In this document: in pieces, positions 1-64,000 of the stretch
How the letters are laid out: each line of letters starts with the position of its first letter
Numbering within the stretch: the first letter of the stretch is position 1
From: an uncultured Bacilli bacterium
GTDB taxonomy: Bacteria > Bacillota_I > Bacilli_A > RF39 > UBA660
NCBI GenBank assembly: GCA_947586655.1
Contig: CANPXR010000001.1
Span: 1,638-65,637 of the forward strand
Length of the DNA: 64,000 nt
Direction: 5' to 3'
Position numbers and translations under genes: made by a program
Notes under the pieces: generated by a model
What the model saw: only the letters and a program-made list of their open reading frames with translations
What the model was told of the DNA's origin: nothing
Database searches by the model: none

Positions 1-1706
1 TGATAAGAACCATCAAAAAGCGTTGCCTTAACATCAATCATTGGATATCCAGCTAAAACACCTGTTTTCATAGCTTCTTGAAGTCCCTTATCTACTACTG
101 GAATATATTCACGAGGAACTACACCACCAACGATTGCATCAACAAATTCATAGCCCTTATCTTTATTAGGTTCAAACTTAACCCATACGTGTCCGTATTG
201 TCCACGTCCACCTGATTGCTTAATATACTTACCTTCACAATCACCAGCACTAGTCAAAGTTTCACGGTATGCTACTTGAGGTTTACCTATGTTTGCCTCA
301 ACACCAAACTCTCTTCTCATTCTGTCTACTAATACATCTAGGTGAAGTTCTCCCATACCAGAAATAACAGTTTGTCCAGATTCTGCATCGGTTTCTGCCC
401 TAAAGGTTGGGTCTTCTTCTGCAAGTTTTTGCAAAGCAGTAGCCATCTTTTCTTGGTCTGCCTTACTCTTTGGTTCAATTGCTATTGAAATAACTGGTTC
501 TGGGATAACCATTTTTTCTAATATTACTGGATGCTTTTCATCACAAAGAGTATCACCCGTTGTTGTGTTTTTAAGTCCAACTGCAGCAGCTATATCACCA
601 GCGTATACCTCAGATATTTCAGTACGGTTATTAGCATGCATTTGTAAGATACGTCCTACTCTTTCCTTAACGTTTTTGTTTGCGTTAAGTACGTATGAGC
701 CGCTTTTTAACGTACCAGAATATACACGGAAGAATGATAGTCTACCAACAAATGGGTCAGTCATAATTTTAAATGCTAAAGCCGCAAACGGTTCAGTATC
801 AGATGCATGTCTTTCAACTTCCTTATCATTTTCATCATGACCCTTTATTGATGGTATATCAGTTGGAGCTGGTAAATAATCAACTACGGCATCAAGCATT
901 AACTTAACACCAATGTTTCCAAGTGCGGTACCGCACATTACTGGGAACATCTTAACCTCAAGAACACCTTTTCTAATAGCCCTCTTTATTAGGTCTTCAC
1001 TTATTTCAGCACCCTCTAAATATTTCTCCATTAACTCTTCATCAAATTCAGCAGCATCCTCAATCATAGCTATTCTTTTTTCTTCAGCTATACCTTTTAA
1101 ATCAGCTGGAATTTCTATTTCAATTGGATTTTCTTCTTGTTTACCATCATATTGATATGCTTTCATGGTTACTAAATCAATTATTCCGTTAAAATCAGAT
1201 TCAGCTCCAATTGGCCATTGAATAGCCGTTGCTTTAACACCAAGTCTTGTTTTAATTGATTCAACACTCGCAGCAAAATCAGCACCCATTTTATCCATCT
1301 TGTTTGAGAAAACAAGTCTTGGTACATGCATATCAGTTGCTTGACGCCAAACGTTTTCGGTTTGCGGTTCAACACCATTTTGAGAATCTAAAACGGTTAC
1401 CGCACCATCTAATACTCTTAAAGATCTTGTAACCTCAATGGTAAAATCTACGTGTCCTGGAGTATCTATTATATTAAGACGATTACCCTTCCAAAATGCA
1501 GTAGTTGCAGCCGAAGTAATGGTAATACCACGTTCTTTTTCTTGATCCATCCAATCCATTTGAGATTCACCGTCGTGCGTTTCACCAATCTTATGAATCT
1601 TATGGGTATGAAATAAAACACGCTCAGTAACAGTTGTTTTTCCTGCGTCAACATGGGCCATGATACCAATGTTACGAGTATTTTCTAATGAATATTCACG
1701 AGCCAT
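1..1706 (-). CDS. fusA: Elongation factor G, partial. N-terminal ~568 codons are in the window; the C-terminus lies beyond position 1.
   Basis: Minus-strand translation from ATG at 1706..1704 gives [42 protein letters not shown]...[15 protein letters not shown], a GTPase G1/G3 motif set typical of EF-G. It follows rpsL-rpsG as in the str operon. It is missing from the ORF track because it is open to the window edge. Confidence 0.9.
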
Positions 1707-1723
1707 ATACTTTAAATCCTTTC

Positions 1724-2191
1724 CTACCAACGATAATGTGCAAACGCTTTGTTAGCTTCTGCCATTCTATGAGTATCTTCTTTTTTCTTTACTGCTGCGC
1801 CAGTTCCGTTTGAAGCATCAATAAGTTCATTAGCTAGTTTTTCAGCCATTGATTTACCACCACGACTACGAGCAGCATTAACAATCCAACGAAGTGCTAA
1901 AGCTTGTGCTCTATCTGGCTTAACCTCGATTGGAACTTGATAGTTAGCACCACCAACACGGCGAGCCTTAACCTCTAACGCTGGTGTAACGTTTTCCATT
2001 GCTTTTTTAAATACGTCATTTGCGTTTTCTCCAACTTTTTCATGAATCATATCAAACGCATCATAAACGATTGTTTCTGCTTTTCCACGTTTACCATCTA
2101 GCATAATTTGATTAATTAGCTTTGTAATTATTTTCGAATTATACACTGGATCTGGTAATACGTCTCTTTTTACAGCACGTTTCTTACGCAT
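1724..2191 (-). CDS. rpsG: 30S ribosomal protein S7
   Basis: 155 aa with a conserved S7 sequence (…[16 protein letters not shown]…); str operon context. Confidence 0.95.
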
Positions 2192-2222
2192 ATTTATCCT
2201 CCTTTATTTTATAACTATAATT

Positions 2223-2636
2223 TTATTTCTTTGGTTTTTTTGCTCCGTACTTAGACCTTGCTTGCTTTCTATCAGCAACTCCAGCCGTATCTAAAGTACC
2301 TCTTATGATATGATAACGAACACCGATAAGGTCTTTTACACGACCTCCACGTATTAATACGACACTGTGTTCCTGTAAATTATGTCCTTGTCCTGGAATA
2401 TAAGCAGTCACCTCATACCCGTTACTTAAACGTACACGTGCATACTTACGTAATGCAGAGTTTGGTTTTTTAGGTGTCATCGTTCCGACACGAGTACATA
2501 CTCCACGTTTTTGTGGAGAGCAAGAAGGCAAGTTTTTCTTCTTTAGAGTGTTAGTTCTAACAAGTAAAACTGGTGCTTTAGGCTTACGCTTTTTATTTTT
2601 TCTTCCATGACGAAGAATTTGGTTTATTGTAGGCAT
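2223..2636 (-). CDS. rpsL: 30S ribosomal protein S12
   Basis: 137 aa; PTINQLIRKGR-like N-terminus and a conserved S12 core. Confidence 0.95.
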
Positions 2637-2731
2637 ATTTTCTACTCCTTTCTTAACACACTACCTGGTGTTTCTTTCTTGATATATTTTTAAGTCTTAC
2701 CAAAAGCAAGACTTAATTAATCAGCTTTAAT

Positions 2732-2761
2732 AATATAACACTTTTTTACGTTTACTGTCAA
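2732..2761 (-). promoter_or_regulatory. Putative sigma-A promoter of the rpsL-rpsG-fusA operon (TTGACA-18-TGtTATATT).
   Basis: Minus strand reads ...tattgacagtaaacgtaaaaaagtgttatattatt...; a perfect -35 and an extended -10 about 95 nt upstream of the rpsL ATG. Confidence 0.4.
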
Positions 2762-2790
2762 TATATTTAGTTTAATTTCAAAGAAAAATA

Positions 2791-3015
2791 CTATGCAGAC
2801 GTCTTTGCATTAGTATCATTTTTTAAACCATACTTTTTGTTAAACTTCTCGGCTCTACCAGTTTTAGATTGCATGGTTGCCTGACCGGTATAAAACGGAT
2901 GGCAATTTGAACAAACTTCCACGTGAATTTTATCATTAATAGACTTTGTTTCAAACGTAGCCCCACAAGTACACGTAACCGTTGAAGTTTTATAGATACT
3001 TTCTTTTTTAGGCAT
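2791..3015 (-). CDS. rpmE: 50S ribosomal protein L31 (Zn-ribbon type, CxxC…CxxC)
   Basis: 74 aa with CTCGAT…CSNCHPFYTG motifs. Confidence 0.9.
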   Translation of the reverse strand: MPKKESIYKTSTVTCTCGATFETKSINDKIHVEVCSNCHPFYTGQATMQSKTGRAEKFNKKYGLKNDTNAKTSA

Positions 3016-3089
3016 ACTTTTTAGCTCCTTTCGCCATGACTAATGTTAGTCATAGATATAAAATCTTCTATATTATAACAATAGTTAAA

Positions 3090-3860
3090 CTATTTTGCAA
3101 GTATTTTTTCATTAATAAGTTTAATGGCACTTTTAGCCATTGCACGATAACCCTCTTTTGTTGGATGAATTTCAAGAACGCTAGGAAGATAATTATCATT
3201 TGCTAAGAAAACATCATGAATGTCAACGTACGTCATATCATATTTTTTAACGATGTTTTCCATCTTGGAGTTTGCGTAAACAATTACGGGTTCAACGGTG
3301 TTCGCAAGCGATGAAGAAAAATTGGTAAACGGATTATAAAAACCAAATACCATTATTTGCTCTTTACAAGATTTTCTTAACTCATAAAGTAGTTTATCTA
3401 CGTCTAATATGGTTTCATCAACATATGTATAAATGTCATCAAACTCATTTAAGTCAAATTCATTTCCGACGTTTAACTTATAAAACAAATCATTAGCACC
3501 TATACTTACCGTAACTAAATCCGCCTTTATAAGAGCATTTTTAATAGTGATTTTTTTATTATCAACCTTTATTTCCTTATTAGTATTCAAATCATTTAAT
3601 AGATCTGTGCTACGATAACCACTTTTAGAAAATTTTTTAGTGTAGAACTCCAAAACTTCTTTATCCCTTAAATATTCTGCTATGTAATCACCATAACTTT
3701 CTTCAATCGTATTATTAGGTGTTTGTCCCGCGGCTAAAGAATCACCTAAAGATAAATAGTAAACTTTTCTATCCCTGGTAATAAAAAAAATAATTAACAA
3801 AATTATACCCGTAATAATAAAACCTATTAAAAGTTTATATCTTCTTTTCAAATTTTTCAC
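3090..3860 (-). CDS. Membrane-anchored SGNH/GDSL-family hydrolase
   Basis: N-terminal TM helix; GDSL block (YLSLGDSLAAG); SGNH-like spacing. Confidence 0.55.
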   Translation of the reverse strand: MKNLKRRYKLLIGFIITGIILLIIFFITRDRKVYYLSLGDSLAAGQTPNNTIEESYGDYIAEYLRDKEVLEFYTKKFSKSGYRSTDLLNDLNTNKEIKVDNKKITIKNALIKADLVTVSIGANDLFYKLNVGNEFDLNEFDDIYTYVDETILDVDKLLYELRKSCKEQIMVFGFYNPFTNFSSSLANTVEPVIVYANSKMENIVKKYDMTYVDIHDVFLANDNYLPSVLEIHPTKEGYRAMAKSAIKLINEKILAK

Positions 3861-3889
3861 CCCAAAATAAAATAGTATTTATTACAATA

Positions 3890-5170
3890 CTATTCTATTT
3901 CTTCAAGTTTTATTTTAGCACCTATGTTAGTTAGTTTTTCAATTATATTTTCGTATCCTCTTAATATATAATCAGCATTTTCTATGGTAGTTTTACCATC
4001 CGCAATTAATCCCGCAATGACAAGGCAGGCACCAGCCCTTAAATCCGTTGCCTTAACATTTTTACCCTTTAACTTAGTAGGTCCTACAATAACAGCTTTA
4101 GAATTGGTTACGGTTTCAGCGGTTGCACCCATTTTATTTAATTCAATTAAATTTAAAAATCTATTTTCCCAAATTGTTTCATTTATGGTAGACTTACCGG
4201 TTGCTTGGGTAAGTAAAGCCGCCATTGGCTGCTGTAAGTCAGTAGGAAAGCCAGGGTAAACTTGTGTTTTAATATTGGTTTGTTTAAGCTTTAAAGGAGC
4301 ATTTATCTTTATGAAATCCACTCCTATTTGCATAGGAACACCCATGTCATCCAACTTTGAGATTAAAGATTCCACATGGTCAGGAATAATGTTTGTTATG
4401 GTTATATCTTTTCCAATGGCACTAGCTAAAATCATGTACGTACCTGTTTCTACGTAGTCAGGAACAACCTCATGAAAGCACGAATGAAGATGCTTTACCC
4501 CAACTATTTTTATTTCGCTTGTTCCAGCTCCACTTATTTTTGCTCCCATATTATTTAAAAAAGTAGCGACGTTAACAACATGGGGTTCTTTAGCGGCGTT
4601 TGAAATAATAGTTGTACCTTCTGCCTTAACCGCAGCTAGCATAAGATTAATGGTAGCACCAACTGAGGCAAAGTCTAAGTTTATCTTTGCTCCCCTTAAA
4701 TTATCAGCCGTAATAATAAATAAATTATCATTTTCTTCAACTTTAGCACCTAGTGCCCTAAAACCCTTTAGGTGAAGGTTAATTGGTCTTGCACCAATCG
4801 AACATCCTCCAGGAAAATACATTTCAACTTTTTTAAACCGACTTAAAAGTGCACCCATAAAATAATAAGATGCTCTAAGTTTTTTTGACATATTTTCTGG
4901 AATAAGCTTATTTTCAATTTTAGAAGAATCTATTCTTATTACATCCTCACTTCTTTTAACCTTAGCACCCAAAAACGTCAACATTTCATCTAAAGCGTTA
5001 ATATCAGAAATATTAGGTACGTTAGCAATAGTTACTTCCTCGTCACATAAAACAGCCGCAGGAACGAGTGCTACGGCACTATTTTTAGAACCACTTATCT
5101 TTATTTTTCCGCTTAGTTGTCTGCCACCTTCGATTATTATCCTGTGCATATTACTCCTCCATATCTTCAT
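3890..5170 (-). CDS. murA: UDP-N-acetylglucosamine 1-carboxyvinyltransferase. The likely true start is the internal Met at ~5149.
   Basis: 426 aa; conserved MurA/EPSP-fold sequence (…KISGSKNSAVALVPAAVL…LRASYY…). Confidence 0.9.
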   Translation of the reverse strand: MKIWRSNMHRIIIEGGRQLSGKIKISGSKNSAVALVPAAVLCDEEVTIANVPNISDINALDEMLTFLGAKVKRSEDVIRIDSSKIENKLIPENMSKKLRASYYFMGALLSRFKKVEMYFPGGCSIGARPINLHLKGFRALGAKVEENDNLFIITADNLRGAKINLDFASVGATINLMLAAVKAEGTTIISNAAKEPHVVNVATFLNNMGAKISGAGTSEIKIVGVKHLHSCFHEVVPDYVETGTYMILASAIGKDITITNIIPDHVESLISKLDDMGVPMQIGVDFIKINAPLKLKQTNIKTQVYPGFPTDLQQPMAALLTQATGKSTINETIWENRFLNLIELNKMGATAETVTNSKAVIVGPTKLKGKNVKATDLRAGACLVIAGLIADGKTTIENADYILRGYENIIEKLTNIGAKIKLEEIE

Positions 5171-5216
5171 TTTATTTTATTAGTTTTGTCTAAAAAGGTG
5201 ATTAATTTGTCCTAGT

Positions 5217-6146
5217 TTATATTCTATTCTTACTACCTATTATCATATTTTTAGCATGAATAACTTTTTTTATCTCTTTTTCACCTGATAAAATTATCTT
5301 TCTAGGGTCATAAGCATTCTTATTTTCCTCAAGAAACCTTCTTACCTTACAAGACCATGCGTACATAAGATCAGTATTTATATTAACCTTAGTAACACCA
5401 CAAAAAATAGCGGTTTTAAGTTTATTATCATCTAACCCCGATGCCCCGTGGAGAACCAAAGGAATTTTAACCATCTTACAAATAGCTCCCAGAAGTTCAA
5501 AGTCGATTTTTTCGTCTCCTTTATAAAAACCATGAACGTTTCCAATCGCAGGAGCAAATGAATCAACACCGGTTCTAGATACAAAATCATAGCTTTGTTC
5601 TAAGTCTGAATAAACATACGAAGAATAATTCCCATCACTACTTAAACTTCCAAGCTCTGCCTCAACGCTGACATCATGTTTTTTTGCGTAGTTAACCACT
5701 TGCCTAGTTAACTCTACGTTATCCTCAAAACTCATTTCTGATGCATCTATCATTACTGATGTAAAACCCGCATCAATTGCTTTTTTACATGACATAAAAT
5801 CCTTAGCGTGGTCAAGATGAAGAACCACCGGTATTTTTATACCTAGTTCTTCAATCATCATTTTAATCACGCTTACAACTATTTTATAACCTCCAAAATA
5901 ACTAACCGAGCTAGGGGTTATCGCTAAAATAGTAGGACTTTTATCTTCATTACACGCTTCTAAAATAAACCTAGCCCACTCTAAGCTATTAACGTTGTAA
6001 GCCGGCACTGCATATCCTTCTTTTAAAGCAGTATCAAAAAGCCTATTACTGTTTACTAGCATATTATCATCCTCTAATTTAATTTTAGTATATTTAATAA
6101 TTATAGTCAAAGAAAAACACCAGAATTTACATTCTAGTGTATACAC
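5217..6146 (-). CDS. fba: Class II fructose-1,6-bisphosphate aldolase. The likely true start is ~6062; the ORF is over-extended 5'.
   Basis: Conserved FbaA sequence (…HLDHAKDF…, …VLHGASG…). Adjacent to murA, as in Bacillus. Confidence 0.9.
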   Translation of the reverse strand: MYTLECKFWCFSLTIIIKYTKIKLEDDNMLVNSNRLFDTALKEGYAVPAYNVNSLEWARFILEACNEDKSPTILAITPSSVSYFGGYKIVVSVIKMMIEELGIKIPVVLHLDHAKDFMSCKKAIDAGFTSVMIDASEMSFEDNVELTRQVVNYAKKHDVSVEAELGSLSSDGNYSSYVYSDLEQSYDFVSRTGVDSFAPAIGNVHGFYKGDEKIDFELLGAICKMVKIPLVLHGASGLDDNKLKTAIFCGVTKVNINTDLMYAWSCKVRRFLEENKNAYDPRKIILSGEKEIKKVIHAKNMIIGSKNRI

Positions 6147-6160
6147 ATTTACTACTTATC

Positions 6161-7534
6161 CTATTTTTTTCTTTTCTTTTTAAATGATGTACCTAAAGAT
6201 TCAGTGAAAAACAAACTAGCTCCTAACCCTCCAACCGATGCACCCCAATAATCTTTGATATCTTCATCGGTTGCCTTGCCGAAAAATTCCTTATCATCCA
6301 TTACTGGAATGTCGTCGTCTGAATCAGCGTAAGTAGTTGTTTCAGTCGGTTTTGTTGATGGTGAAGTAGTTGATGGCTGAGTTGTATTTTCTTCTACTAC
6401 GTTTCCTCCTGGAACAAAATCAGAAGAGGTACCCTCGTTAGGTATTTCAACAACAAATTCGCTAGTGGTAACCTTAGTGGTTACTTCTCCTTGAATTACT
6501 TCTTGCTTCCCTTTAGAACCACTAACCTTACCTCCGCCCTGATTTACTACTTTTGTTTCATCATGAATAGAAGCATTTGCACTTTCAACTATTTTTTTAG
6601 CAGCGGCTAGATTTTCACTTCTATACTTTTCTTCCAATTTTTCGATAGATTCATCACAATTTTTAAGATTATCAGCTGGTAAATCTAAGTCTTCAGCGGC
6701 TGCACCAAATAATTTACCTATAACCGTTGCCACAGACCTTGAAACAGTATCAATTTCTTCCGCGTATTTTTCACTTAAAAATGGGGTAAAAATTGGCTTT
6801 GTGGCACCAAACTGTTGAAATACTAATACCTTATTACCTGATTTTAAATTTAATTTTTTCGCTTTTTCAAATAAATTATAATAGTCATTAGCAGTAATTG
6901 TCATTGCAGCTTTATTACCATTTCTTATGTTAGTACGTTGTTCATAATAAACCTTAGCAATTTCTATAGCAAGTTTTTTTGCGTCGCTATCAGTAGGCAT
7001 AAACATGTAAGCACAAGGAACTGAACCAGTGTTACCTGAGAAAGCAAGTGTTCCATCATCAAGAAGCTGTTGCAAACTGACATCATAATCTGCTACGTAA
7101 TCGCTTAAAATACTTCCTAACGTAAATAATAAAACATCGTGAAAATAGTTGTATTTTTGATCATTTGTTTTTACGTTTTCCGGGAAAGTAATCTTATCAT
7201 ACATTTCATTTAACAAATAAATCATGTTTTTTATATCCAATACCGTGTATTCTTTCTCGGATAAATCGTATATAGCTTGGGCTCTTTTAGCTACCGCATC
7301 AGGATTATTTATGTCAAAATCCTCGGTTAATACTAATTCACTCATAGCTGGTGTAACGGTTGTAATTTCTGGATTAACCATACTATTTGCTTCTTGCTTG
7401 TCCTTTTTTAACTTAACGTTACGTGCAACTAAGCCCGCTCCGACTAATAAAGCTCCAACTAAAGTAATTGAAATGCCGGTTATTAAGCCTTTTTCATTCT
7501 TATGTGACTGTTCATATATATTTCTATGTTCCAT
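6161..7534 (-). CDS. Hypothetical membrane-anchored extracytoplasmic protein. Ser/Thr/Pro-rich linker; C-terminal hydrophobic segment followed by KKKRKK.
   Basis: N-terminal TM (LITGISITLVGALLVGAGLV). No family recognised. Sits 14 nt upstream of fba, so probably co-transcribed. Confidence 0.45.
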   Translation of the reverse strand: MEHRNIYEQSHKNEKGLITGISITLVGALLVGAGLVARNVKLKKDKQEANSMVNPEITTVTPAMSELVLTEDFDINNPDAVAKRAQAIYDLSEKEYTVLDIKNMIYLLNEMYDKITFPENVKTNDQKYNYFHDVLLFTLGSILSDYVADYDVSLQQLLDDGTLAFSGNTGSVPCAYMFMPTDSDAKKLAIEIAKVYYEQRTNIRNGNKAAMTITANDYYNLFEKAKKLNLKSGNKVLVFQQFGATKPIFTPFLSEKYAEEIDTVSRSVATVIGKLFGAAAEDLDLPADNLKNCDESIEKLEEKYRSENLAAAKKIVESANASIHDETKVVNQGGGKVSGSKGKQEVIQGEVTTKVTTSEFVVEIPNEGTSSDFVPGGNVVEENTTQPSTTSPSTKPTETTTYADSDDDIPVMDDKEFFGKATDEDIKDYWGASVGGLGASLFFTESLGTSFKKKRKK

Positions 7535-7584
7535 TCAAATCTTCCCCCTTTTGTTTGAATGCTCAATATGATAACACTATTTTC

Positions 7585-8076
7585 CTACTTTGTCAATATC
7601 CATATTGAATATAAAAACAAGGTTATACTTCCTAATAGAAATGAGTATTTTCCAATTTTTTGTGATAATTTTTTACCAAGCCAGAAACCTAAGCACGTAA
7701 AAATAGCACTTATCATGCAAAAAGTAAAAAGGCACGCTAAAATGTTATCATAAATATACTTAAGACCTAAACCTACTGAAAAACTATCAAAGCTCACTGA
7801 CATTGCGAAAAACAGCGTACCAATAATATTTAATTTTTTTATTTTTGGTTTTTCCTCAAAGAAATGAGTAAACATGTCAATTGATAGTAGTAAGAATACT
7901 AAGAACAATACAAATCTTGGTTTAATTATTGTATACGTAAATAAAGGAGCCCCCACAATACTCCCAAATAATGGCATAAAAAAATGAAATAACCCTACCG
8001 TCATGGCGGTTATAATTATGTTTTTTATACTAACGTTTTTTATTCCATAAGATAAAGCAAGAGCAAAAGCGTCCAT
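7585..8076 (-). CDS. DUF204/MntP-family membrane protein (Mn efflux pump MntP or sporulation YtaF-like)
   Basis: 163 aa, multi-TM; N-terminus MDAFALALSYG… is typical of MntP/YtaF. Confidence 0.5.
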   Translation of the reverse strand: MDAFALALSYGIKNVSIKNIIITAMTVGLFHFFMPLFGSIVGAPLFTYTIIKPRFVLFLVFLLLSIDMFTHFFEEKPKIKKLNIIGTLFFAMSVSFDSFSVGLGLKYIYDNILACLFTFCMISAIFTCLGFWLGKKLSQKIGKYSFLLGSITLFLYSIWILTK

Positions 8077-8150
8077 ACTAAGACTTACCGCAATTAATAT
8101 AATGCCTAAGATGTTGCATCACCTTCCTACATTATATTATTACTTTTATA

Positions 8151-8684
8151 TTAAAAATATTTTTCAATTAGTTCTTTTATGAAAGATTTATATTCAACCT
8201 CACTTGTTTCGGTGGTTTCTTCAGCCTCTAATAGACATAAAGGAGGGAACAAAACACACCACCAGTTATCTCCTTTACCACTACCTAACGTGACTAATAA
8301 GGACTCATACATACCAGCATCATACGTAATTCCTTTATATACCTTTTCTGGAAATTCATGCATCCCATAATCTATTTTATAGGAGTAATTAACATCTTTC
8401 ATTTCGTTACTTAATAAACTATCAAAGTTATTCATGTTATTTTTAATTAACCCTCTTGCTTCATTAATATTTTTACTATTTTTTAGTAAATTATATAATT
8501 CTTCCTGCATTTTATTTTTAACGTCTTCCTTAATCTTTTGATCCCTCGGGGAATTACTATTAGCCAAAACCCTAAACCTTATGGCAGAATCAGGTATTCT
8601 TATGCTTTGGTTCTTTTTAAAATTATTACGTACGCCAGACATAATTAGTAAAGCGACTAAAAAAATAATAATAAATTTCTTCAT
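8151..8684 (-). CDS. spoIIR: Stage II sporulation protein R
   Basis: 177 aa; signal peptide plus the RFRVLANSNSPRDQ motif characteristic of SpoIIR. Next to prmC-prfA, as in B. subtilis. Confidence 0.7.
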   Translation of the reverse strand: MKKFIIIFLVALLIMSGVRNNFKKNQSIRIPDSAIRFRVLANSNSPRDQKIKEDVKNKMQEELYNLLKNSKNINEARGLIKNNMNNFDSLLSNEMKDVNYSYKIDYGMHEFPEKVYKGITYDAGMYESLLVTLGSGKGDNWWCVLFPPLCLLEAEETTETSEVEYKSFIKELIEKYF

Positions 8685-8719
8685 TTAAAAATCACCCTCT
8701 ATTTTCTTTTGGGTGATTT

Positions 8720-9448
8720 TTAAAAATTATATACAAATAACATTCTATTCTTTAATGACAAATCCTTTTTTATTTCGACTTTTACGTCACCTAAATACTT
8801 TAAAGCTAAGTTTTTTATGTCTTCTTTTTGATCATAACCAATTTCAAAAGCAATTAAAAACTTATCATTTAAAACTTCTTTTGCATCTTTTAAGATACTT
8901 TCATAAAACTCTAAGCCATTTTTCTTAGCGTATAAGGCTATGTGAGGTTCGTTTTTACTAACGATTGGTTCTATTTTTTCATTTAGTCTTATGTATGGAG
9001 GATTACTTACGATTATGTCAGCCTTAACGTTATTTACTACGTATGGCTTTAACATGTCACCTTTTAAAAAGGTTATGTTAGCATTATTTTTAAGAGCATT
9101 TTTTTCAGCAACTTCTAAGGCGTCTAAACTTATATCAGAAGCATAAACATGAATATTAAGTTCCTTTGCTAAACTAATTGCAATAGCGCCACTACCAGTT
9201 CCTACGTCTATTATTACTGGATTATCAAATCCTTTACTTCTTTTTATTACTTCTTCTACTAATTCTTCGGTTTCACGCCTTGGAATCAAAACGTTTTTAT
9301 TAACGTCTAGTTCATATCCATAAAAATTAACGTCTCCTACTACGTACTGAACTGGTTCACCGTTTTCTAACCTCTTTTTAGCTTCATCAAGGTTTCCCTT
9401 ATAATACTTTTTTAAATATTCTATGTCCTTACTTTTCAAAATAATCAT
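8720..9448 (-). CDS. prmC: Release factor glutamine methyltransferase (HemK)
   Basis: SAM-MTase motifs (DVGTGSGAIAI…, NPPY); downstream of prfA. Confidence 0.85.
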   Translation of the reverse strand: MIILKSKDIEYLKKYYKGNLDEAKKRLENGEPVQYVVGDVNFYGYELDVNKNVLIPRRETEELVEEVIKRSKGFDNPVIIDVGTGSGAIAISLAKELNIHVYASDISLDALEVAEKNALKNNANITFLKGDMLKPYVVNNVKADIIVSNPPYIRLNEKIEPIVSKNEPHIALYAKKNGLEFYESILKDAKEVLNDKFLIAFEIGYDQKEDIKNLALKYLGDVKVEIKKDLSLKNRMLFVYNF

Positions 9449-9522
9449 CCCTTACAACCTATTAAAATTATAACATTTTATTAACGCTTATAACATCAAT
9501 ATGTAAAATTAGCGGAAAAACT

Positions 9523-10578
9523 TTACTCTCCCGCTAACTTCCTTCTTTGGTCTTCAGTTATTAATGCCTCGATTATATCATCTAACTTACCATTCATTAC
9601 TCTGTCTAATGAATTAGTTGTATAACCTATTCGATGGTCAGTTACCCTATTTTGAGGATAATTATAAGTTCTTATTTTTTCTGACCTATCACCAGTTCCA
9701 ATCTTACTTTTACGTTCAGCACCAAGCTCTTCTTCTTGTTTTCTTATCATCAAATCATATACCCTTGACTGTAATATCTTCATTCCCATCTCTTTATTTT
9801 TTATTTGAGAACGTTCAGTTTGAGAGTAAACCACTATCCCCGTTGGTATATGAGTTAATCTAACGGCTGAATCAGTAGTATTAACTCCTTGGCCACCACA
9901 ACCACTACTTCTAGTAATATCAATTCGTACGTCGTTCATGTCCAATTTAAAATCAACGTCATCTACTTCTGGCATTACTAATACCGTAGCGGTAGAAGTA
10001 TGAACCCTTCCCTGGGATTCTGTTGCAGGAACCCTTTGAACGCGATGAGCTCCTGATTCATACTTTAGCTTAGAATATGCTCCTTTACCCTTAACCATGA
10101 ATGATACTTCCGAAAAACCTCCGCTTGCTCCCGGAGTACTACCTAAATTTTCTATCTTAAATCCTTGGGACTCCGCGTATTTAACGTACATACTGTATAA
10201 GTCACCCGCAAAAAGATTTGCTTCATCGCCTCCGGCAGCACCCCTTATCTCAACAATTATGTTTTTTGAATCATTAGGATCTTTTGGCAGTAATAAAATT
10301 TCTAACTTCTTCATTAAATCTTTTTGCTTTTCTTCCTGTTTTTGCTCTTCTTCTTTGGCAAATTCTCCAAGCTCAGGATCATTAACAAGACCTTTAGCTT
10401 GTTCATAATCACTTTTAGCTTTTAAATATTCATTATAGCATTCTATTATTTCTGATAAATCTGATTGTTCTTTAGCTAACTTAGTAGTTTTGGCAACATC
10501 GTCAATAACTTCTTTTTTAGTTAATTCATTAGTTATAAAATCATTTCTTTTTCTAATAACTTCTAATCTTTCAAACAT
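9523..10578 (-). CDS. prfA: Peptide chain release factor 1
   Basis: 351 aa; GGQ motif ([11 protein letters not shown]) and a PxT-type RF1 region. Confidence 0.95.
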
Positions 10579-10579
10579 A

Positions 10580-11014
10580 TTATTCCTCTAAGTCTTCTTC
10601 GTTTACAATTGCCAAATCTTCTAAGTCATTCATTTCATCAGCGTCATCAAAGTCTTCTTCTTCATCTGCTACTAGCTCATCTTCGGTTTCTTCTGTTTCT
10701 TCCTCTTCTTCTGTGTTTTCCTCTAAAGCATCCTCGTCTTCTTCTTCGTCAACGACCAGCTTTACCGCATGAAATTCCTTTAAATCCCACTCGGCGTTAT
10801 CTAAAAGAACAAACCTTTTATCAGTTGTTAGGGTGGTATAAAAGTCCCCAATTAAATCATACATCGTGTCTTCGTTTATTTGTAATAATTTACAAACTTC
10901 ACCAAATAGTACTGGGGTTGTCTTAGGTTTTTTATCCAACTTAAGCAATTCATAAGCTATATCCGTATAAGATAGTAGCTCTAATTCTTCCAATGGCATT
11001 TGTCTTACGTTCAT
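10580..11014 (-). CDS. rpoE: RNA polymerase delta subunit. The start is probably the internal Met at codon 6.
   Basis: N-terminal HARE-HTH-like region ([11 protein letters not shown]…) plus a long poly-acidic C-terminal tail, diagnostic of Firmicute RpoE. Confidence 0.8.
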
Positions 11015-11026
11015 AACTATTTCCTC

Positions 11027-12664
11027 CTACATTTTATCCATGGCTTTAACACCTATAAGTCTTAAAGCATTATTTATTGTAATTTGAACGGTTTTTATTA
11101 TACTTAACCTTTCGGATGATTCTTTTTCATCATCAGTTAATATTCTATGTTTACCATAATAATTATGGAACATTCCAGCAAGTTCATACACGTAATTAGT
11201 AATTAAATGTGGTTCTTTTTTTGAAGCAGCGTTAAAAATAACATCACTAAATTCATAAACCTTAAGAACCAGTGCTTTTGAATCTTCGTCATTAACAATA
11301 TCTATTTTTTTACTAACAGGAATATTCCTTGCCTTAGCATCATTTAGTATCGAACATATTCTAGCATGAGCATATTCCACGTAAAATAAAGGATTTTCAT
11401 TTGACTGTTTAAGCGCTAAATCAAGGTCAAAATCCATTTGTCCATCCAAAGATCTCATCGCAAAAAAGTATCTTGCGGCATCTTTTCCTATTTCTTCTAG
11501 TAATTCTCTTATGGTAATACTTTCACCAGTACGTTTACTCATTTTAACAACGTTTCCACCGCGAAGTAACTTAACCATTTGAAGGAGCCTAACTTCTAAT
11601 TTATCTTTGTCATATCCCAAGGCTTCAATGCTTGCCTTAAGTCTTGATACGTAACTATGATGGTCCGCTCCAAAAACGTCAACCAAATAATCAAATCCCC
11701 TATCAAACTTATCTAAGTGGTAAGCAATATCAGGAACAAAGTACGTATAGCTTCCGTCCGCTTTAATTAATACCCTATCTTTATCATCACCATACTTAGT
11801 TGTTTTTAAAAACACCGCGTTATCCTTAGAATAAACAAGTCCTTTTTCATCAAGGATCTTTAAAGACTCTTCAATTCTTCCTTTTTCTCTTATTTTTTTC
11901 TCACTCGTCCAAACATCAAAGGTAACCCCAAAGTCAGATAAGTCCGTTTTAATCACGTTAAGTAAATAATCAATCGCAACCTTCTTAAAAAACTCTAAAT
12001 CTTCGCCTATTTTTTTATCACTATATTCATCTTTAATTATCTTAGCTATGTCTATTATTTCATGCCCATAATAACCATCTAAAGGCATGTTTTCTTCTAA
12101 TCCGCATAATCCTTTGTATCTTTCTTTTACCGAGGCTCCTAGGTTATTTATTTGATTACCAGCGTCATTTACGTAATACTCTTTAGTAACGTTAAAGCCC
12201 GCAAAAGAAAGAACGTTTGATAAATTCATTCCGTAAGCTGCTCCCCTTGCGGTACCAAGGTGTAAAATTCCAGTAGGGTTAGCACTAACAAACTCAACGT
12301 TTATTTTCTTACCATTACCAAGGTTAATTCTACCATAATCATCTTTACTTTCTATAACGCCATTTACCCCACTAAAAACATATTTATTTTCTAAGAAAAT
12401 ATTGATAAAACCAGGGTTTACTACGACAACGTTTTTGATTTCATCAAAACCTAGTAATTTTTCTTTTATTAAACCTGCGATATCCATTGGATTACGTTTT
12501 AAACTTTTAGCTAATTTCATCGCTATAACGCATGAAAAATCTCCGTTTTGACGTAGCTTTGGAACTTCAATCACAACGTCTTTTTCATCATAGTTTATAC
12601 TTAAATCTTCCAAGGCTTGGCATATCATATTTTTAACGTTTAATTTAAGATTCATGAAAATCAC
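11027..12664 (-). CDS. argS: Arginyl-tRNA synthetase
   Basis: 545 aa; class I HIGH-like block (PTGILHLGTARGA) and the ArgRS KMSK variant (VKMSKRTG). Confidence 0.9.
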   Translation of the reverse strand: MIFMNLKLNVKNMICQALEDLSINYDEKDVVIEVPKLRQNGDFSCVIAMKLAKSLKRNPMDIAGLIKEKLLGFDEIKNVVVVNPGFINIFLENKYVFSGVNGVIESKDDYGRINLGNGKKINVEFVSANPTGILHLGTARGAAYGMNLSNVLSFAGFNVTKEYYVNDAGNQINNLGASVKERYKGLCGLEENMPLDGYYGHEIIDIAKIIKDEYSDKKIGEDLEFFKKVAIDYLLNVIKTDLSDFGVTFDVWTSEKKIREKGRIEESLKILDEKGLVYSKDNAVFLKTTKYGDDKDRVLIKADGSYTYFVPDIAYHLDKFDRGFDYLVDVFGADHHSYVSRLKASIEALGYDKDKLEVRLLQMVKLLRGGNVVKMSKRTGESITIRELLEEIGKDAARYFFAMRSLDGQMDFDLDLALKQSNENPLFYVEYAHARICSILNDAKARNIPVSKKIDIVNDEDSKALVLKVYEFSDVIFNAASKKEPHLITNYVYELAGMFHNYYGKHRILTDDEKESSERLSIIKTVQITINNALRLIGVKAMDKM

Positions 12665-13028
12665 TCCATTCTACTTTGAAAACAAAAACATCACTAAGTT
12701 CATCCTTAACGTATAGTTCGTACTCGACAAAAAGATTATTATCATTTACTTGTAATTTCCTGGTATTTACCATAACATCAAGGTTAAGGTTTAAACTTTT
12801 CATAAAACATACGCCAGGGCATTTTTGTTTTTCTTTAAACGTAAGTTTAAGTTCAAAGTCTTCGTTTTCTCTTTTAATAAAAACAGAATCTTTTGATAAT
12901 AATATGTTTATAAAAGCAGAGCTATCTTTATACGTAATTAAATTATCTTTTTTTATTCCATTACAACTAGTTAAAAGCGCTTTAGAATTATTACTAGATA
13001 TTTTGGAATTAATCTTTATTTTAGCCAT
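12645..13028 (-). CDS. DUF1934 (YwiB-like) small beta-barrel protein
   Basis: 127 aa; overlaps the argS start by 20 nt, the usual ywiB-argS pairing in Firmicutes. The weak family call is my inference. Confidence 0.45.
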   Translation of the reverse strand: MAKIKINSKISSNNSKALLTSCNGIKKDNLITYKDSSAFINILLSKDSVFIKRENEDFELKLTFKEKQKCPGVCFMKSLNLNLDVMVNTRKLQVNDNNLFVEYELYVKDELSDVFVFKVEWSDFHES

Positions 13029-13143
13029 AAAACATCCTTAAAAAAATTCTAGAGACAATATAGCATAGAAAAACAAAAAGGTCAATAAAATACTTATATT
13101 TTTAGTTTTTTAACAAATAATAAGACTAGAAAGAGGCGATATA

Positions 13144-15096
13144 ATGAAAAAGTTAAAAATTATTATAAAATTGTGTATCGCCTTAATGTTACTTTTTTGT
13201 TTTTCATACACCACCTTATTTTTATGTGCTAAGTATGGGAGTAAAATAGACATTGAAAACTCAAATAGTATATACATGTATGATGGTAGTAATAAAAGTT
13301 TTTATGAGGGTAATAATGGTACTAAAAAATGGGTGAAATTAAAAGACATATCAAAACATTTAATTAAAGCAACAATATATTCTGAAGATAAAAACTTTTA
13401 TAATCATCCAGGATTTGATATTCCAAGAATTATTAAGTCAACCATCGTTAACATTAAGTCAAAGGATTTAAAAGAAGGTGCGTCAACCATTACGCAGCAA
13501 TACGCAAGAAACTTATTCTTAACCTTTGATAAAACCTGGGAAAGGAAAATAAAAGAGGCCTGGTATGCCTTTAAACTAGAAGCGCAATACACTAAAGATG
13601 AAATTTTAGAGGGTTATTTAAACACCATAAATTATGGTAATGGTATATTAGGTATTGAAAACGCTGCCCTTTACTATTTTAATAAACCCGCAAAAGAACT
13701 TTCTTTAGCAGAAAGCACCATGCTTGCAGGAATTCCGAAGTCACCTAATAACTACTCTCCTTTAAACGATGAGTTAGCCGCTAAAAAAAGACAAAAACAA
13801 ATTCTAAAAGCCATGGTAAATAATGGTGCTATCTCAAAAAAAGAAATGAATGAAGCATTAAACTTAAAATTAACCTACCACGGAAGAAAAGAAAACTTAA
13901 ATTTATCAACGATTATGTACTATCAGGACGCCGTTATAAGGGAATTAGAATCACTTAAAATAGTTAGTGATGATACGATTAGGCAAGAAGGGTTAAAAAT
14001 ATACACAACCCTTAACGTTGAAGCGCAAACAGTACTAGAAGAAAGTATTAAAACTAATTTAGAAGGAAAAGATGAAATGCAAGTTTCCGCAATAATGATG
14101 AACCCTGATAATGGTGAAATAATTGCCCTTGCAGGAGGACAAGATTACTCAAAGTCTCAATATAATAGGGCGGTGCAATCAAAAAGACAGGTTGGTTCTA
14201 CCATGAAACCGATTTTATACTACGCCGCATTAGAAAACGGGCTTACGGCATCTACTACTTTCTTAAGTAAACCTACGACTTTTACGTTAGATAATAACCA
14301 TACGTACTCACCTAATAACTATGGAAATATATATCCTAATGACAAAATAACAATGGCACTTGCAATCGCGTATTCAGATAATATTTACGCAATTAAAACC
14401 CATTTATTTTTAGGTGAAGATACCTTAGTTAAATATGCAAAAAAGATGGGAATAACCAGTAAATTACAATCAAATGCATCTTTACCACTTGGTACAAACG
14501 AACTTACCATAATGGAATTTGTTACCTCATACGCTACGTTAGCAAATACCGGATACAAAGTTAAAGGACATTTAATTAGAAAAGTTGAGGATGGAAATGG
14601 TGATGTAATATATAAATATAACGAAAAAAAAGATAGAATATTAAATAAATCTTATACGTATATTTTAAGTGAATTATTATCAAATACATATGATACTACG
14701 CTTACTAGTTACACGGCTCCGACCTGTGCTTCAATAGCGCCTAAGATAACCAAAAAATACGCGGTAAAAAGTGGAACTACTGATTATGACCTTTGGACGG
14801 TTGGGTATAACCCTAATATAGTAGTAGGTGTATGGACAGGTTACGATGATAACAGAAAATTATCAAGTAAAGAGTATAAATATTCCAAAAATATATGGGC
14901 GGATGCTACAGAACGTTACCTAAGGGAAGAAAAGCAAAGCTGGTATAAAAAACCAGATAACGTAGTTGGGGTATTAACTGACGTTCAAACTGGAGAAGTA
15001 GCTACTAATGATTCAAAATTAAAAAAAATCTTATACTATATTAAAGGGACTGAGCCAGGGTATAAAGGGAAAAATGATAAAAAAGAAAATTCATAA
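13144..15096 (+). CDS. ponA: Bifunctional class A penicillin-binding protein (PBP1A-type glycosyltransferase/transpeptidase)
   Basis: 650 aa; signal anchor; GT51 motifs (EDKNFYNHPG, TITQQ) and TP motifs (STMKP, SDN, KSGT). The only plus-strand gene in the window. Confidence 0.85.
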   Translation: MKKLKIIIKLCIALMLLFCFSYTTLFLCAKYGSKIDIENSNSIYMYDGSNKSFYEGNNGTKKWVKLKDISKHLIKATIYSEDKNFYNHPGFDIPRIIKSTIVNIKSKDLKEGASTITQQYARNLFLTFDKTWERKIKEAWYAFKLEAQYTKDEILEGYLNTINYGNGILGIENAALYYFNKPAKELSLAESTMLAGIPKSPNNYSPLNDELAAKKRQKQILKAMVNNGAISKKEMNEALNLKLTYHGRKENLNLSTIMYYQDAVIRELESLKIVSDDTIRQEGLKIYTTLNVEAQTVLEESIKTNLEGKDEMQVSAIMMNPDNGEIIALAGGQDYSKSQYNRAVQSKRQVGSTMKPILYYAALENGLTASTTFLSKPTTFTLDNNHTYSPNNYGNIYPNDKITMALAIAYSDNIYAIKTHLFLGEDTLVKYAKKMGITSKLQSNASLPLGTNELTIMEFVTSYATLANTGYKVKGHLIRKVEDGNGDVIYKYNEKKDRILNKSYTYILSELLSNTYDTTLTSYTAPTCASIAPKITKKYAVKSGTTDYDLWTVGYNPNIVVGVWTGYDDNRKLSSKEYKYSKNIWADATERYLREEKQSWYKKPDNVVGVLTDVQTGEVATNDSKLKKILYYIKGTEPGYKGKNDKKENS

Positions 15097-15104
15097 TAAA
15101 TAAA

Positions 15105-15138
15105 CAAAGATATAGCATTATAAATGTTATATCTTTTT
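15105..15138. terminator. Bidirectional Rho-independent terminator between convergent ponA and the 439-aa gene
   Basis: Near-perfect hairpin AAAGATATAGCATtataAATGTTATATCTTT with T-runs on both sides. Confidence 0.5.
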
Positions 15139-16446
15139 AAAATTATCTAAATAATACTTTAAAAACCCTAAAGGATCGCTTATTATACGATTTAAGTCTT
15201 TAACGTCTAACTCATTAATAACATCAAATAGTTTTTTTTCATTTTGACTAAAATTAAGGTTAACTACCTCGTTTACCTTCATTTTATGGGTATTTAACTT
15301 TGAAAAGATTTCAGGTTCTACCCCGTAAGTTTTCTTTAATAAGTAGCTAAAAATATCCTGATACTTAGCATTATTATTGGTAATATCCCTTAAAATATTT
15401 ACTACTTCAATTACCTTTAATTTTGATTTTGATAAGTAAAAAGATTTTTTATATAAATTAATAATATCAAAATAATCAATCTTTTCTTTAATTAGTTTAT
15501 ACATTTTATCAATCTTATAATTATCTTTATCACTGATACAATAAGAATCAATGTTTGATTTTGATATATTATAGTTACCAATAAGTAAATGTTTTAAAAC
15601 CTCTTGCTTTAATTCATTAACAAATAATACATCTTGTGGCAACTGCTGTATTAAGGAAAAAACATCTACCATTTCTTTTGGCAACTCTATTATTTTATTT
15701 TTATCAATGCTCCCATAATGAATTATCTCTAAAGAAGAAAAGGCATTATCTATCGTCTGAGCTAAAAATTGATTCGGTACATTTGAAATTATGTTTTTAT
15801 TAATTAGGTTTAACTTTGCAAACAACTTATTTTTTTCTAAGTTTTGACGATCACTTAACGCGAAGTAATTAACTAAATTATCATCTTTATTTTCATGTAT
15901 AATTTCCTTTTTAACTCCACTTTTAAACTTTTTTACAACTTCATCTAGTTCTTGATTTGATGATAAATTATCAATAATTGATAAACATGATTGTACATCA
16001 TTAGATATTTCACCTGCGTTAATTAAATAATTTATCCTTTTGTTAACTTCCCTAATCATATATTGACCAACATTTATAACCTTATTTCCCATTTCATCTT
16101 TAGGTACTTTTACTAAAACGTATTTATCCTTATAATATCCTCTACCATATAACAGCGAAACATTAGCATCAGTAGAAAGTGATATGCAATTAGTATCCAA
16201 TCTATGATGAACTTTAACATGGTCAAAAATTTGTTCTAGAGATAATTCATCTTTTGCATTATACTTAGGCTTTTTATCATATCTACTTAAATCAGTTCTT
16301 ATACTAATAATTTCTCCATTTAAGCCAAGTGTGATATTATCTTCTATATCCGTATTATCAGCATTATTTAAGGCACGAAAAAAATAATAATTTTTATCAT
16401 CACTAATAACGTTAAAATCATCTATGTTAAATATATCATTGTTCAT
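15127..16446 (-). CDS. Hypothetical 439-aa soluble protein (orphan; no family recognised)
   Basis: Long ORF, Lys/Asn-rich, no TM. Last gene after ftsH, convergent with ponA. Confidence 0.45.
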   Translation of the reverse strand: MNNDIFNIDDFNVISDDKNYYFFRALNNADNTDIEDNITLGLNGEIISIRTDLSRYDKKPKYNAKDELSLEQIFDHVKVHHRLDTNCISLSTDANVSLLYGRGYYKDKYVLVKVPKDEMGNKVINVGQYMIREVNKRINYLINAGEISNDVQSCLSIIDNLSSNQELDEVVKKFKSGVKKEIIHENKDDNLVNYFALSDRQNLEKNKLFAKLNLINKNIISNVPNQFLAQTIDNAFSSLEIIHYGSIDKNKIIELPKEMVDVFSLIQQLPQDVLFVNELKQEVLKHLLIGNYNISKSNIDSYCISDKDNYKIDKMYKLIKEKIDYFDIINLYKKSFYLSKSKLKVIEVVNILRDITNNNAKYQDIFSYLLKKTYGVEPEIFSKLNTHKMKVNEVVNLNFSQNEKKLFDVINELDVKDLNRIISDPLGFLKYYLDNFKKI

Positions 16447-16536
16447 TACACACCTCTAGTAATATAATAGAATTATAGCATAATTTTACTTAGCTTTCAA
16501 AAAGCAATAGATAAGCTTACATACTATTTAAATATA

Positions 16537-16560
16537 ATAAAAACGACTAATTGTCGTTTT
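16537..16560 (-). terminator. Hairpin terminator overlapping the ftsH stop codon
   Basis: AAAACGACaattaGTCGTTTT (8-bp stem) followed by a U-rich tract on the minus strand. Confidence 0.45.
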
Positions 16561-18532
16561 CTTGTTTTAATTCCCCGGATAAAGCTTTTTTTAAATCCTC
16601 TTTACTCATTGAACTATAACCTTTTATACCCTTTTCCTTAGCCATTTCCTTTAGCTTAGATAAAGATACATCATCTAACATATCATCATCTGGCATCTTT
16701 CCATTTTCTGCCAAATAATCAATTTGTTCCTTAGTTAAAGTTTCATACTCAATTAAAGTATTCGCTATAAGATCAAGTAAATCCCTGTTTTTTTCAATTA
16801 TCTTCTTAGCTTTTTGATAACAATCATTTATTATCTTTCTAACTTCATTATCTATTTCCAAGGCAACCTGATCAGAAAAGTTTCTATTTTTATTATAATC
16901 TCTTCCTAAAAAAGAACTTCCCTCAGGTGTTTCTAGCTGTATTGGTCCAAGGCTTGACATACCATATTCAGTTACCATACTTCTAGCAATTTTAGTTGCT
17001 TTTTCAAAGTCGTTTTGGGCTCCGGTAGTTACTTCCTCAAAAACAACTTCTTCTGCTACACGTCCACCAAGTAATCCCATTATTTGTTCTAATAATTCCG
17101 TCTTAGTAGCCGTATACTTTTCCTCTTTAGGAAGCATTAGGTTATAACCTCCGGCTTGTCCCCTAGGTATTATGGTTACTTTTTGTACGTCATTTGCATC
17201 ATCGAGTTTAATACCTAAAACCGCGTGACCTGCTTCATGGTATGCAACAAGTTTCTTTTCCTTAGCGGTATATTTTTTAGTTACTTTAGCAGGACCCATA
17301 ATTACCCTATCTATGGCTTCGTCTATTTCAGACATAGTGATTGCGGTTTTTTCTCTTCTTACCGCTAAAAGCGCAGCTTCGTTAAGTAGGTTTTCAAGAT
17401 CTGCTCCTGAAAATCCAACGGTTCTTTTAGCGATATTATCTAAGTGAACACCCTTAGATAATATTTTGTTTCTAGCATGAACTTTTAGTATTTCTTCCCT
17501 TGCCTTTTGCTCAGGTAAAGCAACGGTTACCTGTCTATCAAATCTTCCTGGCCTTAATAAAGCCGGATCAAGTACATCAGGTCTGTTGGTTGCTGCAATG
17601 ATGATAATACCCTCATTTGCTCCAAATCCATCCATTTCGGTTAATAACTGGTTAAGCGTTTGCTCCCTTTCGTCGTGTCCGCCGCCGATACCAGTTCCTC
17701 TTTGACGTCCTACGGCATCAATTTCATCAATAAATATTAAACATGGCGCGTTTTGTTTAGCTTGTTTAAACATGTCTCTTACCCTTGATGCACCAACACC
17801 TACGTATAATTCAACAAAGTCAGAACCTGATATAAAGTAAAATGGTGCGTTTGCCTCACCTGCTACGGCCTTAGCAAGAAGCGTTTTACCAGTTCCAGGA
17901 GGACCTACTAATAATACTCCCTTAGGTATCCTAGCACCTAACTTAGTAAATTTCTTTGGATTTTTCAAGAAATCAATTAATTCTTGTAATTCTTCTTTTT
18001 CTTCTGGAAGTCCAGCTACATCCTTAAAAGTAACCTTACCCTTATCAGGATTTAACCTAGCTTTACTTCTTCCAAAATCCATTGATCCTTTTTGACCATT
18101 AAGTTGTTTTGTAAAGAACCAGAATGCTATACCAATCAATAACAAGGTTGGTGCAATATTAATCAAAAAGGTTACCCATGCGTTAGCAGATGGATCAGAC
18201 TTAGATACTATTTTAAAGTCCTTCTTTTCACTTGCATCAACAATTTTATTAATAACCGTATCAGACAGTGGTGTTTTTACACTAAACGTTTCACCTTCCT
18301 TAGCACCTTTTAGCTTTCCGGAAATCTGATACGTATAAGCAGCGGTAGAAGGGGTAATAATAACTTCTTCTACTTTGTTTTCTGAAAGTGCATTATTAAA
18401 TTCATTATAAGTTAATTCCTTATTAGTTCCATTAGTCATGCTATAAAAAAACATTATTGATAGTCCAATAGCAAGTAATAGAACGTAAGGAAACATTCCC
18501 TTTTTCATATTTTGACTATTTTGATTTGTCAT
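16547..18532 (-). CDS. ftsH: ATP-dependent zinc metalloprotease FtsH
   Basis: 661 aa; Walker [12 protein letters not shown], and the HEAGH zinc motif. Confidence 0.95.
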
Positions 18533-19859
18533 GTTCTTCCTCCTTGTAGTACTTTAATATTATATCATATTTACCACTTTTTGACTTATCATATTTAGAT
18601 TTTTTTAGGCCTGGTACCCAAATTATATTACCCTTACTATCTACTAATAATGGATATGTATTTCTATCTTGCTTAGGAATCTTTTCATTAATAAAAATAT
18701 CATGTATTTTTTTTGATCCCCCAAGGCCTAAAACTTCAACTTTATCGCCATTAATAAAACTTCTTACGTATAATGGGAAACTTATATCACCACTATTAAA
18801 GGCAGTAACATAATTAGAGGTATTTTCTAACTTATTAATTTGCTTAATCTTAAATCCGTTTGGCAATTCTTCATAGTCATTAAACACAAAACAATAACCA
18901 TTATATTTTAAATCATTATCGAAATATATCTTATTATAAGTCCTTACTAACTTTTTTTTATTTGGTAAAGATAATTTGCCATTTGGATTTTTACCTTTGA
19001 TAAGGGATAATATTAAATCCGTGTTATTATTACTTAAATAAATAACGTCATCGCCGTAATTATTAAACAAATACCTTGCTATTATCCTTTTTATAATTAA
19101 ATCATCATATTTTAACAACTTATCTATTTTCATTTCATTTGCAATTACCACTTCAGGATATACATCATCAATAATTTTTTCAAAATACTCATCATATTCA
19201 CATAATATGGTGGAAAATTTTAAAAACTGTTTATGAACGAGTGGATTTTCCTGTTTAAGGTATGGTACAACGTATTTTCTATACCTATTTCTTGTGTACT
19301 TATCATCAAAATTAGATTTATCCACCGCGTAAGGTATTTTATTTTCATCACAATAATTCAATAACTCATTTTTAGTAACTAAAAGAAATGGTCTAACAAG
19401 GTTAAAGCCTTTATGCTTACTTAATAATGATATACCTGCGTAACCTTTAAGCGTTGATCCTCTTGTAATTCTCATTAATATCGTTTCTATTAAATCATCA
19501 CCATGATGAGCGGTAAACAAATAATTAGAACCATATTTTTTTATTAATAACTCAAAAAAATCATATCTTCTTTTTCTTGCTTCTTGCTCTGTAAATTTAT
19601 TACCATTATAAGAATCAATTTTCATAAACTCAAAGCATATTCCTTTTCGCTTACAATAATCTTTTAATTTAACGCTTTCTAAGTCACTTTCTTTTCTATG
19701 ATTATGATGAACATGGGCACAAACTATTTTATTATTTGAATATACTTTGTTTATTATATCTAACAGTGCCATTGAATCAGGGCCATAAGATACCGCAACT
19801 ATTAAAGTTTCAGATTTACTTATTTTTAAATTTTCCAAAAACTCATAAACGGACTTCAT
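18516..19859 (-). CDS. tilS: tRNA(Ile)-lysidine synthetase
   Basis: PP-loop SGGxDS variant (AVSYGPDSMAL). Directly upstream of ftsH as in B. subtilis; here without an intervening hprT. Confidence 0.85.
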   Translation of the reverse strand: MKSVYEFLENLKISKSETLIVAVSYGPDSMALLDIINKVYSNNKIVCAHVHHNHRKESDLESVKLKDYCKRKGICFEFMKIDSYNGNKFTEQEARKRRYDFFELLIKKYGSNYLFTAHHGDDLIETILMRITRGSTLKGYAGISLLSKHKGFNLVRPFLLVTKNELLNYCDENKIPYAVDKSNFDDKYTRNRYRKYVVPYLKQENPLVHKQFLKFSTILCEYDEYFEKIIDDVYPEVVIANEMKIDKLLKYDDLIIKRIIARYLFNNYGDDVIYLSNNNTDLILSLIKGKNPNGKLSLPNKKKLVRTYNKIYFDNDLKYNGYCFVFNDYEELPNGFKIKQINKLENTSNYVTAFNSGDISFPLYVRSFINGDKVEVLGLGGSKKIHDIFINEKIPKQDRNTYPLLVDSKGNIIWVPGLKKSKYDKSKSGKYDIILKYYKEEEHDKSK

Positions 19860-19968
19860 AAAATCACCTTAACGTATATTGTATCATAAAAAAGAAAAAG
19901 AGCATATTAATTGTTAGTAATAATTTTTTACATACTTTTTATACCCCTTTTGTTAATTATTTATTATT

Positions 19969-20355
19969 CTACTTATAGTTTAATGTTTTTTGAATATCAT
20001 CAAAACATTCAAAATCTAAAAATAAATTAGATATTGATACTCCATTTACATCACCATCAATAAATCTCATTGGACTATATATTAGTTTTACTAATGGTTC
20101 TTCATCACACCAATTTGATAAAAATCCTTTGTTTAAATGATAAGTTGAAGGAATTACTAATTTATCTATTTCTACGGAAGAAATTATTACTGGAACACCC
20201 TTTATTTCATCGCCCAAAGTATTATCAGGTTTTACCACAAACTTTTTTGATATGGCAAAAAAAGCATCTGAATTTTGATCTATTAATCTATCACAAATTA
20301 AACCAAGTTTATTATCATATGCACGTTTTGTAAATTTTTTACATTTTTTATACAT
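19969..20355 (-). CDS. Hypothetical 128-aa protein
   Basis: ORF with a putative RBS (aaggggtag); no homolog recognised. Preceded by a ~140-nt leader and a strong promoter. Confidence 0.35.
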   Translation of the reverse strand: MYKKCKKFTKRAYDNKLGLICDRLIDQNSDAFFAISKKFVVKPDNTLGDEIKGVPVIISSVEIDKLVIPSTYHLNKGFLSNWCDEEPLVKLIYSPMRFIDGDVNGVSISNLFLDFECFDDIQKTLNYK

Positions 20356-20503
20356 AAACTACCCCTTACTTTTTAATATCCATGTAATATGTTTTATATA
20401 CATTAAGTAATTTTTTATTATTCTCTATACAAACCTAATACTTTGCTTTAGGATATCTTAACATGTCCATAGCAAATTTAGAATTCGTCTAAGACGAGTA
20501 TGT

Positions 20504-20532
20504 ATAATACAAAATTAAACTGTAATTGTCAA
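20504..20532 (-). promoter_or_regulatory. Sigma-A-type promoter (TTGACA-17-TATTAT) downstream of the rpoC terminator. It would drive the 128-aa gene and possibly tilS-ftsH.
   Basis: Minus strand reads ...gttaggtaTTGACAattacagtttaattttgTATTATacat... Confidence 0.45.
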
Positions 20533-20550
20533 TACCTAACCGAATGATTA

Positions 20551-20577
20551 TAAAAAAAGAAAGCATTTGCTTTCTTA
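20551..20577 (-). terminator. rpoC Rho-independent terminator overlapping the stop codon
   Basis: AGAAAGCaaatGCTTTCT followed by TTTTTTTA on the minus strand. Confidence 0.6.
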
Positions 20578-23500
20578 ATCTACTAATTGCTCTTCTAATA
20601 CGTCTAACGCGTCATTATCAACTTGCTCACTTTCTAATGCGTATTTAACATTAGAATAGAACTTAGAACCGGTACCTGCTGGTATTAGCTTACCGATAAT
20701 AACATTTTCTTTTAAGCCTGTTAAATGGTCAATCTTACCCTTAATAGCAGCATCAGTTAAAATTCTTGTAGTCTCTTGGAATGAAGCTGCTGATAAGAAT
20801 GAATCAGTTTCTAATGAAGCCTTAGTAATTCCAAGCATTATAGGTCTACCTGTTGCAGGTTTTTTTCCTTCTATTATTGCTTGTTTATTAACCCTAGTAA
20901 ATTCGTGCATTGAAACTAATTTACCAGATACTAAATCAGTATCCCCACCATCTATTATTTTAATACGTGCAATCATACGACGAGCAAGTATTTCAATATG
21001 TTTATCAGAAACGTCAACACCTTGAGATTTATATACCTTTTGAACTTCTGATAAAATATAATTTTGAGCGGTAATTGGATCAGTAACAGCAAGCAACTCC
21101 TTAGGATTTATAGAACCTACGTTAAGCTTATCCCCAGCTTTAACTTCTTGGCCAACTTCAACGCAAAGCTTAACACCATAATTTGTTGTATGCTCTCTTG
21201 ATTCAACGTCGTTGGTAATTTCAATTTTATATTTACCATTAAGGTCATCTATCTTGGTTACTTTACCATTTATTTCCGCAATGGTTGATTTTGCTTTTGG
21301 TATTCTAGCTTCAAATAGCTCTTGTACACGAGGTAAACCTTGAGTTATATCTTCACCAGATGCAACACCACCAGTGTGGAACGTTCTCATGGTAAGCTGA
21401 GTACCAGGTTCACCAATTGATTGGGCGGCCATAATACCAACAGCTTCACCAATTTCAACAACGTTACCAGTAGCTAAGTTAGTACCATAACAGTGTCTAC
21501 ATACACCGGTATCGGTCTTACATGTCAAAGCCGTTCTTATTTCTACTTCTTTAATACCAGCTTTATCAATCTTATCAGCTATTGGTTCAGTAATTAATTC
21601 ATTCTTTTCAATAATTACTTCCTTAGTCTTTGGATTAACAACCTTTTTATTTGTATAACGACCAACAATACGTTCATGTAAGCTTTCGATTACGGTTCCA
21701 GCATTCTCATCAATGAAGGCAGAAACTACCACACCTTGAATGGTTCCACAATCTTCTTCTTTTACAATAACATCTTGTACAACGTCAACTAAACGCCTTG
21801 TTAAATAACCAGAGTCCGCTGTTTTTAAAGCCGTATCAGCATTACCCTTACGAGCACCATGAGTTGAAATAAAGAACTCAGATACTGATAAACCATCTAT
21901 AAATGATGATGTTACTGGAATTTCAACTGCTTCACCATTTGGTTTAGCAAGTAATCCACGCATACCTGCAAGCTGGGTAAATTGTGATAGGTTACCACGG
22001 GCCTTAGAGTTTATCATCATCATGATTGGGTTATCTGATGGTGCTTCTACCTTAGCCTTTAATTCTTCCTGAACCTGGTTGGTTGCGTCATTCCATACGG
22101 CACATACTTTTTCATAACGTTCTCTATCAGTTATTAGACCACGTCTATATTGTTTATTAATTGTATCAACTAGTTTTTGAGATTTTTCAACTATCTCTTT
22201 TTTATGTTCACTGGTTTCAACGTCAGCGATAGATATTGAAATGCCCGATAAAGTTGAATACTTAAAGCCTAAATCCTTTAGACGGTCTAGCATTACTGAA
22301 GTTTCAGTAGTTTTATAACGTTTAAATATTTGAGCTATTATACTCTTTAAAGCACCCTGTGGGAAAGGTTTTACCAAAGGCATACTTTTTATTGCCTCAG
22401 GAATGTTAGTACCCGGTTTTAAAAAGTATTTCATTGGTGTTAAGTTTTCAAAGTTATCATCAGTAGGTTCATTTATATATTGGAATCCATCTGGTAGTAT
22501 TTCATTAAATTTTAACTTACCTACGGTTGTTACTAAATACATTTGTTTTTGTTCTTCAGTAAACATCTTATATTTTAGTGACTTAGCAGGTAACGCAATT
22601 CTTGCGTGTAAGGTAAGTTCTCTTCTTTCGTACGCTTCAATTGCTTCGTTTGCGTTTTTAAATACCCGTCCTTCTCCTTCAATACCAGCTTTTTCCATGG
22701 TTATGTAGTAGTTACCTAATACCATGTCCTGAGATGGAGTAACAATAGGTTTACCATCTTTTGGAGAAAGAATGTTATTTGCACCAAGCATTAATATTCT
22801 AGCTTCTGCTTGAGCAGCCTCAGATAGTGGTACGTGAACAGCCATTTGGTCACCATCAAAGTCAGCGTTAAATGCCGCGCAAACAAGAGGATGTAGTCTA
22901 ATTGCCTTACCACTAACTAACTTAGGTTCAAACGCTTGAATACCTAATCTATGGAGCGTTGGAGCACGGTTTAGCATTACTGGATGTTCTTTAATAACGT
23001 CCTCAACAACGTCCCATACTCTTTCATCTTGGTTTTCGATTAGTTTTTTAGCAGACTTAATGTTATGAACTATATCCCTTTGTACTAACCCATGAATAAC
23101 ATGTGGTTTAAATAACTCAAGGGCCATTTCTTTTGGTATACCACACTGATACATCTTAAGAGTTGGTCCAACGGCAATAACGCTACGTCCTGAATAATCA
23201 ACACGTTTACCAAGTAAGTTCTGACGGAAACGTCCTTGTTTTCCTTTTAACATGCTAGAAATTGATTTTAATGGTCTATTAGATGGACCAGTTACGTTTC
23301 TACCACGTCTTCCGTTATCAAATAAAGCGTCAACTGCTTCTTGTAACATACGTTTTTCATTTTGAACTATGATTGATGGGGCGTTTAATTCAAGTAACTT
23401 TTTCAAACGATTATTACGGTTTATAACACGTCTATATAAATCATTTAAGTCACTAGTTGCAAAACGTCCACCATCTAGTTGAATCATTGGTCTTAATTCT

Positions 23501-24207
23501 GGTGGTATAACAGGTAGTGCTGTTAGTATCATCCATTCAGGTTTATTACCTGATTTATCGAAGGAATCAAGTATATCAAGTCTTTTAAGTAGCCTTGTTC
23601 TTTTTTGCTCTTGAGCACCTTCTAATTCTTCTTCAATCTTACGTATTTCTTCTTTTACGTCTATTTCCTTAAGAAGCTTTAGGATTGCTTCTGCACCCAT
23701 TCCTACCTCAAAAGAATTTCCGTATTTTTCATAATAGTTACGATATTCTTTATCAGATAAGGTTTGCTTTTTCTCAAGAGGTGCAGAACCTGGGTTAATT
23801 ACCACGTATGATACGAAGTATAAAACTTCTTCTAAGTCCCTAGGGGACATATCAAGAACTAGTCCCATACGTGATGGAACACCCTTAAAAAACCAAATGT
23901 GAGACACCGGAGTAGCAAGCTCTATATGACCCATACGTTCACGACGAACCTTAGCCTTCGTAACTTCTACTCCACACCTATCACATATAATATCCTTATA
24001 TCTTAATCTTTTATACTTTCCGCAAGCACATTCGTAATCTTTAGTTGGACCGAAGATTTTTTCACAAAACAATCCATCTCTTTCTGGTTTTAAAGTACGA
24101 TAGTTAATCGTTTCTGGTTTTTTTACTTCTCCGTAAGACCATTCACGAATTTGTTCGGGTGAAGCGATAGATATTTTAATTCCTTCAAATCTGTTTGCAT
24201 CTAACAT
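20575..24207 (-). CDS. rpoC: DNA-directed RNA polymerase subunit beta'
   Basis: 1210 aa; NADFDGD catalytic motif and zinc-finger cysteines. TAATG overlap with rpoB. Confidence 0.97.
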
Positions 24208-27200
24208 TAATCTTCATCCCCTTCCATTAAAGCATCATCCATGTCGTCTAATTCATCCTCGATTTCTGCTTCATAATCGTCTTGCTCTTCTTCGCTTACT
24301 TCTTCTTCAGATTCTGTTACAGCTTCCTGCTCAGATACAACGTCAACGGTTTGTTTTGGGTTAACCATCGAAACATTATCGATTTCCTCAATTGATAATG
24401 GTGAAACCTCTTTTTCTTCTTCCTGCTCTAACGTTTTAACGTCTACTTCTTTACCATCTTCCGTAATCATAGCAATGTTTAATCCTAATGCTTGGAATTC
24501 TTTTACAAGAACACGGAAGCTTTCTGGAACTCCTGCTTGATTTATTGGTTTACCCTTAACAATTGATTCATAAACCTTAACACGGCCTACTACGTCATCT
24601 GACTTAACGGTTAAGATTTCTTGAAGAACATTAGCAGCACCATATGCATAAAGTGCCCAAACTTCCATTTCTCCAAATCTTTGTCCACCAAACTGAGCCT
24701 TACCACCAAGTGGTTGTTGAGTAACTAGTGAGTAAGGGCCTGTTGCACGAGCATGAAGTTTATCATCAACCATATGGTCTAGTTTAATCATGTACATTAC
24801 CCCAACCGCTACACGGTTATCAAACGGCTCACCTGTTTTACCATTATATAAAATGGTTTTTCCGTCTGGATCCATACCAGCTTCAGCCATCATTTCTTGG
24901 ATATCTTTCCAAGTTGCACCATCAAATACTGGGGTTGACGTATAAACTCCTAACTTTTTAGCAGCCATACCTAAATGCATCTCTAGTATTTGTCCAGGAT
25001 TCATACGAGACGGAACACCTAACGGATTAAGTAAAATATCTACTGGTGTACCATCTGGTAAATATGGCATGTCTTCTTGTGGAGCAACAAGCGAAATAAC
25101 TCCCTTATTACCGTGACGACCAGCCATCTTATCACCGACTTGAATCTTACGTTTTTGTACGATGTAAACACGGATTTCCTTAGAAACTCCACTTGGAAGT
25201 TCGTCAGAATCCTTCTTAGTATAAATTTTTATATCATGCACGATTCCGGCACCACCGTGTGGAACACGTAAAGACGTATCCCTTACCTCACGCGTTTTTT
25301 CACCGAATATTGCGTGTAATAATTTTTCTTCTGAGGTAAGTTCTACCATTCCCTTAGGAGTTACCTTACCAACTAAAATGTCGCCTTCTCTAACTTCGGT
25401 ACCGATTCTTATTATACCGTTAGAATCCAAATTCTTACGTGCTTCTTCACTTACGTTAGGAATATCACGGGTAATTTCCTCTGGTCCTAACTTAGTATCA
25501 CGACATTGAATTTCATAATCTTCTATGTAAATTGAGGTTAAAACATCATCTTTAACCATTCTTTCGTTAAGTATTACAGCATCCTCGTAGTTATATCCGT
25601 TATAAGTCATGAAAGCAACTACTAAGTTCTTACCTAATGCTACTTCTCCCTTATCAGTAGAAGGACCATCCGCAATTATTTGACCACGTTTAACCTTATC
25701 TCCTATTCTTACGATAGGTCTTTGATGGTAGCAAGTACCAGCGTTTGAACCCTCAAAGTTCTTAAGGATGTATATATCTTTTGCCTTAGTAGTTTTTACT
25801 ACTATTTTCTTACCATCAACATATTCTACCACACCATCTGATTTTGAAATTACGGCAACACCGCTATCCTTAGCAGCTTGAGCTTCTACACCTGTTGCAA
25901 CAAGCGGAGCTTCTGCCTTTAATAGTGGTAATGCTTGACGTTGCATGTTTGATCCCATTAACGCACGGTGAGCGTCATCATGGTCAAGGAATGGAATGCA
26001 ACTCGTAGTTACCGAAACAATTTGTTGTGGTGCTACGTCAATGTAATCAATTTGACTTGGACTTGCTAAAATATTTTCACCATTTTGACGAGCTGGAACG
26101 TGTTCTTGGATAATCGTATCTCCGTCCATCTCAACTTTAGCCTGCGCAATAATATGTCCGTTTTCTTCATCGGCCGTTAAATAATCAATCTTATCTTGTA
26201 ATTTACCGTTTTTTACCCTTCTATAAGGAGTCATGATAAATCCATAATCATTTATTTTTGCATAGTTAGCAAGTGAAGTAATAAGACCTATGTTAGCTCC
26301 TTCTGGTGATTCAATCGGACAAATTCTACCATAGTGAGATACGTTAACATCACGTACTTCCATAGCAGCCCTATCACGAGACAAACCACCTGGACCTAAA
26401 GCGGATAAACGACGCTTATTATTTAACTCTGATAAAGGATTAATTTGATCCATAAATTGTGATAATGGACTTGAACCAAAAAATTCCTTTATAACAGCGG
26501 TTATTGGCCTTATGTTAATTAGCGTTTTTGGAGTTGCTGTTTCTATGTCTAACGTAGTCATTCTTTCACGAATAACCCTTTCCATACGAGCAACACCAAT
26601 TCTAAACTGATTCTGTAATAATTCTCCAACCTGTCTTAAACGTCTGTTAGACAAATGGTCTATTTCGTCAATTGAACCAACGTTATGTAAAAGGTTTAGA
26701 TAATATGAAACAGACGCATATATATCTGAGGTAGTAAGAGTCTTAACGTCGATTGTTTGGTCATTACCAACAACCTTTATGATCTTATCTGATTCTAAAG
26801 GAGAATAAATACTAACTACTTGAACCATAGTATGGTCATCAAGTTCCTTATTTGAGGTAGCATCAATCATACCATAACCATTTGATAGGATTGGTTTTAA
26901 CGTTTCCATTACCTCATTAGTAATTTTAGTTCCTTTTTTAATTACAACCTTACCGTCTACTACTATATCCTCCGCTAAAGTTTGGTTTAACAAACGGTCA
27001 CAAACGTTAAGTTTTTTATTAAACTTATAACGTCCAACCTTTGCTAAATCATACCTGAAATTATCAAAAAACCTAGTGATTAATTGGTTTTTAGCACTAT
27101 CAAGTGTAGCTGGTTCTCCTGGTTTTAACTTTTCGTATATTTCAAGTAAAGCCTCATCAGAATTCTTAGTAGAATCCTTACTTAAGGTATTTACTAAGTA

Positions 27201-27845
27201 TTCATCCTCACCAAATAGCTTTAAAATTTCATCATCAGATGAAAGTCCAAAAGCCCTTAAGAAAGCTGTAATGACTACCTTTCTGTTACGATCTATTCTA
27301 ACGTCTACGACATCTTTACTATTAAGCTTATACTCAAGCCATGTTCCCCTAGTAGGTATTATTTGAGAAGATATTATAGAGCGCCCATTTTTATCTATTT
27401 CTCTTCCATAATATACGCTTGGAGAACGTACTAATTGAGATACGATAACACGTTCTGAACCATTAAATATAAATGAACCAGAATCTGTCATAAGTGGCAT
27501 ATCACCTAAAAATATTTCTTGTTCCTTAACCTCTCCTGTTTCATTATTAAACAAACGAGTTTGAACTTTTAATGGAGCTGCGTAAGTAGTTTTTTTCTCC
27601 TTGCATTCTTTAATTGTGTGTCTTGGTTCATCAAATGAGTATTCACCAAATTCCAAAGATAAAGTTCCAGAGAAATTTTCTACTGGGCTTATTTCCTCTA
27701 ATACTTCTTTTATTCCATCTTTAATAAACCAATTATAAGACTTAGTCTGAATTTCTAATAGATCACTTAATTCTAATGAGTTATTAACTCTTGAAAAGTC
27801 TCTTCTTTCACGGTATTCGTTTACTTTTTTAACCTTATAAGCCAC
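24207..27845 (-). CDS. rpoB: DNA-directed RNA polymerase subunit beta
   Basis: 1212 aa; conserved beta-subunit blocks and an acidic C-terminal extension. Confidence 0.97.
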
Positions 27846-27915
27846 GCTTTTCCACCCCTAAACTATAAATTTTTAAAGAACATGTCTAAATTTAAAGACA
27901 CAGTACCAATTTAAA

Positions 27916-27944
27916 ATATTACAAGAAAAAGCTAGGCTTGTCAA
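27916..27944 (-). promoter_or_regulatory. Putative rpoB-rpoC promoter (TTGACA-17-TAATAT)
   Basis: Minus strand reads ...ctaTTGACAagcctagctttttcttgTAATATttt... Confidence 0.45.
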
Positions 27945-27962
27945 TAGATTTTATTAATTATT

Positions 27963-27992
27963 ACAAAAAAATACAGATAAATTACACCTGTA
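27963..27992 (-). terminator. Putative terminator after ybxB
   Basis: Hairpin ACAGGTGTAATTTATCTGT followed by ATTTTTTT on the minus strand. Confidence 0.35.
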
Positions 27993-28040
27993 TTACTCAT
28001 TTTATGTATAATAACTTATAACATAATGATTATACGTATT

Positions 28041-28628
28041 TTAGTTTTCCGCCCTTATTATACAAAATCCCTTTTTCTTTGTAATAACATCAACGTTACC
28101 ATATACTTTTTTCATATCACTTATTAGCGAATCTGCTCCTTGCTTTTTTCTTACGACGAGCCATAACTGCCCACCGCTTTTTAAATGATTTTTAGCTTCC
28201 ATTATGATTTCGTAAAGTTTTTGTTTACCAACTCTTATTGGAGGATTAGATAAGATATAATCATATTTATTATTTATGTTTTTATATGCATCTGATTCAA
28301 AAACATTTGCTTTTAATCCCTGTTCATTTAAAGACCTTTTTGATAAGTTAATTGCCCTTTCGTTTACGTCTGACATATCCACAGTAAAACCTTTTTTTGA
28401 TGCATATATTCCAATCGGTCCACATCCACAGCCTATATCTAATAATTTTTTTTCTTGTGGAAAAGTATACTCAAATGTTGTTAATAATAACTCCGTACCA
28501 AAATCCAACTCATCTTTTGAAAAAACTCCATTATCAGTATAAAAATAGTAGCTTGTCCCATTAATAATTGTATTTATTTTCCTAATATTAGATTTTAAGT
28601 TATCGTCATTTGTAAAATAATGTGTCAT
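28041..28628 (-). CDS. ybxB: Class I SAM-dependent methyltransferase (YbxB/RsmC-like)
   Basis: DIGCGCGPIG SAM motif and NPPI motif. Sits between rplL and rpoB exactly as B. subtilis ybxB does. Confidence 0.75.
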   Translation of the reverse strand: MTHYFTNDDNLKSNIRKINTIINGTSYYFYTDNGVFSKDELDFGTELLLTTFEYTFPQEKKLLDIGCGCGPIGIYASKKGFTVDMSDVNERAINLSKRSLNEQGLKANVFESDAYKNINNKYDYILSNPPIRVGKQKLYEIIMEAKNHLKSGGQLWLVVRKKQGADSLISDMKKVYGNVDVITKKKGFCIIRAEN

Positions 28629-28629
28629 T

Positions 28630-28965
28630 TTAATCTTCCTTATATCCTAAAGTTTTCATTCTTAATAGTTCTTTTAAAAATTCTGATAATCCTTTTATGT
28701 CTTCTTTTCTTAATAATTCATAATTTATAAGTAATCTTCCCGTACAACCATTACCATCTTCAAAAGGATGAATCTTTTCAAATTCAATATGGTATTTACA
28801 ACCTTTTCAAATAAGTTATCAATTACTTCGTTATTATAATTATAAACAAAGTATAACATCATATTAGGTACGTCAAAGGATTTTGGAGGAATATTATCAC
28901 TACCTTTTATAATAACATTTACATTTCTATATTCTTCTGTTTCTTTTATATCTTGATTTATTATT
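28630..28965 (-). pseudogene. Decayed Fic/Doc-family gene: no start codon, at least one frameshift, catalytic Arg replaced by Cys
   Basis: Minus-strand translation gives …IPPKSFDVPNMMLYFVYNYNNEVIDNLFEK, then a frameshift, then GCKYHIEFEKIHPFEDGNGCTGRLLINYELL…KED*. HPFEDGNG matches the Fic HPFx[DE]GNGR signature, except that R is C here. The stop is 1 nt before the ybxB ATG. Confidence 0.5.
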
Positions 28966-29067
28966 TAAAATAAAATTAATCATAAAGCAGTCCTCCGACA
29001 AAAACATTATAGCATAAATAAAAGGAATACGAAATAATCCGTATTCCATAAGTACTTATTTACTAAA

Positions 29068-29436
29068 TTATGCAAGTTCAACGGTTGCTCCAGCTTCTTC
29101 TAACTTAGCCTTAATGTCATTTGCTTCATCCATCGGTGCGTTTTCTTTGATGTTACCACCTTCATCAGCTAATTTCTTAGCTTCCATTAATCCTAAACCA
29201 GTAATATCTCTAATTACCTTAATTACTTGGATTTTAGTTGCTCCTGCATCCTTTAATACTACTGTTGCAGAAGTTTTTTCTTCTTCAGCTGCTCCTTGAA
29301 CTGGTGCTGCTGCTACTGCTACGGCACTTGGATCAACTCCAAATTCCTCTTTCATTTTGTCTACTAATTCTTTTACCTCAAGAATTTTCATTTCTTTAAT
29401 TGCATCAATTATTTCTTGTGTACTTATTTTTGCCAT
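29068..29436 (-). CDS. rplL: 50S ribosomal protein L7/L12
   Basis: 122 aa; Ala/Glu-rich hinge and a conserved C-terminal domain. Confidence 0.95.
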   Translation of the reverse strand: MAKISTQEIIDAIKEMKILEVKELVDKMKEEFGVDPSAVAVAAAPVQGAAEEEKTSATVVLKDAGATKIQVIKVIRDITGLGLMEAKKLADEGGNIKENAPMDEANDIKAKLEEAGATVELA

Positions 29437-29454
29437 TTTATATCCTCCTTATTT

Positions 29455-30003
29455 TTATTGTTCTTTTTCTAAATTTTGACTATGTAAGTCAAGACAAATT
29501 GCAACGTTCTTAACATGTTCCATTAAGCCTGCCGCAAACATTGTAAGTAATCCATCTCTTGATGGTATTGTTGATAGTGCCTTTAACTCCTCAAGCGTTG
29601 TTACTTTACCATCTACGTATCCACCTTTTAATTCTAAGGCTGGATGATCCTTAGCGAAATCTGCTAAAACCTTAATAGGTGCCACAGCATCACTTGAAGT
29701 TGCTAACGCAGATGGACCTTCTAAGCAATCATCTAATTTTATAGATAATTTATCAAACGCTCTTTTTGTTAAAGTATTTTTATATACTTTATAAGAAGAT
29801 TCCGAATCACGAAGCTTACGACGAAGATCAACTATCTCAGCATCAGTTAAACCACGATAATCGAATAAGATAACACTATTTGCGTTTTTAACACGCTCAG
29901 TTATTTCATTAACTATTTCTTCTTTTTTAGTTATGATTGCCTGATTTGCCATTTTCCTTCCTCCTTCTTTAGTAATAAGTAACTTAATTAAAAGGTCTCT
30001 CAC
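29455..30003 (-). CDS. rplJ: 50S ribosomal protein L10. The likely start is the internal Met (MANQAIITKK…) at ~29952.
   Basis: Conserved L10 sequence; rplJ-rplL pair. Confidence 0.9.
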   Translation of the reverse strand: MRDLLIKLLITKEGGRKMANQAIITKKEEIVNEITERVKNANSVILFDYRGLTDAEIVDLRRKLRDSESSYKVYKNTLTKRAFDKLSIKLDDCLEGPSALATSSDAVAPIKVLADFAKDHPALELKGGYVDGKVTTLEELKALSTIPSRDGLLTMFAAGLMEHVKNVAICLDLHSQNLEKEQ

Positions 30004-30155
30004 ATCAAAGACATGAAAGACCTTAAAATCCTAATTATGATTTTTTTGCCCTCGGTAGGAATAATAGTTACGCGCTAAGTACGCTCCTACTGTCTTTGGT
30101 ACTATATAATTATGCCTTTATGACAATAACTATTCATATTCTAAAACATTTATTA
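30004..30155 (-). promoter_or_regulatory. Putative rplJ (L10) leader, a structured 5' UTR
   Basis: ~150-nt relatively GC-richer untranslated region between rplA and rplJ, the position of the Firmicute L10 autoregulatory leader. This is inference from position and length only. Confidence 0.3.
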
Positions 30156-30854
30156 TTATTTGTCAAATGAGCTTAAATCTACCTTAATTCCAGGACCCAT
30201 CGTTGATGCTAAAGATACGTTCTTTAAATAAACACCCTTTGCACTTTGTGGTTTAGATTTAATTATTACGTCCATGAACGCATTTACGTTATCTTTTAAT
30301 TGCTCATCAGTGAAAGAAACTTTTCCAACGATTGCATGAACGTTAGCGAATGAATCAGTTCTGTACTCAACGCGTCCTTTTTTAACGTCTTCAACGGCCT
30401 TTTTAGTATCCATTGTAACGGTACCAGTTTTTGGGTTAGGCATTAAACCTTTAGGTCCTAAAACCTTACCTAACTTCCCTAAAAGTGGCATCATTTCTGG
30501 CGTTGCTATAATTACGTCAAAATCAAACCAGTTTTCTTTTTCTATTTTACTAATCATATCAACGTCACCAACGTAATCAGCTCCTGCGCTCATTGCAGCC
30601 TTGGCAGCATCACCCTTAGCTAAAACTAATACCCTCTTAGTTTTACCTGTCCCGTGAGGTAACACCGTTGCGCCCCTTAATTGTTGGTCGTTTTTCTTGG
30701 TATCTAAGTTCAATCTAACAGCAATTTCAATGGTTGCATCAAACTTAGAAACAGAAGTTTCTTTTACTAATTTTACGGCGTCCTCAAGTAGATAGGCTTT
30801 ACCTTTTTCTATTTTACTTAACGCCTGAGTATACTTCTTACTTTTCTTTTTCAT
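30156..30854 (-). CDS. rplA: 50S ribosomal protein L1
   Basis: 232 aa; conserved L1 sequence. Confidence 0.95.
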
Positions 30855-30933
30855 TTTCTTACCTCCTTGTGGTATATAGCGGATTTTCCTCCCACATAGA
30901 TAAATCTACATGATTTATATTTTTATTATTTTA

Positions 30934-31368
30934 TTAATCTTTAATTTCAATACCCATATTTTTAGCGGTACCAGCAACAATTTTCATTGCTTCCTCTACG
31001 GTGTACGCATTTAAATCAGGTAATTTTATTTCAGCAATTTCTTTTAACTCAGCCGTGGTAATTGATCCAACGATTTCACTAGAACCCTTTGCAGAACCTT
31101 TTTTTACCTTGGCAACTTTCTTTAATAAAAATGCTGTTGGTGGTGTTAAGAACCTAAGGTCAAAACTTCTATCATCATAAACAGAGATTTCAACTGGAAC
31201 TATGTCCCCCATCTTATCTTTAGTTGCTTCATTATATTTAACGCAAAATTCACCAGAGTTAACTCCCAATGGTCCAAGGGCAGTACCTACTGGTGGAGCT
31301 GCTGTAGCCTTACCTGCTGGCAATTGTAATTTTAACTTTCTTACTAATTCTTTTGCCACGAAAAACAC
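30934..31368 (-). CDS. rplK: 50S ribosomal protein L11 (start possibly a few codons inside the ORF)
   Basis: Conserved L11 N-terminal region, including the methylation-site region (…PPVGTALGPLGVN…). Confidence 0.95.
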   Translation of the reverse strand: MFFVAKELVRKLKLQLPAGKATAAPPVGTALGPLGVNSGEFCVKYNEATKDKMGDIVPVEISVYDDRSFDLRFLTPPTAFLLKKVAKVKKGSAKGSSEIVGSITTAELKEIAEIKLPDLNAYTVEEAMKIVAGTAKNMGIEIKD

Positions 31369-31515
31369 CTCCTATAAATTATTTTTTCGCGAGTGGTCAA
31401 ATAGCTTTTTTAAATCCGCGCCTTCCACTAATTTTCTTTCATCATCTATATAAATATATAGCTGCGAGATAATTTTATCACAGCATATATGATAAAAGCA
31501 ATAGTTTTTTTATTT

Positions 31516-32052
31516 TTATTCTTTAGTAAACTTCGTAAGTTCCAATTCCACGTTGGTTTCTTGACCAAATAAATCTATTGAAACGTTTGCTACACCTTTA
31601 TCTATATCGATATCGGTAATTTTACCAGCAAGCATCTTAAATGGTCCATCAGTTATCTTAACCTTATCACCTATTTCATAATTTACAACAACGTTTTCAC
31701 CGGTATAACCAATTTCTTTAAAAATTCTTTCTACCTCGTCATCATATAATGGAACTGGTTTAGCACCCTTACCAGATGATCCTAAAAATCCAGTTACACC
31801 AGGTGTATTACGAACTATGTACCATGACTCATCAGACATAATCATCTCTACTAAAACGTATCCAGGAAATAGTTTTTTTACCTTTTCCTTTTTCTTTCCA
31901 TCTTTTATTTCTACTTCTTTTCTTTCTGGAACAATTACCCTAAATATATTTTCTTGCATTTCCATTGAGTTTATTCTCATGTCCAATTTTTCTTTTACTT
32001 TAGCTTCATGCCCAGAATACGTATTTACTACGTACCATTTTTTTTCTTCCAT
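31516..32052 (-). CDS. nusG: Transcription termination/antitermination factor NusG
   Basis: 178 aa; NGN domain (WYVVNTYSGHE) and KOW motif. Confidence 0.9.
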   Translation of the reverse strand: MEEKKWYVVNTYSGHEAKVKEKLDMRINSMEMQENIFRVIVPERKEVEIKDGKKKEKVKKLFPGYVLVEMIMSDESWYIVRNTPGVTGFLGSSGKGAKPVPLYDDEVERIFKEIGYTGENVVVNYEIGDKVKITDGPFKMLAGKITDIDIDKGVANVSIDLFGQETNVELELTKFTKE

Positions 32053-32053
32053 A

Positions 32054-32278
32054 TTAACCTATTAACTCCCTTACGTATGATACTAATGCAATAATCAAGT
32101 CCGTGCCAACAAAGAATATGCATATAAAAAGCATAAATGCAAGTGTTGCAACAGAATATTTAAATAAGTTTTTCTTAGACGTCCACATTACCTTTGTAGC
32201 TTCTTTTTTCACATCTTTAAAAAAGTCGCCCAAAAATTTAAATAAATTTCTCTTTTTTGTTTTTTTTGACATTTTCAT
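32054..32278 (-). CDS. secE: Preprotein translocase subunit SecE
   Basis: 74 aa, single TM; conserved secE-nusG pairing. Confidence 0.8.
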   Translation of the reverse strand: MKMSKKTKKRNLFKFLGDFFKDVKKEATKVMWTSKKNLFKYSVATLAFMLFICIFFVGTDLIIALVSYVRELIG

Positions 32279-32353
32279 ATCTCCTACTTAATCAAAATAA
32301 AAAACACATATACGTGCTTACTACCTAAATAGTAACACAAACATAAAGAATAG

Positions 32354-32968
32354 TCAATTCATTTCGTTTAAAATATTTTTAAGTTTTATTCTTATTCTAA
32401 ACAAAGCACTTTCAATTGATTTGGTGGTTTTTCCAAGATTTTTTGATATTTCTTCATAATTGAAACCATATAATCTTAATTCATATACTTGTTTTTCAAA
32501 AGTGGTTAATTCCTCACTTATCAATTTATTAAAACTTTGTAAATTCTCTTTACTTACCAAAAGATCCTCAAGCCCACCCGTATTATTATAAACAATATTT
32601 TCAAATCCATTTTTATCATCATCATTATGATAATCTATGGAATAAGATTCATTTAATATACTATGTTTTTTCCTACTAGCCTGCCTTACTGCCGTTATTA
32701 TTTTTCTTTTAATACAAATAAATGCAAAAGTAGAAAATTTTATGTCTTTTTGATCTTTGTAACCTTTTATAGCGGAATCAAGTCCAATTAATCCCTCTTG
32801 AAACAAGTCACTATAATCGATCCCCTTACCTTCTACAAATGGCAAATACTTTTTAGCATAATATTCAATTGCTGATTCATATTTCTTAAATATAGTTTCA
32901 TTTGCTTCTTCGTTATTTTCCGATACCATATATAATAACTCAAAATCATCTTCATATTGCTTTACCAT
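32354..32968 (-). CDS. sigH: Sporulation/transition-state sigma factor (sigma-H-like)
   Basis: 204 aa, sigma-70 regions 2 and 4. Position rlmB-sigH-secE-nusG matches B. subtilis sigH. Confidence 0.7.
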   Translation of the reverse strand: MVKQYEDDFELLYMVSENNEEANETIFKKYESAIEYYAKKYLPFVEGKGIDYSDLFQEGLIGLDSAIKGYKDQKDIKFSTFAFICIKRKIITAVRQASRKKHSILNESYSIDYHNDDDKNGFENIVYNNTGGLEDLLVSKENLQSFNKLISEELTTFEKQVYELRLYGFNYEEISKNLGKTTKSIESALFRIRIKLKNILNEMN

Positions 32969-32978
32969 TTTAACCCTC

Positions 32979-33677
32979 CTATTTTCTTTGTCTTATAACC
33001 TCATATATCATTATTCCAGCCGCAACAGACGCGTTTAAACTATTTATTTTTCCAAACATTGGAATAGAAGCTATAAAATCGCAGTTTTGCTTAACTAGAT
33101 TACTAATGCCAAAGCCTTCACTACCAATTATCAAAGCTATTTTACCGCGGTAATCTATTTTACGGTAATCAGTACTATTTTCCATATCCGTACCTACTAT
33201 CCAATAACCATTATCCTTTAATTTTTTTATGGCCTGCGCTAAATTAACCACTTGAGCAATCTTAACGTTTTCGGTAGCTCCAGCACTAGTTTTTATAACC
33301 GTTGAAGTTACCTCTACGCTTCTATTTTTAGGAATAATTATTCCGTTTACTCCAGCGGCTTCACAAGTTCTTATAATGGCTCCTAAATTATGAGGATCCT
33401 CTAAATGATCCAATATTACTATTAAGGATGAGTCATTTCCAATTAATTCTAATAAATTAGTGTACTTAAAATCTTCAACGTACAGAACTATTCCCTGATG
33501 AGAAAATTTATCAAACTTCGAAAATTCTTTTTTGGTCCATTTTTCTACAGGTAAGTTTCTTTTTTCTACTAAAGAAAGTATTTCTCTATCATCAAAACCA
33601 TCTTTTAAAATTATTTTTTCAATCTTTTTATCACTTTTTAAAACTTCTTTTGCTACGTTTCTACCATATACTATCAT
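32979..33677 (-). CDS. rlmB: 23S rRNA (guanosine-2'-O)-methyltransferase RlmB/YacO (SpoU/TrmH family)
   Basis: 232 aa; SpoU motifs. Downstream of mrnC as in Bacillus. Confidence 0.8.
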   Translation of the reverse strand: MIVYGRNVAKEVLKSDKKIEKIILKDGFDDREILSLVEKRNLPVEKWTKKEFSKFDKFSHQGIVLYVEDFKYTNLLELIGNDSSLIVILDHLEDPHNLGAIIRTCEAAGVNGIIIPKNRSVEVTSTVIKTSAGATENVKIAQVVNLAQAIKKLKDNGYWIVGTDMENSTDYRKIDYRGKIALIIGSEGFGISNLVKQNCDFIASIPMFGKINSLNASVAAGIMIYEVIRQRK

Positions 33678-33727
33678 AATGTCCTCCGTCCCAACGATAA
33701 TGTCCAGTTATCGTTTTATTATTAGCC

Positions 33728-33972
33728 TATTTAATTAAAGCATCCTCTTCTCTTTTTGGTTGACCTGCGTTATGAATTAAATAAGGAACACCATTTCTAT
33801 TACGTTTATCAGATATAATTCCAATATGATTACTATTTTCAAAAATAACAATGACCCCTGGTTGTCATGCTTCTATTTTCTTAGGAATAAAATAATAGGT
33901 AACACTTACAATTACAAGTATCAAAATAATAATTATAAACGTAATTAAAAAGCACTTAGCAAGCTTGTTCAT
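33728..33972 (-). pseudogene. Small membrane-anchored protein gene (~80 codons) interrupted by an in-frame TGA at codon 36
   Basis: Minus strand: MNKLAKCFLITFIIIILILVIVSVTYYFIPKKIEA-TGA-QPGVIVIFENSNHIGIISDKRNRNGVPYLIHNAGQPKREEDALIK*. The frame stays open for 44 codons after the TGA, in AT-rich DNA. The start overlaps the mrnC stop by 17 nt. Confidence 0.35.
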
Positions 33973-34354
33973 AGAAAATATACTCCATAATTTCTTTAAT
34001 TCTATCTTGTTTATCTAATAAAGATAAATAACCAATTAATGCCTCTAAAGCCGTTGCATATTTATAAGTAACTATATCACAGTTTTTAGGATGTGACTTG
34101 CTCTTATAATTTCTAGCTCTTTTGATAACGTTAATTTCTTCCTCACTAAAGAAATTATTACTTAACATATTTATTAAAAATCTAGACTGATTAATAGCAC
34201 TAACATATTTAACCGCCGCTTTTTGTAAATCGTTAACTTTACTAATGTTTTGGTTTATTAAAAAACGCCTTACGCTATTTTCATATATTGTATCACCTAA
34301 ATATGCTAAAACTCCCACGTTTATTTTACTTACATTCACTTTCTTCACATCCAT
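33956..34354 (-). CDS. mrnC: Mini-ribonuclease 3 (Mini-III, YazC)
   Basis: 132 aa; RNase III-like signature (LAYLGDTIYE…). Adjacent to rlmB as in B. subtilis yazC-yacO. Confidence 0.75.
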   Translation of the reverse strand: MDVKKVNVSKINVGVLAYLGDTIYENSVRRFLINQNISKVNDLQKAAVKYVSAINQSRFLINMLSNNFFSEEEINVIKRARNYKSKSHPKNCDIVTYKYATALEALIGYLSLLDKQDRIKEIMEYIFYEQAC

Positions 34355-34398
34355 AAGTATTAAAGCATATTAAAAGACAAAAAACAAGGAAAACCTTG

Positions 34399-34692
34399 TT
34401 AATCTATTTTAAGTATTTTTTCTCCAGTTTTAGAATAAAGATATTTTTCCCGTGCATATCTTGCGGCATATTCAGGATTTTTTAGCTTTTCAACATCATC
34501 AGATAGAGTTTTTTCTTCGTCCTTTAGTACTTCTAATTGGTTAACTAGCTGGTTTTTTTCTTTGTTTTTTTCTCTTATCTTAAATACGTTACCCACCGAT
34601 GATATAATCGATAAACTAATTATAAAAAAACAAAATATAGAAGTTAAAACTATACGTCTACGTTCTTTAGAATTTAATTTGCTACCCATCAT
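34399..34692 (-). CDS. divIC: Septum formation initiator (DivIC/FtsB family)
   Basis: 97 aa; N-terminal TM plus coiled coil. yabP-yabQ-divIC order as in Bacillus. Confidence 0.6.
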   Translation of the reverse strand: MMGSKLNSKERRRIVLTSIFCFFIISLSIISSVGNVFKIREKNKEKNQLVNQLEVLKDEEKTLSDDVEKLKNPEYAARYAREKYLYSKTGEKILKID

Positions 34693-34738
34693 ACCAACTC
34701 CATTATAAGTACATTATATAATTAAATTTTAAAAAATT

Positions 34739-35011
34739 CTAGGGTTTTTTGTCCTTAAAGTAAAGAAGATGACAAAATAAACCGCCAATTATCAAAAAAA
34801 TAACTACATAGTAATTTAAAATACCATAATCTATTTTATAAAGTAAAAAATAAAAAATAATCACGTGAGAAAAGCAAAATAATAGTTCACTTATGATCTT
34901 CATAAATTTCTTTTTAAACTTAACCATTCTTAATAACTTAAAGGTAGCTAAAAAAAACATCCCATATATAAAAGAATAGAAAATAACCTTAAACTGACTT
35001 TCTAAATTCAT
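34739..35011 (-). CDS. yabQ: YabQ-like spore cortex biosynthesis membrane protein
   Basis: 90-aa multi-TM protein immediately after yabP (1-nt junction). Confidence 0.45.
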   Translation of the reverse strand: MNLESQFKVIFYSFIYGMFFLATFKLLRMVKFKKKFMKIISELLFCFSHVIIFYFLLYKIDYGILNYYVVIFLIIGGLFCHLLYFKDKKP

Positions 35012-35301
35012 TATTTAAACAACCTTGATAACATTGAATCTTCCTTCTTTGATTTTCCAGCATCTAAATATGAGAAGCCATCTATGATACCCTTAATCAT
35101 TATAGTACCATCATAGGTATCTAATTTTATTATTTCTAAGTCTCTACCTTTTATTCCTAAAGAACCCAGACTAGTTTCAAGAAGAAACTCTTCATTATCA
35201 AAACTATCAATTTTAGTTATTCCACTTATTGTTATGTTTTGCCTTTCAGTTATCATTATATTATGATTAATCGATTCTACTTTATCAGCGGTTTTATCCA
35301 T
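35011..35301 (-). CDS. yabP: Sporulation protein YabP
   Basis: 96 aa; conserved YabP core (…ITISGITKIDSFDNEEF…). Confidence 0.75.
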   Translation of the reverse strand: MDKTADKVESINHNIMITERQNITISGITKIDSFDNEEFLLETSLGSLGIKGRDLEIIKLDTYDGTIMIKGIIDGFSYLDAGKSKKEDSMLSRLFK

Positions 35302-35352
35302 AAGTCCCTCCTGATAAAGTATATTAAAAAAAAAGAAAAATATGATAGTATA

Positions 35353-35610
35353 TTAATCCTCTTTATTATAAGCTTCTTCTACTGCATCATCTATTTTCTT
35401 TCTAAGTTCGGTATTAATTGGATGAACATAATCTTTATATTTTCCATCCTGCATTTTTTTGTTTGGCATAGCTGCAAAGATTCTTGTATTTCCCTTTATA
35501 ATTCTAATTCCATTTACCTTTAAACAATTATCAAAAATTATTTCCGCATAACCTATCATTCTAGAATTATCTTTATTTTCTTTCTGAACCGATACACTAG
35601 TTATTTCCAT
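35353..35610 (-). CDS. spoVG: Septation protein SpoVG
   Basis: 85 aa; MEITSV…GYAEI…NGIRI… strongly conserved. Confidence 0.9.
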   Translation of the reverse strand: MEITSVSVQKENKDNSRMIGYAEIIFDNCLKVNGIRIIKGNTRIFAAMPNKKMQDGKYKDYVHPINTELRKKIDDAVEEAYNKED

Positions 35611-35658
35611 ATGATCACTCCTTTTACATTAACATCAATATAATTTTACCATAATAAT

Positions 35659-35684
35659 GAAAAAAATAGCAAAATTATTGCTAT
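35659..35684 (-). terminator. Terminator overlapping the stop of the 723-aa adhesin gene
   Basis: ATAGCAAaattaTTGCTAT hairpin followed by a T7 run on the minus strand. Confidence 0.45.
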
Positions 35685-37852
35685 TTTTTAAATTTTTTTC
35701 TAAGTATTATCACAATTGCAAGTAAAACTAACAACATAGAAATAATTAGAATATAATTTGGAACCTTTCTTCCCGTAATTATTGTAACGACTAATTCCGC
35801 AAAAGATTTACTTCCTGTTTTTCTAACCTTTTGATCAACCATTTCTACTAAGTAATAGCCATCTTTATCACTATCTTTGATGGTAACAAGTGAGGTTGAG
35901 TCTTTATCTTCAATAAGTTCATATCCATCTGGTGCTTCTTTTTCAACAACCCTGTATTCACCAGGTGATAGCTTTGAGATAAGCGCAATACCTTTTTCTT
36001 CGCCTTCAGGATTTCCATCTTTAGTAGTTATTATATATGTTGCACCATTATCACTTTCTTTTAGATTCTCATCATAAACATAATTACCTTCTGCTGTTTC
36101 TTTTAATAACATATCTTTATAGACATTATTAATCCTTTTTTGAAGAGAAAATTTACCACCTGCTATAAGATTACCATCTTCATCTTTCTTTTGAAATTCT
36201 AAACCCGCGAACCCATTAGTAAACGATACGTTTTTATCGGATCCACAAACGTTAATTTTTTTAGTAGGTTCAGATGGCAACGTAAGACCTTGCGGTGCCT
36301 TTGTTTCTGATATGGTATAACTACAATTTGTTAAAGTGTATACTTTAAACCTGCCCTTACAAGTTTTTAGCTTCGTAGTAGCATCCTTTTCATCTTTGTT
36401 AGAAATATCATACTCACCAGGTTTTATCTCTTTAAAATAAAGTGTTTTACCATTTTCCATTATCTCAAACTCAGGTCCAGTGTAATTATCAGTACCACAA
36501 CCATCATCTAAATCAATAATATTTCCTTTTTCATCAACCGTCTTTTTAGTTAAGTTAAACACCTTGTTAGAATCAGTTATGGATATAGTTCCATAACTCG
36601 TAGATCCTGCTATATTTGATGCTGAAACAGTTACAGCACGTGGAGTTGAATTAAGCTCATATCCAGGTGGAGCATATGTTTCCTTTACATAGTAGGTACC
36701 TGGATTAGGAATACTTTGAAATGTAGCAGTACCAGTTTTATCAGTTGTTACTGTACTTAATACTTTTGTACAAGAACTATTTGAGCAAATACTAAATTTT
36801 GCACCACTTAACGCTTTTTGATCTAAAGATGCTTTTTTTGTTATTTTTAATTGGTATTTAGGAGTATATACTTTTATGTACGCATTATTTGTTGTACCTA
36901 CTATACCAATAAGATTTTGTGAATCAGCATGGTAATATGCTTTAAGCGTACCACCATTTTTGTTATAAATAGCAATCTTTACCATCTTTGGACTATTTTC
37001 TTCAATAGGATTTGAACTTGAAATAGTAATAGAATCATTTGTTTTTGAAACCTCTAATCCGGATTGATTCTGAATAGACCAATAACGAAAATTGGTATCC
37101 TTAATGGTAACCGAATATTTTTTACTTGACGTATTCCAAGAAAGTGCTATCTTTTTTGCTTGCTGCTCTGTACTAAACTGATTAGGAAATTTATTAAAAG
37201 AATTATTTATGGCATCCACTATACGTTTATATTCAACGGCAAGTGTCTCTGGATAATTTTTAGCCACATACACATTATAAAAACTATTACTATGATTGTT
37301 ATCTGGTACATAACTTTTAAAACTAGTTCTTTCACCAGTTGCAACTTCCCAAATTAATCCCTGTGCAGCATAAGTCCTATATATTGAAAGTAATTGTGAG
37401 CCAGAGGAAGGACAGTTAACCGTTTTTTTATTATTATTAGTAATGGTTGGAAGCAAGCTTTGATCCGTTATTTTTTCAGCAAAGGTTAGAATCTGCCTTA
37501 TAAGATTCTTCTTTGTATTGTCTATTTTAATACCTTTATTATTAAGATTTTCAAAAGGCTGTTCAGTATAACTTGCACTATTTAAGTGCCTCCCTGGTTC
37601 AACACAATAAACATGCTGTCTATTAATGTTATAAACACCTATATATCCGCCATCTCTTTCACCAGAAATTTGATTCAATTTATATTTAGTACCTTTTAAG
37701 CATGAATGGTATACCCACCCAGAAGAATTAGCTGCCTTTACGTTAAAAAGGAAAAAGAAGAATGTAATAATTACTAAAGTTACTAAAACAATATTCTTTC
37801 TAAATATTTTACTCATTAACATCACCTTCTTCTTCACTTGTTCCCGCAACAA
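35681..37852 (-). CDS. Cell-surface protein. Signal peptide, N-terminal Cys-containing domain (possible thioester domain), two SpaA/Cna-B-like domains, C-terminal TM with a basic tail. The true start is probably near 37816–37822.
   Basis: 723 aa. SpaA-like blocks (LSGAKFSI…KTGTATFQSIPNPGTYYVKETYAPPGYEL; GEYRVVEKEAPDGYEL). C-terminus …ILIISMLLVLLAIVIILRKKFKK with no LPXTG. YCVEPG and AQGLIW resemble the Cys and Gln motifs of thioester domains. Confidence 0.6.
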   Translation of the reverse strand: MLREQVKKKVMLMSKIFRKNIVLVTLVIITFFFFLFNVKAANSSGWVYHSCLKGTKYKLNQISGERDGGYIGVYNINRQHVYCVEPGRHLNSASYTEQPFENLNNKGIKIDNTKKNLIRQILTFAEKITDQSLLPTITNNNKKTVNCPSSGSQLLSIYRTYAAQGLIWEVATGERTSFKSYVPDNNHSNSFYNVYVAKNYPETLAVEYKRIVDAINNSFNKFPNQFSTEQQAKKIALSWNTSSKKYSVTIKDTNFRYWSIQNQSGLEVSKTNDSITISSSNPIEENSPKMVKIAIYNKNGGTLKAYYHADSQNLIGIVGTTNNAYIKVYTPKYQLKITKKASLDQKALSGAKFSICSNSSCTKVLSTVTTDKTGTATFQSIPNPGTYYVKETYAPPGYELNSTPRAVTVSASNIAGSTSYGTISITDSNKVFNLTKKTVDEKGNIIDLDDGCGTDNYTGPEFEIMENGKTLYFKEIKPGEYDISNKDEKDATTKLKTCKGRFKVYTLTNCSYTISETKAPQGLTLPSEPTKKINVCGSDKNVSFTNGFAGLEFQKKDEDGNLIAGGKFSLQKRINNVYKDMLLKETAEGNYVYDENLKESDNGATYIITTKDGNPEGEEKGIALISKLSPGEYRVVEKEAPDGYELIEDKDSTSLVTIKDSDKDGYYLVEMVDQKVRKTGSKSFAELVVTIITGRKVPNYILIISMLLVLLAIVIILRKKFKK

Positions 37853-40800
37853 CTAATATCTGCAAATCATCATCATCAACCGCAGCATAGTTAACGAAGG
37901 AACCCGCTTCTTTTCTTGATATATCAAATGCAATGGTAAGATATTTCTTCTCTCCACCAGCAATTAATTGATCAGATAACGTATTATTTTCTAGGTACCC
38001 TTGTTCCGTCATTACCCAACCTTTATTTTCTTCATAACTATCGTTAAATGTCATGCCATCTGGCACATAATCTTTTACTAAATAAATATAGCCCGGATAA
38101 TAACCAACATTTTCAAGTTCTATCGTATAAATAACTTTTATACTTACATTACTTATATCTTTTACGTCTAACTTAGCTAACGTAACGTTACCATAATCTT
38201 TTATAGTAGATACACCTAATTTGTTAGTAGTTATTGCTCTTGTTACGTACTTTGTTAGTTTTACAGAATATATTTTTCTTAGTGCAAGTCCAAGGTTAAC
38301 ATTACTAACAGTTCTAGTATTATTAGTAATTTGAATATTATCTGTTCTAATTATTGGAAGTATTTTATTATCTTCATTAGACGGGTCATCAACTTCACAA
38401 TCATTTCCATCACATGTTTCTTCGTTATCTTTAGATTCATTGTCGGTACTTTTTGCATTAGTGTTAACCTTATTAGGTTCTGTTGCCTTAAAAGAAGATG
38501 TAATAGATTTATCTAGTAATACTTGATATGGTGAAATCCCATATTTAGCGGTATTATAATCCGCAACAACGTAATACGTTCCAGGATCTAGATCAGATAA
38601 ACTATAATTTCCTTTTTCATCGGTAGTTGTAGTTTTTATCAATTCATCATTAGATGCATTATATAACTTTAACGTTACACCAGAAACCTTTTTTTCGGTT
38701 GAATCCATAATACCATTAGAATCAAAATCTTCCCAAACAGTACCAGTTATTCTTTTACTAATAACACTAATAGTTAGTGGTTTTATGGTTTTTACTATTT
38801 CTTTACCATTTTCATTTCTAATTAAATATGAACTAATCTTATATGAATCATCCGTTTTGTTACCAATTGGATTTATCTTTATACTTTGTTCATAAGTTTT
38901 TCCAGGCTCTAAACTGATTCCACTAACCTTAATGGCAGAAACACCTAAATAACCATCGCCTTGGTATTTAGAGCATTGTTCCCATGCTATTTCCTCACTT
39001 GACATTTTATCATTTAATAATGCTGGTAAACTAGTTGTACATAAAGCATTTGTTGGCACATCAGAAAGAGTATAAGTTCCAGTATAATTATTATTTTCGT
39101 TCTCGACTGAATTATATGGAAGAATGGTTATAACTTCTAAATTAGAATGCGTTATTTTGTTACTATCATTATTATATAATTTTGTACTTACACTAAAACT
39201 AGTTTCTTTAGATATAGCAGGATATGGTGTATATAGTGAATAAGAAATTACTTCATTATTTTGGTATGTTATGTTTCTGGTTGTTGTCCTTAACTCAGCA
39301 CTTGAAGAATCACTAACTTCAGTTGTCGACGTCGCTTGAATCATGACCTTAATAGGAAGCTTAGTACCAGAAGAAATATCAATGTCATAGCTCGTTTCAA
39401 ATACAACTGGGTCAATCCACTCATTGATACGTTTTCCTTTTAGTACATACCTAAGTTTTGTACTACCACCAGTATTGCTAGTAGTTGGAAGATCATAATT
39501 TTCATTATAAACATAATTAACACCCTTAGGCAATTCAACTTCAACAATAACCTCTTTTAAATCAGAAATTCCTGCAATATTGGTATTAACTAATTCAGCT
39601 GGCATGCTAACGCTTGGATATATTTTCCAAACAGAGCTGTTTACGTCAGCAGCATTAATTACAACATCTTGGTTAATATCATTAATAAATACATCCGTTC
39701 TAGCCTTAAACGCAGTAACGTTTATAGAACTATTACTAGATACAGTTCTTGTTTGAGATCCGCTATTTTCATTTTCATCAAATGATGATGAAGAAGTAAG
39801 CGTAATTTTTCCGGCGTTATTTCCAACTGATGTTACTAATCTAATTCTAAAATCAACTACCGTTCCAGGCTTAACATTTTTTAAAGTGTATGTTAGGTAA
39901 GATAATCTTAGTTTATCATTTTTTGATAAAGCATCATTTAAAGCATCAAAAGTATCATAAGATTTTGCATCACCTACTGTACAAGAAGTGCCTGTTTCAC
40001 CCATTTCACATGCATAATATTTTACCGTTACGTTGTCCTTTAAATCTTCGTTTATGTAATAAGGTCCTTGTTCCTCTACGTTCGTACCATATTCAATCAT
40101 GGTAAAAGGTGCGGTTGGATTACTTGATGTTGATATAGCGTCGCCAATAGGAATTGTTGTTGTAAGACTCTTTATGTCATTATCTCCATCACTAGAATAA
40201 CTAAATAAAGACCTTAAAACAACTTCTTCACCATAAGATAAATAATCATTTTCTAATAACTTATTTAGTTTGCCATCTTCCTCTTTATTAAAGGTTAATT
40301 CATTTGTCTTTGTTCCAGCAGAATAAAATTTATTAATAACACCATCAGACTCGGCGTTACCAACTTTTAATTTAACTGTTATATTATCAGTTATACCTTC
40401 ACTACGCTCTGATTTAGCATTTACAAAATATGATCCTAATGCAACAAAATCATTCCCATATAATCTAATTGATCCATCTGATTTTATTCCTTCTATATTA
40501 AAATCATATTTAGTTTGTATATTAACGGTGTTTTTTGCTTCTAATTCGAAATCATTTTTATCAGTTATTGTATAAACAGCGTTATAAGTACCCGCCTTTG
40601 TTTTATCAATGGCTGTTTCTTCGCTTGTTGCAGGATTATAATATTTAACTGAACATTTATTTTCAGTATTACACTCTGTGTCCACATCGTCAACTGCTAT
40701 GTGAGGATTACCAAAAGAAGAACCATCAGACGAGGTATAAATCGTACTTGCAGTAAGAGTCTGGGCTTTTGTGTAAGATAAACTTTCAAGCACTTTAACT

Positions 40801-42317
40801 GTCCTCGTTAAAGTAAATCTTTCCTGACCTTCAAAACTTGGCTCATTATCACCCTCAGGATTAAGTGTATAAGTTACCGTATACGTGCCAACGCTATTAG
40901 TATCAATTGACGGAACCGGTGCCTCTTCGCCTTCTTTTTTAATTACACTTTCGTAGCTTAAATTAGAAGTTTTACCATTTTTGGAAATACCTTCTTCGCT
41001 ATATTTTTGCCCCTTTAACAAGATGATTTCTTTATTACCATTTAATGAATAAGTATTCTCTCCTACTTTGACGGTTGTTTTTTCACTTACTTTTACGTTT
41101 CTTTTAACCGTTGTAGAACCAGTTGCAGAAGTATACTTATAACTAACGATATATTCTCCAACCGCATTAGTTATATTTTTTTCTTCGATTTGTGTCTCAA
41201 CATTATCTTTTTTAGTTATTTTTTTCTCACATGAATTATTTTTAGCTTTACATATATCTTCGCCATTACCGGTTGCCGATACACCATATTCAGTGTATTC
41301 TTCCCCTACTTCTAAGTTTATTGTTTTATCACCAATTAAGTATAAATCTGGATTTGTATTTTCCGTTACCGTTCCAGACACTCCATCAGAAGATTTAGTT
41401 AAACCCGTAACTTTACCCGAATTATAAACAGAATAACGTTGATAATCATTTTTGTAATGTGGCATTGAGGTTAATAAATTAGAACTTTTGTCATATAATC
41501 CAAAGTACTTACTATTATTACTTTCTAATTCAATTTGAGAATTTATATTATTTACACTTTGTGTTGCCTCTAGCACTAATTTTATATTAGCGTCAAAATA
41601 AAGTCCTTCTAGACTATTTTGATTTTTTAACCTGCTTTTATCAAAGCCTACTAATATACCAAATGGTGCTAATCTTCCGCTGGCATAATCAGAAGATTTG
41701 TACGCTGTTCCAGATATAATTTTTTGCGTTAGTTCTACCTTTTCACTTTCTACTGTAACGGTAGGAATACTACCTATTGTATTATCACCAGATTTTATAG
41801 TTGGCTTTATTTCTTTACCATTTTCAACGTTTCTTACGTTTAGGTATAATTGTTTGGTTTGTTCAACGTTTGGTTCATTATCATAAATGGTAACTTCTAC
41901 GGTTTTTCCACCGTTTGATAATTCATACTTAGAAGTAGGCTCAGAAGTATCCCAAACAGCATCAATATCATCAGGGACACTAGCTTCTATTTCAACGGTT
42001 GATGAAGTCGTTTGATAAGACACTTCATACACTAACGTACTAAAACTTTTAATCGTTGTAATTTCTTGGGTTGAATCTACCTTTTTTGCCTTAACAGCTT
42101 TTAAAGTTGCAACCCCTGTTGAGTCACCTGCAGCATAAACTATTAAAGCAACTATACTAGAAATTAAAAATATACCAATGAATGCTGATATGTACTTATG
42201 CTCTTTAATAAAATTAGTTATCCTTACCTTTTGGATAAGAATCCAATCAACTATTCTAGATTTTAAATTTACCTTTGACATATTCATAGTATAGCCCTCC
42301 AATTTTACTTTATACAC
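37809..42317 (-). CDS. Giant surface adhesin (1502 aa). N-terminal signal anchor, many Ig-like repeats, Cna-B/SdrD-B-like domain, C-terminal DUF11-like domain.
   Basis: Cna-B-type block KVSGVTLKLYNASNDELIKTTTTDEKGNYSLSDLDPGTYYV. C-terminal NVSIKVIYTIELENVGYYPGYIYLVKDYVPDGMTF resembles the DUF11 repeat. Ser/Thr/Asn-rich. Overlaps the downstream adhesin gene. Confidence 0.6.
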   Translation of the reverse strand: MYKVKLEGYTMNMSKVNLKSRIVDWILIQKVRITNFIKEHKYISAFIGIFLISSIVALIVYAAGDSTGVATLKAVKAKKVDSTQEITTIKSFSTLVYEVSYQTTSSTVEIEASVPDDIDAVWDTSEPTSKYELSNGGKTVEVTIYDNEPNVEQTKQLYLNVRNVENGKEIKPTIKSGDNTIGSIPTVTVESEKVELTQKIISGTAYKSSDYASGRLAPFGILVGFDKSRLKNQNSLEGLYFDANIKLVLEATQSVNNINSQIELESNNSKYFGLYDKSSNLLTSMPHYKNDYQRYSVYNSGKVTGLTKSSDGVSGTVTENTNPDLYLIGDKTINLEVGEEYTEYGVSATGNGEDICKAKNNSCEKKITKKDNVETQIEEKNITNAVGEYIVSYKYTSATGSTTVKRNVKVSEKTTVKVGENTYSLNGNKEIILLKGQKYSEEGISKNGKTSNLSYESVIKKEGEEAPVPSIDTNSVGTYTVTYTLNPEGDNEPSFEGQERFTLTRTVKVLESLSYTKAQTLTASTIYTSSDGSSFGNPHIAVDDVDTECNTENKCSVKYYNPATSEETAIDKTKAGTYNAVYTITDKNDFELEAKNTVNIQTKYDFNIEGIKSDGSIRLYGNDFVALGSYFVNAKSERSEGITDNITVKLKVGNAESDGVINKFYSAGTKTNELTFNKEEDGKLNKLLENDYLSYGEEVVLRSLFSYSSDGDNDIKSLTTTIPIGDAISTSSNPTAPFTMIEYGTNVEEQGPYYINEDLKDNVTVKYYACEMGETGTSCTVGDAKSYDTFDALNDALSKNDKLRLSYLTYTLKNVKPGTVVDFRIRLVTSVGNNAGKITLTSSSSFDENENSGSQTRTVSSNSSINVTAFKARTDVFINDINQDVVINAADVNSSVWKIYPSVSMPAELVNTNIAGISDLKEVIVEVELPKGVNYVYNENYDLPTTSNTGGSTKLRYVLKGKRINEWIDPVVFETSYDIDISSGTKLPIKVMIQATSTTEVSDSSSAELRTTTRNITYQNNEVISYSLYTPYPAISKETSFSVSTKLYNNDSNKITHSNLEVITILPYNSVENENNNYTGTYTLSDVPTNALCTTSLPALLNDKMSSEEIAWEQCSKYQGDGYLGVSAIKVSGISLEPGKTYEQSIKINPIGNKTDDSYKISSYLIRNENGKEIVKTIKPLTISVISKRITGTVWEDFDSNGIMDSTEKKVSGVTLKLYNASNDELIKTTTTDEKGNYSLSDLDPGTYYVVADYNTAKYGISPYQVLLDKSITSSFKATEPNKVNTNAKSTDNESKDNEETCDGNDCEVDDPSNEDNKILPIIRTDNIQITNNTRTVSNVNLGLALRKIYSVKLTKYVTRAITTNKLGVSTIKDYGNVTLAKLDVKDISNVSIKVIYTIELENVGYYPGYIYLVKDYVPDGMTFNDSYEENKGWVMTEQGYLENNTLSDQLIAGGEKKYLTIAFDISRKEAGSFVNYAAVDDDDLQILVVAGTSEEEGDVNE

Positions 42318-42359
42318 TTTAATTTAATCACAAATATAAAGAAAAATCAACAATAGGGC

Positions 42360-42388
42360 AACAAAAAAAGTTCATATATCATGAACTT
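42360..42388 (-). terminator. veg Rho-independent terminator overlapping the TGA stop
   Basis: AAGTTCATgatatATGAACTT followed by TTTTTTTT on the minus strand. Confidence 0.55.
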
Positions 42389-42585
42389 ATGACAACCGTA
42401 TTAATTAAAACATCACAATAACCAAAACTTTTGATATCAGTATCTGTTTTTAATGTCCAAATATTTTTATACGTATTTAAAACAATGCCTTCATACGTTT
42501 CACTTTTATTTCTACCAACGTCTACAAAAACTTTTATTTTTTTACCCTTAAGTTTTTCAATTTTACGTTTTATTTCCGTTAACAT
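42379..42585 (-). CDS. veg: Veg (biofilm/sporulation-associated small protein)
   Basis: 68 aa; IKxxLxxxxGKKIKVxxDxGRNK…YEGIL… pattern. yabG-veg adjacency as in B. subtilis. Confidence 0.8.
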   Translation of the reverse strand: MLTEIKRKIEKLKGKKIKVFVDVGRNKSETYEGIVLNTYKNIWTLKTDTDIKSFGYCDVLINTVVISS

Positions 42586-42595
42586 TTACCCTCCT

Positions 42596-43399
42596 TTACC
42601 TAGGATATCCGGTGGTCATAACCCCCCTTGTATTAACTCCACCAATTCCGTCCTTTCCATTACTCGTTTTATCTAAAAGGGTTAATAAATCAACATTGTT
42701 ATTTTTATCTGATAAGCTAAGAGACAATGCTATTATCGCCGGATCAAGAGCATGAATATTTATTTTCTTAGGGCTTGATGCAAAATTTGCTCCTGCTTTT
42801 ATAAGCCTTTCATAGTCAGATTGGCAAGCACCAGCGATTATTATTAATTTATCATAATCACGTTGATACCTACGACATACTTTTACAGCTTCAGAAAAAT
42901 ATTTAGAATTTTTCTTGATTTCTGAATCATGACCAGTAATAACAACAATATCTGGATTAATATCCTCTAAATATTTTTCGATGTTTTGTGCCATTTCATT
43001 CTCTGGGGAAAAAACACCAAAAGCTAAGACATTAGCTTTTTTATAAAAATCTAAGCACCTATTTAAATACTCTCGGTCCCCGTCAACATGAAGAATTTTA
43101 CCTGGAATATAAAAATAATCACTTCGTTCAAAATTCCTTATGTTTTCCAATTTTTCATAAAATATTCTATCCTCATCATTATTTTTAGTCTCCACTAAAA
43201 TTAAATCATTAACGTTACTATCCGCGCAAAGTCTTACGTTTACACCTTTTAGGTAAGCAATGCCTTCTACTATTTTTTCTATTTTAAAAACAACGTCATT
43301 ATCATGAGATATCCTTGTAACAAAATCTCCTACCTTAAACAATATCATCACCCAATAAAATATATGCAAAAAAAAACTAAACATTCTTTCGTTTAGCAT
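42596..43399 (-). CDS. yabG: Sporulation-specific protease YabG (peptidase U57). The likely start is the internal Met (MILFKVGDF…).
   Basis: Blocks PGKILHVDGD, IVVITGHD, AGACQS, AGANFASSP and NIHALDP all match B. subtilis YabG. Confidence 0.85.
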   Translation of the reverse strand: MLNERMFSFFLHIFYWVMILFKVGDFVTRISHDNDVVFKIEKIVEGIAYLKGVNVRLCADSNVNDLILVETKNNDEDRIFYEKLENIRNFERSDYFYIPGKILHVDGDREYLNRCLDFYKKANVLAFGVFSPENEMAQNIEKYLEDINPDIVVITGHDSEIKKNSKYFSEAVKVCRRYQRDYDKLIIIAGACQSDYERLIKAGANFASSPKKINIHALDPAIIALSLSLSDKNNNVDLLTLLDKTSNGKDGIGGVNTRGVMTTGYPR

Positions 43400-43417
43400 T
43401 TTAATATCATCTTTAAA

Positions 43418-43861
43418 TTAATAATACAGCGAAAAGTCCTTTTTATTTTCTATGGGCTTGATATTTGAAAAATTATTTTCTTTAGCATTACTTTTTATTT
43501 GTTTTAAAATTACTTTATCCTTTGAATATACGTTAATAAAAGTATTATCCACAACAATAAGTAATAACTTACAATCACTATTAAAATAATCATCATAACT
43601 TTTAATTTCACTAAATCTATCACTTTTATTATATAACTGTAGTGTTAAAAAAATGGGATAATGAGTAGTTTTTATTAATTCTTTAAATTCGGCGTTTAAA
43701 TAAATTTCTTTATTAAAGAAATTAGTTGCTCTTTCATTAAGAACCTCATCATAAACCACCTTCCAAATACCATCTTTAAAATCTACGTTTTTAAGTATTT
43801 TTAAAAGAAAAACGTCATACTTATTTGGCATTTCAAAGCTAATTCCTATCATAATAACCAT
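43418..43861 (-). CDS. Hypothetical 147-aa cytosolic protein, last gene of the ABC module
   Basis: ORF with coding-like composition; no recognisable family. Confidence 0.4.
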   Translation of the reverse strand: MVIMIGISFEMPNKYDVFLLKILKNVDFKDGIWKVVYDEVLNERATNFFNKEIYLNAEFKELIKTTHYPIFLTLQLYNKSDRFSEIKSYDDYFNSDCKLLLIVVDNTFINVYSKDKVILKQIKSNAKENNFSNIKPIENKKDFSLYY

Positions 43862-43904
43862 ACTTCCTTTTTAATTTATTTATCTATTAAAAATATCCTA
43901 TTTT

Positions 43905-44546
43905 TCATTTGTCTTGTTTTTTCGTAACTAGACCCGCATCCACTTCATATATTTCATCAGCTAAACCATAAATGTCTTCTTTTATGTGAGATGCTAAAAT
44001 AATTAGTTTCCCTTTGTTTTTTTCTTCTTTTAAAATTTTTCTTATATCATTTGCAGTACTGTTTTCTACACCATTAAATGGTTCATCAAAAATCATTATA
44101 TCGGGATTTTCCATTAAAACTTGTGCAATCCCAAGTTTTTGTTTGGTTCCTAATGAATACTTTGAATACTTTTTATTTGCTTCACTTTTTAGATTAACCT
44201 TAACTAAAGTAGCATTAATTTCATCATCCCCTATTTTATTTTGAATGGAAGAAAGAAGTTTTAAATTTTCAAATCCAGTTAAATCAGGTAAAAAATTTGG
44301 TTTTTCTATTAATGCCCTAGTATTTTTAGGAAAACTATTTTCCTTTAGATAATTAACACCATCAAGTGAAATTTCACCTTCGGTTACGTTATAAAAACCA
44401 CATATTATCTTAAGTAATACGCTTTTACCGCTACCATTTCTTCCAACGAAACCATATATTTTCCCGCCCGTAAACTTCAAATTTACATCTTTTAATACTT
44501 CGTTATTTCCAAACCTTTTTGATACGTTTTTTATTAATAATTCCAT
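43905..44546 (-). CDS. Short ABC transporter ATP-binding protein (ABC-2 type)
   Basis: Walker A GRNGSGKS, degenerate signature YSLGTKQK, Walker B IMIFDEP. 213 aa. Confidence 0.8.
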   Translation of the reverse strand: MELLIKNVSKRFGNNEVLKDVNLKFTGGKIYGFVGRNGSGKSVLLKIICGFYNVTEGEISLDGVNYLKENSFPKNTRALIEKPNFLPDLTGFENLKLLSSIQNKIGDDEINATLVKVNLKSEANKKYSKYSLGTKQKLGIAQVLMENPDIMIFDEPFNGVENSTANDIRKILKEEKNKGKLIILASHIKEDIYGLADEIYEVDAGLVTKKQDK

Positions 44547-44555
44547 AAGTCCTCC

Positions 44556-45242
44556 TTAAACGTTTTCAATTATTTTTTTATTAAATAATTTAAATATAAT
44601 GGTAAGTAAAAATAAAAATATTATGTTTATTAAAATCATTCCTAATATTTGGTTATTACTTAACCCATAAATATTTTTAGGTATTATAGCCATTAGAAAA
44701 GCAAAAACAAAATAAGGAATAAACTTCATCTTACTTGTGCATGCACTAATGACATAAATTATAATAAATAAAAATTGAATAAATATTATATAAATAAAAT
44801 CTGAAAAAAGTAATCTGAGTGCACTGTTAAAATTTGCACTTTTTCCTAATAATACTACCGCTAAAAATAGTATGACATACTGGGTTAACTTTAAGATAAA
44901 AGTTATGTTTATGAATACTATGCTCTTTTTTAATAACCACTTTGAAGGCTTTATTCTTAAGAAAATATTATCTAATTGATAAGCAATGTCCTTAACGTAA
45001 ATATCAACTATCAAAAAGATATATATGGATAAATTAAATAATAACATTATAAATTGTAATATACTACTTTGATTAAAACCAATCCAATTTGTTCCCATAC
45101 AAAGATTAACTCTATTAACAAAGGTAATTTTTGCAGCAATATTTATAAGAAGCAAAATAAGTGGAACTAAAAATAATGCAAGTAATATTTTTTTCCTTTT
45201 TTTTATTAAATAACTAATATCATTAATCATTAAATATTTCAT
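44556..45242 (-). CDS. ABC-2-type integral membrane protein (~6 TM)
   Basis: Highly hydrophobic 228 aa; 4-nt ATGA overlap with the upstream gene. Confidence 0.5.
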   Translation of the reverse strand: MKYLMINDISYLIKKRKKILLALFLVPLILLLINIAAKITFVNRVNLCMGTNWIGFNQSSILQFIMLLFNLSIYIFLIVDIYVKDIAYQLDNIFLRIKPSKWLLKKSIVFINITFILKLTQYVILFLAVVLLGKSANFNSALRLLFSDFIYIIFIQFLFIIIYVISACTSKMKFIPYFVFAFLMAIIPKNIYGLSNNQILGMILINIIFLFLLTIIFKLFNKKIIENV

Positions 45243-45991
45243 GTTATCACCATTTTTTTACTTTTTAAAGAAATTTTATACATAATATATACTATCAATC
45301 CTAATATAAACATAAATAATATTGAAAAAATAACCTCCGTCATAAAAGAAGAATAGCTAAGACTTAAAAAGTAATTCCACGGAATTATTGTAAAACTACT
45401 TCCTAATGACGTACTTTGTAGTGGTAACATAAACCCCACCATAAATATTGCGCTAGTAATCATAGTTATCTTTTCTTTTAAAATAATATAGATTGAAGCT
45501 GAAATTAACATAATTAATATTGATAATACAATATATCTACCCATGTAGAAAATAGTATAAACAAAATTACTTATGCCATAATTTTGATAACTATATATGT
45601 TAAAATTACATGGTTTAAAAAAAATCAATATTACAAAATAAAATATGAAAAATAATAAAAAGAAAAATAGATTTAAAACGATGGTTGTTTTAAATAATTC
45701 TTTTATATAATTAGCCTTATTTTTTAAACGCATTATATAAAAACTAAAATTCTTATTAAAGATCGTACAGGTATTTAACGTGTTTAAAAATAATAAAGCA
45801 AACATAAAAATATTAAATATATAAAACTCAAACGGTAAAAGAATTGAATCAAAGAAATTATCTTTAGCAATCCCTAAAACAATTGCTGCGTATAATGCCA
45901 AAATTATTAACATTAAAAACAATAATCTAAATCTATCAGTAGATGTAATATAGCTTAGTACCTTTATTTGATTATGCAGTTTGTTTTTCAT
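45239..45991 (-). CDS. ABC-2-type integral membrane protein
   Basis: 250 aa, multi-TM; translationally coupled to its neighbours. Confidence 0.5.
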   Translation of the reverse strand: MKNKLHNQIKVLSYITSTDRFRLLFLMLIILALYAAIVLGIAKDNFFDSILLPFEFYIFNIFMFALLFLNTLNTCTIFNKNFSFYIMRLKNKANYIKELFKTTIVLNLFFFLLFFIFYFVILIFFKPCNFNIYSYQNYGISNFVYTIFYMGRYIVLSILIMLISASIYIILKEKITMITSAIFMVGFMLPLQSTSLGSSFTIIPWNYFLSLSYSSFMTEVIFSILFMFILGLIVYIMYKISLKSKKMVIT

Positions 45992-46928
45992 TTGATATTA
46001 TAACCCCTTCCTTGTTTCGATAATATAAGTGAATAAATAAGAAGGATAATAATTGTATTACAAATGATACTAATATTGCAATTAAACAAATATTTCCATC
46101 AAAAAACCAATAACCCGTAATGTTAAAAATATCCGTCAAATTTTTAAAGCCTAAAATTTTATTTATTACGAAGGCATAAACCACTATGTAAATAAACAAA
46201 TCAACCAACAAAAATAACACATAGCCCATAATGATTGCAACTAATTTATTTTTATTTTTTAAACATGCATACAACCCAATATTACAATATAATATGTTTA
46301 AAAAGTATTGTGATATACAAATTGCAAAACCATATAAGAAAAAGTGCGAATACTTCCAATGGTCATAAACGGCAAAATTCTTAAATTCTTCTGTTAGAGG
46401 GACATTAAAATTAAACCTAGTTACTACCATAGAAATAACAAAAATAAGTATAAGTGCCAGTGGAGTAATTAAAGAAATCTTAAAAATTTGCTTTCTTATC
46501 TTTTTTAAATAGTCATTATACTCCATTCTCATTAAGTAATTTTTTATCATCCCACTTGAAAAATCAGAATGGATAGTACCAACTAATGCAATTATGATTA
46601 ATAATGGAGAAAAGAATTGTAACATACTAAAAATTGTATGCTCAACGATATTACACGTAAGGGTAATAGTATCCAATTTTTTATATTCTTCTTTTGGGTC
46701 ACTTGTTTTAATATATTTCTCTAAATTTTCTTCATTAGGAAAACGCTTACAATACTCATGGTTAGGATTCTTTTTTTCATAACAATTTTCTTTTATAGCA
46801 TAATAACCTTTTGCATAAGAAAAATTATCTTTATAATATTGAAAAAAAGAGCAACCTATAATAAACACGATTATTAGAAACGATAAAATTATAAATTTGT
46901 TTCTTTTAAAAGTCATGGTAACCTCCAT
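45972..46928 (-). CDS. ABC-2-type permease with a Cys-containing ~100-aa extracytoplasmic loop after TM1
   Basis: 318 aa; TM1, then a Cys/Tyr/Lys-rich ectodomain, then 5 TMs. First gene of the operon; a putative TTGAAA-17-TATACT promoter lies at ~46940–46975. Confidence 0.5.
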   Translation of the reverse strand: MEVTMTFKRNKFIILSFLIIVFIIGCSFFQYYKDNFSYAKGYYAIKENCYEKKNPNHEYCKRFPNEENLEKYIKTSDPKEEYKKLDTITLTCNIVEHTIFSMLQFFSPLLIIIALVGTIHSDFSSGMIKNYLMRMEYNDYLKKIRKQIFKISLITPLALILIFVISMVVTRFNFNVPLTEEFKNFAVYDHWKYSHFFLYGFAICISQYFLNILYCNIGLYACLKNKNKLVAIIMGYVLFLLVDLFIYIVVYAFVINKILGFKNLTDIFNITGYWFFDGNICLIAILVSFVIQLLSFLFIHLYYRNKEGVIISNEKQTA

Positions 46929-47026
46929 AATAAATATGGTAATTAGTAACTCAAAACACGTATCTTACCTTAATAAGTATATCATTATATATGTTTGTTT
47001 TCAACTTAAAAGGGAATTACAAAACT

Positions 47027-47860
47027 TTAAAATTTTTCATTTGTTTTACTTAACTCGTTTGAAATTTTAACAAATTCCTCTATCGTAATATTTTCTGCTC
47101 TTTCATTTATATCTTTATTAAAAGTTTTTAATATACTATTTATTTTATTTAAATCATAGTCTGATAAGTTATTTTTTAGCGTTTTTCTTTTTTGAGTAAA
47201 GGCGGTTTTAACAAGTTTAAAAAAATGCGGTTCATTATTTAACTTTATTTTATCTTGTTTTTTATTAAAAACGACCACGGCAGAATCAACGTTTGGTTTT
47301 GGATAAAAAACATTTCTAGATACAATAAAAGCTTTTTTTACATCAAAATAATAATTTAAGAAGATGGTTAAAGAGTTATAGCTTTTTGTACCTGACATAG
47401 CAGAAAATCTATCGGCAACCTCTTTTTGTACCATAACAATTATTTTTTCTACGTCTATTTGTTCATTAATAAACTTACTTATTATTGGAGTTGTTATATA
47501 ATAAGGAAGGTTTGCGATAACCATGATGTTTTCATACTGATATTTTTTTATGTCTTCTTTTATGTTACGATTTAGAAAATCATCATAAATAACGTCAACG
47601 TTTTTATATTCTTCAAGTATCTTATCTAGAGGTTTTTTCAAACTTAAATCTATTTCATAACCCAATACTTGTTTTGCTTTTTCACTTAATTTCTTAGTTA
47701 ATGCTGCAGCTCCTACCCCAATTTCTATTACAAGGGTATTTTTTGTTATATTACCCAAGTTAACAATATTATTTAGTACGTTTTGATCTAGCAAAAAGTT
47801 TTGACCAAACTTCTTTTTAAAAACAAAGTCATTTTCTTTTAAAATTTCCCTTACATTCAT
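47027..47860 (-). CDS. rsmA: 16S rRNA (adenine1518/1519-N6)-dimethyltransferase
   Basis: KsgA N-terminal motif FGQNFLLD and SAM-binding GxGxG. Confidence 0.9.
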   Translation of the reverse strand: MNVREILKENDFVFKKKFGQNFLLDQNVLNNIVNLGNITKNTLVIEIGVGAAALTKKLSEKAKQVLGYEIDLSLKKPLDKILEEYKNVDVIYDDFLNRNIKEDIKKYQYENIMVIANLPYYITTPIISKFINEQIDVEKIIVMVQKEVADRFSAMSGTKSYNSLTIFLNYYFDVKKAFIVSRNVFYPKPNVDSAVVVFNKKQDKIKLNNEPHFFKLVKTAFTQKRKTLKNNLSDYDLNKINSILKTFNKDINERAENITIEEFVKISNELSKTNEKF

Positions 47861-47865
47861 AATTA

Positions 47866-47896
47866 CTCCCTATACAAAAAAGCAAATAAAATAATT
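47866..47896 (-). terminator. Terminator after the yabE-like gene
   Basis: GCAAATAAAAtaaTTTTATTTGC 10-bp stem followed by a T-run on the minus strand. Confidence 0.45.
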
Positions 47897-47924
47897 TTAT
47901 TTGCCTATTTTACTTAATTTTAAA

Positions 47925-48515
47925 TTATCTCCAGGTAACCGCTACATCAATTTGGGTTGGGTTTCTTTTAGCGAAACCTCCGGTATCACAAACTATTGCG
48001 TATCCTAGTGAACTCTCTATTATAGTTCCGCGTGGACGAATATCATAATTAGCAGCAACCATTACATAATCACCAAGCATTTTTACCCCGTCATCACGAA
48101 TCCAATATGGATATTTTTCTTCTGAATATCCCATTCTTCTCATCGTTCTTATCACGCTAGTCATGTTTAAATTATAATAAGATTCTTTCCCTGAAGGACC
48201 AATTACTACACCCTTACTTTTTGAAAGAACATCGCCATTCCAACCACCCTTTAAAACCGTAGTAGTACGAGTTGTGGTAGTAACTTCTTTAGTAGTCGTT
48301 GCAGACATCGTTTCCTCGGTGATTACGTTCGTAGTTGGCTTTACAGACGCAACATAGTTGTTAGGATCAAACGTCTTTTTTGTGGTAGAAACAGTAATTA
48401 CATCTCCACTTCCTGCGGAAAACAATATTCCGGCTTTTGAAAAACCAATAAATGCCATTAAACAAATCACAAGGACTAATAATGCACCCTTAATTTTTCT
48501 ATTTAAATGTTTCAC
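47925..48515 (-). CDS. 3D-domain cell-wall protein (YabE/RpfB-like). GTG start.
   Basis: N-terminal TM, Thr-rich linker, C-terminal 3D-domain-like sequence (…DYVMVAANYDIRPRGTII…VCDTGGFA…IDVAVTW). tatD-yabE-ksgA order as in Bacillus. Confidence 0.6.
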   Translation of the reverse strand: MKHLNRKIKGALLVLVICLMAFIGFSKAGILFSAGSGDVITVSTTKKTFDPNNYVASVKPTTNVITEETMSATTTKEVTTTTRTTTVLKGGWNGDVLSKSKGVVIGPSGKESYYNLNMTSVIRTMRRMGYSEEKYPYWIRDDGVKMLGDYVMVAANYDIRPRGTIIESSLGYAIVCDTGGFAKRNPTQIDVAVTWR

Positions 48516-48571
48516 TTTTTCACCTCATAACCCATTTATACGGGTTGTCAATAATGATATCATAAAAGATA

Positions 48572-49324
48572 CTACAAGTCAAATTTACCACAAACAGCTT
48601 TGCCAGTTTCACTAATTACTTCTTGTAAAGAAAGACCTTTTATTTTAGATATTTCTTTAGCAACTAATATTACGTTATCAGGCACGTTGACTTTTCCACG
48701 AAATGGTTCTGGTGATAAATAGGGACTATCTGTTTCTAAAGAAAGATTACTAATATTAACTTCTCTTACAACCTCTTTTATCTCTTTTGCGTTTTTAAAG
48801 GTAACTATTCCACCAATACCTAGTAAAAAACCTAATTTAATGAATTCACTAGCCATTTCTAAACTTCCTGAATAACAATGGATAATACCACTACTATTAT
48901 ATTCTTTTAATAAATTATATGTATCTAAAAACGCTTTTCTACAGTGAACTATAACTGGTAGATTATTTTCTTTAGCTATTCCTAACATTTTTTTAAATAC
49001 TAAAATTTGAGAATCTTTATTTTCCTTTGTCCAATAATAATCCAATCCAATCTCACCAATTGCCACAACTTTTCTTCTACTCGCCAAGATCTTTATTTTT
49101 TGATACACATCGTCATTAAAATCAGAAATGTTTTGAGGCCCAATACCAACGCATGCATAAACATTTTCATACTTATTCGCCAAATTTACCGCCTCAAAAC
49201 TACTTTGTAAATCATACCCATTTATAATTATTTTGTTAACGCCAGATGCTAATGCTTTTTTTATTACAACTTCTGGGTTTTCATATTCACTTTTTAAAAC
49301 ATGACAATGAGAATCAATTAACAT
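48572..49324 (-). CDS. tatD: TatD-family metal-dependent DNase (YabD)
   Basis: MLIDSHCHV start and conserved TatD His/Glu/Asp motifs. Confidence 0.85.
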   Translation of the reverse strand: MLIDSHCHVLKSEYENPEVVIKKALASGVNKIIINGYDLQSSFEAVNLANKYENVYACVGIGPQNISDFNDDVYQKIKILASRRKVVAIGEIGLDYYWTKENKDSQILVFKKMLGIAKENNLPVIVHCRKAFLDTYNLLKEYNSSGIIHCYSGSLEMASEFIKLGFLLGIGGIVTFKNAKEIKEVVREVNISNLSLETDSPYLSPEPFRGKVNVPDNVILVAKEISKIKGLSLQEVISETGKAVCGKFDL

Positions 49325-49351
49325 TTATACCACCAAAAAAATTATAACACA

Positions 49352-49606
49352 TTAATGATATAATTTAATTATTAAAAACTTTATGAATAATATAAACACA
49401 ATAGCAAAATAAACTAAATCCTTAAGTACACCACTTTCTAAGTATATAAGTGCTATTATAGATAACAATATTAAGAAAAATATAACTTTAGTTATAAAAC
49501 TCTTCTTATCTTCTGTTAATGTGTTATGATGCATTACATATCTTCCTTTCATTAGGATTTGTACAACAATAACAACGTTAAAAATATAACATAATATAAA
49601 AATCAT
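49352..49606 (-). CDS. Hypothetical small membrane protein (start uncertain)
   Basis: Two predicted TM helices; no homolog recognised. Confidence 0.3.
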   Translation of the reverse strand: MIFILCYIFNVVIVVQILMKGRYVMHHNTLTEDKKSFITKVIFFLILLSIIALIYLESGVLKDLVYFAIVFILFIKFLIIKLYH

Positions 49607-49662
49607 GTAAATAACTTGGACAATTAAATACTTAATTAGACAAAATTTTACAATTATTTTAA

Positions 49663-50232
49663 TTAAATTGATTCAAAGTAACTCTCTAAAAACGAAATAG
49701 AAAATTTTATCAATTCATCATGACTTTCTAAAAAATTATTACCTAAGTTTTCTAAGATTAAGTATCCCGCTAAATCACCGTTAGGAGAAATAGGAAAAAT
49801 ATAATATGGCTCTTTTAACCTATAATCTTTTGTAAGTAATATTTTTTTATTTATATCATTTAATACACGTCCATCAAATTCAGAAGAAAGTTTATCATTT
49901 AATAAATCTAATACATTTGAGAAAACTATTTCATCAATGTTAGTTACAAAAACATTTGAATTCGTTTTAGATCCTAGTGCTTTAATAAATAAACTTATGA
50001 ACTCATCTTTTTTATTTATTATTGTGTGTTTTTTAAGTAAAATCGTTTCCATGTCACTTAAAAATATCTCAAGTAATTCTCCTGGTTTAATATGCATGTT
50101 TTTTCTTATTTCCTTTGGGATTACAACCCTTCCCAACTCATCAATTCTTCTTGTTATTCCAGTAGTTTTCATACAATTCATCCCTTCTTTTTTAGAATGT
50201 ATAAAACTGGTAAATTTATTCAATAACATCAA
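49663..50232 (-). CDS. spoVT: Stage V sporulation protein T (AbrB-N domain plus GAF-like C-terminus). The likely start is MKTTGITRRID at ~50172.
   Basis: MKTTGITRRIDELGRVVIPKEIRKN is nearly identical to B. subtilis SpoVT MKATGIVRRIDDLGRVVIPKEIRRT. mfd-spoVT adjacency. Confidence 0.8.
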   Translation of the reverse strand: MMLLNKFTSFIHSKKEGMNCMKTTGITRRIDELGRVVIPKEIRKNMHIKPGELLEIFLSDMETILLKKHTIINKKDEFISLFIKALGSKTNSNVFVTNIDEIVFSNVLDLLNDKLSSEFDGRVLNDINKKILLTKDYRLKEPYYIFPISPNGDLAGYLILENLGNNFLESHDELIKFSISFLESYFESI

Positions 50233-53200
50233 GCATTTTTATCAAATAATAAATAAAATGCATTTTTAAATTTTTTAGTTCTAAAGATATTCTTAATATA
50301 TTATTAGAATATTTGACTTCAAAATTAGAACTAATATTAAATAACCTTGATAAAAGCTCCGCACCATCTTGTTTTTTTGAAACGATATTATTAAAGTATA
50401 TGGTTATAACGTTTTGTAACTGTTCTACCTTAAACACACCTTTTTTCTTTGCGTTAACTTGAAATAATTCTTCCAACATATAAATTACTATATCTTCATC
50501 TAACTTGCCAAATCGGTCGGTTAATTCTTGCTTTATTTTAATAAAGTTATCATAACTATCAATCATATTTATTTTTTTATGGATTTCTATTTTTAAATCC
50601 TGGCTATCAGCATATTTATCACTTATGTGGGTTGCAACACTTATAAATGGCGTTTCATCTACGGGTTCATCTTTTTCTACAAAGTCATTACCCTTTAATT
50701 TTTCCACTTCTTCATTTAATATTTTTAGGTACATATCATATCCAATCGAATCTATAAAACCAGACTGTTCTGCCCCTAAAATATCTCCTGCTCCACGTAT
50801 TGCAAGGTCTCTTGCCGCTAGGGCATATCCACTACCTAATTCTGTAAATTCTTTTATGGCATCTAATCTTTTAACCGCAATATCATTTAACTCTTTGCTT
50901 TTATTATACATTAAATATGCGTACGCAAGCATTTTGCCACGACCTATTCTTCCCCTTATTTGATAAAGTTGACTAAGTCCAAAATAATCTGCATCTAAAA
51001 CAATTAAAGTATTAACATTTTGTATATCAATACCTGTTTCAATTATGGTGGTACATACTAAAACATCAAATTGTTTATTAATAAAACTCTCCATGGTAGT
51101 TTCAATTTGGTTTTTATTCATTTGTCCATGAATATAAGTAACTTTTGATTCAGGTACCAATCTTTTGATTCTTGACACCTGATTCTCTATCTTAGACACA
51201 CTATTATATAGTATAAACACCTGCCCATCACGAGCTAATTCTTTATAAATAGCATCCTTTATAACTTGATCATTCTCCCTTAAAACATACGTTTGAATTG
51301 GGTACCTAAATGCCGGTGGGGTTTCTATTAAAGATAAACCTCTTACTCCAACTAAAGACATTTGAAGCGTTCTAGGTATAGGAGTTGCTGAAAGGGTTAA
51401 GACGTCTATATTCTCTTTATATTTTTTTATTTTTTCTTTATGGGTTACGCCAAATCTCTGTTCTTCATCAATAACTAAAAGTCCTAAATCCTTATACTTA
51501 ACGTCATTACTTAATAATCTATGTGTACCTATTATTAAATCTATCTTACCGCTTTTTAAGTCATTTAATATACTTTCCTTTTTACTAGAAGAAACAAATC
51601 TGTTTAATACCGCAATGTTAACACCAAAACCAGAAAATCTTTCCATGGCGTTATCGTAATGTTGTTTAGACAAAATGGTTGTAGGACATAAAAAGCAAGC
51701 TTGTTTTCCAGATTTAATGGCCTTAAATATGGCTCTAAAAGCAACTTCTGTCTTACCATAACCAACATCACCACATAATAATCTATCCATTGGATAAGGT
51801 TGTTCCATGTCTTCTTTTATTTCTTTTATTACTTTTAATTGATCTTCCGTTTCTTCATATCCAAACCTACTTTCAAATAATAATTGTTCTTCATCATCAC
51901 AAAGAAACGAAAAACCTTTGGAAAGTTTTCTTTTAGCAGAAGTTTCAAGCAATTCCTTTGCAATATCCTTAACCTTTCCTTTTACTTTAGCTTTCTGCTT
52001 TGCCCATTCCGTACCACCAAGTTTATTAATTTTTGGCTGTACTCCTTCATTTGATGAATATTTACTTATGTATTCTATTTTCTCTACAGGAATATATAGT
52101 TTATCAGAATCCTTATACATAACCATTAAAAAGTCCTTTTTTAATCCTTTTACGGTTAAGGTTACAATTCCTAAATATTTTCCTACGCCATGGTTTATAT
52201 GAACGACAAAATCACCAGGTTTTAACTTATTTATATCTTTGATTTTTGACCCATATCTAAACTTACTTTTATATGTAATTGTCTTGTTATTTCCATAAAG
52301 TTCTTGGCTAGATAAATATACAAAATCATTTATTATAAACCCGTTTGAGATAGGCTCTTTTATAATGTTTATTACTTTATTACTTAGTGTTTTTTCGTCT
52401 GTTAAGATTGTTTTTACACTAGATTTATTCATAAAATCATTAATCTTTTTATTGTCTTCTAAAAAGGCAATAATGGTTTTGTTCATGTTAATCATTTTTA
52501 ATAAAAAGTGATTAATCCTATCATAATTACCATTAAACTTTTCAATTTCAGATGAAGAATAGTTTTCCACAAGATAATTATTATCGTCATTATAATTATC
52601 CACAGAAGAAATATTTAAATATTTTTCTGGAATTAATCTTTTTAATTCATGCATATAGTTTTTTACATCAAACGTGTCCGTTTCTTTAAATTCCACTATT
52701 TCTTTTAAAATATTTAAATAAGATAAATTTATTGATTTTAAATCAATAAATACTAAAATGGCATTAGATACATAATCCGATAATGATGATACTTTATTAA
52801 CAACCCTAGGAAGAAGACTTTGTCTATTTGGTACGTCACTTATTTTCTTTTCGTTTATAAATTCAGTAAAAGGCATTATTTTTACTTCATTTTTTTGACT
52901 TGTGGATAACTGTGTAGAAGCGTCAAATTCCCTTATATTTTCTATTTCATCATCAAAAAATTCTATTCTTATTGGAGAATCATATCCATAAGGAAATACA
53001 TCCAAAATATATCCACGGTTAGAATACTCTCCGGTTTTTGTTACTAGGCTCTCTTTTTTATATCCAATTTTATTTAAATTATTTAGTAATTCATCACGAT
53101 TTACTACGTCTTGAACCGTAAGGTTTATGTTCAAACTTTTCCATAAGTTTACATCAGGTAAAAATCTTAAATAACCCATTAAATTAGTAATAACTATTTT

Positions 53201-53512
53201 TTTATCAGTAGAATACGTAAGTTCACTTAATGTTTCTATTCGCTTTGACATTAAATCAGGAGATTCTGCTAAAATTTCACTTACCACAAAATCATCCATT
53301 GGAAATATTAAAACGTCATTGGTATTATTATAAGAAAGTAATTTATATAAATTATTTGCCTCATACAAAGTGTTAGTAACAAGTAATATATTACGCTTTG
53401 TAACATCAAAAAGATTCCAAACATAAGATGCTTGGACCCCATTAACAAGTCCAGTAACTAATACTGGGCCTTTACTATTTATAATCTTATTTTTAAAAAT
53501 GTTTGGAACCAT
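50216..53512 (-). CDS. mfd: Transcription-repair coupling factor
   Basis: 1098 aa; UvrB-homology, RecG-like helicase motifs (GDVGYGKTEVA, DEEQRFG), TRG motif. Confidence 0.95.
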   Translation of the reverse strand: MVPNIFKNKIINSKGPVLVTGLVNGVQASYVWNLFDVTKRNILLVTNTLYEANNLYKLLSYNNTNDVLIFPMDDFVVSEILAESPDLMSKRIETLSELTYSTDKKIVITNLMGYLRFLPDVNLWKSLNINLTVQDVVNRDELLNNLNKIGYKKESLVTKTGEYSNRGYILDVFPYGYDSPIRIEFFDDEIENIREFDASTQLSTSQKNEVKIMPFTEFINEKKISDVPNRQSLLPRVVNKVSSLSDYVSNAILVFIDLKSINLSYLNILKEIVEFKETDTFDVKNYMHELKRLIPEKYLNISSVDNYNDDNNYLVENYSSSEIEKFNGNYDRINHFLLKMINMNKTIIAFLEDNKKINDFMNKSSVKTILTDEKTLSNKVINIIKEPISNGFIINDFVYLSSQELYGNNKTITYKSKFRYGSKIKDINKLKPGDFVVHINHGVGKYLGIVTLTVKGLKKDFLMVMYKDSDKLYIPVEKIEYISKYSSNEGVQPKINKLGGTEWAKQKAKVKGKVKDIAKELLETSAKRKLSKGFSFLCDDEEQLLFESRFGYEETEDQLKVIKEIKEDMEQPYPMDRLLCGDVGYGKTEVAFRAIFKAIKSGKQACFLCPTTILSKQHYDNAMERFSGFGVNIAVLNRFVSSSKKESILNDLKSGKIDLIIGTHRLLSNDVKYKDLGLLVIDEEQRFGVTHKEKIKKYKENIDVLTLSATPIPRTLQMSLVGVRGLSLIETPPAFRYPIQTYVLRENDQVIKDAIYKELARDGQVFILYNSVSKIENQVSRIKRLVPESKVTYIHGQMNKNQIETTMESFINKQFDVLVCTTIIETGIDIQNVNTLIVLDADYFGLSQLYQIRGRIGRGKMLAYAYLMYNKSKELNDIAVKRLDAIKEFTELGSGYALAARDLAIRGAGDILGAEQSGFIDSIGYDMYLKILNEEVEKLKGNDFVEKDEPVDETPFISVATHISDKYADSQDLKIEIHKKINMIDSYDNFIKIKQELTDRFGKLDEDIVIYMLEELFQVNAKKKGVFKVEQLQNVITIYFNNIVSKKQDGAELLSRLFNISSNFEVKYSNNILRISLELKNLKMHFIYYLIKMLDVIE

Positions 53513-53526
53513 GTTATCACCTAGTT

Positions 53527-54102
53527 TTAGCTTTTAATTCTAGTATTATATTTACTCATAACTTGAGAAAACGGATGCGCTATTGAATCTAATACCGCGT
53601 TTGCAGCCTTTTCAATTGCTGGATTTAATTTATCATTTTCTTCTTTGTTCAATTTTTCTAAAACATAATCTTTAGTATCGATATTACGATCATTAGAAAT
53701 TCCAATTTTTATTCGTTTATATTCGTTAGTTTTTAGCTGACTCTCTATATTTTTTAATCCGTTATGCCCTCCGGAACTTCCCTTTTCTTTTAGTTTAATG
53801 CTCCCTACTGGTAAATCTAAATCATCACTAATTACTATTATATCCTCAGTTTTAATATTAAGAAAGTTAACAAATTTTATCATAACATCACCGGATAAAT
53901 TTATGAATCGTTGAGGCTTTATAAAAACAACCCTACACATATCGAAATAGCAATCAAAATAAAGCGCTCCATCCCTTTCTTTCCATTGTGAAACGCCTAA
54001 TTTTTTAGCTATTTCATCAACTACTCTAAACCCCATGTTATGTCTCGTATTTTGATATTGTTTACCTGGATTTCCTAATCCAACAACTAACTTTATTTTC
54101 AT
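53527..54102 (-). CDS. pth: Peptidyl-tRNA hydrolase
   Basis: 191 aa; VGLGNPG…TRHN motif. Confidence 0.9.
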   Translation of the reverse strand: MKIKLVVGLGNPGKQYQNTRHNMGFRVVDEIAKKLGVSQWKERDGALYFDCYFDMCRVVFIKPQRFINLSGDVMIKFVNFLNIKTEDIIVISDDLDLPVGSIKLKEKGSSGGHNGLKNIESQLKTNEYKRIKIGISNDRNIDTKDYVLEKLNKEENDKLNPAIEKAANAVLDSIAHPFSQVMSKYNTRIKS

Positions 54103-54827
54103 TTACTACCTCCATCAAACATTTTCTTTATTTCACTAGTATAAGAACCATCCTCATTATGAACTATTATATTTTTTTCTATTTTAAATCCAGGTTTTCC
54201 ATTTTTAGTTCCTTCTATTAAAATTAAATTTGAAGTTGAATTTGAAAATGGATAAACTATTTTTAATCTTTTTGGTTCAATATTATTTTGCCTCATTAAT
54301 ATTATTATATCAATTAACCTATCCGCCCGGTGAACTAAGGCTATCTTTCCATTATTTTTAAGAATCTTTCTTGCACACTTAAATATATCATTTAGACTAA
54401 TGGAAATTTCATGCCTTGCAACAGCCTTAATTTCATTTTTATTAACACTACTTCCACTCATAATTTTAAAATATGGAGGATTACAGGTTATTAAATCAAA
54501 AGAATCAGTATCATATTTATTAATTAAATCTTTAACATCCATATTTAAAATAGTTACTTGATTATTAAGGTTATTTATACTAATGCTTTTCATAGCTAAT
54601 TCATAAACCTCTTTTTGAAGTTCAACGCCAACTATACTTGACTTTGTTTTAGTACTTAAAAAAAGCGGAACAGGTGCATTTCCGCAGCAAAAATCAATTA
54701 TTTTCATTTTATTATTAACTTTAACAAAGTTTGCAAGTAAAACAGAATCTAAAGAAAAGTTAAACCAATCAGAATTTTGAAATATTTTTAAATTAGAATA
54801 ATTTAAAAGATCATTTATTACTTCCAT
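54099..54827 (-). CDS. tRNA1(Val) (adenine37-N6)-methyltransferase-like MTase (YabB/TrmN6 family)
   Basis: DFCCGNAPV SAM motif and NPPYF motif. Confidence 0.7.
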   Translation of the reverse strand: MEVINDLLNYSNLKIFQNSDWFNFSLDSVLLANFVKVNNKMKIIDFCCGNAPVPLFLSTKTKSSIVGVELQKEVYELAMKSISINNLNNQVTILNMDVKDLINKYDTDSFDLITCNPPYFKIMSGSSVNKNEIKAVARHEISISLNDIFKCARKILKNNGKIALVHRADRLIDIIILMRQNNIEPKRLKIVYPFSNSTSNLILIEGTKNGKPGFKIEKNIIVHNEDGSYTSEIKKMFDGGSK

Positions 54828-55611
54828 TACTACCTGCCGTAACTTCTATTTCTTCTTCATCATCGGTTTTTAATTTATAACTTTTCTTTAAAACGTTAAG
54901 TTCAAATACCCTTCCAGTTTTACCTTCATATGTTACTAATTCACCTATTTTAGGTAAATCCTTCTTATATTCAGTATATACGTTATCTTCGTAACCTAAA
55001 CAACATAACAATCTACCACAAGCACCATTTATTTTAGTTGGGTTTAAGGCAATTCCTTGATTCTTTGCCATATTTATTGACACACTATCAAAATTAGTTA
55101 AAAACTCACTACAACATAATGGTCTTCCGCAAGGACCAAGTCCTCCTATTTCCTTGGCCTTATCACGTACTCCTATTTGCCTTAACTCTATTCTGGTTTT
55201 ATATTTTGCTGCTAATAACCTTGCTAGTTCTCTAAAATCAACCCTTTCGTCTGCGATAAATTTAAATATTAGTTTCTTCTTGTCAAAAGTATATGAAGCC
55301 TCATACAATTTCATGTCTAATTTTTCCGTTTCTACTAGTTTAACGGCATATTTTAAGGCTTTTGATGCATCAGATATGTTCTTATCATTCATTTGTTTAT
55401 CACTTTCGGTTGCTACCCTTATAACATCCTTTAACGGTAAAAAAACGTTTTTTTCATCCACCTGTTCAACCTCAGTAACAGCTTGTCCAAACTGTAAACC
55501 CCTTTCCGTTTCTACAATCACAAAATCATTTAATTTTATTTTATTATTACCTGGGGAAAAGTAGTAAGTTCTGTTACCATTTAAAAATTTAACTCCTATT
55601 ACTTTGACCAT
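54811..55611 (-). CDS. ricT: PSP1-domain stage 0 sporulation regulator RicT (YaaT)
   Basis: PSP1 N-terminal sequence plus C-terminal Cys cluster (GPCGRPLCC…GACGRLLCC). holB-ricT order as in Bacillus; no yabA between ricT and yabB. Confidence 0.75.
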   Translation of the reverse strand: MVKVIGVKFLNGNRTYYFSPGNNKIKLNDFVIVETERGLQFGQAVTEVEQVDEKNVFLPLKDVIRVATESDKQMNDKNISDASKALKYAVKLVETEKLDMKLYEASYTFDKKKLIFKFIADERVDFRELARLLAAKYKTRIELRQIGVRDKAKEIGGLGPCGRPLCCSEFLTNFDSVSINMAKNQGIALNPTKINGACGRLLCCLGYEDNVYTEYKKDLPKIGELVTYEGKTGRVFELNVLKKSYKLKTDDEEEIEVTAGSNGSNK

Positions 55612-56509
55612 CTGTTATTTCTCCTATTCCAATTATAATGTTACTAACAAATAACGTTACATTAACATTGTACTCTAATTTTTTTACATTTTCTAAAATA
55701 AATGATATTTTTTTTATTAATACGTCGATGTTTTGATAAGTACATAAGTTTTTTATACCCGTTTCATTATTAAAATACTCCATATTCTTAAATATTTTGT
55801 AATTTAACGCATCCTTATACGATAAAAGCATTACTGTTAAAGCACCCTTTAACAATTCTTTTGTGTTAAATAAATTTAAAAATTCTTTTAACATGGTGAA
55901 TGCTTTTGCATTACTACTTTCAATTGTAAATAAAAAATCTAACGTACTATTTATCAAATCTTCATCAAGACCTGACATATTTTTTATAAAATCCAAACCT
56001 TTTTTGATGTTATTATTATTTAGCTTTATTATTTGACACCTAGAAACAATTGTGTTTATTACGGAATTAAGATTAGTTGTAGTAAAAATAGCAACCGTGT
56101 TACTTTCGGGCTCTTCTAAAAACTTTAATAATGCGTTTGCCGCAGAAGAATTTAAAAATTCAACATCTTTCATAATATAAATTTGATTTTTTCCCTCGAT
56201 AGATTTAGTTTGAAAAAAGCTTCTTAAGTTTATTATTTCTTCTTTTTTTATGATACCATTTATTGGTTCAATTATTTTTAACTCTGCAAAATTTCCAGAC
56301 TTTATTCTTGAACATATATTACACTTTAAGCATTTTTCAGAATACTTATCTGGGCAAATTAACACTTTTGCAAAAGTTAAGGCACATCTTTCTAGTTCTT
56401 CATGGTCTTCACCCACAAGTAAATAAGCTTGTACGTTAACTGAAGAATTATTTATCTTACTTAAAATCCTACTTAAAACAGGTTGTTTTTCTACTACTAC
56501 ATCATACAA
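55589..56509 (-). CDS. holB: DNA polymerase III delta' subunit
   Basis: 306 aa; AAA+-like N-terminus and a Cys-x2-Cys zinc module; synteny. Confidence 0.75.
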   Translation of the reverse strand: MYDVVVEKQPVLSRILSKINNSSVNVQAYLLVGEDHEELERCALTFAKVLICPDKYSEKCLKCNICSRIKSGNFAELKIIEPINGIIKKEEIINLRSFFQTKSIEGKNQIYIMKDVEFLNSSAANALLKFLEEPESNTVAIFTTTNLNSVINTIVSRCQIIKLNNNNIKKGLDFIKNMSGLDEDLINSTLDFLFTIESSNAKAFTMLKEFLNLFNTKELLKGALTVMLLSYKDALNYKIFKNMEYFNNETGIKNLCTYQNIDVLIKKISFILENVKKLEYNVNVTLFVSNIIIGIGEITDGQSNRS

Positions 56510-56523
56510 TTAAATCACCTCTT

Positions 56524-56712
56524 TTAGTAGTTAAAAAGGAGAAATAATGCTAATCCAACAATTCCTGGTACATCAAATAAGCTTGCTACTATTATGGTTA
56601 TTATGTTAATGGGAATCATCAAATTAAGAGATGATAAAAAGGTATTATAACCAAATAATAAAATCATTCCTATAACTACTTTTTTTAATATTTTTAATAG
56701 ATATTTAAACAT
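56524..56712 (-). CDS. bofA: Pro-sigma-K processing inhibitor BofA
   Basis: 62 aa, two TM helices; IPINIITIIVASLFDVPGIVGLALFLL parallels B. subtilis BofA HVPINLVTTAISGILGIPGIAALVV. Downstream of recR as in Bacillus. Confidence 0.6.
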   Translation of the reverse strand: MFKYLLKILKKVVIGMILLFGYNTFLSSLNLMIPINIITIIVASLFDVPGIVGLALFLLFNY

Positions 56713-56751
56713 ATTTTCACCTCTAGTAAAAAATATGTTTAAATGTTTATT

Positions 56752-57351
56752 TTATGATACTTCACTTCTGTTTTCTAATGCCATTTCTAGGGTTAAAGCA
56801 TCTAAATACTCCATGTCTGCCCCTATTGGAACACCATGTGCTATTTGGGTAACCTTAACATTCGTATTTTCTAAAAGTTTTCTTATGTATAAAGACGTTG
56901 TATTTCCTTCAATTCCAGGCCTTAAAGCTAATATTATCTCCTTAATGTTTTCTTTTGTTATTCTTTCAATTAATTTATTAATTGATAAATCTTCTGGATT
57001 AATTCCATCCATTGGGGAAATAAGTCCACCCAAAACATGATATTTTGTTTTAAATACACCTATTTTTTCAAGAATAAACACGTTTTTTTGATTTTCAACA
57101 ACACATATTATGCTGTTATCTCTATTTTTATCATCACAAAACAAACAATTGTTCAATTCTGATAAACATCCGCAGTTTGGGCAAGTTGTTATTTTGCTAT
57201 TTATATTCAAGATTGATTCACCAAATTCTTTTACTTTATCATTTTCTAACCTTAAAATAGAAAAAGCGTATCTTTCGGCGGTTTTTTCTCCTACTCCCGG
57301 AAGTAATTTTAATGAATCAACAAGGTTTTGAAACGACTTAGGATAATTCAT
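56752..57351 (-). CDS. recR: Recombination protein RecR
   Basis: 199 aa; HhH motif, C4 zinc finger (CPNCGC…CLFC), Toprim. Confidence 0.9.
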   Translation of the reverse strand: MNYPKSFQNLVDSLKLLPGVGEKTAERYAFSILRLENDKVKEFGESILNINSKITTCPNCGCLSELNNCLFCDDKNRDNSIICVVENQKNVFILEKIGVFKTKYHVLGGLISPMDGINPEDLSINKLIERITKENIKEIILALRPGIEGNTTSLYIRKLLENTNVKVTQIAHGVPIGADMEYLDALTLEMALENRSEVS

Positions 57352-57363
57352 ATTATTTAGCTC

Positions 57364-57663
57364 CTACAAGAAACTTTCTAAGGAACCAGCCTGACTTCCT
57401 AATTTATCATTTATTTCTTTATCAACTTTTTTTAGTGCATCATTCATGGCAATCATAATCATATCTTCTAATATTTCAAAATCTTCCTGGTTTAAAGAAG
57501 CATCTTGCTTTATCTTTACTGATATAACTTCTCTTTTTCCATTCATTTTAACGGTAACGAGTTCTGAAATTCCTTCAAAAGTCATCATTTCTATTTTCTT
57601 TTTTGAATTCATTAAATTTTTTTGCATGGCTTGTGCCTGCTTCATTAAAGCTTGTATATTCAT
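57364..57663 (-). CDS. ybaB: Nucleoid-associated protein YbaB/EbfC
   Basis: 99 aa; conserved YbaB sequence between dnaX and recR. Confidence 0.9.
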   Translation of the reverse strand: MNIQALMKQAQAMQKNLMNSKKKIEMMTFEGISELVTVKMNGKREVISVKIKQDASLNQEDFEILEDMIMIAMNDALKKVDKEINDKLGSQAGSLESFL

Positions 57664-59297
57664 TATTTTTCCTCCACTTCTATCAGCTCATTAAAATCAT
57701 TCATTGAACTTTCTGTTTTTATTTTTTTTATTTGATCTAACAATTCTTTTTCATCTTTTAATTCCAGCTCGTTATTTTTAACTAACTTTACGTATTTTGG
57801 TCTTATACTTTGCCAGTATTCTTCAGTTATATATACTACTTTATATTTAGAATCGCATATTTTCTTTATTAATTCTGTGCTCAAATCGTAATCATTTTCA
57901 ATTTTTAATAATAGTGTTTGCGCAGGAAGGGTAACTATGATTCCTTCTTTTGACGCTGCAACTGGCTTTCCTTCTAATAATATACCTGCACATTTTTTAT
58001 AGGTATCACCTATTAAATAATCATTTAAATTTTCCCATAGATTTTTAATAAATTTTATCTCATCTCTAGATGAGTTTTTCAAAATATTATTTATTCTTAC
58101 TTCTTTTAATTTATTAATAACTTTATCTAATTTACTATTTTTTATTGTATCTGGTTTATTTAATTTTTCTTGATTAGTTTTAATATAATGATTTTTATCA
58201 TCATCTTTTTTCAATGTTTCACGTGAAACATTAAGTTTATCCATTACTTTTATTATTTGAATTTCAAAAGTAAGGTCATTTTGAGCACCATATTGAAGTT
58301 TGTTTAATAAATTTGAAATATTATCCATTATTAAATATAATTCTTCTTCACTATAATTATCTATAATTTGTAATTCATTGGTGTTTATATCATTTAAACA
58401 TATATTTTTCTTATATAAAATACCTTGTTTTACAAAATTAACTAATTTTTGGGTTATCAAATAGAAGTCTTTTCCTTGATTGGACCATTTCATTATCATT
58501 TTTACAATTTTTTCATATTCTCTTTTTTGTAATGACGTAAAAAAATCAATTACTTCTGATTTTGAAATCGTTCCTAACAATTCTTGCACGTCTTTTAATG
58601 ATATTTCATCGTCACAAAAAGCAAAAGCCTGATCTAACATACCTATGGCGTCTCTCATTCCTCCGTTTGAATTTTCAATAATTTCTGTTAATGCATCTTT
58701 TGTTATTTTTATTTTTTCTTGTTTTATTATGTTTTTTAAACATTTTTCCATTTGTTCTTTAGAAATGTTTTTAAAATCAAACCTTTGACACCTTGAAATT
58801 ACCGTCACCGGAAGTTTTTGTGGTTCCGTTGTTGCTAATATAAAAATAACGTATTCTGGTGGTTCTTCTAACGTTTTGAGTAATGCGTTAAAAGCCCCTA
58901 TAGAAAGCATATGTACTTCATCTATTATATATACTTTGTATTTTGACATTGAAGGAACTAAACCAACTTTATTTTTAAGTTCCCTAATTTCGTCTACTCC
59001 ATTATTAGAAGCAGCATCAATTTCTATAATATCAGGATTATTATTTTCGTTAAACGACTTGCAACTATCACAACAATTACATGCATCACCCGTTGTATTA
59101 TTAAGGCAATTTATTGCTTTTGCAAATAATTTTGCACTACTTGTTTTACCAGTTCCCCTTGGGCCAGTAAATAAATATGCATGGCTTAATTTGTTGTTTT
59201 TTATTACGTTTCTTAACGTTTTAACTATCGTGCCCTGACCATAAAGTAATTCAAAAGATTTTGGTCTATACTTTCTGTATAATGTTTGATACGCCAT
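57663..59297 (-). CDS. dnaX: DNA polymerase III subunits gamma/tau. The true start is MAYQTLYRKYRP at 59297; the ORF in the track extends to 59381 through the promoter region.
   Basis: Walker A GPRGTGKTS, zinc module CNCCDSC, SRC motif. RBS AAAGGAG precedes the Met-29 codon. Confidence 0.9.
   Translation of the reverse strand: MAYQTLYRKYRPKSFELLYGQGTIVKTLRNVIKNNKLSHAYLFTGPRGTGKTSSAKLFAKAINCLNNTTGDACNCCDSCKSFNENNNPDIIEIDAASNNGVDEIRELKNKVGLVPSMSKYKVYIIDEVHMLSIGAFNALLKTLEEPPEYVIFILATTEPQKLPVTVISRCQRFDFKNISKEQMEKCLKNIIKQEKIKITKDALTEIIENSNGGMRDAIGMLDQAFAFCDDEISLKDVQELLGTISKSEVIDFFTSLQKREYEKIVKMIMKWSNQGKDFYLITQKLVNFVKQGILYKKNICLNDINTNELQIIDNYSEEELYLIMDNISNLLNKLQYGAQNDLTFEIQIIKVMDKLNVSRETLKKDDDKNHYIKTNQEKLNKPDTIKNSKLDKVINKLKEVRINNILKNSSRDEIKFIKNLWENLNDYLIGDTYKKCAGILLEGKPVAASKEGIIVTLPAQTLLLKIENDYDLSTELIKKICDSKYKVVYITEEYWQSIRPKYVKLVKNNELELKDEKELLDQIKKIKTESSMNDFNELIEVEEK
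58213..58232. repeat. Palindrome copy A (AATGTTTCACGTGAAACATT), inside the dnaX coding sequence
   Basis: Perfect 20-bp palindrome, identical to copy B. Encodes LNVSRETL in DnaX. No promoter-like hexamers downstream. Confidence 0.6.
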
Positions 59298-59324
59298 ACA
59301 TATTCTCCTTTCTAATACGATAAT

Positions 59325-59382
59325 ATTATAACATCTAAATAAATTTTTTAAAACTAAAAGATAATGTTTCACGTGAAACATT
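59325..59382 (-). promoter_or_regulatory. Putative dnaX promoter plus upstream palindromic operator (copy B): palindrome, 10 nt, TTTTAA, 17 nt, TATAAT
   Basis: Perfect 20-bp palindrome at 59363..59382, overlapping the tadA stop. -35 at 59353..59348 and -10 at 59330..59325 on the minus strand. RBS and ATG lie ~25 nt downstream. Confidence 0.5.
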
Positions 59383-59788
59383 ATCTCCTTTTCTTAAAGA
59401 AAGTTTGAATTATATTTAACGATTGTCTTTCATAATCTTTTAGAAATATAAAATCACTTTTATTAGTTACTATTTTTTCATCTTTTTTTAACGTGAAATA
59501 AACTTTACCAATTCTACTTAATTTTATTGCTTCAGTACACATTTTACATGGTTCTAATGTCACGTACATTTCACATTCGTTTAATCGCCAATTTTTTAAT
59601 CTTTTTGAAGCTTTCGCTATTGCAATTATTTCAGCATGTAAAATAGCATTTTTCTTTTTTTCAACCATATTATGTGCCTTTGCAATTATTTTATTATCTT
59701 TAACAATTATTGCACCAACTGGAACTTCCCCATGTCGTGACGCTTTTTTTGCTTCTTCTAGCGCTAATTTTATATATTTATCAAGCAT
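59381..59788 (-). CDS. tadA: tRNA-specific adenosine deaminase
   Basis: 135 aa; HAEIIAI and PCKMC zinc-binding CDA motifs. Confidence 0.85.
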   Translation of the reverse strand: MLDKYIKLALEEAKKASRHGEVPVGAIIVKDNKIIAKAHNMVEKKKNAILHAEIIAIAKASKRLKNWRLNECEMYVTLEPCKMCTEAIKLSRIGKVYFTLKKDEKIVTNKSDFIFLKDYERQSLNIIQTFFKKRR

Positions 59789-59801
59789 TTTTAACTCCTA
59801 T

Positions 59802-59819
59802 ATGTTTCACGTGAAACAT
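59802..59819. repeat. Palindrome copy C (ATGTTTCACGTGAAACAT), between the ffs terminator and the tadA RBS
   Basis: 18-bp perfect palindrome ending 6 nt before the tadA Shine-Dalgarno (ataggagttaaaaATG). Confidence 0.6.
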
Positions 59820-59825
59820 TTATAC

Positions 59826-59907
59826 ATAAAATAAAAGCACACACGAAAAGAGGTTATTAAGGCTGCTATTTTTCAATCCTGACCTGATTCTAACATTTCC
59901 GTTGTGC
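59826..59907 (-). ncRNA. ffs: Short (4.5S-type) signal recognition particle RNA
   Basis: Minus strand contains the universally conserved domain IV element GGUCAGG-auu-GAAA-aau-AGCAGCC (compare E. coli GGUCAGGUCCGGAAGGAAGCAGCC). Flanking 12-bp helix GCACAACGGAAA/UUUUCGUGUGUGC, then U-run CUUUUAUUUU. Position next to tadA/dnaX matches the Bacillus scr locus. The promoter predicts +1 at the G of GCACA. Confidence 0.55.
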
Positions 59908-59913
59908 AATGCT

Positions 59914-59970
59914 ATTCTATTATATTATTTAAAAATAATCAAGAGTTTTATAATGTTCCACGTGAAACAT
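59914..59970 (-). promoter_or_regulatory. Putative ffs promoter plus upstream palindromic operator (copy D): palindrome, 10 nt, TTGATT, 17 nt, TAGAAT
   Basis: Copy D is ATGTTTCACGTGGAACAT (1 mismatch) at 59953..59970. -35 at 59942..59937 and -10 at 59919..59914. Register identical to the dnaX promoter copy. Confidence 0.5.
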
Positions 59971-60001
59971 TGTATTTTTAAATAATTTAAATTATAAGTA
60001 T

Positions 60002-62527
60002 CTACGACTCGCTAACTTCAGTTTCACCATTATTTTCTACTTCATTATCTAAACTTTCTTCTTTTTCAACAACCGAAACTGTTGATACTTTTTGACCTTC
60101 TCTTAAATTTATAAGTCTAACTCCCTGAGTCACCCTACTCATCTGGGAAATTTTATCTAACGAAATTCTAATAACAATTCCCTGATCAGTGATAATCATT
60201 AAGTCCTTATTGGAAGATACCGTTTTAAATACTACTATGTTACCGTTTTTTTCAGTTATGTTTAATGCTTTAACACCTTTACTTCCACGGTGGGTTAATC
60301 GGTATTCTTTTATGTTAGTTTGTTTTCCATAACCTTTTTCCGTAACTACAAGTACGTTTTGTCCTTCTTTTGCAATTTCAGCACCAACACAGAAACAACT
60401 TTCAGATAATTCAATACCTTTTACTCCACTTGCGGTTCTTCCTATTATCCTTACTTCGCTTTCATTAAATCTATTCATACGTCCGTCGTTAGATGCAATA
60501 ACTATTTCATCATTACCATTTGTAAAGTGCACTGATAAAACTTCATCATTCTCTTTTAGAGTTATAGCTATCTTACCATTTTTTCTGATGTTTTCAAATT
60601 CACAAACATTTGTACGTTTAATTAAGCCTTTCTTAGTAACGATAACTAAATATTTATTATTCTCATCACCATTATCTAATAAAATGTTATTAACTTTTTC
60701 GTCTTTTTCTATTGGTAATAAATTAATTATTGGTAAACCTTTTGATTGTCTTGAAAATTCTGGTATTTCATATCCTTTGATTCGATATACCTTTCCTTTA
60801 TTAGTAAAGAACATTACGTAATTATGTGTTGTTCCTGATTTTAATATTTCTACAAAATCCTCGTCGTTCGTAGACATTCCTTTAATACCTACTCCACCTT
60901 TGTTTTGTAATTTATATGTATCCGTTGTCATCCTTTTAATATATCCATTATGAGTAAGAGCTATTATTATGTCTTCTTCTGGAATTAAAGATTCATCTTC
61001 AATGTAATCAATGGCGGTCATATCAATAGAAGTTCTTCTTTCATCAGCGTATTTTTTCTTTATTTCTAACATTTCTTCTTTTATTATGTTTAATACTTTT
61101 TGTTCTGACGCTAATATTTCTCTTAAGTTTTCTATTTCTTTTAGCAACTCATTTAGTTCGTTTTCTATTTTATCTCTTTCTAATCCAGTTAATCTTCTTA
61201 GTCGCATTTCAAGAATACTATTACTTTGAATTTCAGAAAGACCAAATTTGTTCATTAACTTTTCTTTTGCATCTTGGTCATCTAGCGCCCCTCTAATAAT
61301 TTTAACAACTTCATCAATGTTATCTAAAGCTATTTTTAAACCTTCTAAGATATGAACCCTTTTTTCATCTTCGTTTAGTTCGTATCTAGTTCTTCTTATG
61401 ATAACTTCTTTTTGATGATCAATGTATTTTGAAATAATATCTTTTAATCCAAGTGTTTTTGGGGTACCATTATCTATTACTAAAAATATTATTCCATAAT
61501 TAACTTGGAAATTAGTATGTTTATATAAATTATTTAGCACAACCTGGGCGTTTGCGTCTTTTTTTAATGTTATGGTTATTTTTACACCTTTTTTTAAATC
61601 CGTATGATAATCTGAAATTCCTTCTATTATCTTACAATGAACAAGTTCCGCAACTTTGTTTTTTAATTCTAACGTGTTTGTTCCATATGGTACTTCGGTT
61701 ATAACTATTTGACTATGATTTCCTACTTCTTCTATGGATGCCCTACTTCTTATTGTTATGCTTCCTCTTCCGGTTTCATAAGCTTTTTTTATTCCGGAAT
61801 TACCCAAAATTATTCCTCCAGTTGGAAAATCAGGGCCTTTTATGTAATGCATTAAACCATTAACATCTATATCCGGATTATCTATGTAAGCAATACAACC
61901 ATCTATTACTTCTCCTAAGTTATGAGGAGGAATGTTCGTTGCCATACCTACTGCAATTCCCATTGAACCATTTATTAAAACGTTAGGTATCCTTGATGGT
62001 AACACAACTGGTTCAGGACTAGTTTCATCAAAGTTTGGCATCATATCAACCGTATCTTTTTTTATGTCTCTTAGCATTTCTAAAGAAATTTTAGATAGTC
62101 TTGCTTCAGTATAACGATATGCTGCTGCACCGTCACCTTCTATGTTACCAAAGTTACCATGGCCATCAACTAACATGTACCTTTGGTTAAAATCTTGTGC
62201 TAATCTTACCATTGCATCATATATTGATGAATCTCCATGAGGATGATAATGTCCCATTACATAACCAACCGTTGTTGCACTTTTTTTATGTGGTTTATCC
62301 GGAGTGTTTCCCTCTTCATACATTGACCATAATATTCTTCTGTGCACTGGTTTTAAACCATCTCTTAAATCTGGTATGGCACGAGATGTTATAACACTCA
62401 TTGAATAATCAAGGAAAGAATCAGAAATTTCTTTTACTATATCATTTTTTGCATGAGAGTCTCTTTCATGAAAAGTTCCTTTAAATTCGTTGGTTTCTTC
62501 TATTTTGTTTTCTTCTTTTTCTTCCAT
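60002..62527 (-). CDS. gyrA: DNA gyrase subunit A
   Basis: 841 aa; active-site region (…AAMRYTEARL-like YRYTEARLS), GyrA box and C-terminal beta-pinwheel repeats. Confidence 0.95.
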   Translation of the reverse strand: MEEKEENKIEETNEFKGTFHERDSHAKNDIVKEISDSFLDYSMSVITSRAIPDLRDGLKPVHRRILWSMYEEGNTPDKPHKKSATTVGYVMGHYHPHGDSSIYDAMVRLAQDFNQRYMLVDGHGNFGNIEGDGAAAYRYTEARLSKISLEMLRDIKKDTVDMMPNFDETSPEPVVLPSRIPNVLINGSMGIAVGMATNIPPHNLGEVIDGCIAYIDNPDIDVNGLMHYIKGPDFPTGGIILGNSGIKKAYETGRGSITIRSRASIEEVGNHSQIVITEVPYGTNTLELKNKVAELVHCKIIEGISDYHTDLKKGVKITITLKKDANAQVVLNNLYKHTNFQVNYGIIFLVIDNGTPKTLGLKDIISKYIDHQKEVIIRRTRYELNEDEKRVHILEGLKIALDNIDEVVKIIRGALDDQDAKEKLMNKFGLSEIQSNSILEMRLRRLTGLERDKIENELNELLKEIENLREILASEQKVLNIIKEEMLEIKKKYADERRTSIDMTAIDYIEDESLIPEEDIIIALTHNGYIKRMTTDTYKLQNKGGVGIKGMSTNDEDFVEILKSGTTHNYVMFFTNKGKVYRIKGYEIPEFSRQSKGLPIINLLPIEKDEKVNNILLDNGDENNKYLVIVTKKGLIKRTNVCEFENIRKNGKIAITLKENDEVLSVHFTNGNDEIVIASNDGRMNRFNESEVRIIGRTASGVKGIELSESCFCVGAEIAKEGQNVLVVTEKGYGKQTNIKEYRLTHRGSKGVKALNITEKNGNIVVFKTVSSNKDLMIITDQGIVIRISLDKISQMSRVTQGVRLINLREGQKVSTVSVVEKEESLDNEVENNGETEVSES

Positions 62528-62539
62528 TTATAAGACCTC

Positions 62540-64000
62540 CTATATATCTAAGTTTTTAACATAACGTGCGTTTTGTTCAATGAATTCCCTTCTAGGCTCT
62601 ACTTCTTCACCCATAAGTTTATTAAACATTGCGTCCGCTAAAACGCAATCATCTACCGTTATTTTTCTTAGTGTTCTTTTTTCTATATCCATGGTGGTTT
62701 CATTTAATTCTTCTGCATCCATTTCGCCAAGACCTTTCATACGTGCTATCTCTGCTCTTTGTCTTACGTTTTCAGGTAGTGATGCTAAATATGCTTCTTT
62801 TTCGCTTTCATCTAGTACGTATTTTCTTGTTTTACCATGCATTATTCTAAATAATGGTGGTTGTGCTGCATAAACGTGCCCTGCTTCGACAATAGGTCTA
62901 AAAAACCGATAAAATAAAGTAAGTAATAGTACTCTTATATGTGAACCATCAACATCGGCATCGGTCATTATTATTATTTTATCATACCTTAACTTTGATA
63001 AATCAAACTCATCACCAATACCCGTACCAAAAGCAGTTATAATGGTTCTTATTTCTTCATTTCCTAATGCTTTATCTAATCTTGCTTTTTCTACGTTTAA
63101 TATTTTACCTCTTAAAGGAAGAATTGCTTGAGTCATAGAATCTCTTCCTTTTTTTGCACTTCCTCCTGCTGAATCTCCCTCGACTATAAAGATTTCTGAT
63201 ACCTTAGGATCCTTACTCTTACAATCAGATAATTTTCCAAAAAAGTTTGTTGTTGCTAAGTCACTCTTACGTGTTATTTCCCTTGCTTTTTTAGCGGCGT
63301 TTCTAGCACGTGAGGCAAGCATTGCCTTATTAACAATTATTTTTGCTTCTTCTGGATTTTCAAGTAAAAATTTTTCAAATCCCTCTGAAAATACTTTATC
63401 TGCAAGTTTTCTAACCTCTGAATTTCCTAATCTTCCTTTTGTTTGTCCTTCAAACTGTGGATTTGGATGCTTACAAGATATAATCATCGTGATGCCTTCT
63501 TTAACATCATCACCAGTTAATGATTCATCTTTTTCTTTTAAGATTCCTGCTTTTCTTGCATAGCTATTGATAACTCTTGTTAATGCTCTTTTTACACCCT
63601 CTTCATGAGTTCCACCATCATGGGTATTAATGTTGTTAACAAATGAATATATATTGTCATTATAGCCAGTATTATATTGTAAAGCAACTTCAAAAAATAC
63701 GTTATCTTCCATACCTTCTAAGTGAATAATATCATCATGAATTGGAGTTTTACCCTGGTTAATAAACTTTACGTATTCAGAAATTCCTCCTTCATAAATA
63801 AAGGTTTCACCAGTGGTATCTTCTTCATCTCTATCATCCCTTAACGTTATTCTTAATCCTTTATTTAAAAACGCAAGTTCTCTTACCCTTACCTTTAACG
63901 TTTCATAATCATAAATATCAGTATCAAATATATCTGGATCAGGTTTAAAAGTAACCCATGTTCCAGTTCTATTTTCTTCACAATCACCTATTATTTTTAA
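62540..64000 (-). CDS. gyrB: DNA gyrase subunit B, C-terminal ~485 codons. The N-terminus lies beyond the window end; the frame stays open to position 64000.
   Basis: Toprim and C-terminal GyrB sequence (…[10 protein letters not shown]…, [23 protein letters not shown]). Open upstream through 64000 (…[15 protein letters not shown]…). Confidence 0.95.

What the first reader, a model, noticed from the sequence alone, without database searches (positions are those of the whole stretch)
28630..28965. Decayed Fic/Doc-family gene wedged between rplL and ybxB in the core rif-region
The minus strand encodes the highly specific Fic signature HPFEDGNG, followed by CTGRLL where the catalytic Arg is Cys. 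An N-terminal segment is in a different frame, so there is at least one frameshift, and no start codon is present. The stop sits 1 nt before the ybxB ATG. This is the relic of a Fic/Doc AMPylation or toxin gene inside an otherwise ultra-conserved ribosomal-protein and RNA-polymerase cluster. Either it was once co-transcribed with rplL-ybxB-rpoBC, or a residual short Fic-like peptide is still made.
Basis: seen in the sequence. Interest (0 to 1): 0.55.

Follow-up and report, generated by a model that had tools for sequence, protein, structure and literature searches.

The report
Decayed Fic gene between rplL and ybxB
This is a genuine dead remnant of a Fic (protein-AMPylating, candidate phage-defence) gene in the ribosomal-protein/RNA-polymerase cluster of an uncultured gut bacterium; it is an ordinary pseudogene, but the same gene is intact and under selection at this exact spot in sister species.

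Summary
On the minus strand, 28983-28630 is the wreck of a 224-aa class II Fic gene. A conceptually repaired peptide matches Pfam Fic (E=5e-15).

Compared with an intact allele in a sister species (L105, protein P0221), the window carries five lesions:
- a 1-nt deletion in an A-run (frameshift)
- CGT>TGT, giving HPFEDGNG-C
- a 63-nt in-frame deletion between direct repeats
- a 15-nt in-frame deletion between direct repeats
- a 242-nt deletion between 10-nt repeats, which removes the inhibitory helix; it is polymorphic within the species

The Shine-Dalgarno sequence (SD), the ATG, an extended -10 box and the upstream hairpin all survive at 29047-28981.

Eight independent assemblies share the frameshift. 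Across six of those strains the remnant varies at the rate of four-fold synonymous sites, so it is evolving neutrally.

Intact orthologues lie between rplL and ybxB in at least three related species (dN/dS 0.05-0.09). Two other relatives have no fic there. The window's copy is anomalously close to L105's (4-fold sites 14% vs 40% in the flanks, p=0.003). This suggests it arrived by recombination and then decayed.

The family best matches the unverified PADLOC candidate PDC-S04. Elsewhere it sits on mobile elements. Verdict: a pseudogene in a mildly interesting context.

The parts
29024..29047 (-). Hairpin (10-bp stem, 4-nt loop) followed by the T-run 29023-29015. It is the only terminator-like element after rplL (stop codon 29070-29068).
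   Evidence: terminator scan. (dG -13.2 kcal/mol, z=-5.9). Identical in the intact-fic relative L105 and conserved in L101, L109 and L002.
29006..29014 (-). Extended -10 promoter-like box TGCTATAAT, directly after the terminator T-run. Inferred promoter of fic and, by read-through, of ybxB.
   Evidence: TG[C/T]TATAAT is conserved at the same place in L105, L101, L109 and L002. There were 0 segregating sites in 84 nt covering terminator, promoter and SD across 6 strains. Function is inferred, not shown.
28981..28996 (-). Original fic ribosome-binding site GGAGGA (28996-28991) and start codon ATG (28983-28981).
   Evidence: Same SD-ATG-MINFILNNK as the intact P0221 gene in L105.
28927..28983 (-). 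18-codon stub ORF, MINFILNNKSRYKRNRRI*. The first 9 codons are the true Fic N-terminus; the rest is out-of-frame read-through after the deletion.
28957..28966 (-). Single surviving copy of the 10-nt direct repeat AAATAATAAA. It marks the junction of a 242-nt deletion that removed Fic codons ~10-89, including the SNAIEG inhibitory-helix motif.
   Evidence: The deletion is present in the window, L094, L097, L098 and L099 and absent in L095/L096.
28803..28961 (-). Middle segment of the Fic remnant (INQDIKETEEYRNVNVIIKGSDNIPPKSFDVPNMMLYFVYNYNNEVIDNLFEK), in a frame of its own.
28795..28797 (-). Frameshift lesion. One A has been lost from an A4 run (intact GCAAAATAC; window GTAAATAC).
   Evidence: Shared by all 8 assemblies of the species.
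28729..28770 (-). Fic signature HPFEDGNGCTGRLL. The first Arg of the signature has been replaced by Cys (TGT 28746-28744; the intact allele has CGT).
28706..28720 (-). Junction of a 63-nt in-frame deletion (21 codons after ...INYEL) between two copies of the 15-nt repeat TGAATTATTAAGAAA that are both present in the intact allele.
28665..28674 (-). Junction of a 15-nt in-frame deletion (codons STKEL) between AAAGAAYTAT repeats.
28630..28641 (-). End of the Fic remnant. The ybxB Shine-Dalgarno AAGGAAG (28641-28635) lies inside the last fic codons, and the stop TAA (28632-28630) is 1 nt before the ybxB ATG (28628).
   Evidence: In intact L105 the TAA abuts the ATG directly.
28041..28628 (-). ybxB-like small-domain SAM methyltransferase (195 aa). 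Intact downstream neighbour.
   Evidence: PF05175 MTS, E=1e-45. (RsmC-like, below the equivalog cut-off).
29068..29436 (-). rplL (L7/L12, 122 aa). Intact upstream neighbour.

Best explanation
The interval is a non-functional pseudogene of a ~224-aa class II Fic protein. Such proteins are AMP-transferases carrying their own N-terminal inhibitory helix, and this one's best profile match is the PADLOC phage-defence candidate PDC-S04.

In several sister species of the same uncultured low-GC gut Bacilli group, the gene is intact between the rplL terminator and ybxB. There it has its own extended -10 box and SD, its stop touches the ybxB start, and it is under strong purifying selection.

The copy in the window's species is much closer to the allele of one sister species (L105) than the flanking housekeeping genes are. 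It was therefore most likely brought in by homologous recombination through the conserved rplL and ybxB flanks (inferred).

It was then inactivated by a 1-nt deletion in an A-run, by an Arg-to-Cys change in the catalytic signature, and by slipped-strand deletions of 63 and 15 nt between short direct repeats. All sampled strains carry these lesions. A further 242-nt deletion between 10-nt repeats is still polymorphic.

Within the species the remnant accumulates variation at the neutral (four-fold-site) rate. What still works is the 5' end: the hairpin serves as the rplL terminator and the -10 box probably drives ybxB, so the remnant is probably transcribed as a ~375-nt leader (inferred). The last codons also provide the ybxB ribosome-binding site. 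Only an 18-residue stub peptide is likely to be translated (inferred).
For: Fic identity:
- Pfam PF02661, E=4.9e-15 for the joined peptide.
- PADLOC PDC-S04 model PDLC04840, E=1.3e-19 for the remnant and ~1e-57 over full length for the orthologues.

Intact orthologues at the same locus:
- P0211, P0218 and P0221 all lie in the order rplL-fic-ybxB-rpoB.
- dN/dS is 0.046-0.087 among them.

Lesions and repeat junctions are defined base by base against L105.

The lesions are real and fixed. Eight assemblies from different samples share them, and only the 242-nt deletion varies.

Neutral evolution:
- Segregating sites across 6 strains are 10/354 in the remnant, 8/263 at four-fold sites (p=1) and 8/1440 at codon positions 1+2.
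- Polarised codon changes are 5 nonsynonymous: 5 synonymous on the pseudogene branch, against 1:7 on the L105 branch.

Introgression:
- Fic dS between the window species and L105 is 0.20, against 0.59-1.06 in rplL, ybxB and rpoB.
- Four-fold differences are 5/35 in fic against 140/350 in the flanks, Fisher p=0.003. The control pairs show no such contrast.
- Sliding identity is 91-100% from the end of rplL to ~100 nt into ybxB, against ~70-90% outside.
- The nearest species representative, L011, has no fic.

Class II assignment:
- SNAIEG aligns to the S31/E35 inhibitory motif of C. difficile Fic.
- The predicted fold matches CdFic and FICD.

Terminator and promoter.
Against: - There are no expression data. 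The promoter, the leader and translation of the stub are inferred from consensus matches and conservation only.
- A single pairwise comparison (window vs L001) showed fewer changes in the remnant than expected from four-fold sites (3/439 vs 3.5%, p=0.002). The six-strain analysis did not reproduce this, but the samples are small.
- The 5:5 vs 1:7 contrast in polarised changes is not significant on its own.
- The direction of the inferred recombination (into the window lineage) rests on one fic-less sister genome.
- The defence role of PDC-S04 is unverified. It tested negative in one E. coli strain (PMC12409345).
Confidence: 0.9

Rival explanations
1. The gene is still expressed through a programmed -1 ribosomal frameshift near TTT GAA AAG G (28811-28802), giving a shortened Fic-like protein.
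For: A -1 slip of Lys-tRNA on A_AAG would join the two frames with no stop in between, and the product would align without a gap to intact homologues. The frameshift is shared by all strains.
Against: - The intact allele shows the lesion is the simple loss of one A from an A4 run a few bases downstream.
- The product would lack the first signature Arg (Cys in the window; Ala-Cys in L095/L096) and 26 core and C-terminal residues.
- In most strains the 242-nt deletion puts the start codon out of frame with the segment upstream of the slip site.
- Polymorphism is at the neutral rate.
- The error-laden relative L002 would need a +1 shift at the same place, so no recoding signal is conserved.
Confidence: 0.02
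2. The frameshift and deletions are assembly or sequencing artefacts, and the gene is actually intact in this organism.
For: The lesion lies in a short homopolymer. One relative's contig (L002, long-read) does show homopolymer frame breaks in fic, ybxB and rpoB that are errors, because the same protein is intact in other assemblies (P0211).
Against: Eight contigs from at least seven samples and different assemblers carry identical lesions. rpoB, ybxB and the ribosomal protein genes around it are intact in the window. Deletions of 63, 15 and 242 nt are not homopolymer errors.
Confidence: 0.01
3. The fic gene was inherited vertically from the common ancestor of the whole group and simply decayed here, with clean losses in L011 and L012. 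No recombination with an L105-like lineage was involved.
For: Fic sits at the identical site, with a homologous hairpin and promoter, in all fic-bearing lineages. For the pairs L101-L105 and pseudogene-L101, fic divergence equals flank divergence. The rif-region copies are closer to each other (77-93% aa) than to any copy elsewhere (<=71%).
Against: The pseudogene and L105 fic differ at only 14% of four-fold sites, against 40% in the flanks (p=0.003), although a pseudogene should diverge faster, not slower. The high-identity tract has edges inside rplL and ybxB. The closest relative, L011, has a short spacer with no trace of fic.
Confidence: 0.2
4. The remnant is retained because its RNA has acquired a regulatory role, as a structured leader or attenuator for ybxB-rpoBC, so it is not freely decaying.
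For: The region between rplL and rpoB is a known site of transcriptional regulation in other bacteria (own knowledge). The pairwise window-L001 comparison showed a deficit of substitutions. Terminator, promoter and SD show 0/84 segregating sites.
Against: Six-strain polymorphism in 28983-28630 equals that of four-fold sites. A 242-nt chunk is present or absent among strains. Close relatives L011 and L012 manage with a 78-97 nt spacer. No Rfam family matches there.
Confidence: 0.07

Closest known systems
Clostridium difficile Fic (CdFic; PDB 4X2C/4X2D/4X2E), a class II Fic AMP-transferase
   Same: It is the nearest solved structure by sequence (E=2.2e-19 over residues 9-212 of a full-length family member). 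By fold it is among the best matches, with TM up to 0.80 normalised to the target. It has about the same size (~225-235 aa). It has the same N-terminal SxxxEG inhibitory motif: SNAIEG aligns to CdFic SNKIEG, the residues mutated in the S31A/E35A entries. It has the same HPFxDGNGR signature.
   Different: Sequence identity is only ~22-27%. The window copy is a pseudogene lacking the inhibitory helix, the first signature Arg and 26 residues after the motif. No activity has been tested for this subfamily.
PADLOC phage-defence candidate PDC-S04 (model PDLC04840), with SoFic as the validated Fic-type defence gene
   Same: The intact rif-locus orthologues match PDLC04840 end to end (E~1e-57, 8-218 of 224 aa), and the remnant matches it partially (E=1.3e-19). 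Family members elsewhere lie on integrative or mobilisable elements next to AbiTii, HTH regulators, integrases and relaxases.
   Different: PDC-S04 is a prediction that has never been verified and showed no defence in E. coli NILS69 (PMC12409345). The match to the SoFic model is much weaker (~1e-29) and SoFic is a larger protein (361-position model). Here the gene sits in a core operon, not a defence island.
FICD/HYPE and other class II Fic proteins (BT_2513, C. elegans Fic-1)
   Same: Same Fic core and the same placement of the inhibitory helix.
   Different: The eukaryotic proteins carry TPR and membrane-anchor regions and act on BiP. There is no evidence for any target here.
Bacillus-type rif region (rplKAJL - ybxB - rpoBC)
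   Same: Same gene order, including the L10 leader (Rfam RF00557) and a small methyltransferase between rplL and rpoB. Thirteen relatives have only a ~65-100 nt rplL-ybxB spacer with a terminator hairpin.
   Different: In this group of uncultured Bacilli the spacer has accepted extra genes: fic (intact in three lineages, decayed here), a lipoprotein-like ORF (L104/L002) and, between ybxB and rpoB, a 230-aa ORF (L109-L111).

Membership tests
Fic/Doc family (Pfam PF02661) | Significant match to the family profile | tested here: met
   The joined remnant scores 56.6 bits, E=4.9e-15 (cut-off 24). The motif frame alone scores 40.9 bits. Intact orthologues score 72-74 bits.
Fic/Doc family (active enzyme) | Complete signature HPFx[D/E]GN[G/K]R (as written in PMC7479194) | tested here: not met
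   The window has HPFEDGNG-C (TGT 28746-28744). L095/L096 have HPFEDGNA-C. The intact orthologues have HPFEDGNGR.
Fic/Doc family (active enzyme) | Uninterrupted reading frame covering the Fic core | tested here: not met
   A 1-nt deletion, 63-nt and 15-nt deletions and a 242-nt deletion are present. No start codon serves the motif frame.
Class II Fic (intramolecular N-terminal inhibitory helix) | [S/T]xxxE[G/N] motif N-terminal to the Fic core in the same polypeptide (definition from own knowledge; supported by the CdFic S31A/E35A entries) | tested here: met
   This is met for the ancestral gene. SNAIEG is present in L095/L096 and in all intact orthologues, and it aligns to CdFic SNKIEG. In the window itself the motif lies within the 242-nt deletion.
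Class II Fic | Fic fold with an N-terminal helix preceding the core | tested here: met
   The AlphaFold model of orthologue P0221 has pLDDT 76.6 and pTM 0.76. The best PDB matches are FICD and CdFic, TM 0.68-0.80. The inhibitory-motif loop itself is modelled with low confidence (residues 23-28).
Class I Fic toxin-antitoxin / Doc-Phd modules | Separate small antitoxin gene next to the toxin gene | tested here: not met
   Upstream lie the rplL terminator and promoter. Downstream is the 195-aa methyltransferase. The inhibitory motif is in the same ORF.
PADLOC PDC-S04 (candidate single-gene phage defence) | Match to a PDC-S04 profile | tested here: met
   Against PDLC04840 the orthologues score E=3e-57 and 8e-58 over full length. 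The window remnant scores E=1.3e-19 over profile positions 83-179.
PADLOC PDC-S04 (candidate single-gene phage defence) | Protection against phage | not testable with these tools
   This has never been verified experimentally, and one native-host test was negative (PMC12409345).
Pseudogene | Disabling lesions relative to an intact orthologue, fixed in the population | tested here: met
   (lesions). (eight assemblies).
Pseudogene | Evolution at the neutral rate | tested here: met
   Segregating sites are 2.8% in the remnant, 3.0% at four-fold sites and 0.56% at codon positions 1+2. Caveat: one pairwise comparison gave a deficit.

The most novel reading that the evidence does not exclude
In this group of uncultured gut Bacilli, a class II Fic AMP-transferase may be a selected, translationally coupled member of the rplL-ybxB-rpoBC transcription unit (dN/dS 0.05-0.09 in three species). 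It may move between species by homologous recombination through the ultra-conserved flanking genes.

Two readings are not excluded:
- The Fic enzyme acts on a component of the translation or transcription machinery encoded around it.
- A defence or toxin-type gene uses a core operon as a safe harbour, and its conserved flanks as a vehicle for spread between species, with repeated gain, loss and decay. The window captures the decay stage.
Probability: 0.2. Interest if true: 0.55.

Novelty: new member of a known kind. Interest (0 to 1): 0.3.

Why it matters
In itself it matters little. It is one more decaying accessory gene, and it should be annotated as a pseudogene rather than as a 'hypothetical protein' (gene callers emit 45-166 aa junk ORFs from it).

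It is useful as a well-documented example of three things:
- Deletional decay through slipped-strand mispairing at short direct repeats in an AT-rich genome, with one deletion caught while still polymorphic.
- Part of an inserted cassette (hairpin, -10 box, last codons carrying the SD) staying on as the working terminator, promoter and RBS of essential neighbours.
- Accessory, candidate-defence genes entering and moving between species inside a core operon.

The intact orthologues (P0211, P0218, P0221) are the more interesting objects. Their conserved coupling to ybxB and rpoB invites a test of what this Fic modifies.

Tried and rejected
1. Programmed -1 frameshift at A_AAG. It looked attractive because the joined product has the same length as intact homologues. 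It was rejected once the intact allele showed a plain 1-nt deletion in a nearby A-run, and because the other lesions make any product inactive.

2. Purifying selection on the remnant. The window-L001 pair showed 3/439 differences against 3.5% at four-fold sites (p=0.002). With six strains the remnant's polymorphism equals that of four-fold sites, so I treat the pairwise result as sampling noise.

3. 'This Fic family is pervasively pseudogenised'. The first protein search returned only truncated or split ORFs, with an in-frame stop in L003-L006 and frameshifts in L007-L010. A search with a near-full-length query found thousands of intact 224-227 aa members. The pattern was therefore an artefact of the short query.

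4. L002 as evidence for or against intactness. Its fic has four frame breaks, all at homopolymers, and rpoB on the same long-read contig is broken in at least four places. The identical protein is intact in other assemblies (P0211).

5. Metagenome scan for more rif-locus copies. Sixty loci encoding 60-70% identical Fic proteins were found, and none was flanked by rplL, ybxB or rpoB.

6. Antisense 36-aa hydrophobic ORF at 28620-28730 (+). This is the expected by-product of reading Lys/Glu-rich AT-rich coding sequence backwards. I did not pursue it.

7. Source names for the orthologues. None are on record.

Full report
**Setting**

All genes in this part of the window are on the minus strand. 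Their order is nusG, rplK, rplA, an L10 leader (Rfam RF00557, 30117-29980), rplJ, rplL (29436-29068), the interval in question, a 195-aa MTS-domain methyltransferase (ybxB-like, 28628-28041), rpoB (27845-24207) and rpoC. The window has 30.5% G+C and the interval 22%.

**Checking the observation**

- The minus strand reads HPFEDGNGCTGRLL at 28770-28729.
- The upstream stretch INQDIKETEEYRNVNVIIKGSDNIPPKSFDVPNMMLYFVYNYNNEVIDNLFEK is in another frame.
- The motif frame alone scores 40.9 bits against Pfam Fic. The two frames joined score 56.6 bits (E=4.9e-15, cut-off 24), so the out-of-frame piece belongs to the same gene.
- The stop TAA (28632-28630) is 1 nt from the ybxB ATG (28628).
- The motif frame has no start codon before an ATG that opens only 8 codons.

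One statement is wrong, however: the original start codon is still there. An ATG at 28983, preceded by GGAGGA (28996-28991), opens MINFILNNK, which is the true N-terminus of the family. It then runs out of frame to a stop after 18 codons.

**Same species, other samples**

An exact look-up of the window's L7/L12 protein returned seven further contigs from other samples. Aligned with the window they are about 99% identical.

- All carry the same frameshift, the same Cys codon and the same downstream deletions.
- The only length difference is a 242-nt segment. It is present in L095/L096 (=L001) and absent from the window, L094, L097, L098 and L099.
- This segment is bounded by two copies of AAATAATAAA, of which the window keeps one (28966-28957).
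- It encodes Fic residues ~10-89, including the SNAIEG motif.

The lesions are therefore real and fixed, and one deletion is still segregating in the population.

**Is the remnant constrained?**

The window-L001 pair differs at 3/439 positions in the interval but at 3.5% of four-fold sites (p=0.002). That looked like constraint.

Across six strains the picture changes:

| Region | Segregating sites | Rate |
|---|---|---|
| Remnant (28983-28630) | 10/354 | 2.8% |
| Four-fold sites | 8/263 | 3.0% (p=1 vs remnant) |
| Codon positions 1+2 | 8/1440 | 0.56% |
| Terminator + promoter + SD (84 nt) | 0/84 | 0% |

I conclude that the body of the remnant evolves neutrally and that only its 5' control region may be conserved.

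**Relatives**

A scan of one genome per species with the ybxB protein found 13 related loci, all from uncultured 'Bacilli' metagenome-assembled genomes (MAGs). The window's own species is not among them.

- The two closest (L011, 87-88% nt in the flanking genes; L012, 81-83%) have no fic. They have only a 78-97 nt spacer made of a terminator hairpin, TGTTATAAT and an SD.
- More distant relatives (L013-L023) also have short spacers.
- A protein search with an error-corrected copy from the long-read contig L002 found intact 223-224 aa proteins: P0211 (28 contigs, including NCBI GCA_949298755.1), P0218 and P0221.
- All of these lie in the order rplL-fic-ybxB-rpoB.
- The fic stop is 0-5 nt from the ybxB start.
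- Among these three lineages fic has dN/dS 0.046-0.087, so there it is a working gene.

**The lesions, named against the intact allele**

L105 (P0221) has the same hairpin, -10 box, SD and N- and C-termini as the window. The alignment shows:

1. One A lost from GCAAAATAC (window 28797-28795).
2. CGT>TGT at the first Arg of the signature (28746-28744). L095/L096 additionally have GGT>GCT in the preceding codon.
3. A 63-nt deletion between two copies of TGAATTATTAAGAAA (junction 28720-28706), removing 21 residues after INYEL.
4. A 15-nt deletion between AAAGAAYTAT repeats (junction 28674-28665).
5. The 242-nt deletion described above.
6. One extra A between the stop and the ybxB ATG.

All three larger deletions lie between short direct repeats, as expected for slipped-strand mispairing (inference).

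**How the copy got here**

By flank identity the lineages group as (window, L011), (L101, L109, L012) and L105. Fic-bearing and fic-less genomes are therefore interleaved. The key comparisons are:

| Pair | Fic dS | Flank dS | Fic 4-fold differences | Flank 4-fold differences | Fisher p |
|---|---|---|---|---|---|
| Window species vs L105 | 0.20 | 0.59-1.06 | 5/35 | 140/350 | 0.003 |
| Pseudogene vs L101 (control) | 1.00 | 0.67-1.17 | 13/32 | 151/358 | 1.0 |
| L105 vs L101 (control) | 0.97 | 0.65-0.95 | 20/41 | 135/357 | 0.18 |

- Sliding identity between L095 and L105 is 91-100% from the 3' end of rplL to about 100 nt into ybxB, and about 70-90% elsewhere.
- A pseudogene should diverge faster than its neighbours, not more slowly.
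- The simplest reading is that this tract was exchanged between an L105-like lineage and the window's lineage after they split, by recombination in the conserved flanks, and was then inactivated.
- On the pseudogene branch polarised codon changes are 5 nonsynonymous to 5 synonymous. On the L105 branch they are 1 to 7. This is suggestive only.

**What kind of Fic**

- Full-length members are 224-227 aa and number in the thousands.
- The nearest solved structure by sequence is C. difficile Fic (4X2E, E=2.2e-19). SNAIEG aligns to its SNKIEG, the residues mutated in the S31A/E35A entries.
- An AlphaFold model of P0221 (pLDDT 76.6, pTM 0.76) matches FICD and CdFic best.
- This is the class II arrangement, with the inhibitory helix in the same chain, so no separate antitoxin is expected and none is present.
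- Against PADLOC the orthologues match the candidate system PDC-S04 over full length (E~1e-57), and the remnant matches it partially (E=1.3e-19).
- PDC-S04 has not been verified and gave no protection in one native-host test (PMC12409345).
- A class II Fic system, SoFic, has been reported as active against phage T5 (as cited in PMC11514479).
- Family members outside the rif locus lie beside integrases, relaxase/MobC, RepA_N, an AbiTii protein and HTH regulators.
- Sixty further metagenomic loci are not next to rplL, ybxB or rpoB.

The family therefore behaves as mobile accessory cargo. The rif-locus lineage is a narrow exception.

**What still functions in the interval (inference)**

- The hairpin 29047-29024 (dG -13.2 kcal/mol, z -5.9) with its T-run is the only terminator-like element after rplL.
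- TGCTATAAT (29014-29006) follows it, as TG[C/T]TATAAT does in every fic-bearing relative. The fic-less L011 and L012 have TGTTATAAT directly upstream of ybxB.
- The scan found no other promoter-like site on the minus strand between the remnant's 5' end and ybxB.
- ybxB is therefore probably transcribed from this box through the remnant.
- The ybxB SD AAGGAAG (28641-28635) lies in the last fic codons.

**Verdict**

It is ordinary as an object. The context is modestly interesting: an intact, selected Fic gene embedded in the rplL-ybxB-rpoB unit of sister species, signs of exchange between species, and stepwise decay caught in progress.

Noticed in passing
L109:5299-5991, L110:3395-4087, L111:2581-3273: In the P0218 lineage an extra 230-aa ORF sits between ybxB and rpoB. 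Its only family hint is a sub-threshold match to the SocA/Panacea antitoxin domain (E=0.004, 18.4 bits vs cut-off 25.7). There is no PADLOC match. The rif region of this bacterial group seems to accept accessory genes at more than one spacer.
   Followed up: partly
L104:3347-3925 and L002:5343-~6000; remnant in L109:~3810-3960: A 192-aa lipoprotein-like ORF (signal peptide ...LASFVGC) with its own TTGACA/TATTATAAT promoter lies between the rplL terminator and fic in some strains of the P0211 lineage. L109 keeps only its decayed 3' end, and L101, L105 and the window have lost it. There is no Pfam or PADLOC match.
   Followed up: partly
L003-L006:4623-5306: A common gut-metagenome Fic homologue (on more than 35 contigs) has an in-frame stop where the family has the invariant Gly of the ...IxGSxHIPP flap. 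It is therefore called as 111-aa and 101-aa ORFs. It is followed 11 nt later by a 246-aa MTS-type methyltransferase, in a non-ribosomal context. I did not examine whether the Fic-methyltransferase adjacency is more than coincidence.
   Followed up: no
L007-L009 and L010 (Fic at ~4826-5501 in L010): Other family members carry frameshifts near residues 60-75 (PREIYEAINHKK), which splits the inhibitory-helix part from the Fic core into two overlapping ORFs. In L007-L009 the same lesion is seen in three independent assemblies.
   Followed up: partly
L095:961-1557 (rplK region) vs L105: A second stretch of raised identity between the window species and the L105 lineage (87-99%, against 73-95% to the closer relative L011). 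This suggests further recombination tracts between these species in the ribosomal-protein cluster.
   Followed up: no
window 35681-42317 (-): Two large ORFs (1502 aa and 723 aa, overlapping by 44 nt) encode cell-surface proteins with SpaA/prealbumin-fold, SdrD-B and bacterial Ig-like domains. The second ends in a hydrophobic anchor. This is a conspicuous accessory block inside an otherwise housekeeping stretch.
   Followed up: partly
window 28620-28730 (+): A 36-codon, very hydrophobic antisense ORF (MCHFNLPYILKFSFLIVLLKILIILLCLLFLIIHNL) overlaps the ybxB start and the end of the fic remnant. It is most likely a by-product of reading Lys/Glu-rich AT-rich sequence backwards.
   Followed up: no
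window 3025-3055 (-), 59828-59913 (-): Rfam finds an L31-Firmicutes leader (36.1 bits, just above the gathering score) and the small SRP RNA. These are the only other RNA-family matches in the window besides the L10 leader.
   Followed up: no
whole window: The window's species appears to be absent from the one-genome-per-species collection. The best ybxB match there is 83% identical (L011, a rabbit-gut 'uncultured Bacilli' MAG), while at least seven metagenome samples contain ~99% identical contigs.
   Followed up: partly

Follow-up and report, generated by a model that had tools for sequence, protein, structure and literature searches.

Between veg and spoVG, on the minus strand of a 64,000-nucleotide stretch of DNA from an uncultured Bacilli bacterium (the whole of which is termed the window here), two large genes, A (37809..42287) and B (35681..37816), probably form a translationally coupled and vertically inherited surface operon encoding a covalent adhesin of the TIE type (B) together with a fibrillar protein (A). 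This reading is built on gene models, domain homologies, residue conservation, synteny and a conserved promoter and terminator, and from these we infer the thioester and isopeptide bonds, the cleavage of signal peptides, how B is anchored, its ligand and any contact between A and B. Both of the giant overlapping reading frames recognised in the initial annotation are real; in the ORF listing the maximal minus-strand frames are 37809..42317 (GTG start, 1502 aa) and 35681..37852 (TTG start, 723 aa), which overlap by 44 nt. However, the most likely start of A is the ATG at 42287, 8 nt past a GGAGG, giving a giant surface protein of 1492 aa, either secreted or tethered to the membrane, and that of B is the ATG at 37816 behind AGGTGA, giving an adhesin of 711 aa. 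Because these starts are favoured by ribosome-binding sites and by independent gene calls (public contigs with identical proteins also use the 1492- and 711-aa models), the overlap between the end of A and the beginning of B comes to 8 nt, ATGAGTAA, and not to 44.

B is probably a variant of the known TIE adhesins. Its residues 1-28 (37733..37816, minus strand, as are all features below) read as a signal peptide (MSKIFRKN..FNVKA / ANSS) whose layout is common to 8 orthologues, with a putative cleavage site between FNVKA and ANSS. Residues 29-322 (36851..37732) make up a thioester domain (TED) of Class II with a divergent sequence. The family profile of this head domain matches SaTIE-TED (PDB 6FX6) with E 3.5e-14, Pfam TED (PF08341) is matched by 29 of 35 relatives and is present in all nine matches (9/9) of a profile search, and hhalign against a Pfam-TED protein returns 99.5% probability (E 9.8e-23). 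By itself, however, the B head reaches no Pfam TED or NCBIfam thioester model, even at E 1-10. The structure predicted by AF2 with the alignment is confident (pLDDT 91.2, pTM 0.91), and its order of strands, helices, 7-strand sandwich and hairpin agrees with the Class II description. These results support the original proposal that B is an adhesin of the thioester type, borne on SpaA/CnaB domains and anchored by a C-terminus of non-LPXTG type.

The residues predicted to form the thioester are C71 (YCVE; 37604-37606) and Q300 (SQNLI; 36917-36919), which the profile alignment places on Cys296 and Gln467 of SaTIE. The assignment of the cysteine in YCVEPG as the thioester Cys was thus correct. The glutamine of AQGLIW, initially taken as its partner at a spacing of about 80 aa, is rejected: this motif (Q152/W156 in AAQGLIW; Q at 37361-37363) corresponds to the helper motif TQxxΦW, whose Gln is not bond-forming, the thioester Gln in SaTIE being Gln467 (PMC6194298). 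The apparently short spacing was a mis-assignment, as the Gln predicted to form the bond is Q300, which lies 229 residues after C71. The corresponding distance is 171 in SaTIE and 204 in EfmTIE86, so that 229 is normal for Class II. Among the aligned relatives C71 and Q152 are conserved in 35/35 and Q300 in 34/35, and W156 is invariant. Since the Cys and Gln of YCVEPG and AQGLIW are invariant at an overall column identity of 21% across the 35 sequences, these motifs are not due to chance. The head is otherwise the fastest-evolving part of B, with 24-51% identity between species compared with 55-85% for the stalk.

The stalk consists of SpaA-type domains (PF17802, E 1.9e-33), of the type first described but with three matching stretches instead of two domains. 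The first (residues 323-420; 36557..36850) is the best PF17802 stretch, has PDB matches to a collagen adhesin and a pilin, and holds a candidate isopeptide triad of K327 and E379, both invariant in 21/21, and D/N415, kept in 8 orthologues. The second (residues 421-537; 36206..36556) has K424 (20/21), E504 (21/21) and N534 (21/21), as well as four cysteines conserved in 8 orthologues. The third (residues 538-663; 35828..36205) is the third PF17802 stretch, with pilin matches and K543, E625 and D/N661 each conserved in 21/21. Judging from these residues, all three domains are probably rigidified by Lys-Asn/Asp isopeptide bonds.

Among the closest known systems are the Class II TED adhesins SaTIE, EfmTIE86 and BaTIE (Bacillus anthracis BA5258/BasC, PDB 6FWV; Miller et al. 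2018, PMC6194298). The layout of B follows that of BaTIE: a signal peptide, a Class II TED at the N-terminus, three isopeptide domains of the CnaB type and, at the C-terminus, a hydrophobic helix followed by a basic tail. In common with these adhesins, B has the Cys motif [YFL]CΦζ, a helper motif like TQxxΦW, the Gln motif ΦQζΦΦ and a β-sandwich inserted between helix α3 and the Gln hairpin. B differs from them in that its bonds are predicted, its head has diverged too far for a Pfam TED match of its own, it is always paired with the giant upstream gene A in a core part of the chromosome in uncultured Bacilli of the gut, and a strongly conserved TIxTGR..NY stands in place of LPXTG. Class I TED adhesins (S. 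pyogenes Cpa and SfbI, C. perfringens CpTIE; Walden et al. 2015, PMC4450167) would be expected to share the chemistry, a Cys-Gln thioester reacting with ligand amines, but lack the β-sandwich insertion and have a shorter Cys-Gln distance, and Cpa is the tip of a sortase-assembled pilus.

The C-terminal tail of B (residues 664-711 and stop codon; 35681..35827) comprises the conserved AELVVTIITGRKVPNY, a 17-residue hydrophobic helix and RKKFKK, with the consensus AELvVTIxTGRxxNY followed by a transmembrane helix and RKKxKK. It contains no LPXTG, as initially observed, and it is strongly conserved: A673, T681, G682, R683 and Y688 are invariant in 21/21, and a tail of this type occurs in 31 of 41 representative homologues, 26 of them with TGR..NY. 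It is possible, though doubtful, that B is not simply embedded in the membrane but is covalently wall-anchored by a sortase or other transpeptidase reading a [TA][IL]xTG/R variant instead of LPXTG. Sortase motifs other than LPXTG, such as NVQTG and NPQTN, are known. The invariant T681, G682 and R683 lie at the usual short distance ahead of a hydrophobic helix and basic tail, and the LPXTG_anchor model TIGR01167, whose alignment begins at TG, comes near its threshold (14.8 bits against a cutoff of 15.9). Outside the clade, the head of B has its nearest sequence relatives in TED adhesins that are carried by conjugative elements of Clostridia and other Firmicutes (e.g. P0024 in L018 and P0044 in L019; hhalign 99.5%), which share the Cys and Gln motifs and SpaA stalks; they end in LPXTG-like signals (VPKTG, LPFTG, MPATG or VPNTA), and the gene after one of them matches Pfam Sortase weakly. 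They differ from B in these signals, in their VirB4/TrbL/M23 neighbours, sometimes with a sortase, and in having no A-like partner. Against a variant sortase, the motif of B has no Pro at position 2 and is matched by no dedicated model. Moreover, the proposed searches for a sortase and for other proteins sharing the tail gave nothing: a motif scan of the window and 19 loci (360 kb) found no sortase-like ORF, and the tail recurs in no other protein of the window and loci examined. TIEpLS20 (p34 of the B. subtilis plasmid pLS20; Class II TED with Cys68/Gln256; PMC8092201) also has three CnaB-like domains and likewise lacks a canonical sortase signal, and therefore such adhesins can work without sortase. 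However, TIEpLS20 is encoded in a conjugation operon and has a toast-rack-like C-terminal region with no transmembrane helix, whereas B has a transmembrane tail and lies in a housekeeping neighbourhood free of T4SS genes.

Protein A begins with a conserved basic N-region and a hydrophobic stretch ending in VYA (residues 1-52; 42132..42287; mean conservation 0.62), in which both the motif ..W..IQ.IR..NF.KEHKY.S and the terminal [VI]xA are kept in distant A-like proteins. The hydrophobic segment of the signal anchor first assigned here is present, but the conserved [VI]-x-A at its end means that it may be either a signal anchor or a long, putatively cleavable signal peptide. The Ig-like repeats were correctly recognised: Bact_surface_Ig-like (PF16403) matches two stretches in a whole-protein Pfam scan (E 5.7e-14) and three when the sub-region is scanned by itself, so that two or three lie within the 300-600 region, the best-scoring at residues 414-482 (40842..41048). 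The Cna-B/SdrD-B-like domain is likewise confirmed at residues 1181-1282 (38442..38747) by SdrD_B (PF17210; E 4.3e-17, 62.8 bits, cutoff 29.7) and by a match to an SdrD structure in the PDB search (E 2.4e-9). Residues 1321-1480 (37848..38327) hold a C-terminal domain resembling DUF11 and then an acidic tail. Scanned in isolation, the domain gives a borderline match to PF01345, just short of the cutoff (E 4e-5; 24.3 bits, cutoff 24.6); a precomputed PF01345 match exists in two metagenome relatives. These residues are the best-conserved part of A (mean conservation 0.68-0.78 among 12 A-like proteins). Like surface proteins of the SdrD type and those with the DUF11 'conserved repeat domain', A has an above-threshold SdrD_B, Ig-like repeats and a DUF11-like β-sandwich. 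It differs from them in lacking LPXTG, SD repeats, an A-domain and a C-terminal anchor, in having its hydrophobic segment at the N-terminus, and in that the 24 matches found to the family of its C-terminal domain all lie in metagenome fragments of the same clade.

The absence of a C-terminal anchor in A, together with the strong conservation of its C-terminal domain, is consistent with a rather unlikely arrangement in which A is secreted, its signal peptide being removed, and held on the cell by B as a sortase-independent, pilus-like appendage, attached either non-covalently through that domain or covalently by attack on the thioester of B. The signal-peptidase-site-like [VI]xA, the coupled synthesis implied by the 8-nt overlap, the persistence of the pairing through very deep divergence and one relocation, and the absence of a sortase near any locus examined all point in this direction. 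However, the head is the fastest-evolving part of B whereas the C-terminal domain of A shows high conservation, a mismatch which argues against contact of the head with A, and the conserved N-region of A, on the cytoplasmic side, would suit a retained anchor equally well.

The genomic setting argues for long vertical inheritance of the operon. As initially proposed, it has its own promoter and terminator. The intergenic alignment shows a putative sigma-A promoter (42322..42350; TTGATT, 17 nt, TG-a-TTAAAT) that is conserved in 10 species and followed by an invariant TGTAT box (42311-42316); a single-sequence promoter consensus scan gave 48 sites against 41 expected, not above chance. Upstream, a hairpin and T-run (42363..42388; -9.4 kcal/mol, z -1.7), conserved across species, ends veg and parts it from A-B, and an intrinsic terminator (35660..35689; AAAAAAUAGCAA / UUGCUAUUUUUU; -11.5 kcal/mol, z -3.85), conserved in 11 loci, overlaps the stop codon of B. 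In 7/7 species-representative related genomes (L001-L007) A and B stand between veg and spoVG, the A orthologues being 51-62% identical, and more distant metagenome contigs (L012-L014, L016 and L017) also carry the pair in this slot, while in L015 it has been relocated to an unrelated context, still together. Because this slot is occupied in all seven genomes and the distant contigs, with promoter and terminator conserved, A-B is a core locus of the lineage and not the accessory insertion first supposed; conservation in relatives, named beforehand as telling against an insertion, is what was found. An ABC cluster at 43905-46928 is variable among relatives, in contrast to the A-B locus. That A-B is a recently acquired accessory or mobile island, possibly a mating-pair adhesin for conjugation like TIEpLS20, is already largely refuted and very improbable: the nearest non-clade head-domain relatives lie in conjugative elements, and A-B is presumably absent from this position on the B. 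subtilis map, but slot, orientation and regulatory signals are shared by every relative examined, no T4SS, relaxase, recombinase or repeat boundary lies within 10 kb, GC content is like that of the flanks, and the variable element is the ABC cluster. A role of A and B in sporulation or on the spore surface, to which the neighbouring yabG, veg, spoVG, yabP and yabQ might point, is just as hard to credit, since the conserved promoter appears sigma-A-like with an extended -10, unlike a sporulation sigma promoter, and the pair persists where yabG, veg, yabP and yabQ are missing (L016, L017) and in the unrelated context of L015.

In the preferred reading, A and B would be expressed from a sigma-A-type operon that is fixed and vertically inherited in one clade of uncultured gut Bacilli with low GC content. 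Removal of its signal peptide would leave B with an N-terminal Class II TED carrying a predicted internal Cys71-Gln300 thioester, which may be attacked by an amine of a ligand on the host, mucus or another cell, resulting in a covalent link. The head would be borne on three CnaB/SpaA domains, probably stiffened by their isopeptide bonds, and the C-terminus (..TIxTGR..NY, transmembrane helix and basic tail) would retain the protein at the cell, either as a membrane anchor or through cleavage by a sortase-like enzyme tolerating the variant motif. A would be co-produced as a long fibrillar surface protein with Ig-like repeats, SdrD_B and a DUF11-like end, and most likely works alongside B in adhesion.

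The product of gene B (minus strand, 35681-37816, 711 aa) is best described, from profile comparisons, as a member of a new, divergent subfamily of the Class II thioester domain (TED) adhesins, or TIE adhesins, with a predicted thioester, a BaTIE-like architecture and a strongly conserved C-terminal tail that is not of the LPXTG type. Gene A, directly upstream (minus strand, 37809-42287), encodes its obligate giant partner of 1492 aa. The two open reading frames of the initial annotation are found exactly as it gave them, at 37809..42317 (GTG start, 1502 aa) and 35681..37852 (TTG start, 723 aa) on the minus strand with an overlap of 44 nt, but these are maximal frames and not the likely genes. 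The likely start of A is the ATG at 42287, with GGAGG 8 nt before it, and that of B is the ATG at 37816, with AGGTGA just before it; the resulting 1492- and 711-aa models are also used by independent gene calls in public contigs encoding identical proteins. With these models the end of A overlaps the beginning of B by 8 nt, ATGAGTAA, a junction typical of translational coupling. Residues of B are numbered on the 711-aa model, and 12 is added to obtain the number in the 723-aa frame.

The head of B (residues 29-322) is linked to known thioester domains through profiles and relatives only; the window protein itself misses the TED threshold. It gave no match to the Pfam TED models PF08341 and PF20610 at E up to 1 or to the NCBIfam thioester models at E up to 10, and no homologue came from a word-index search with the head (334 aa). 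By exhaustive phmmer searching of 1.84 billion representatives only 41 relatives were identified, nearly all of which share the motifs Y-C-[IV]-E and [AT]-Q-x-[LI]-[IV]-W-E. A head-family profile of 35 domains matches one solved structure, SaTIE-TED (6FX6, E 3.5e-14), and 29 of the 35 members individually match PF08341 (best E 4.9e-14). Profile searching of a 5.8-billion-protein set returned nine proteins, all nine with a precomputed PF08341 match, and hhalign against one of them gave a probability of 99.5%. The 6FX6 match, the PF08341-positive relatives and the hhalign result uphold the thioester-adhesin idea of the initial annotation.

The position of the predicted bond follows from the same family profile. 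The Cys of B lies in the motif Y-C71-V-E, is invariant in 35/35 relatives and is aligned to Cys296 of SaTIE, whose thioester is formed between Cys296 and Gln467 (PMC6194298). In TED adhesins the bond-forming Gln sits on a C-terminal β-strand, as part of a weak ΦQζΦΦ motif, and the Gln of the TQxxΦW motif is a helper on helix α2 rather than the bond-forming residue (PMC6194298). In B, the helper motif reads A-A-Q152-G-L-I-W156, with AQ instead of TQ (Q in 35/35 and W in 34/35 relatives), and is located in a predicted helix (mature-domain positions 112-131). SaTIE Gln467 is aligned to another Gln of B, Q300 in S-Q300-N-L-I (a ΦQζΦΦ motif), which is present in 34 of the 35 relatives, the sole exception being a sequence that ends before that point. 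Since Gln467 aligns to Q300 and the Gln of TQxxΦW is a helper, the initial annotation had chosen the right Cys (C71) and, in AQGLIW, the wrong Gln. The short Cys-Gln spacing of about 80 residues that it had reported is thereby gone, and the predicted C71-Q300 spacing of 229 residues is placed in the Class II range together with SaTIE (171), EfmTIE86 (204) and TIEpLS20 (188) (PMC6194298, PMC8092201).

AlphaFold2 (AF2) prediction of the head with a 39-sequence alignment reached a pLDDT of 91.2 and a pTM of 0.91, versus a pLDDT of 40 and no usable model for a single-sequence prediction of full-length B. The modelled head runs from N-terminal strands up to the Cys through helices, one of them with Q152/W156, to a seven-strand block and a terminal hairpin around Q300. 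Such a predicted order would agree with the Class II topology as published, where α3 and the Q/P hairpin (slipknot) flank an inserted seven-stranded β-sandwich (PMC6194298). Across species the head is the fastest-evolving part of B (24-51% identity, compared with 55-85% for stalk and tail), which is the pattern expected of an adhesin head under diversifying selection in which only the reactive residues are fixed.

The stalk of B gives three stretches matching the prealbumin-like SpaA model (PF17802; E 1.9e-33, 114.9 bits against a cutoff of 23.1), and a PDB sequence search with it matched collagen adhesins and pilins. Candidate isopeptide triads are K327/E379/D-N415, K424/E504/N534 and K543/E625/D-N661, conserved in 20-21 of 21 full-length relatives. 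Conservation of triads and tail was read from an alignment of these 21 relatives with a mean column identity of about 35%, and D/N415 was taken from 8 orthologues. Each of the three domains has a Lys on the first strand, a putative catalytic Glu and an Asn or Asp on the last strand, like the triads behind CnaB isopeptide bonds. The second stalk domain also contains four Cys (B 436-517, window ~36266-36511; DGCGT, KTC.G, L..C.YT and VCG), kept in 8/8 orthologues and suggesting one or two disulfides within a CnaB-type domain, an unusual trait among Firmicute surface proteins.

So far, TED adhesins are known from work on pathogens and plasmids, nearly always as sortase substrates. The C-terminus of B, VTIITGRKVPNY, contains neither LPXTG nor a known variant pentapeptide, and is without Pro. 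Its pattern is A673-E-L-v-V-T-I679-x-T681-G682-R683-x-x-x-N687-Y688, followed by a hydrophobic helix and RKKxKK (RKKFKK in the window), and all 21 relatives keep A673, T681, G682, R683 and Y688. B may simply be anchored in the membrane by its C-terminus, with the juxtamembrane element conserved; TIEpLS20 sets a precedent for Class II TED adhesins working without sortase (PMC8092201), and a motif scan of 360 kb (the window together with 19 loci) detected no sortase-like open reading frame, only RpoB false positives. Conservation of the tail is far above the need of a plain anchor. Alternatively, B may be processed at a variant [TA][IL]xTG motif: the tail alone scores 14.8 bits against the NCBIfam model LPXTG_anchor (TIGR01167, cutoff 15.9), in an alignment that begins at TG, but this match is below threshold, and NCBIfam gave no Firmicu-CTERM or other sorting-domain assignment to the tail. 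The initial annotation had raised the sharing of this tail with other proteins; within the 360 kb the TGR tail occurs in B orthologues only.

Protein A carries an SdrD_B domain (PF17210, 62.8 bits against a cutoff of 29.7) and two or three Bact_surface_Ig-like repeats recognised by Pfam. The DUF11-like C-terminus proposed in the initial annotation is a fair description, although membership of the family is unproven: the isolated domain scores 24.3 bits against PF01345 (cutoff 24.6), the full-length scan gave no match to that model, and two relatives have a precomputed PF01345 match. Among 12 A-like proteins, conservation is highest in the last ~160 residues (0.68-0.78), in the SdrD_B domain and in the first 40 residues. 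Searching with a profile of the C-terminal domain gave 24 proteins only, for the most part fragments of this family from metagenomes, and no convincing match to a solved structure. The N-terminus consists of a conserved basic segment (..NF.KEHKY.S) and then a hydrophobic stretch ending in [VI]-x-A every time, and may represent a long cleavable signal peptide instead of a signal anchor.

In the veg-A spacer, folding revealed a hairpin and T-run ending veg, conserved across species, and the spacer also holds a TTGAy-17-TGnTTAAAT extended -10 promoter together with an invariant TGTAT box, conserved in ten species. A hairpin of 12 bp with a T-run behind it (z -3.85) takes in the stop codon of B and is conserved in 11 loci. 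Both AT-rich hairpins are missed by a terminator scan that demands three G-C pairs and became apparent by folding; likewise, a single-sequence consensus promoter scan performed at chance level, and the promoter assignment rests on cross-species conservation. Because it has its own conserved promoter, the upstream veg hairpin and its own terminator, the A-B operon is an independent transcription unit, probably one dependent on sigma-A. The TGTAT(A) box at 42311-42316, seen also in the loci of the seven related species and in two more distant ones (L012 and L013), sits a few bases downstream of the -10 around the expected transcription start and could serve as an operator or belong to the 5' UTR as an element of it. 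Directly after the B terminator, an extended -10 (TGGTAAAAT, 35643-35651) is conserved in 11 loci and presumably drives spoVG.

The genes of the neighbourhood lie on one strand throughout, in the order ksgA, an ABC-transporter cluster, DUF2691, yabG, veg, A, B and spoVG, which is followed directly by yabP, yabQ and divIC, then by mini-RNase III (mrnC), rlmB and sigH, and further by secE, nusG and rplK. The open reading frames upstream of ksgA (189, 1098 and 250 aa; 48572-53512) resemble pth, mfd and tatD, judged from the order pth-mfd-tatD-glucosaminidase-ksgA in the distant locus L017. Since gene order at 34399-35610 and 47027-53512 departs widely from the B. subtilis map, the absence of purR, ispE and sspF is one of many rearrangements rather than a clean replacement of that block by the adhesin genes.

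A one-genome-per-species scan identified seven relatives, all of them gut MAGs labelled uncultured Bacilli, Mollicutes or Clostridium. A and then B occur between veg and spoVG in all seven, with 48-63% identity to the window for A and B versus 69-94% for the neighbours. Much more distant B homologues, whose heads share about 26-30% identity, also follow a giant gene with SdrD_B. Some of the distant pairs (L012-L014) lie between veg and spoVG, and in L016 and L017 the pair is found between ksgA and spoVG (ksgA-A-B-spoVG-divIC), in a locus without yabG, veg, yabP and yabQ whose lineage may be a non-sporulating branch of the clade. In L015, A and B are still paired in an unrelated neighbourhood. 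Because the slot is shared by seven species genomes and the pairing persists in distant lineages, the A-B pair is an old, vertically inherited core feature of the clade. The initial annotation had read it as an accessory insertion, which does not agree with the shared slot in the seven species genomes and further contigs, with a GC content (0.30-0.33) that is no outlier against the flanks (0.26-0.35), or with the lack of mobility genes near the pair in the window.

The variable accessory insertion of this neighbourhood is the ABC cluster at 43418-46928 (minus strand, ksgA-yabG interval), not the A-B pair. It comprises an ABC ATPase (PF00005), three polytopic membrane open reading frames without Pfam match (228, 250 and 318 aa; GC 0.21-0.25) and the DUF2691 gene; it is missing in 7/7 related species genomes (DUF2691 is in L005 only) and present in a same-species contig. 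As a guess, it may be a bacteriocin-immunity-type transporter.

Head relatives ending in LPXTG-like motifs sit in conjugative elements (L018 6433-10290 and L019 8001-12912), with genes for TrbL, a VirB4-like ATPase, an M23/NlpC-P60 hydrolase and a recombinase as neighbours; in L019, the gene following the TED-head relative encodes a SpaA protein of 1202 aa that weakly matches the Pfam Sortase model. By sequence, the B head domain is related to the adhesins of conjugative elements, which suggests that the chromosomal B gene descended from a mobile-element adhesin. For the A-B pair itself, a link to conjugation was rejected on genomic context, and one to sporulation on context (L015, L016 and L017) together with the promoter evidence.

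A broader reading, which we consider improbable, takes A and B as a sortase-independent two-protein surface appendage peculiar to the clade. B would be fixed via its tail, acting as a previously undescribed invariant sorting or anchoring signal (TIxTGR..NY-TM-RKKxKK) on which a novel processing enzyme might act. A would leave the cell by means of its signal peptide, conserved and of unusual length, and would be displayed through docking to B or perhaps even be captured by it covalently. The whole unit would go back to the TED adhesin of a conjugative element that became domesticated as part of the core genome.

The locus overturns nothing known, and its value will go beyond an increment only if the hypothesis on the anchor or on the partner is borne out. 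To our knowledge, TED adhesins are the only bacterial proteins that bind their targets covalently. The locus represents a divergent Class II TED subfamily that is missed by current Pfam and NCBIfam models and belongs to the fixed core genome of an uncultured gut lineage, invariably coupled to a giant partner and with a different, strongly conserved C-terminal signal. It offers annotators the rule that the Gln of AQ/TQxxΦW is not the reactive Gln, as well as a possible new anchoring motif in the tail of B, and it is a candidate for the means by which commensals poor in wall or in sortase might adhere to host or mucus.

Follow-up and report, generated by a model that had tools for sequence, protein, structure and literature searches.

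Gene Content and Organisation of the Locus

The stretch of DNA analysed in this study (the window) covers 64,000 nucleotides with about 30% G+C and originates from an uncultured Bacilli bacterium. A run of minus-strand genes was found towards its end, where gyrA is followed by a gap of 213 nt (59789-60001), a gene for a TadA-like tRNA adenosine deaminase, dnaX, ybaB/ebfC, recR and bofA (Table 1). A short RNA gene, which we refer to as ffs, occupies the gap together with a promoter-like site and two parS-type palindromes. A preliminary description of this DNA had placed the RNA between gyrA and tadA with dnaX coming next, and this order was confirmed by NCBIfam and Pfam, the deaminase having TadA as its best NCBIfam family at 96.5 bits, under the cut-off of 150. 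The identical TadA protein occurs on metagenome contigs only.

Table 1. Positions of the RNA gene, its motifs and the neighbouring features in the window.
Feature	Positions	Strand	Basis or remark
gyrA (upstream neighbour)	60002..62527	-	NCBIfam NF004043, 1138 bits vs cut-off 902; Pfam domains
parS-type palindrome TGTTCCACGTGAAACA, upstream of the putative ffs promoter	59954..59969		consensus TGTTNCACGTGAAACA
promoter-like TTGATT-17 nt-TAGAAT	59914..59942	-	consensus match, 9/12
ffs, predicted small (4.5S-type) SRP RNA gene, ~80-86 nt	59828..59913	-	Rfam RF00169 and clade model R1
basal helix 5' arm (12 bp), with conserved GCACAAC	59896..59907	-	Rfam consensus 'gcGcAacg', distal-site region
GGUCAGG, 5' side of domain-IV (helix 8) loops	59878..59884	-	sequence; Rfam consensus GUCAGG
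GAAA tetraloop (GNRA class), closes helix 8	59871..59874	-	sequence and fold
AGCAGCC, 3' side of domain-IV conserved loops	59861..59867	-	sequence, Rfam, alignment
basal helix 3' arm, with conserved GUGUGUGC and bulged G	59837..59849	-	Rfam consensus 'cgugUGCgc'
U-tract UUUUAUUUU, directly 3' of basal helix	59828..59836	-	sequence; position kept in relatives
parS-type palindrome TGTTTCACGTGAAACA, between ffs U-tract and tadA start	59803..59818		consensus TGTTNCACGTGAAACA
TadA-like tRNA adenosine deaminase (downstream neighbour)	59381..59788	-	Pfam dCMP_cyt_deam_1
parS-type palindrome between tadA stop and dnaX start	59365-59380		
dnaX	57663-59297	-	start at 59297
exact parS in frame inside dnaX	58215-58230		encodes NVSRETL
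sporulation-related set (spoIIR, yabQ, yabP, yabG, spoVT-like, bofA, SigH-like)	8151-8684, 34739-35301, 42596-43399, 49663-50232, 56524-56712, 32354-32968		

MurA and a class A PBP are also encoded in the window. RFN20, RF39 and ML615J-28 are uncultured orders that lie scattered among Mycoplasmatales, Acholeplasmatales and Erysipelotrichales and include both sporulators with a wall and non-sporulators without one (PMC10868615).

Other Rfam matches above the gathering score were a ribosomal protein L10 leader at 29980-30117(-) with 70.6 bits and an L31-Firmicutes leader at 3025-3055(-) with 36.1 bits against 33.3. Two adjacent large ORFs at 35681-37852 and 37809-42317(-) encode 723 aa and 1502 aa, respectively, and their products may be surface or pilus proteins. 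The 723-aa ORF shows a weak match of the SpaH/EbpB LPXTG-pilin type (54.7 bits, cut-off 95), and the 1502-aa ORF has no NCBIfam match. Consecutive ORFs of 228, 250, 318 and 196 aa at 44556-46928 and 47925-48515(-) are likewise without an NCBIfam match and are located in the part of the window with the lowest GC (24% G+C over 44001-48000).

Identification of a Small SRP RNA Gene

When the whole window was scanned with cmscan against 4227 Rfam families, RF00169 (Bacteria_small_SRP) was matched on the minus strand at 59828-59913 with 54.4 bits (E 3.9e-9; gathering score 40), and a local scan of 801 bases returned the same match with an E of 4.9e-11. The alignment covers model positions 1-97 where only the outermost 5 bp are deleted and a single 1-nt insertion is present, so the spacing from the tetraloop to the distal motif is that of the family consensus. 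The clade covariance model (R1) scored 102.2 bits at 59828-59912 and detected exactly one copy within the window. The minus-strand sequence of 59913-59828, read directly, is 5'-AGCAUUGCACAACGGAAAUGUUAGAAUCAGGUCAGGAUUGAAAAAUAGCAGCCUUAAUAACCUCUUUUCGUGUGUGCUUUUAUUUU-3'. We conclude with high confidence that this element is the organism's single-hairpin, 4.5S-type SRP RNA gene. It is an RNA of a known family and an ordinary housekeeping gene that is found by standard Rfam-based annotation; the earlier remark that ORF-based annotation cannot see the gene holds, but pipelines that use Rfam/Infernal would all detect it.

The minus-strand GGUCAGG and AGCAGCC loops and the GAAA tetraloop were all located in the sequence at the positions where they had been described. 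By analogy with characterised SRP RNAs, the GGUCAGG side would be the binding site of the Ffh M domain and the tetraloop would be the initial docking site of FtsY. Towards the base of the hairpin, GCACAACG and CGUGUGUGC align with the model stretches gcGcAacg and cgugUGCgc in the Rfam alignment, and the basal GUGUGUGC element is the candidate for the distal site that activates the GTPases. As the RNA ends a few base pairs past the distal element, it is close to the minimum that holds both docking sites, and ffs looks like a near-minimal SRP RNA in which both have been kept.

Folding of the minus strand with RNAfold gave one unbranched hairpin with 23 pairs and -17.7 kcal/mol. From apex to base, this minimum free energy (MFE) fold consists of a 3-bp stem, two stems of 4 bp each and the 12-bp basal helix, in which 59907-59896 pairs with 59849-59837 around one bulged G. 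The 12-bp helix followed by a U-tract, as it had been described, is therefore seen in the fold, with the tract at 59836-59828. The stems are very AU-rich (36% GC) and the thermodynamic z-score of the hairpin against shuffles is only -1.1. Such a value is unremarkable, thus it is the score of the covariance model and the covariation among relatives that support the gene statistically. The same MFE z-score would also suit a chance resemblance to SRP RNA in AT-rich intergenic DNA. The probability of this explanation is negligible, as it is already refuted by the E of 3.9e-9 obtained when the whole window was scanned with 4227 families and by covariation lying far above both the shuffled and the slid controls described below.

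We did not observe any match to RF01854 (Bacteria_large_SRP) at the gathering score in the 64-kb window. Within 59500-60300 no other match of the SRP clan was found at E<=10, although clan competition keeps the best overlapping match so that this result is not an independent exclusion of the large SRP RNA. Among competing RNA families around the locus, only a meaningless isrD match (E 3.3) appeared at E<=10. The gap between gyrA and tadA, which also has to accommodate the promoter-like site and the two palindromes, leaves no room for an Alu extension of ~180 nt. The RNA lacks the Alu domain (helices 2, 3 and 4) and the long helix 5 of the ~270-nt large SRP RNA. The best match kept within the clan is the one to the small family, and the short 4.5S-type RNA without an Alu domain that had been proposed is upheld by these scans and by the compensatory changes in 71 species.

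Conservation and Covariation in Related Species

The related species comprise the 80 closest by GyrA in a species-level genome collection (loci L007-L086) and almost all of them are metagenome-assembled genomes (MAGs). They are labelled as uncultured Bacilli, Mollicutes, Tenericutes or Erysipelotrichaceae, and the label Mycoplasmatota also occurs in MAG records. Candidatus Aphodocola, Candidatus Scybalousia and Clostridium sp. CAG:594, CAG:417 and CAG:302 are among them, with Ca. Aphodocola being placed in Bacilli incertae sedis in the NCBI taxonomy. An ffs homologue of ~85 nt was found by the clade covariance model in 71 of the 80 species, one copy in each, always downstream of gyrA and on the gyrA strand. 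The nine loci without a match to this model are mostly cut off soon after gyrA.

A strict regular expression, G[GT]T[CG]A[GA]G...AGCA[GA]C, detected the motif in 37 of the 80 loci, and in nearly all close relatives the motif is positioned 100-250 nt past gyrA. One of the matches is false, being located inside the gyrA of L084. The idea based on this expression that distant relatives lack ffs was rejected, as both Rfam and the clade model find the gene there. Relatives that were missed carry motif variants such as GGUCAGAG or AAGUCAGG, and Rfam scans of 14 relatives negative for the expression gave RF00169 in 14/14 (46.5-59.4 bits) and RF01854 in 0/14.

Two alignments were used, one made with MAFFT from 32 distinct sequences and the other fitted to the model with 72 sequences. 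In the 32 aligned sequences, GGUCAGG, AGCAGC and the C-A-A and U-G-U-G of the basal element are invariant, the final C of AGCAGCC is conserved in at least 90% of the sequences and the stems are variable. The coincidence of the invariant bases with the functional motifs was counted in favour of the SRP RNA identity. RNAalifold recovered the same hairpin from the MAFFT alignment, with 23 pairs in four helices, and compensatory changes on both sides were observed in 15 of these pairs with 98.4% of cells paired. When the 3' partners were slid by 1-3 columns as a control, 33-50% of cells were paired, and none of 500 shuffles reached the observed covariation score. Nine of the 12 basal-helix pairs show compensatory changes in this alignment and the 3-bp stem that closes the tetraloop covaries at all three pairs. 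The 72-sequence alignment gave compensatory changes at 19 of the 23 pairs with 98.6% of cells paired (31-50% overall in the slid controls); as this alignment was fitted to the model, the figures based on MAFFT are the conservative ones. Across the clade, selection has kept the ffs hairpin intact.

These observations bear on the possibility that ffs is what remains of a large (6S, Alu-bearing) SRP RNA of the Bacillus type, either decayed or as a fragment of the S domain, with a functional large gene elsewhere. The search space for ffs was 64 kb of the genome, and long, Alu-bearing SRP RNAs are common among Gram-positive bacteria (PMC4231752). A pseudogene, however, would not show the compensatory substitutions that keep the hairpin in 71 species, and the promoter-like and U-tract signals hold their position across relatives. 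Every relative scanned with Rfam gives the small family only, and RF01854 was found neither in the window at the gathering score nor at the locus at E<=10. We therefore consider a remnant very unlikely and retain the reading of ffs as the working SRP RNA gene.

The tetraloop could be parsed in 60 relatives and is always of the GNRA class, with GGAA in 35, GAGA in 17 and GAAA in eight. With three GNRA loops in use across the clade, the GAAA of the window represents normal variation within the family, and the tetraloop variant that had been described is not a notable one.

Putative Promoter and Terminator Signals

Two promoter-like sites of the kind listed in Table 1 were found in the region, where chance alone would give 2.0; the region is AT-rich, and shuffled sequence is equally rich in such sites. 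Of 71 relatives, 70 have a -10-like hexamer with at least 5/6 matches shortly before the helix, and in 62 of those the distance from its end to the first paired base is 4-11 nt. The U-tract was observed in all 71 relatives, with at least six T in the nine nucleotides after the helix. A generic terminator scanner made no call over the ffs region because the AU-rich stem has too few G-C pairs for the scanner's rule. The U-tract and the RNA's own basal helix probably act as an intrinsic terminator. The positional conservation of the hexamer and of the U-tract makes an own promoter and self-termination plausible, and ffs probably has a sigma-A-type promoter to itself. The own promoter that had been proposed relies on a consensus match that does not rise above chance in the window, but the hexamer recurs in relatives.

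The hairpin and tadA share a strand, with the hairpin immediately upstream, and no convincing separate promoter was found for tadA, the sole other promoter-like site (59794..59767) overlapping its start codon; tadA may therefore depend on read-through. This arrangement would fit an explanation in which the hairpin and U-tract chiefly terminate or attenuate transcription in cis between gyrA and the tadA-dnaX operon and only look like an SRP RNA. A terminator, however, has no need of invariant GGUCAGG/AGCAGC loops, of a GNRA loop or of a GCAAC/GUGUG element, and it would not reach 54 bits on the SRP model, which leaves this explanation highly improbable as a replacement for the SRP RNA. The two roles are compatible, and the helix of the SRP RNA may double as a terminator with some read-through into tadA.

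Proposed SRP Cycle and Comparison with Known SRP RNAs

In the cycle that we propose for this RNA, the domain-IV loops would bind the Ffh M domain, as suggested by homology with the E. coli 4.5S RNA, and FtsY would dock first at the tetraloop. The dimer of the Ffh and FtsY NG domains would then relocate to the basal GCACAAC/GUGUGUGC element, the predicted distal site, where an RNA base would insert into the composite active site and trigger GTP hydrolysis, and hydrolysis would be coupled to the hand-over of the nascent chain to SecYEG. Tetraloop docking followed by GTPase activation at the distal site is the mechanism described in PMC5454536 and PMC4737761. Ffh and FtsY are not encoded in the 64-kb window. 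We take the bases of the distal site to correspond to G83/C86 of E. coli (Ataide 2011, Voigts-Hoffmann 2013).

The closest known system is the E. coli 4.5S RNA (ffs), the type member of RF00169, which is likewise a single hairpin with GGUCAGG/AGCAGCC loops, a GNRA tetraloop and a GCAAC...GUGUGC distal element at consensus spacing, and the same Ffh/FtsY/GTPase cycle would be expected for both. The E. coli RNA is 114 nt long, compared to ~85 nt for the RNA in the window, and its 5' end is matured by RNase P. The 3' end of the window RNA is apparently set by its own helix and U-tract. The two further differ in the loop (GAAA in the window, GGAA in E. coli) and in the very AU-rich stems of the window RNA, whose helix also goes without the outermost ~5 bp of the RF00169 model.

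By description, the small SRP RNAs of Mollicutes resemble the window RNA as well, as they are of minimal length, AU-rich, without an Alu domain and from the same broad branch of Bacilli. The 4.5S-like small SRP RNAs of Mycoplasma have roughly 77-80 nt. Unlike Mycoplasma, the host of the window keeps peptidoglycan genes (murA and the class A PBP) and sporulation genes.

The scRNA of B. subtilis (scr; large 6S, RF01854) shares the S-domain core and the chromosomal neighbourhood with the window RNA. The B. subtilis gene order is tadA-scr-dnaX-yaaK-recR-yaaL-bofA. In the window the order is ffs-tadA-dnaX-ybaB-recR-bofA, thus ffs is positioned on the other side of tadA compared to scr and immediately after gyrA. 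Having no Alu domain, the window RNA would be without the RNA-mediated elongation arrest of the B. subtilis type.

A parS Array Surrounding ffs

The 16-bp sequence TGTTTCACGTGAAACA occurs exactly three times in the window and TGTTCCACGTGAAACA once, all within 1.8 kb (58215-59969), where 0.03 would be expected by chance. Two of the four sites bracket ffs. The consensus, TGTTNCACGTGAAACA, is the chromosomal parS consensus that is bound by ParB/Spo0J, and B. subtilis contains 10 parS sites in total that are mostly dispersed in the origin domain (PMC7022226). Among 50 related loci with full flanks, the ~4 kb that follow gyrA contain 208 exact parS sites (1.04 per kb), compared to a single one in the ~6.4 kb of gyrB-gyrA (0.003 per kb). 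Some relatives have up to 11 sites within ~1 kb. The gyrA-ffs-tadA-dnaX cluster of parS sites looks like a compact chromosomal centromere shared across the clade and, as the array surrounds ffs, the RNA gene is embedded in this apparent centromere.

Tandem arrangements of the sites were also observed. In one relative (L070, 6668-7528), the non-coding stretch from gyrA to ffs holds 7.3 tandem copies of a parS-bearing unit of 118 bp, each unit with a second palindrome, TTATTTCCCGGGAAATAA, and in another (L055, 6856-7049) the sites are on 47-bp tandem units after ffs. These repeats resemble the centromere arrays of plasmids.

The in-frame site within dnaX falls in the variable region between the N- and C-terminal parts, and relatives carry 1-3 sites at an equivalent distance, ~1.1-1.3 kb after the tadA-dnaX site. 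The longest dnaX ORF (572 aa) starts inside a parS palindrome, where ATGTTTCACGTGAAACAT reads MFHVKH. Gene calls on identical contigs mostly choose the 544-aa start at 59297, and the extension of 28 codons (59298-59381) is probably an artefact of an ATG supplied by the palindrome.

If the placement of ffs is functional, ParB spreading or SMC loading might meet a boundary or roadblock in a small-RNA gene that is strongly transcribed; alternatively, ffs could benefit from the positioning of the centromere. The parS arrays are more striking than ffs itself and may interest researchers of chromosome segregation.

Sporulation Genes and the Alu Domain

The sporulation genes that had been reported to accompany the RNA are present in the window (yabP, yabQ, spoIIR, yabG and bofA). 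YabP (90.2 bits, cut-off 75.4) and YabQ (47.6, cut-off 32) are above their NCBIfam cut-offs, and SpoIIR (148.8 against 151.9), YabG (257.3 against 270.4) and BofA (47.8 against 53.35) are just under theirs. Weaker matches were found for a SpoVT-like AbrB-family protein and a SigH-like sigma factor. This gene set fits a divergent and possibly reduced sporulation programme as in the uncultured Bacilli orders (PMC10868615).

In the 1990s, Nakamura and colleagues proposed a link between sporulation and the Alu domain found in the SRP RNA of Gram-positive bacteria, and papers of 2021 and 2026 still mention it (PMC8137916, PMC13643137). According to Kempf et al. 2014, the presence of the domain and endospore formation are not precisely correlated (PMC4231752), and the domain is absent from Lactobacillales (Cavalier-Smith 2006); the accessible portion of Cavalier-Smith 2020 contains no account of SRP RNA distribution. 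An SRP RNA without an Alu domain in Bacilli related to Mollicutes is therefore expected and not surprising. The preliminary description had presented the RNA as reduced despite the sporulation genes: both are present in the window, but the contrast between them is weakened by the statement of Kempf et al. The Alu-less ffs beside sporulation genes probably adds another counter-example from putative spore formers.

Two linked readings are considered unlikely, namely that the members of the clade are real endospore formers with an Alu-less RNA of ~85 nt and that the placement of ffs in the parS array is functional. Spore formers with such an RNA would be a natural counter-example to the Alu domain of Bacillus serving sporulation. 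The bearing of ffs on this idea is modest, and after Kempf et al. 2014 a specialist would be little surprised. The value of ffs lies mainly in annotation, as it supplies a missing essential gene for an uncultured lineage of gut Bacilli and ~70 relatives, a clade that appears to use a near-minimal SRP RNA with both functional docking sites.
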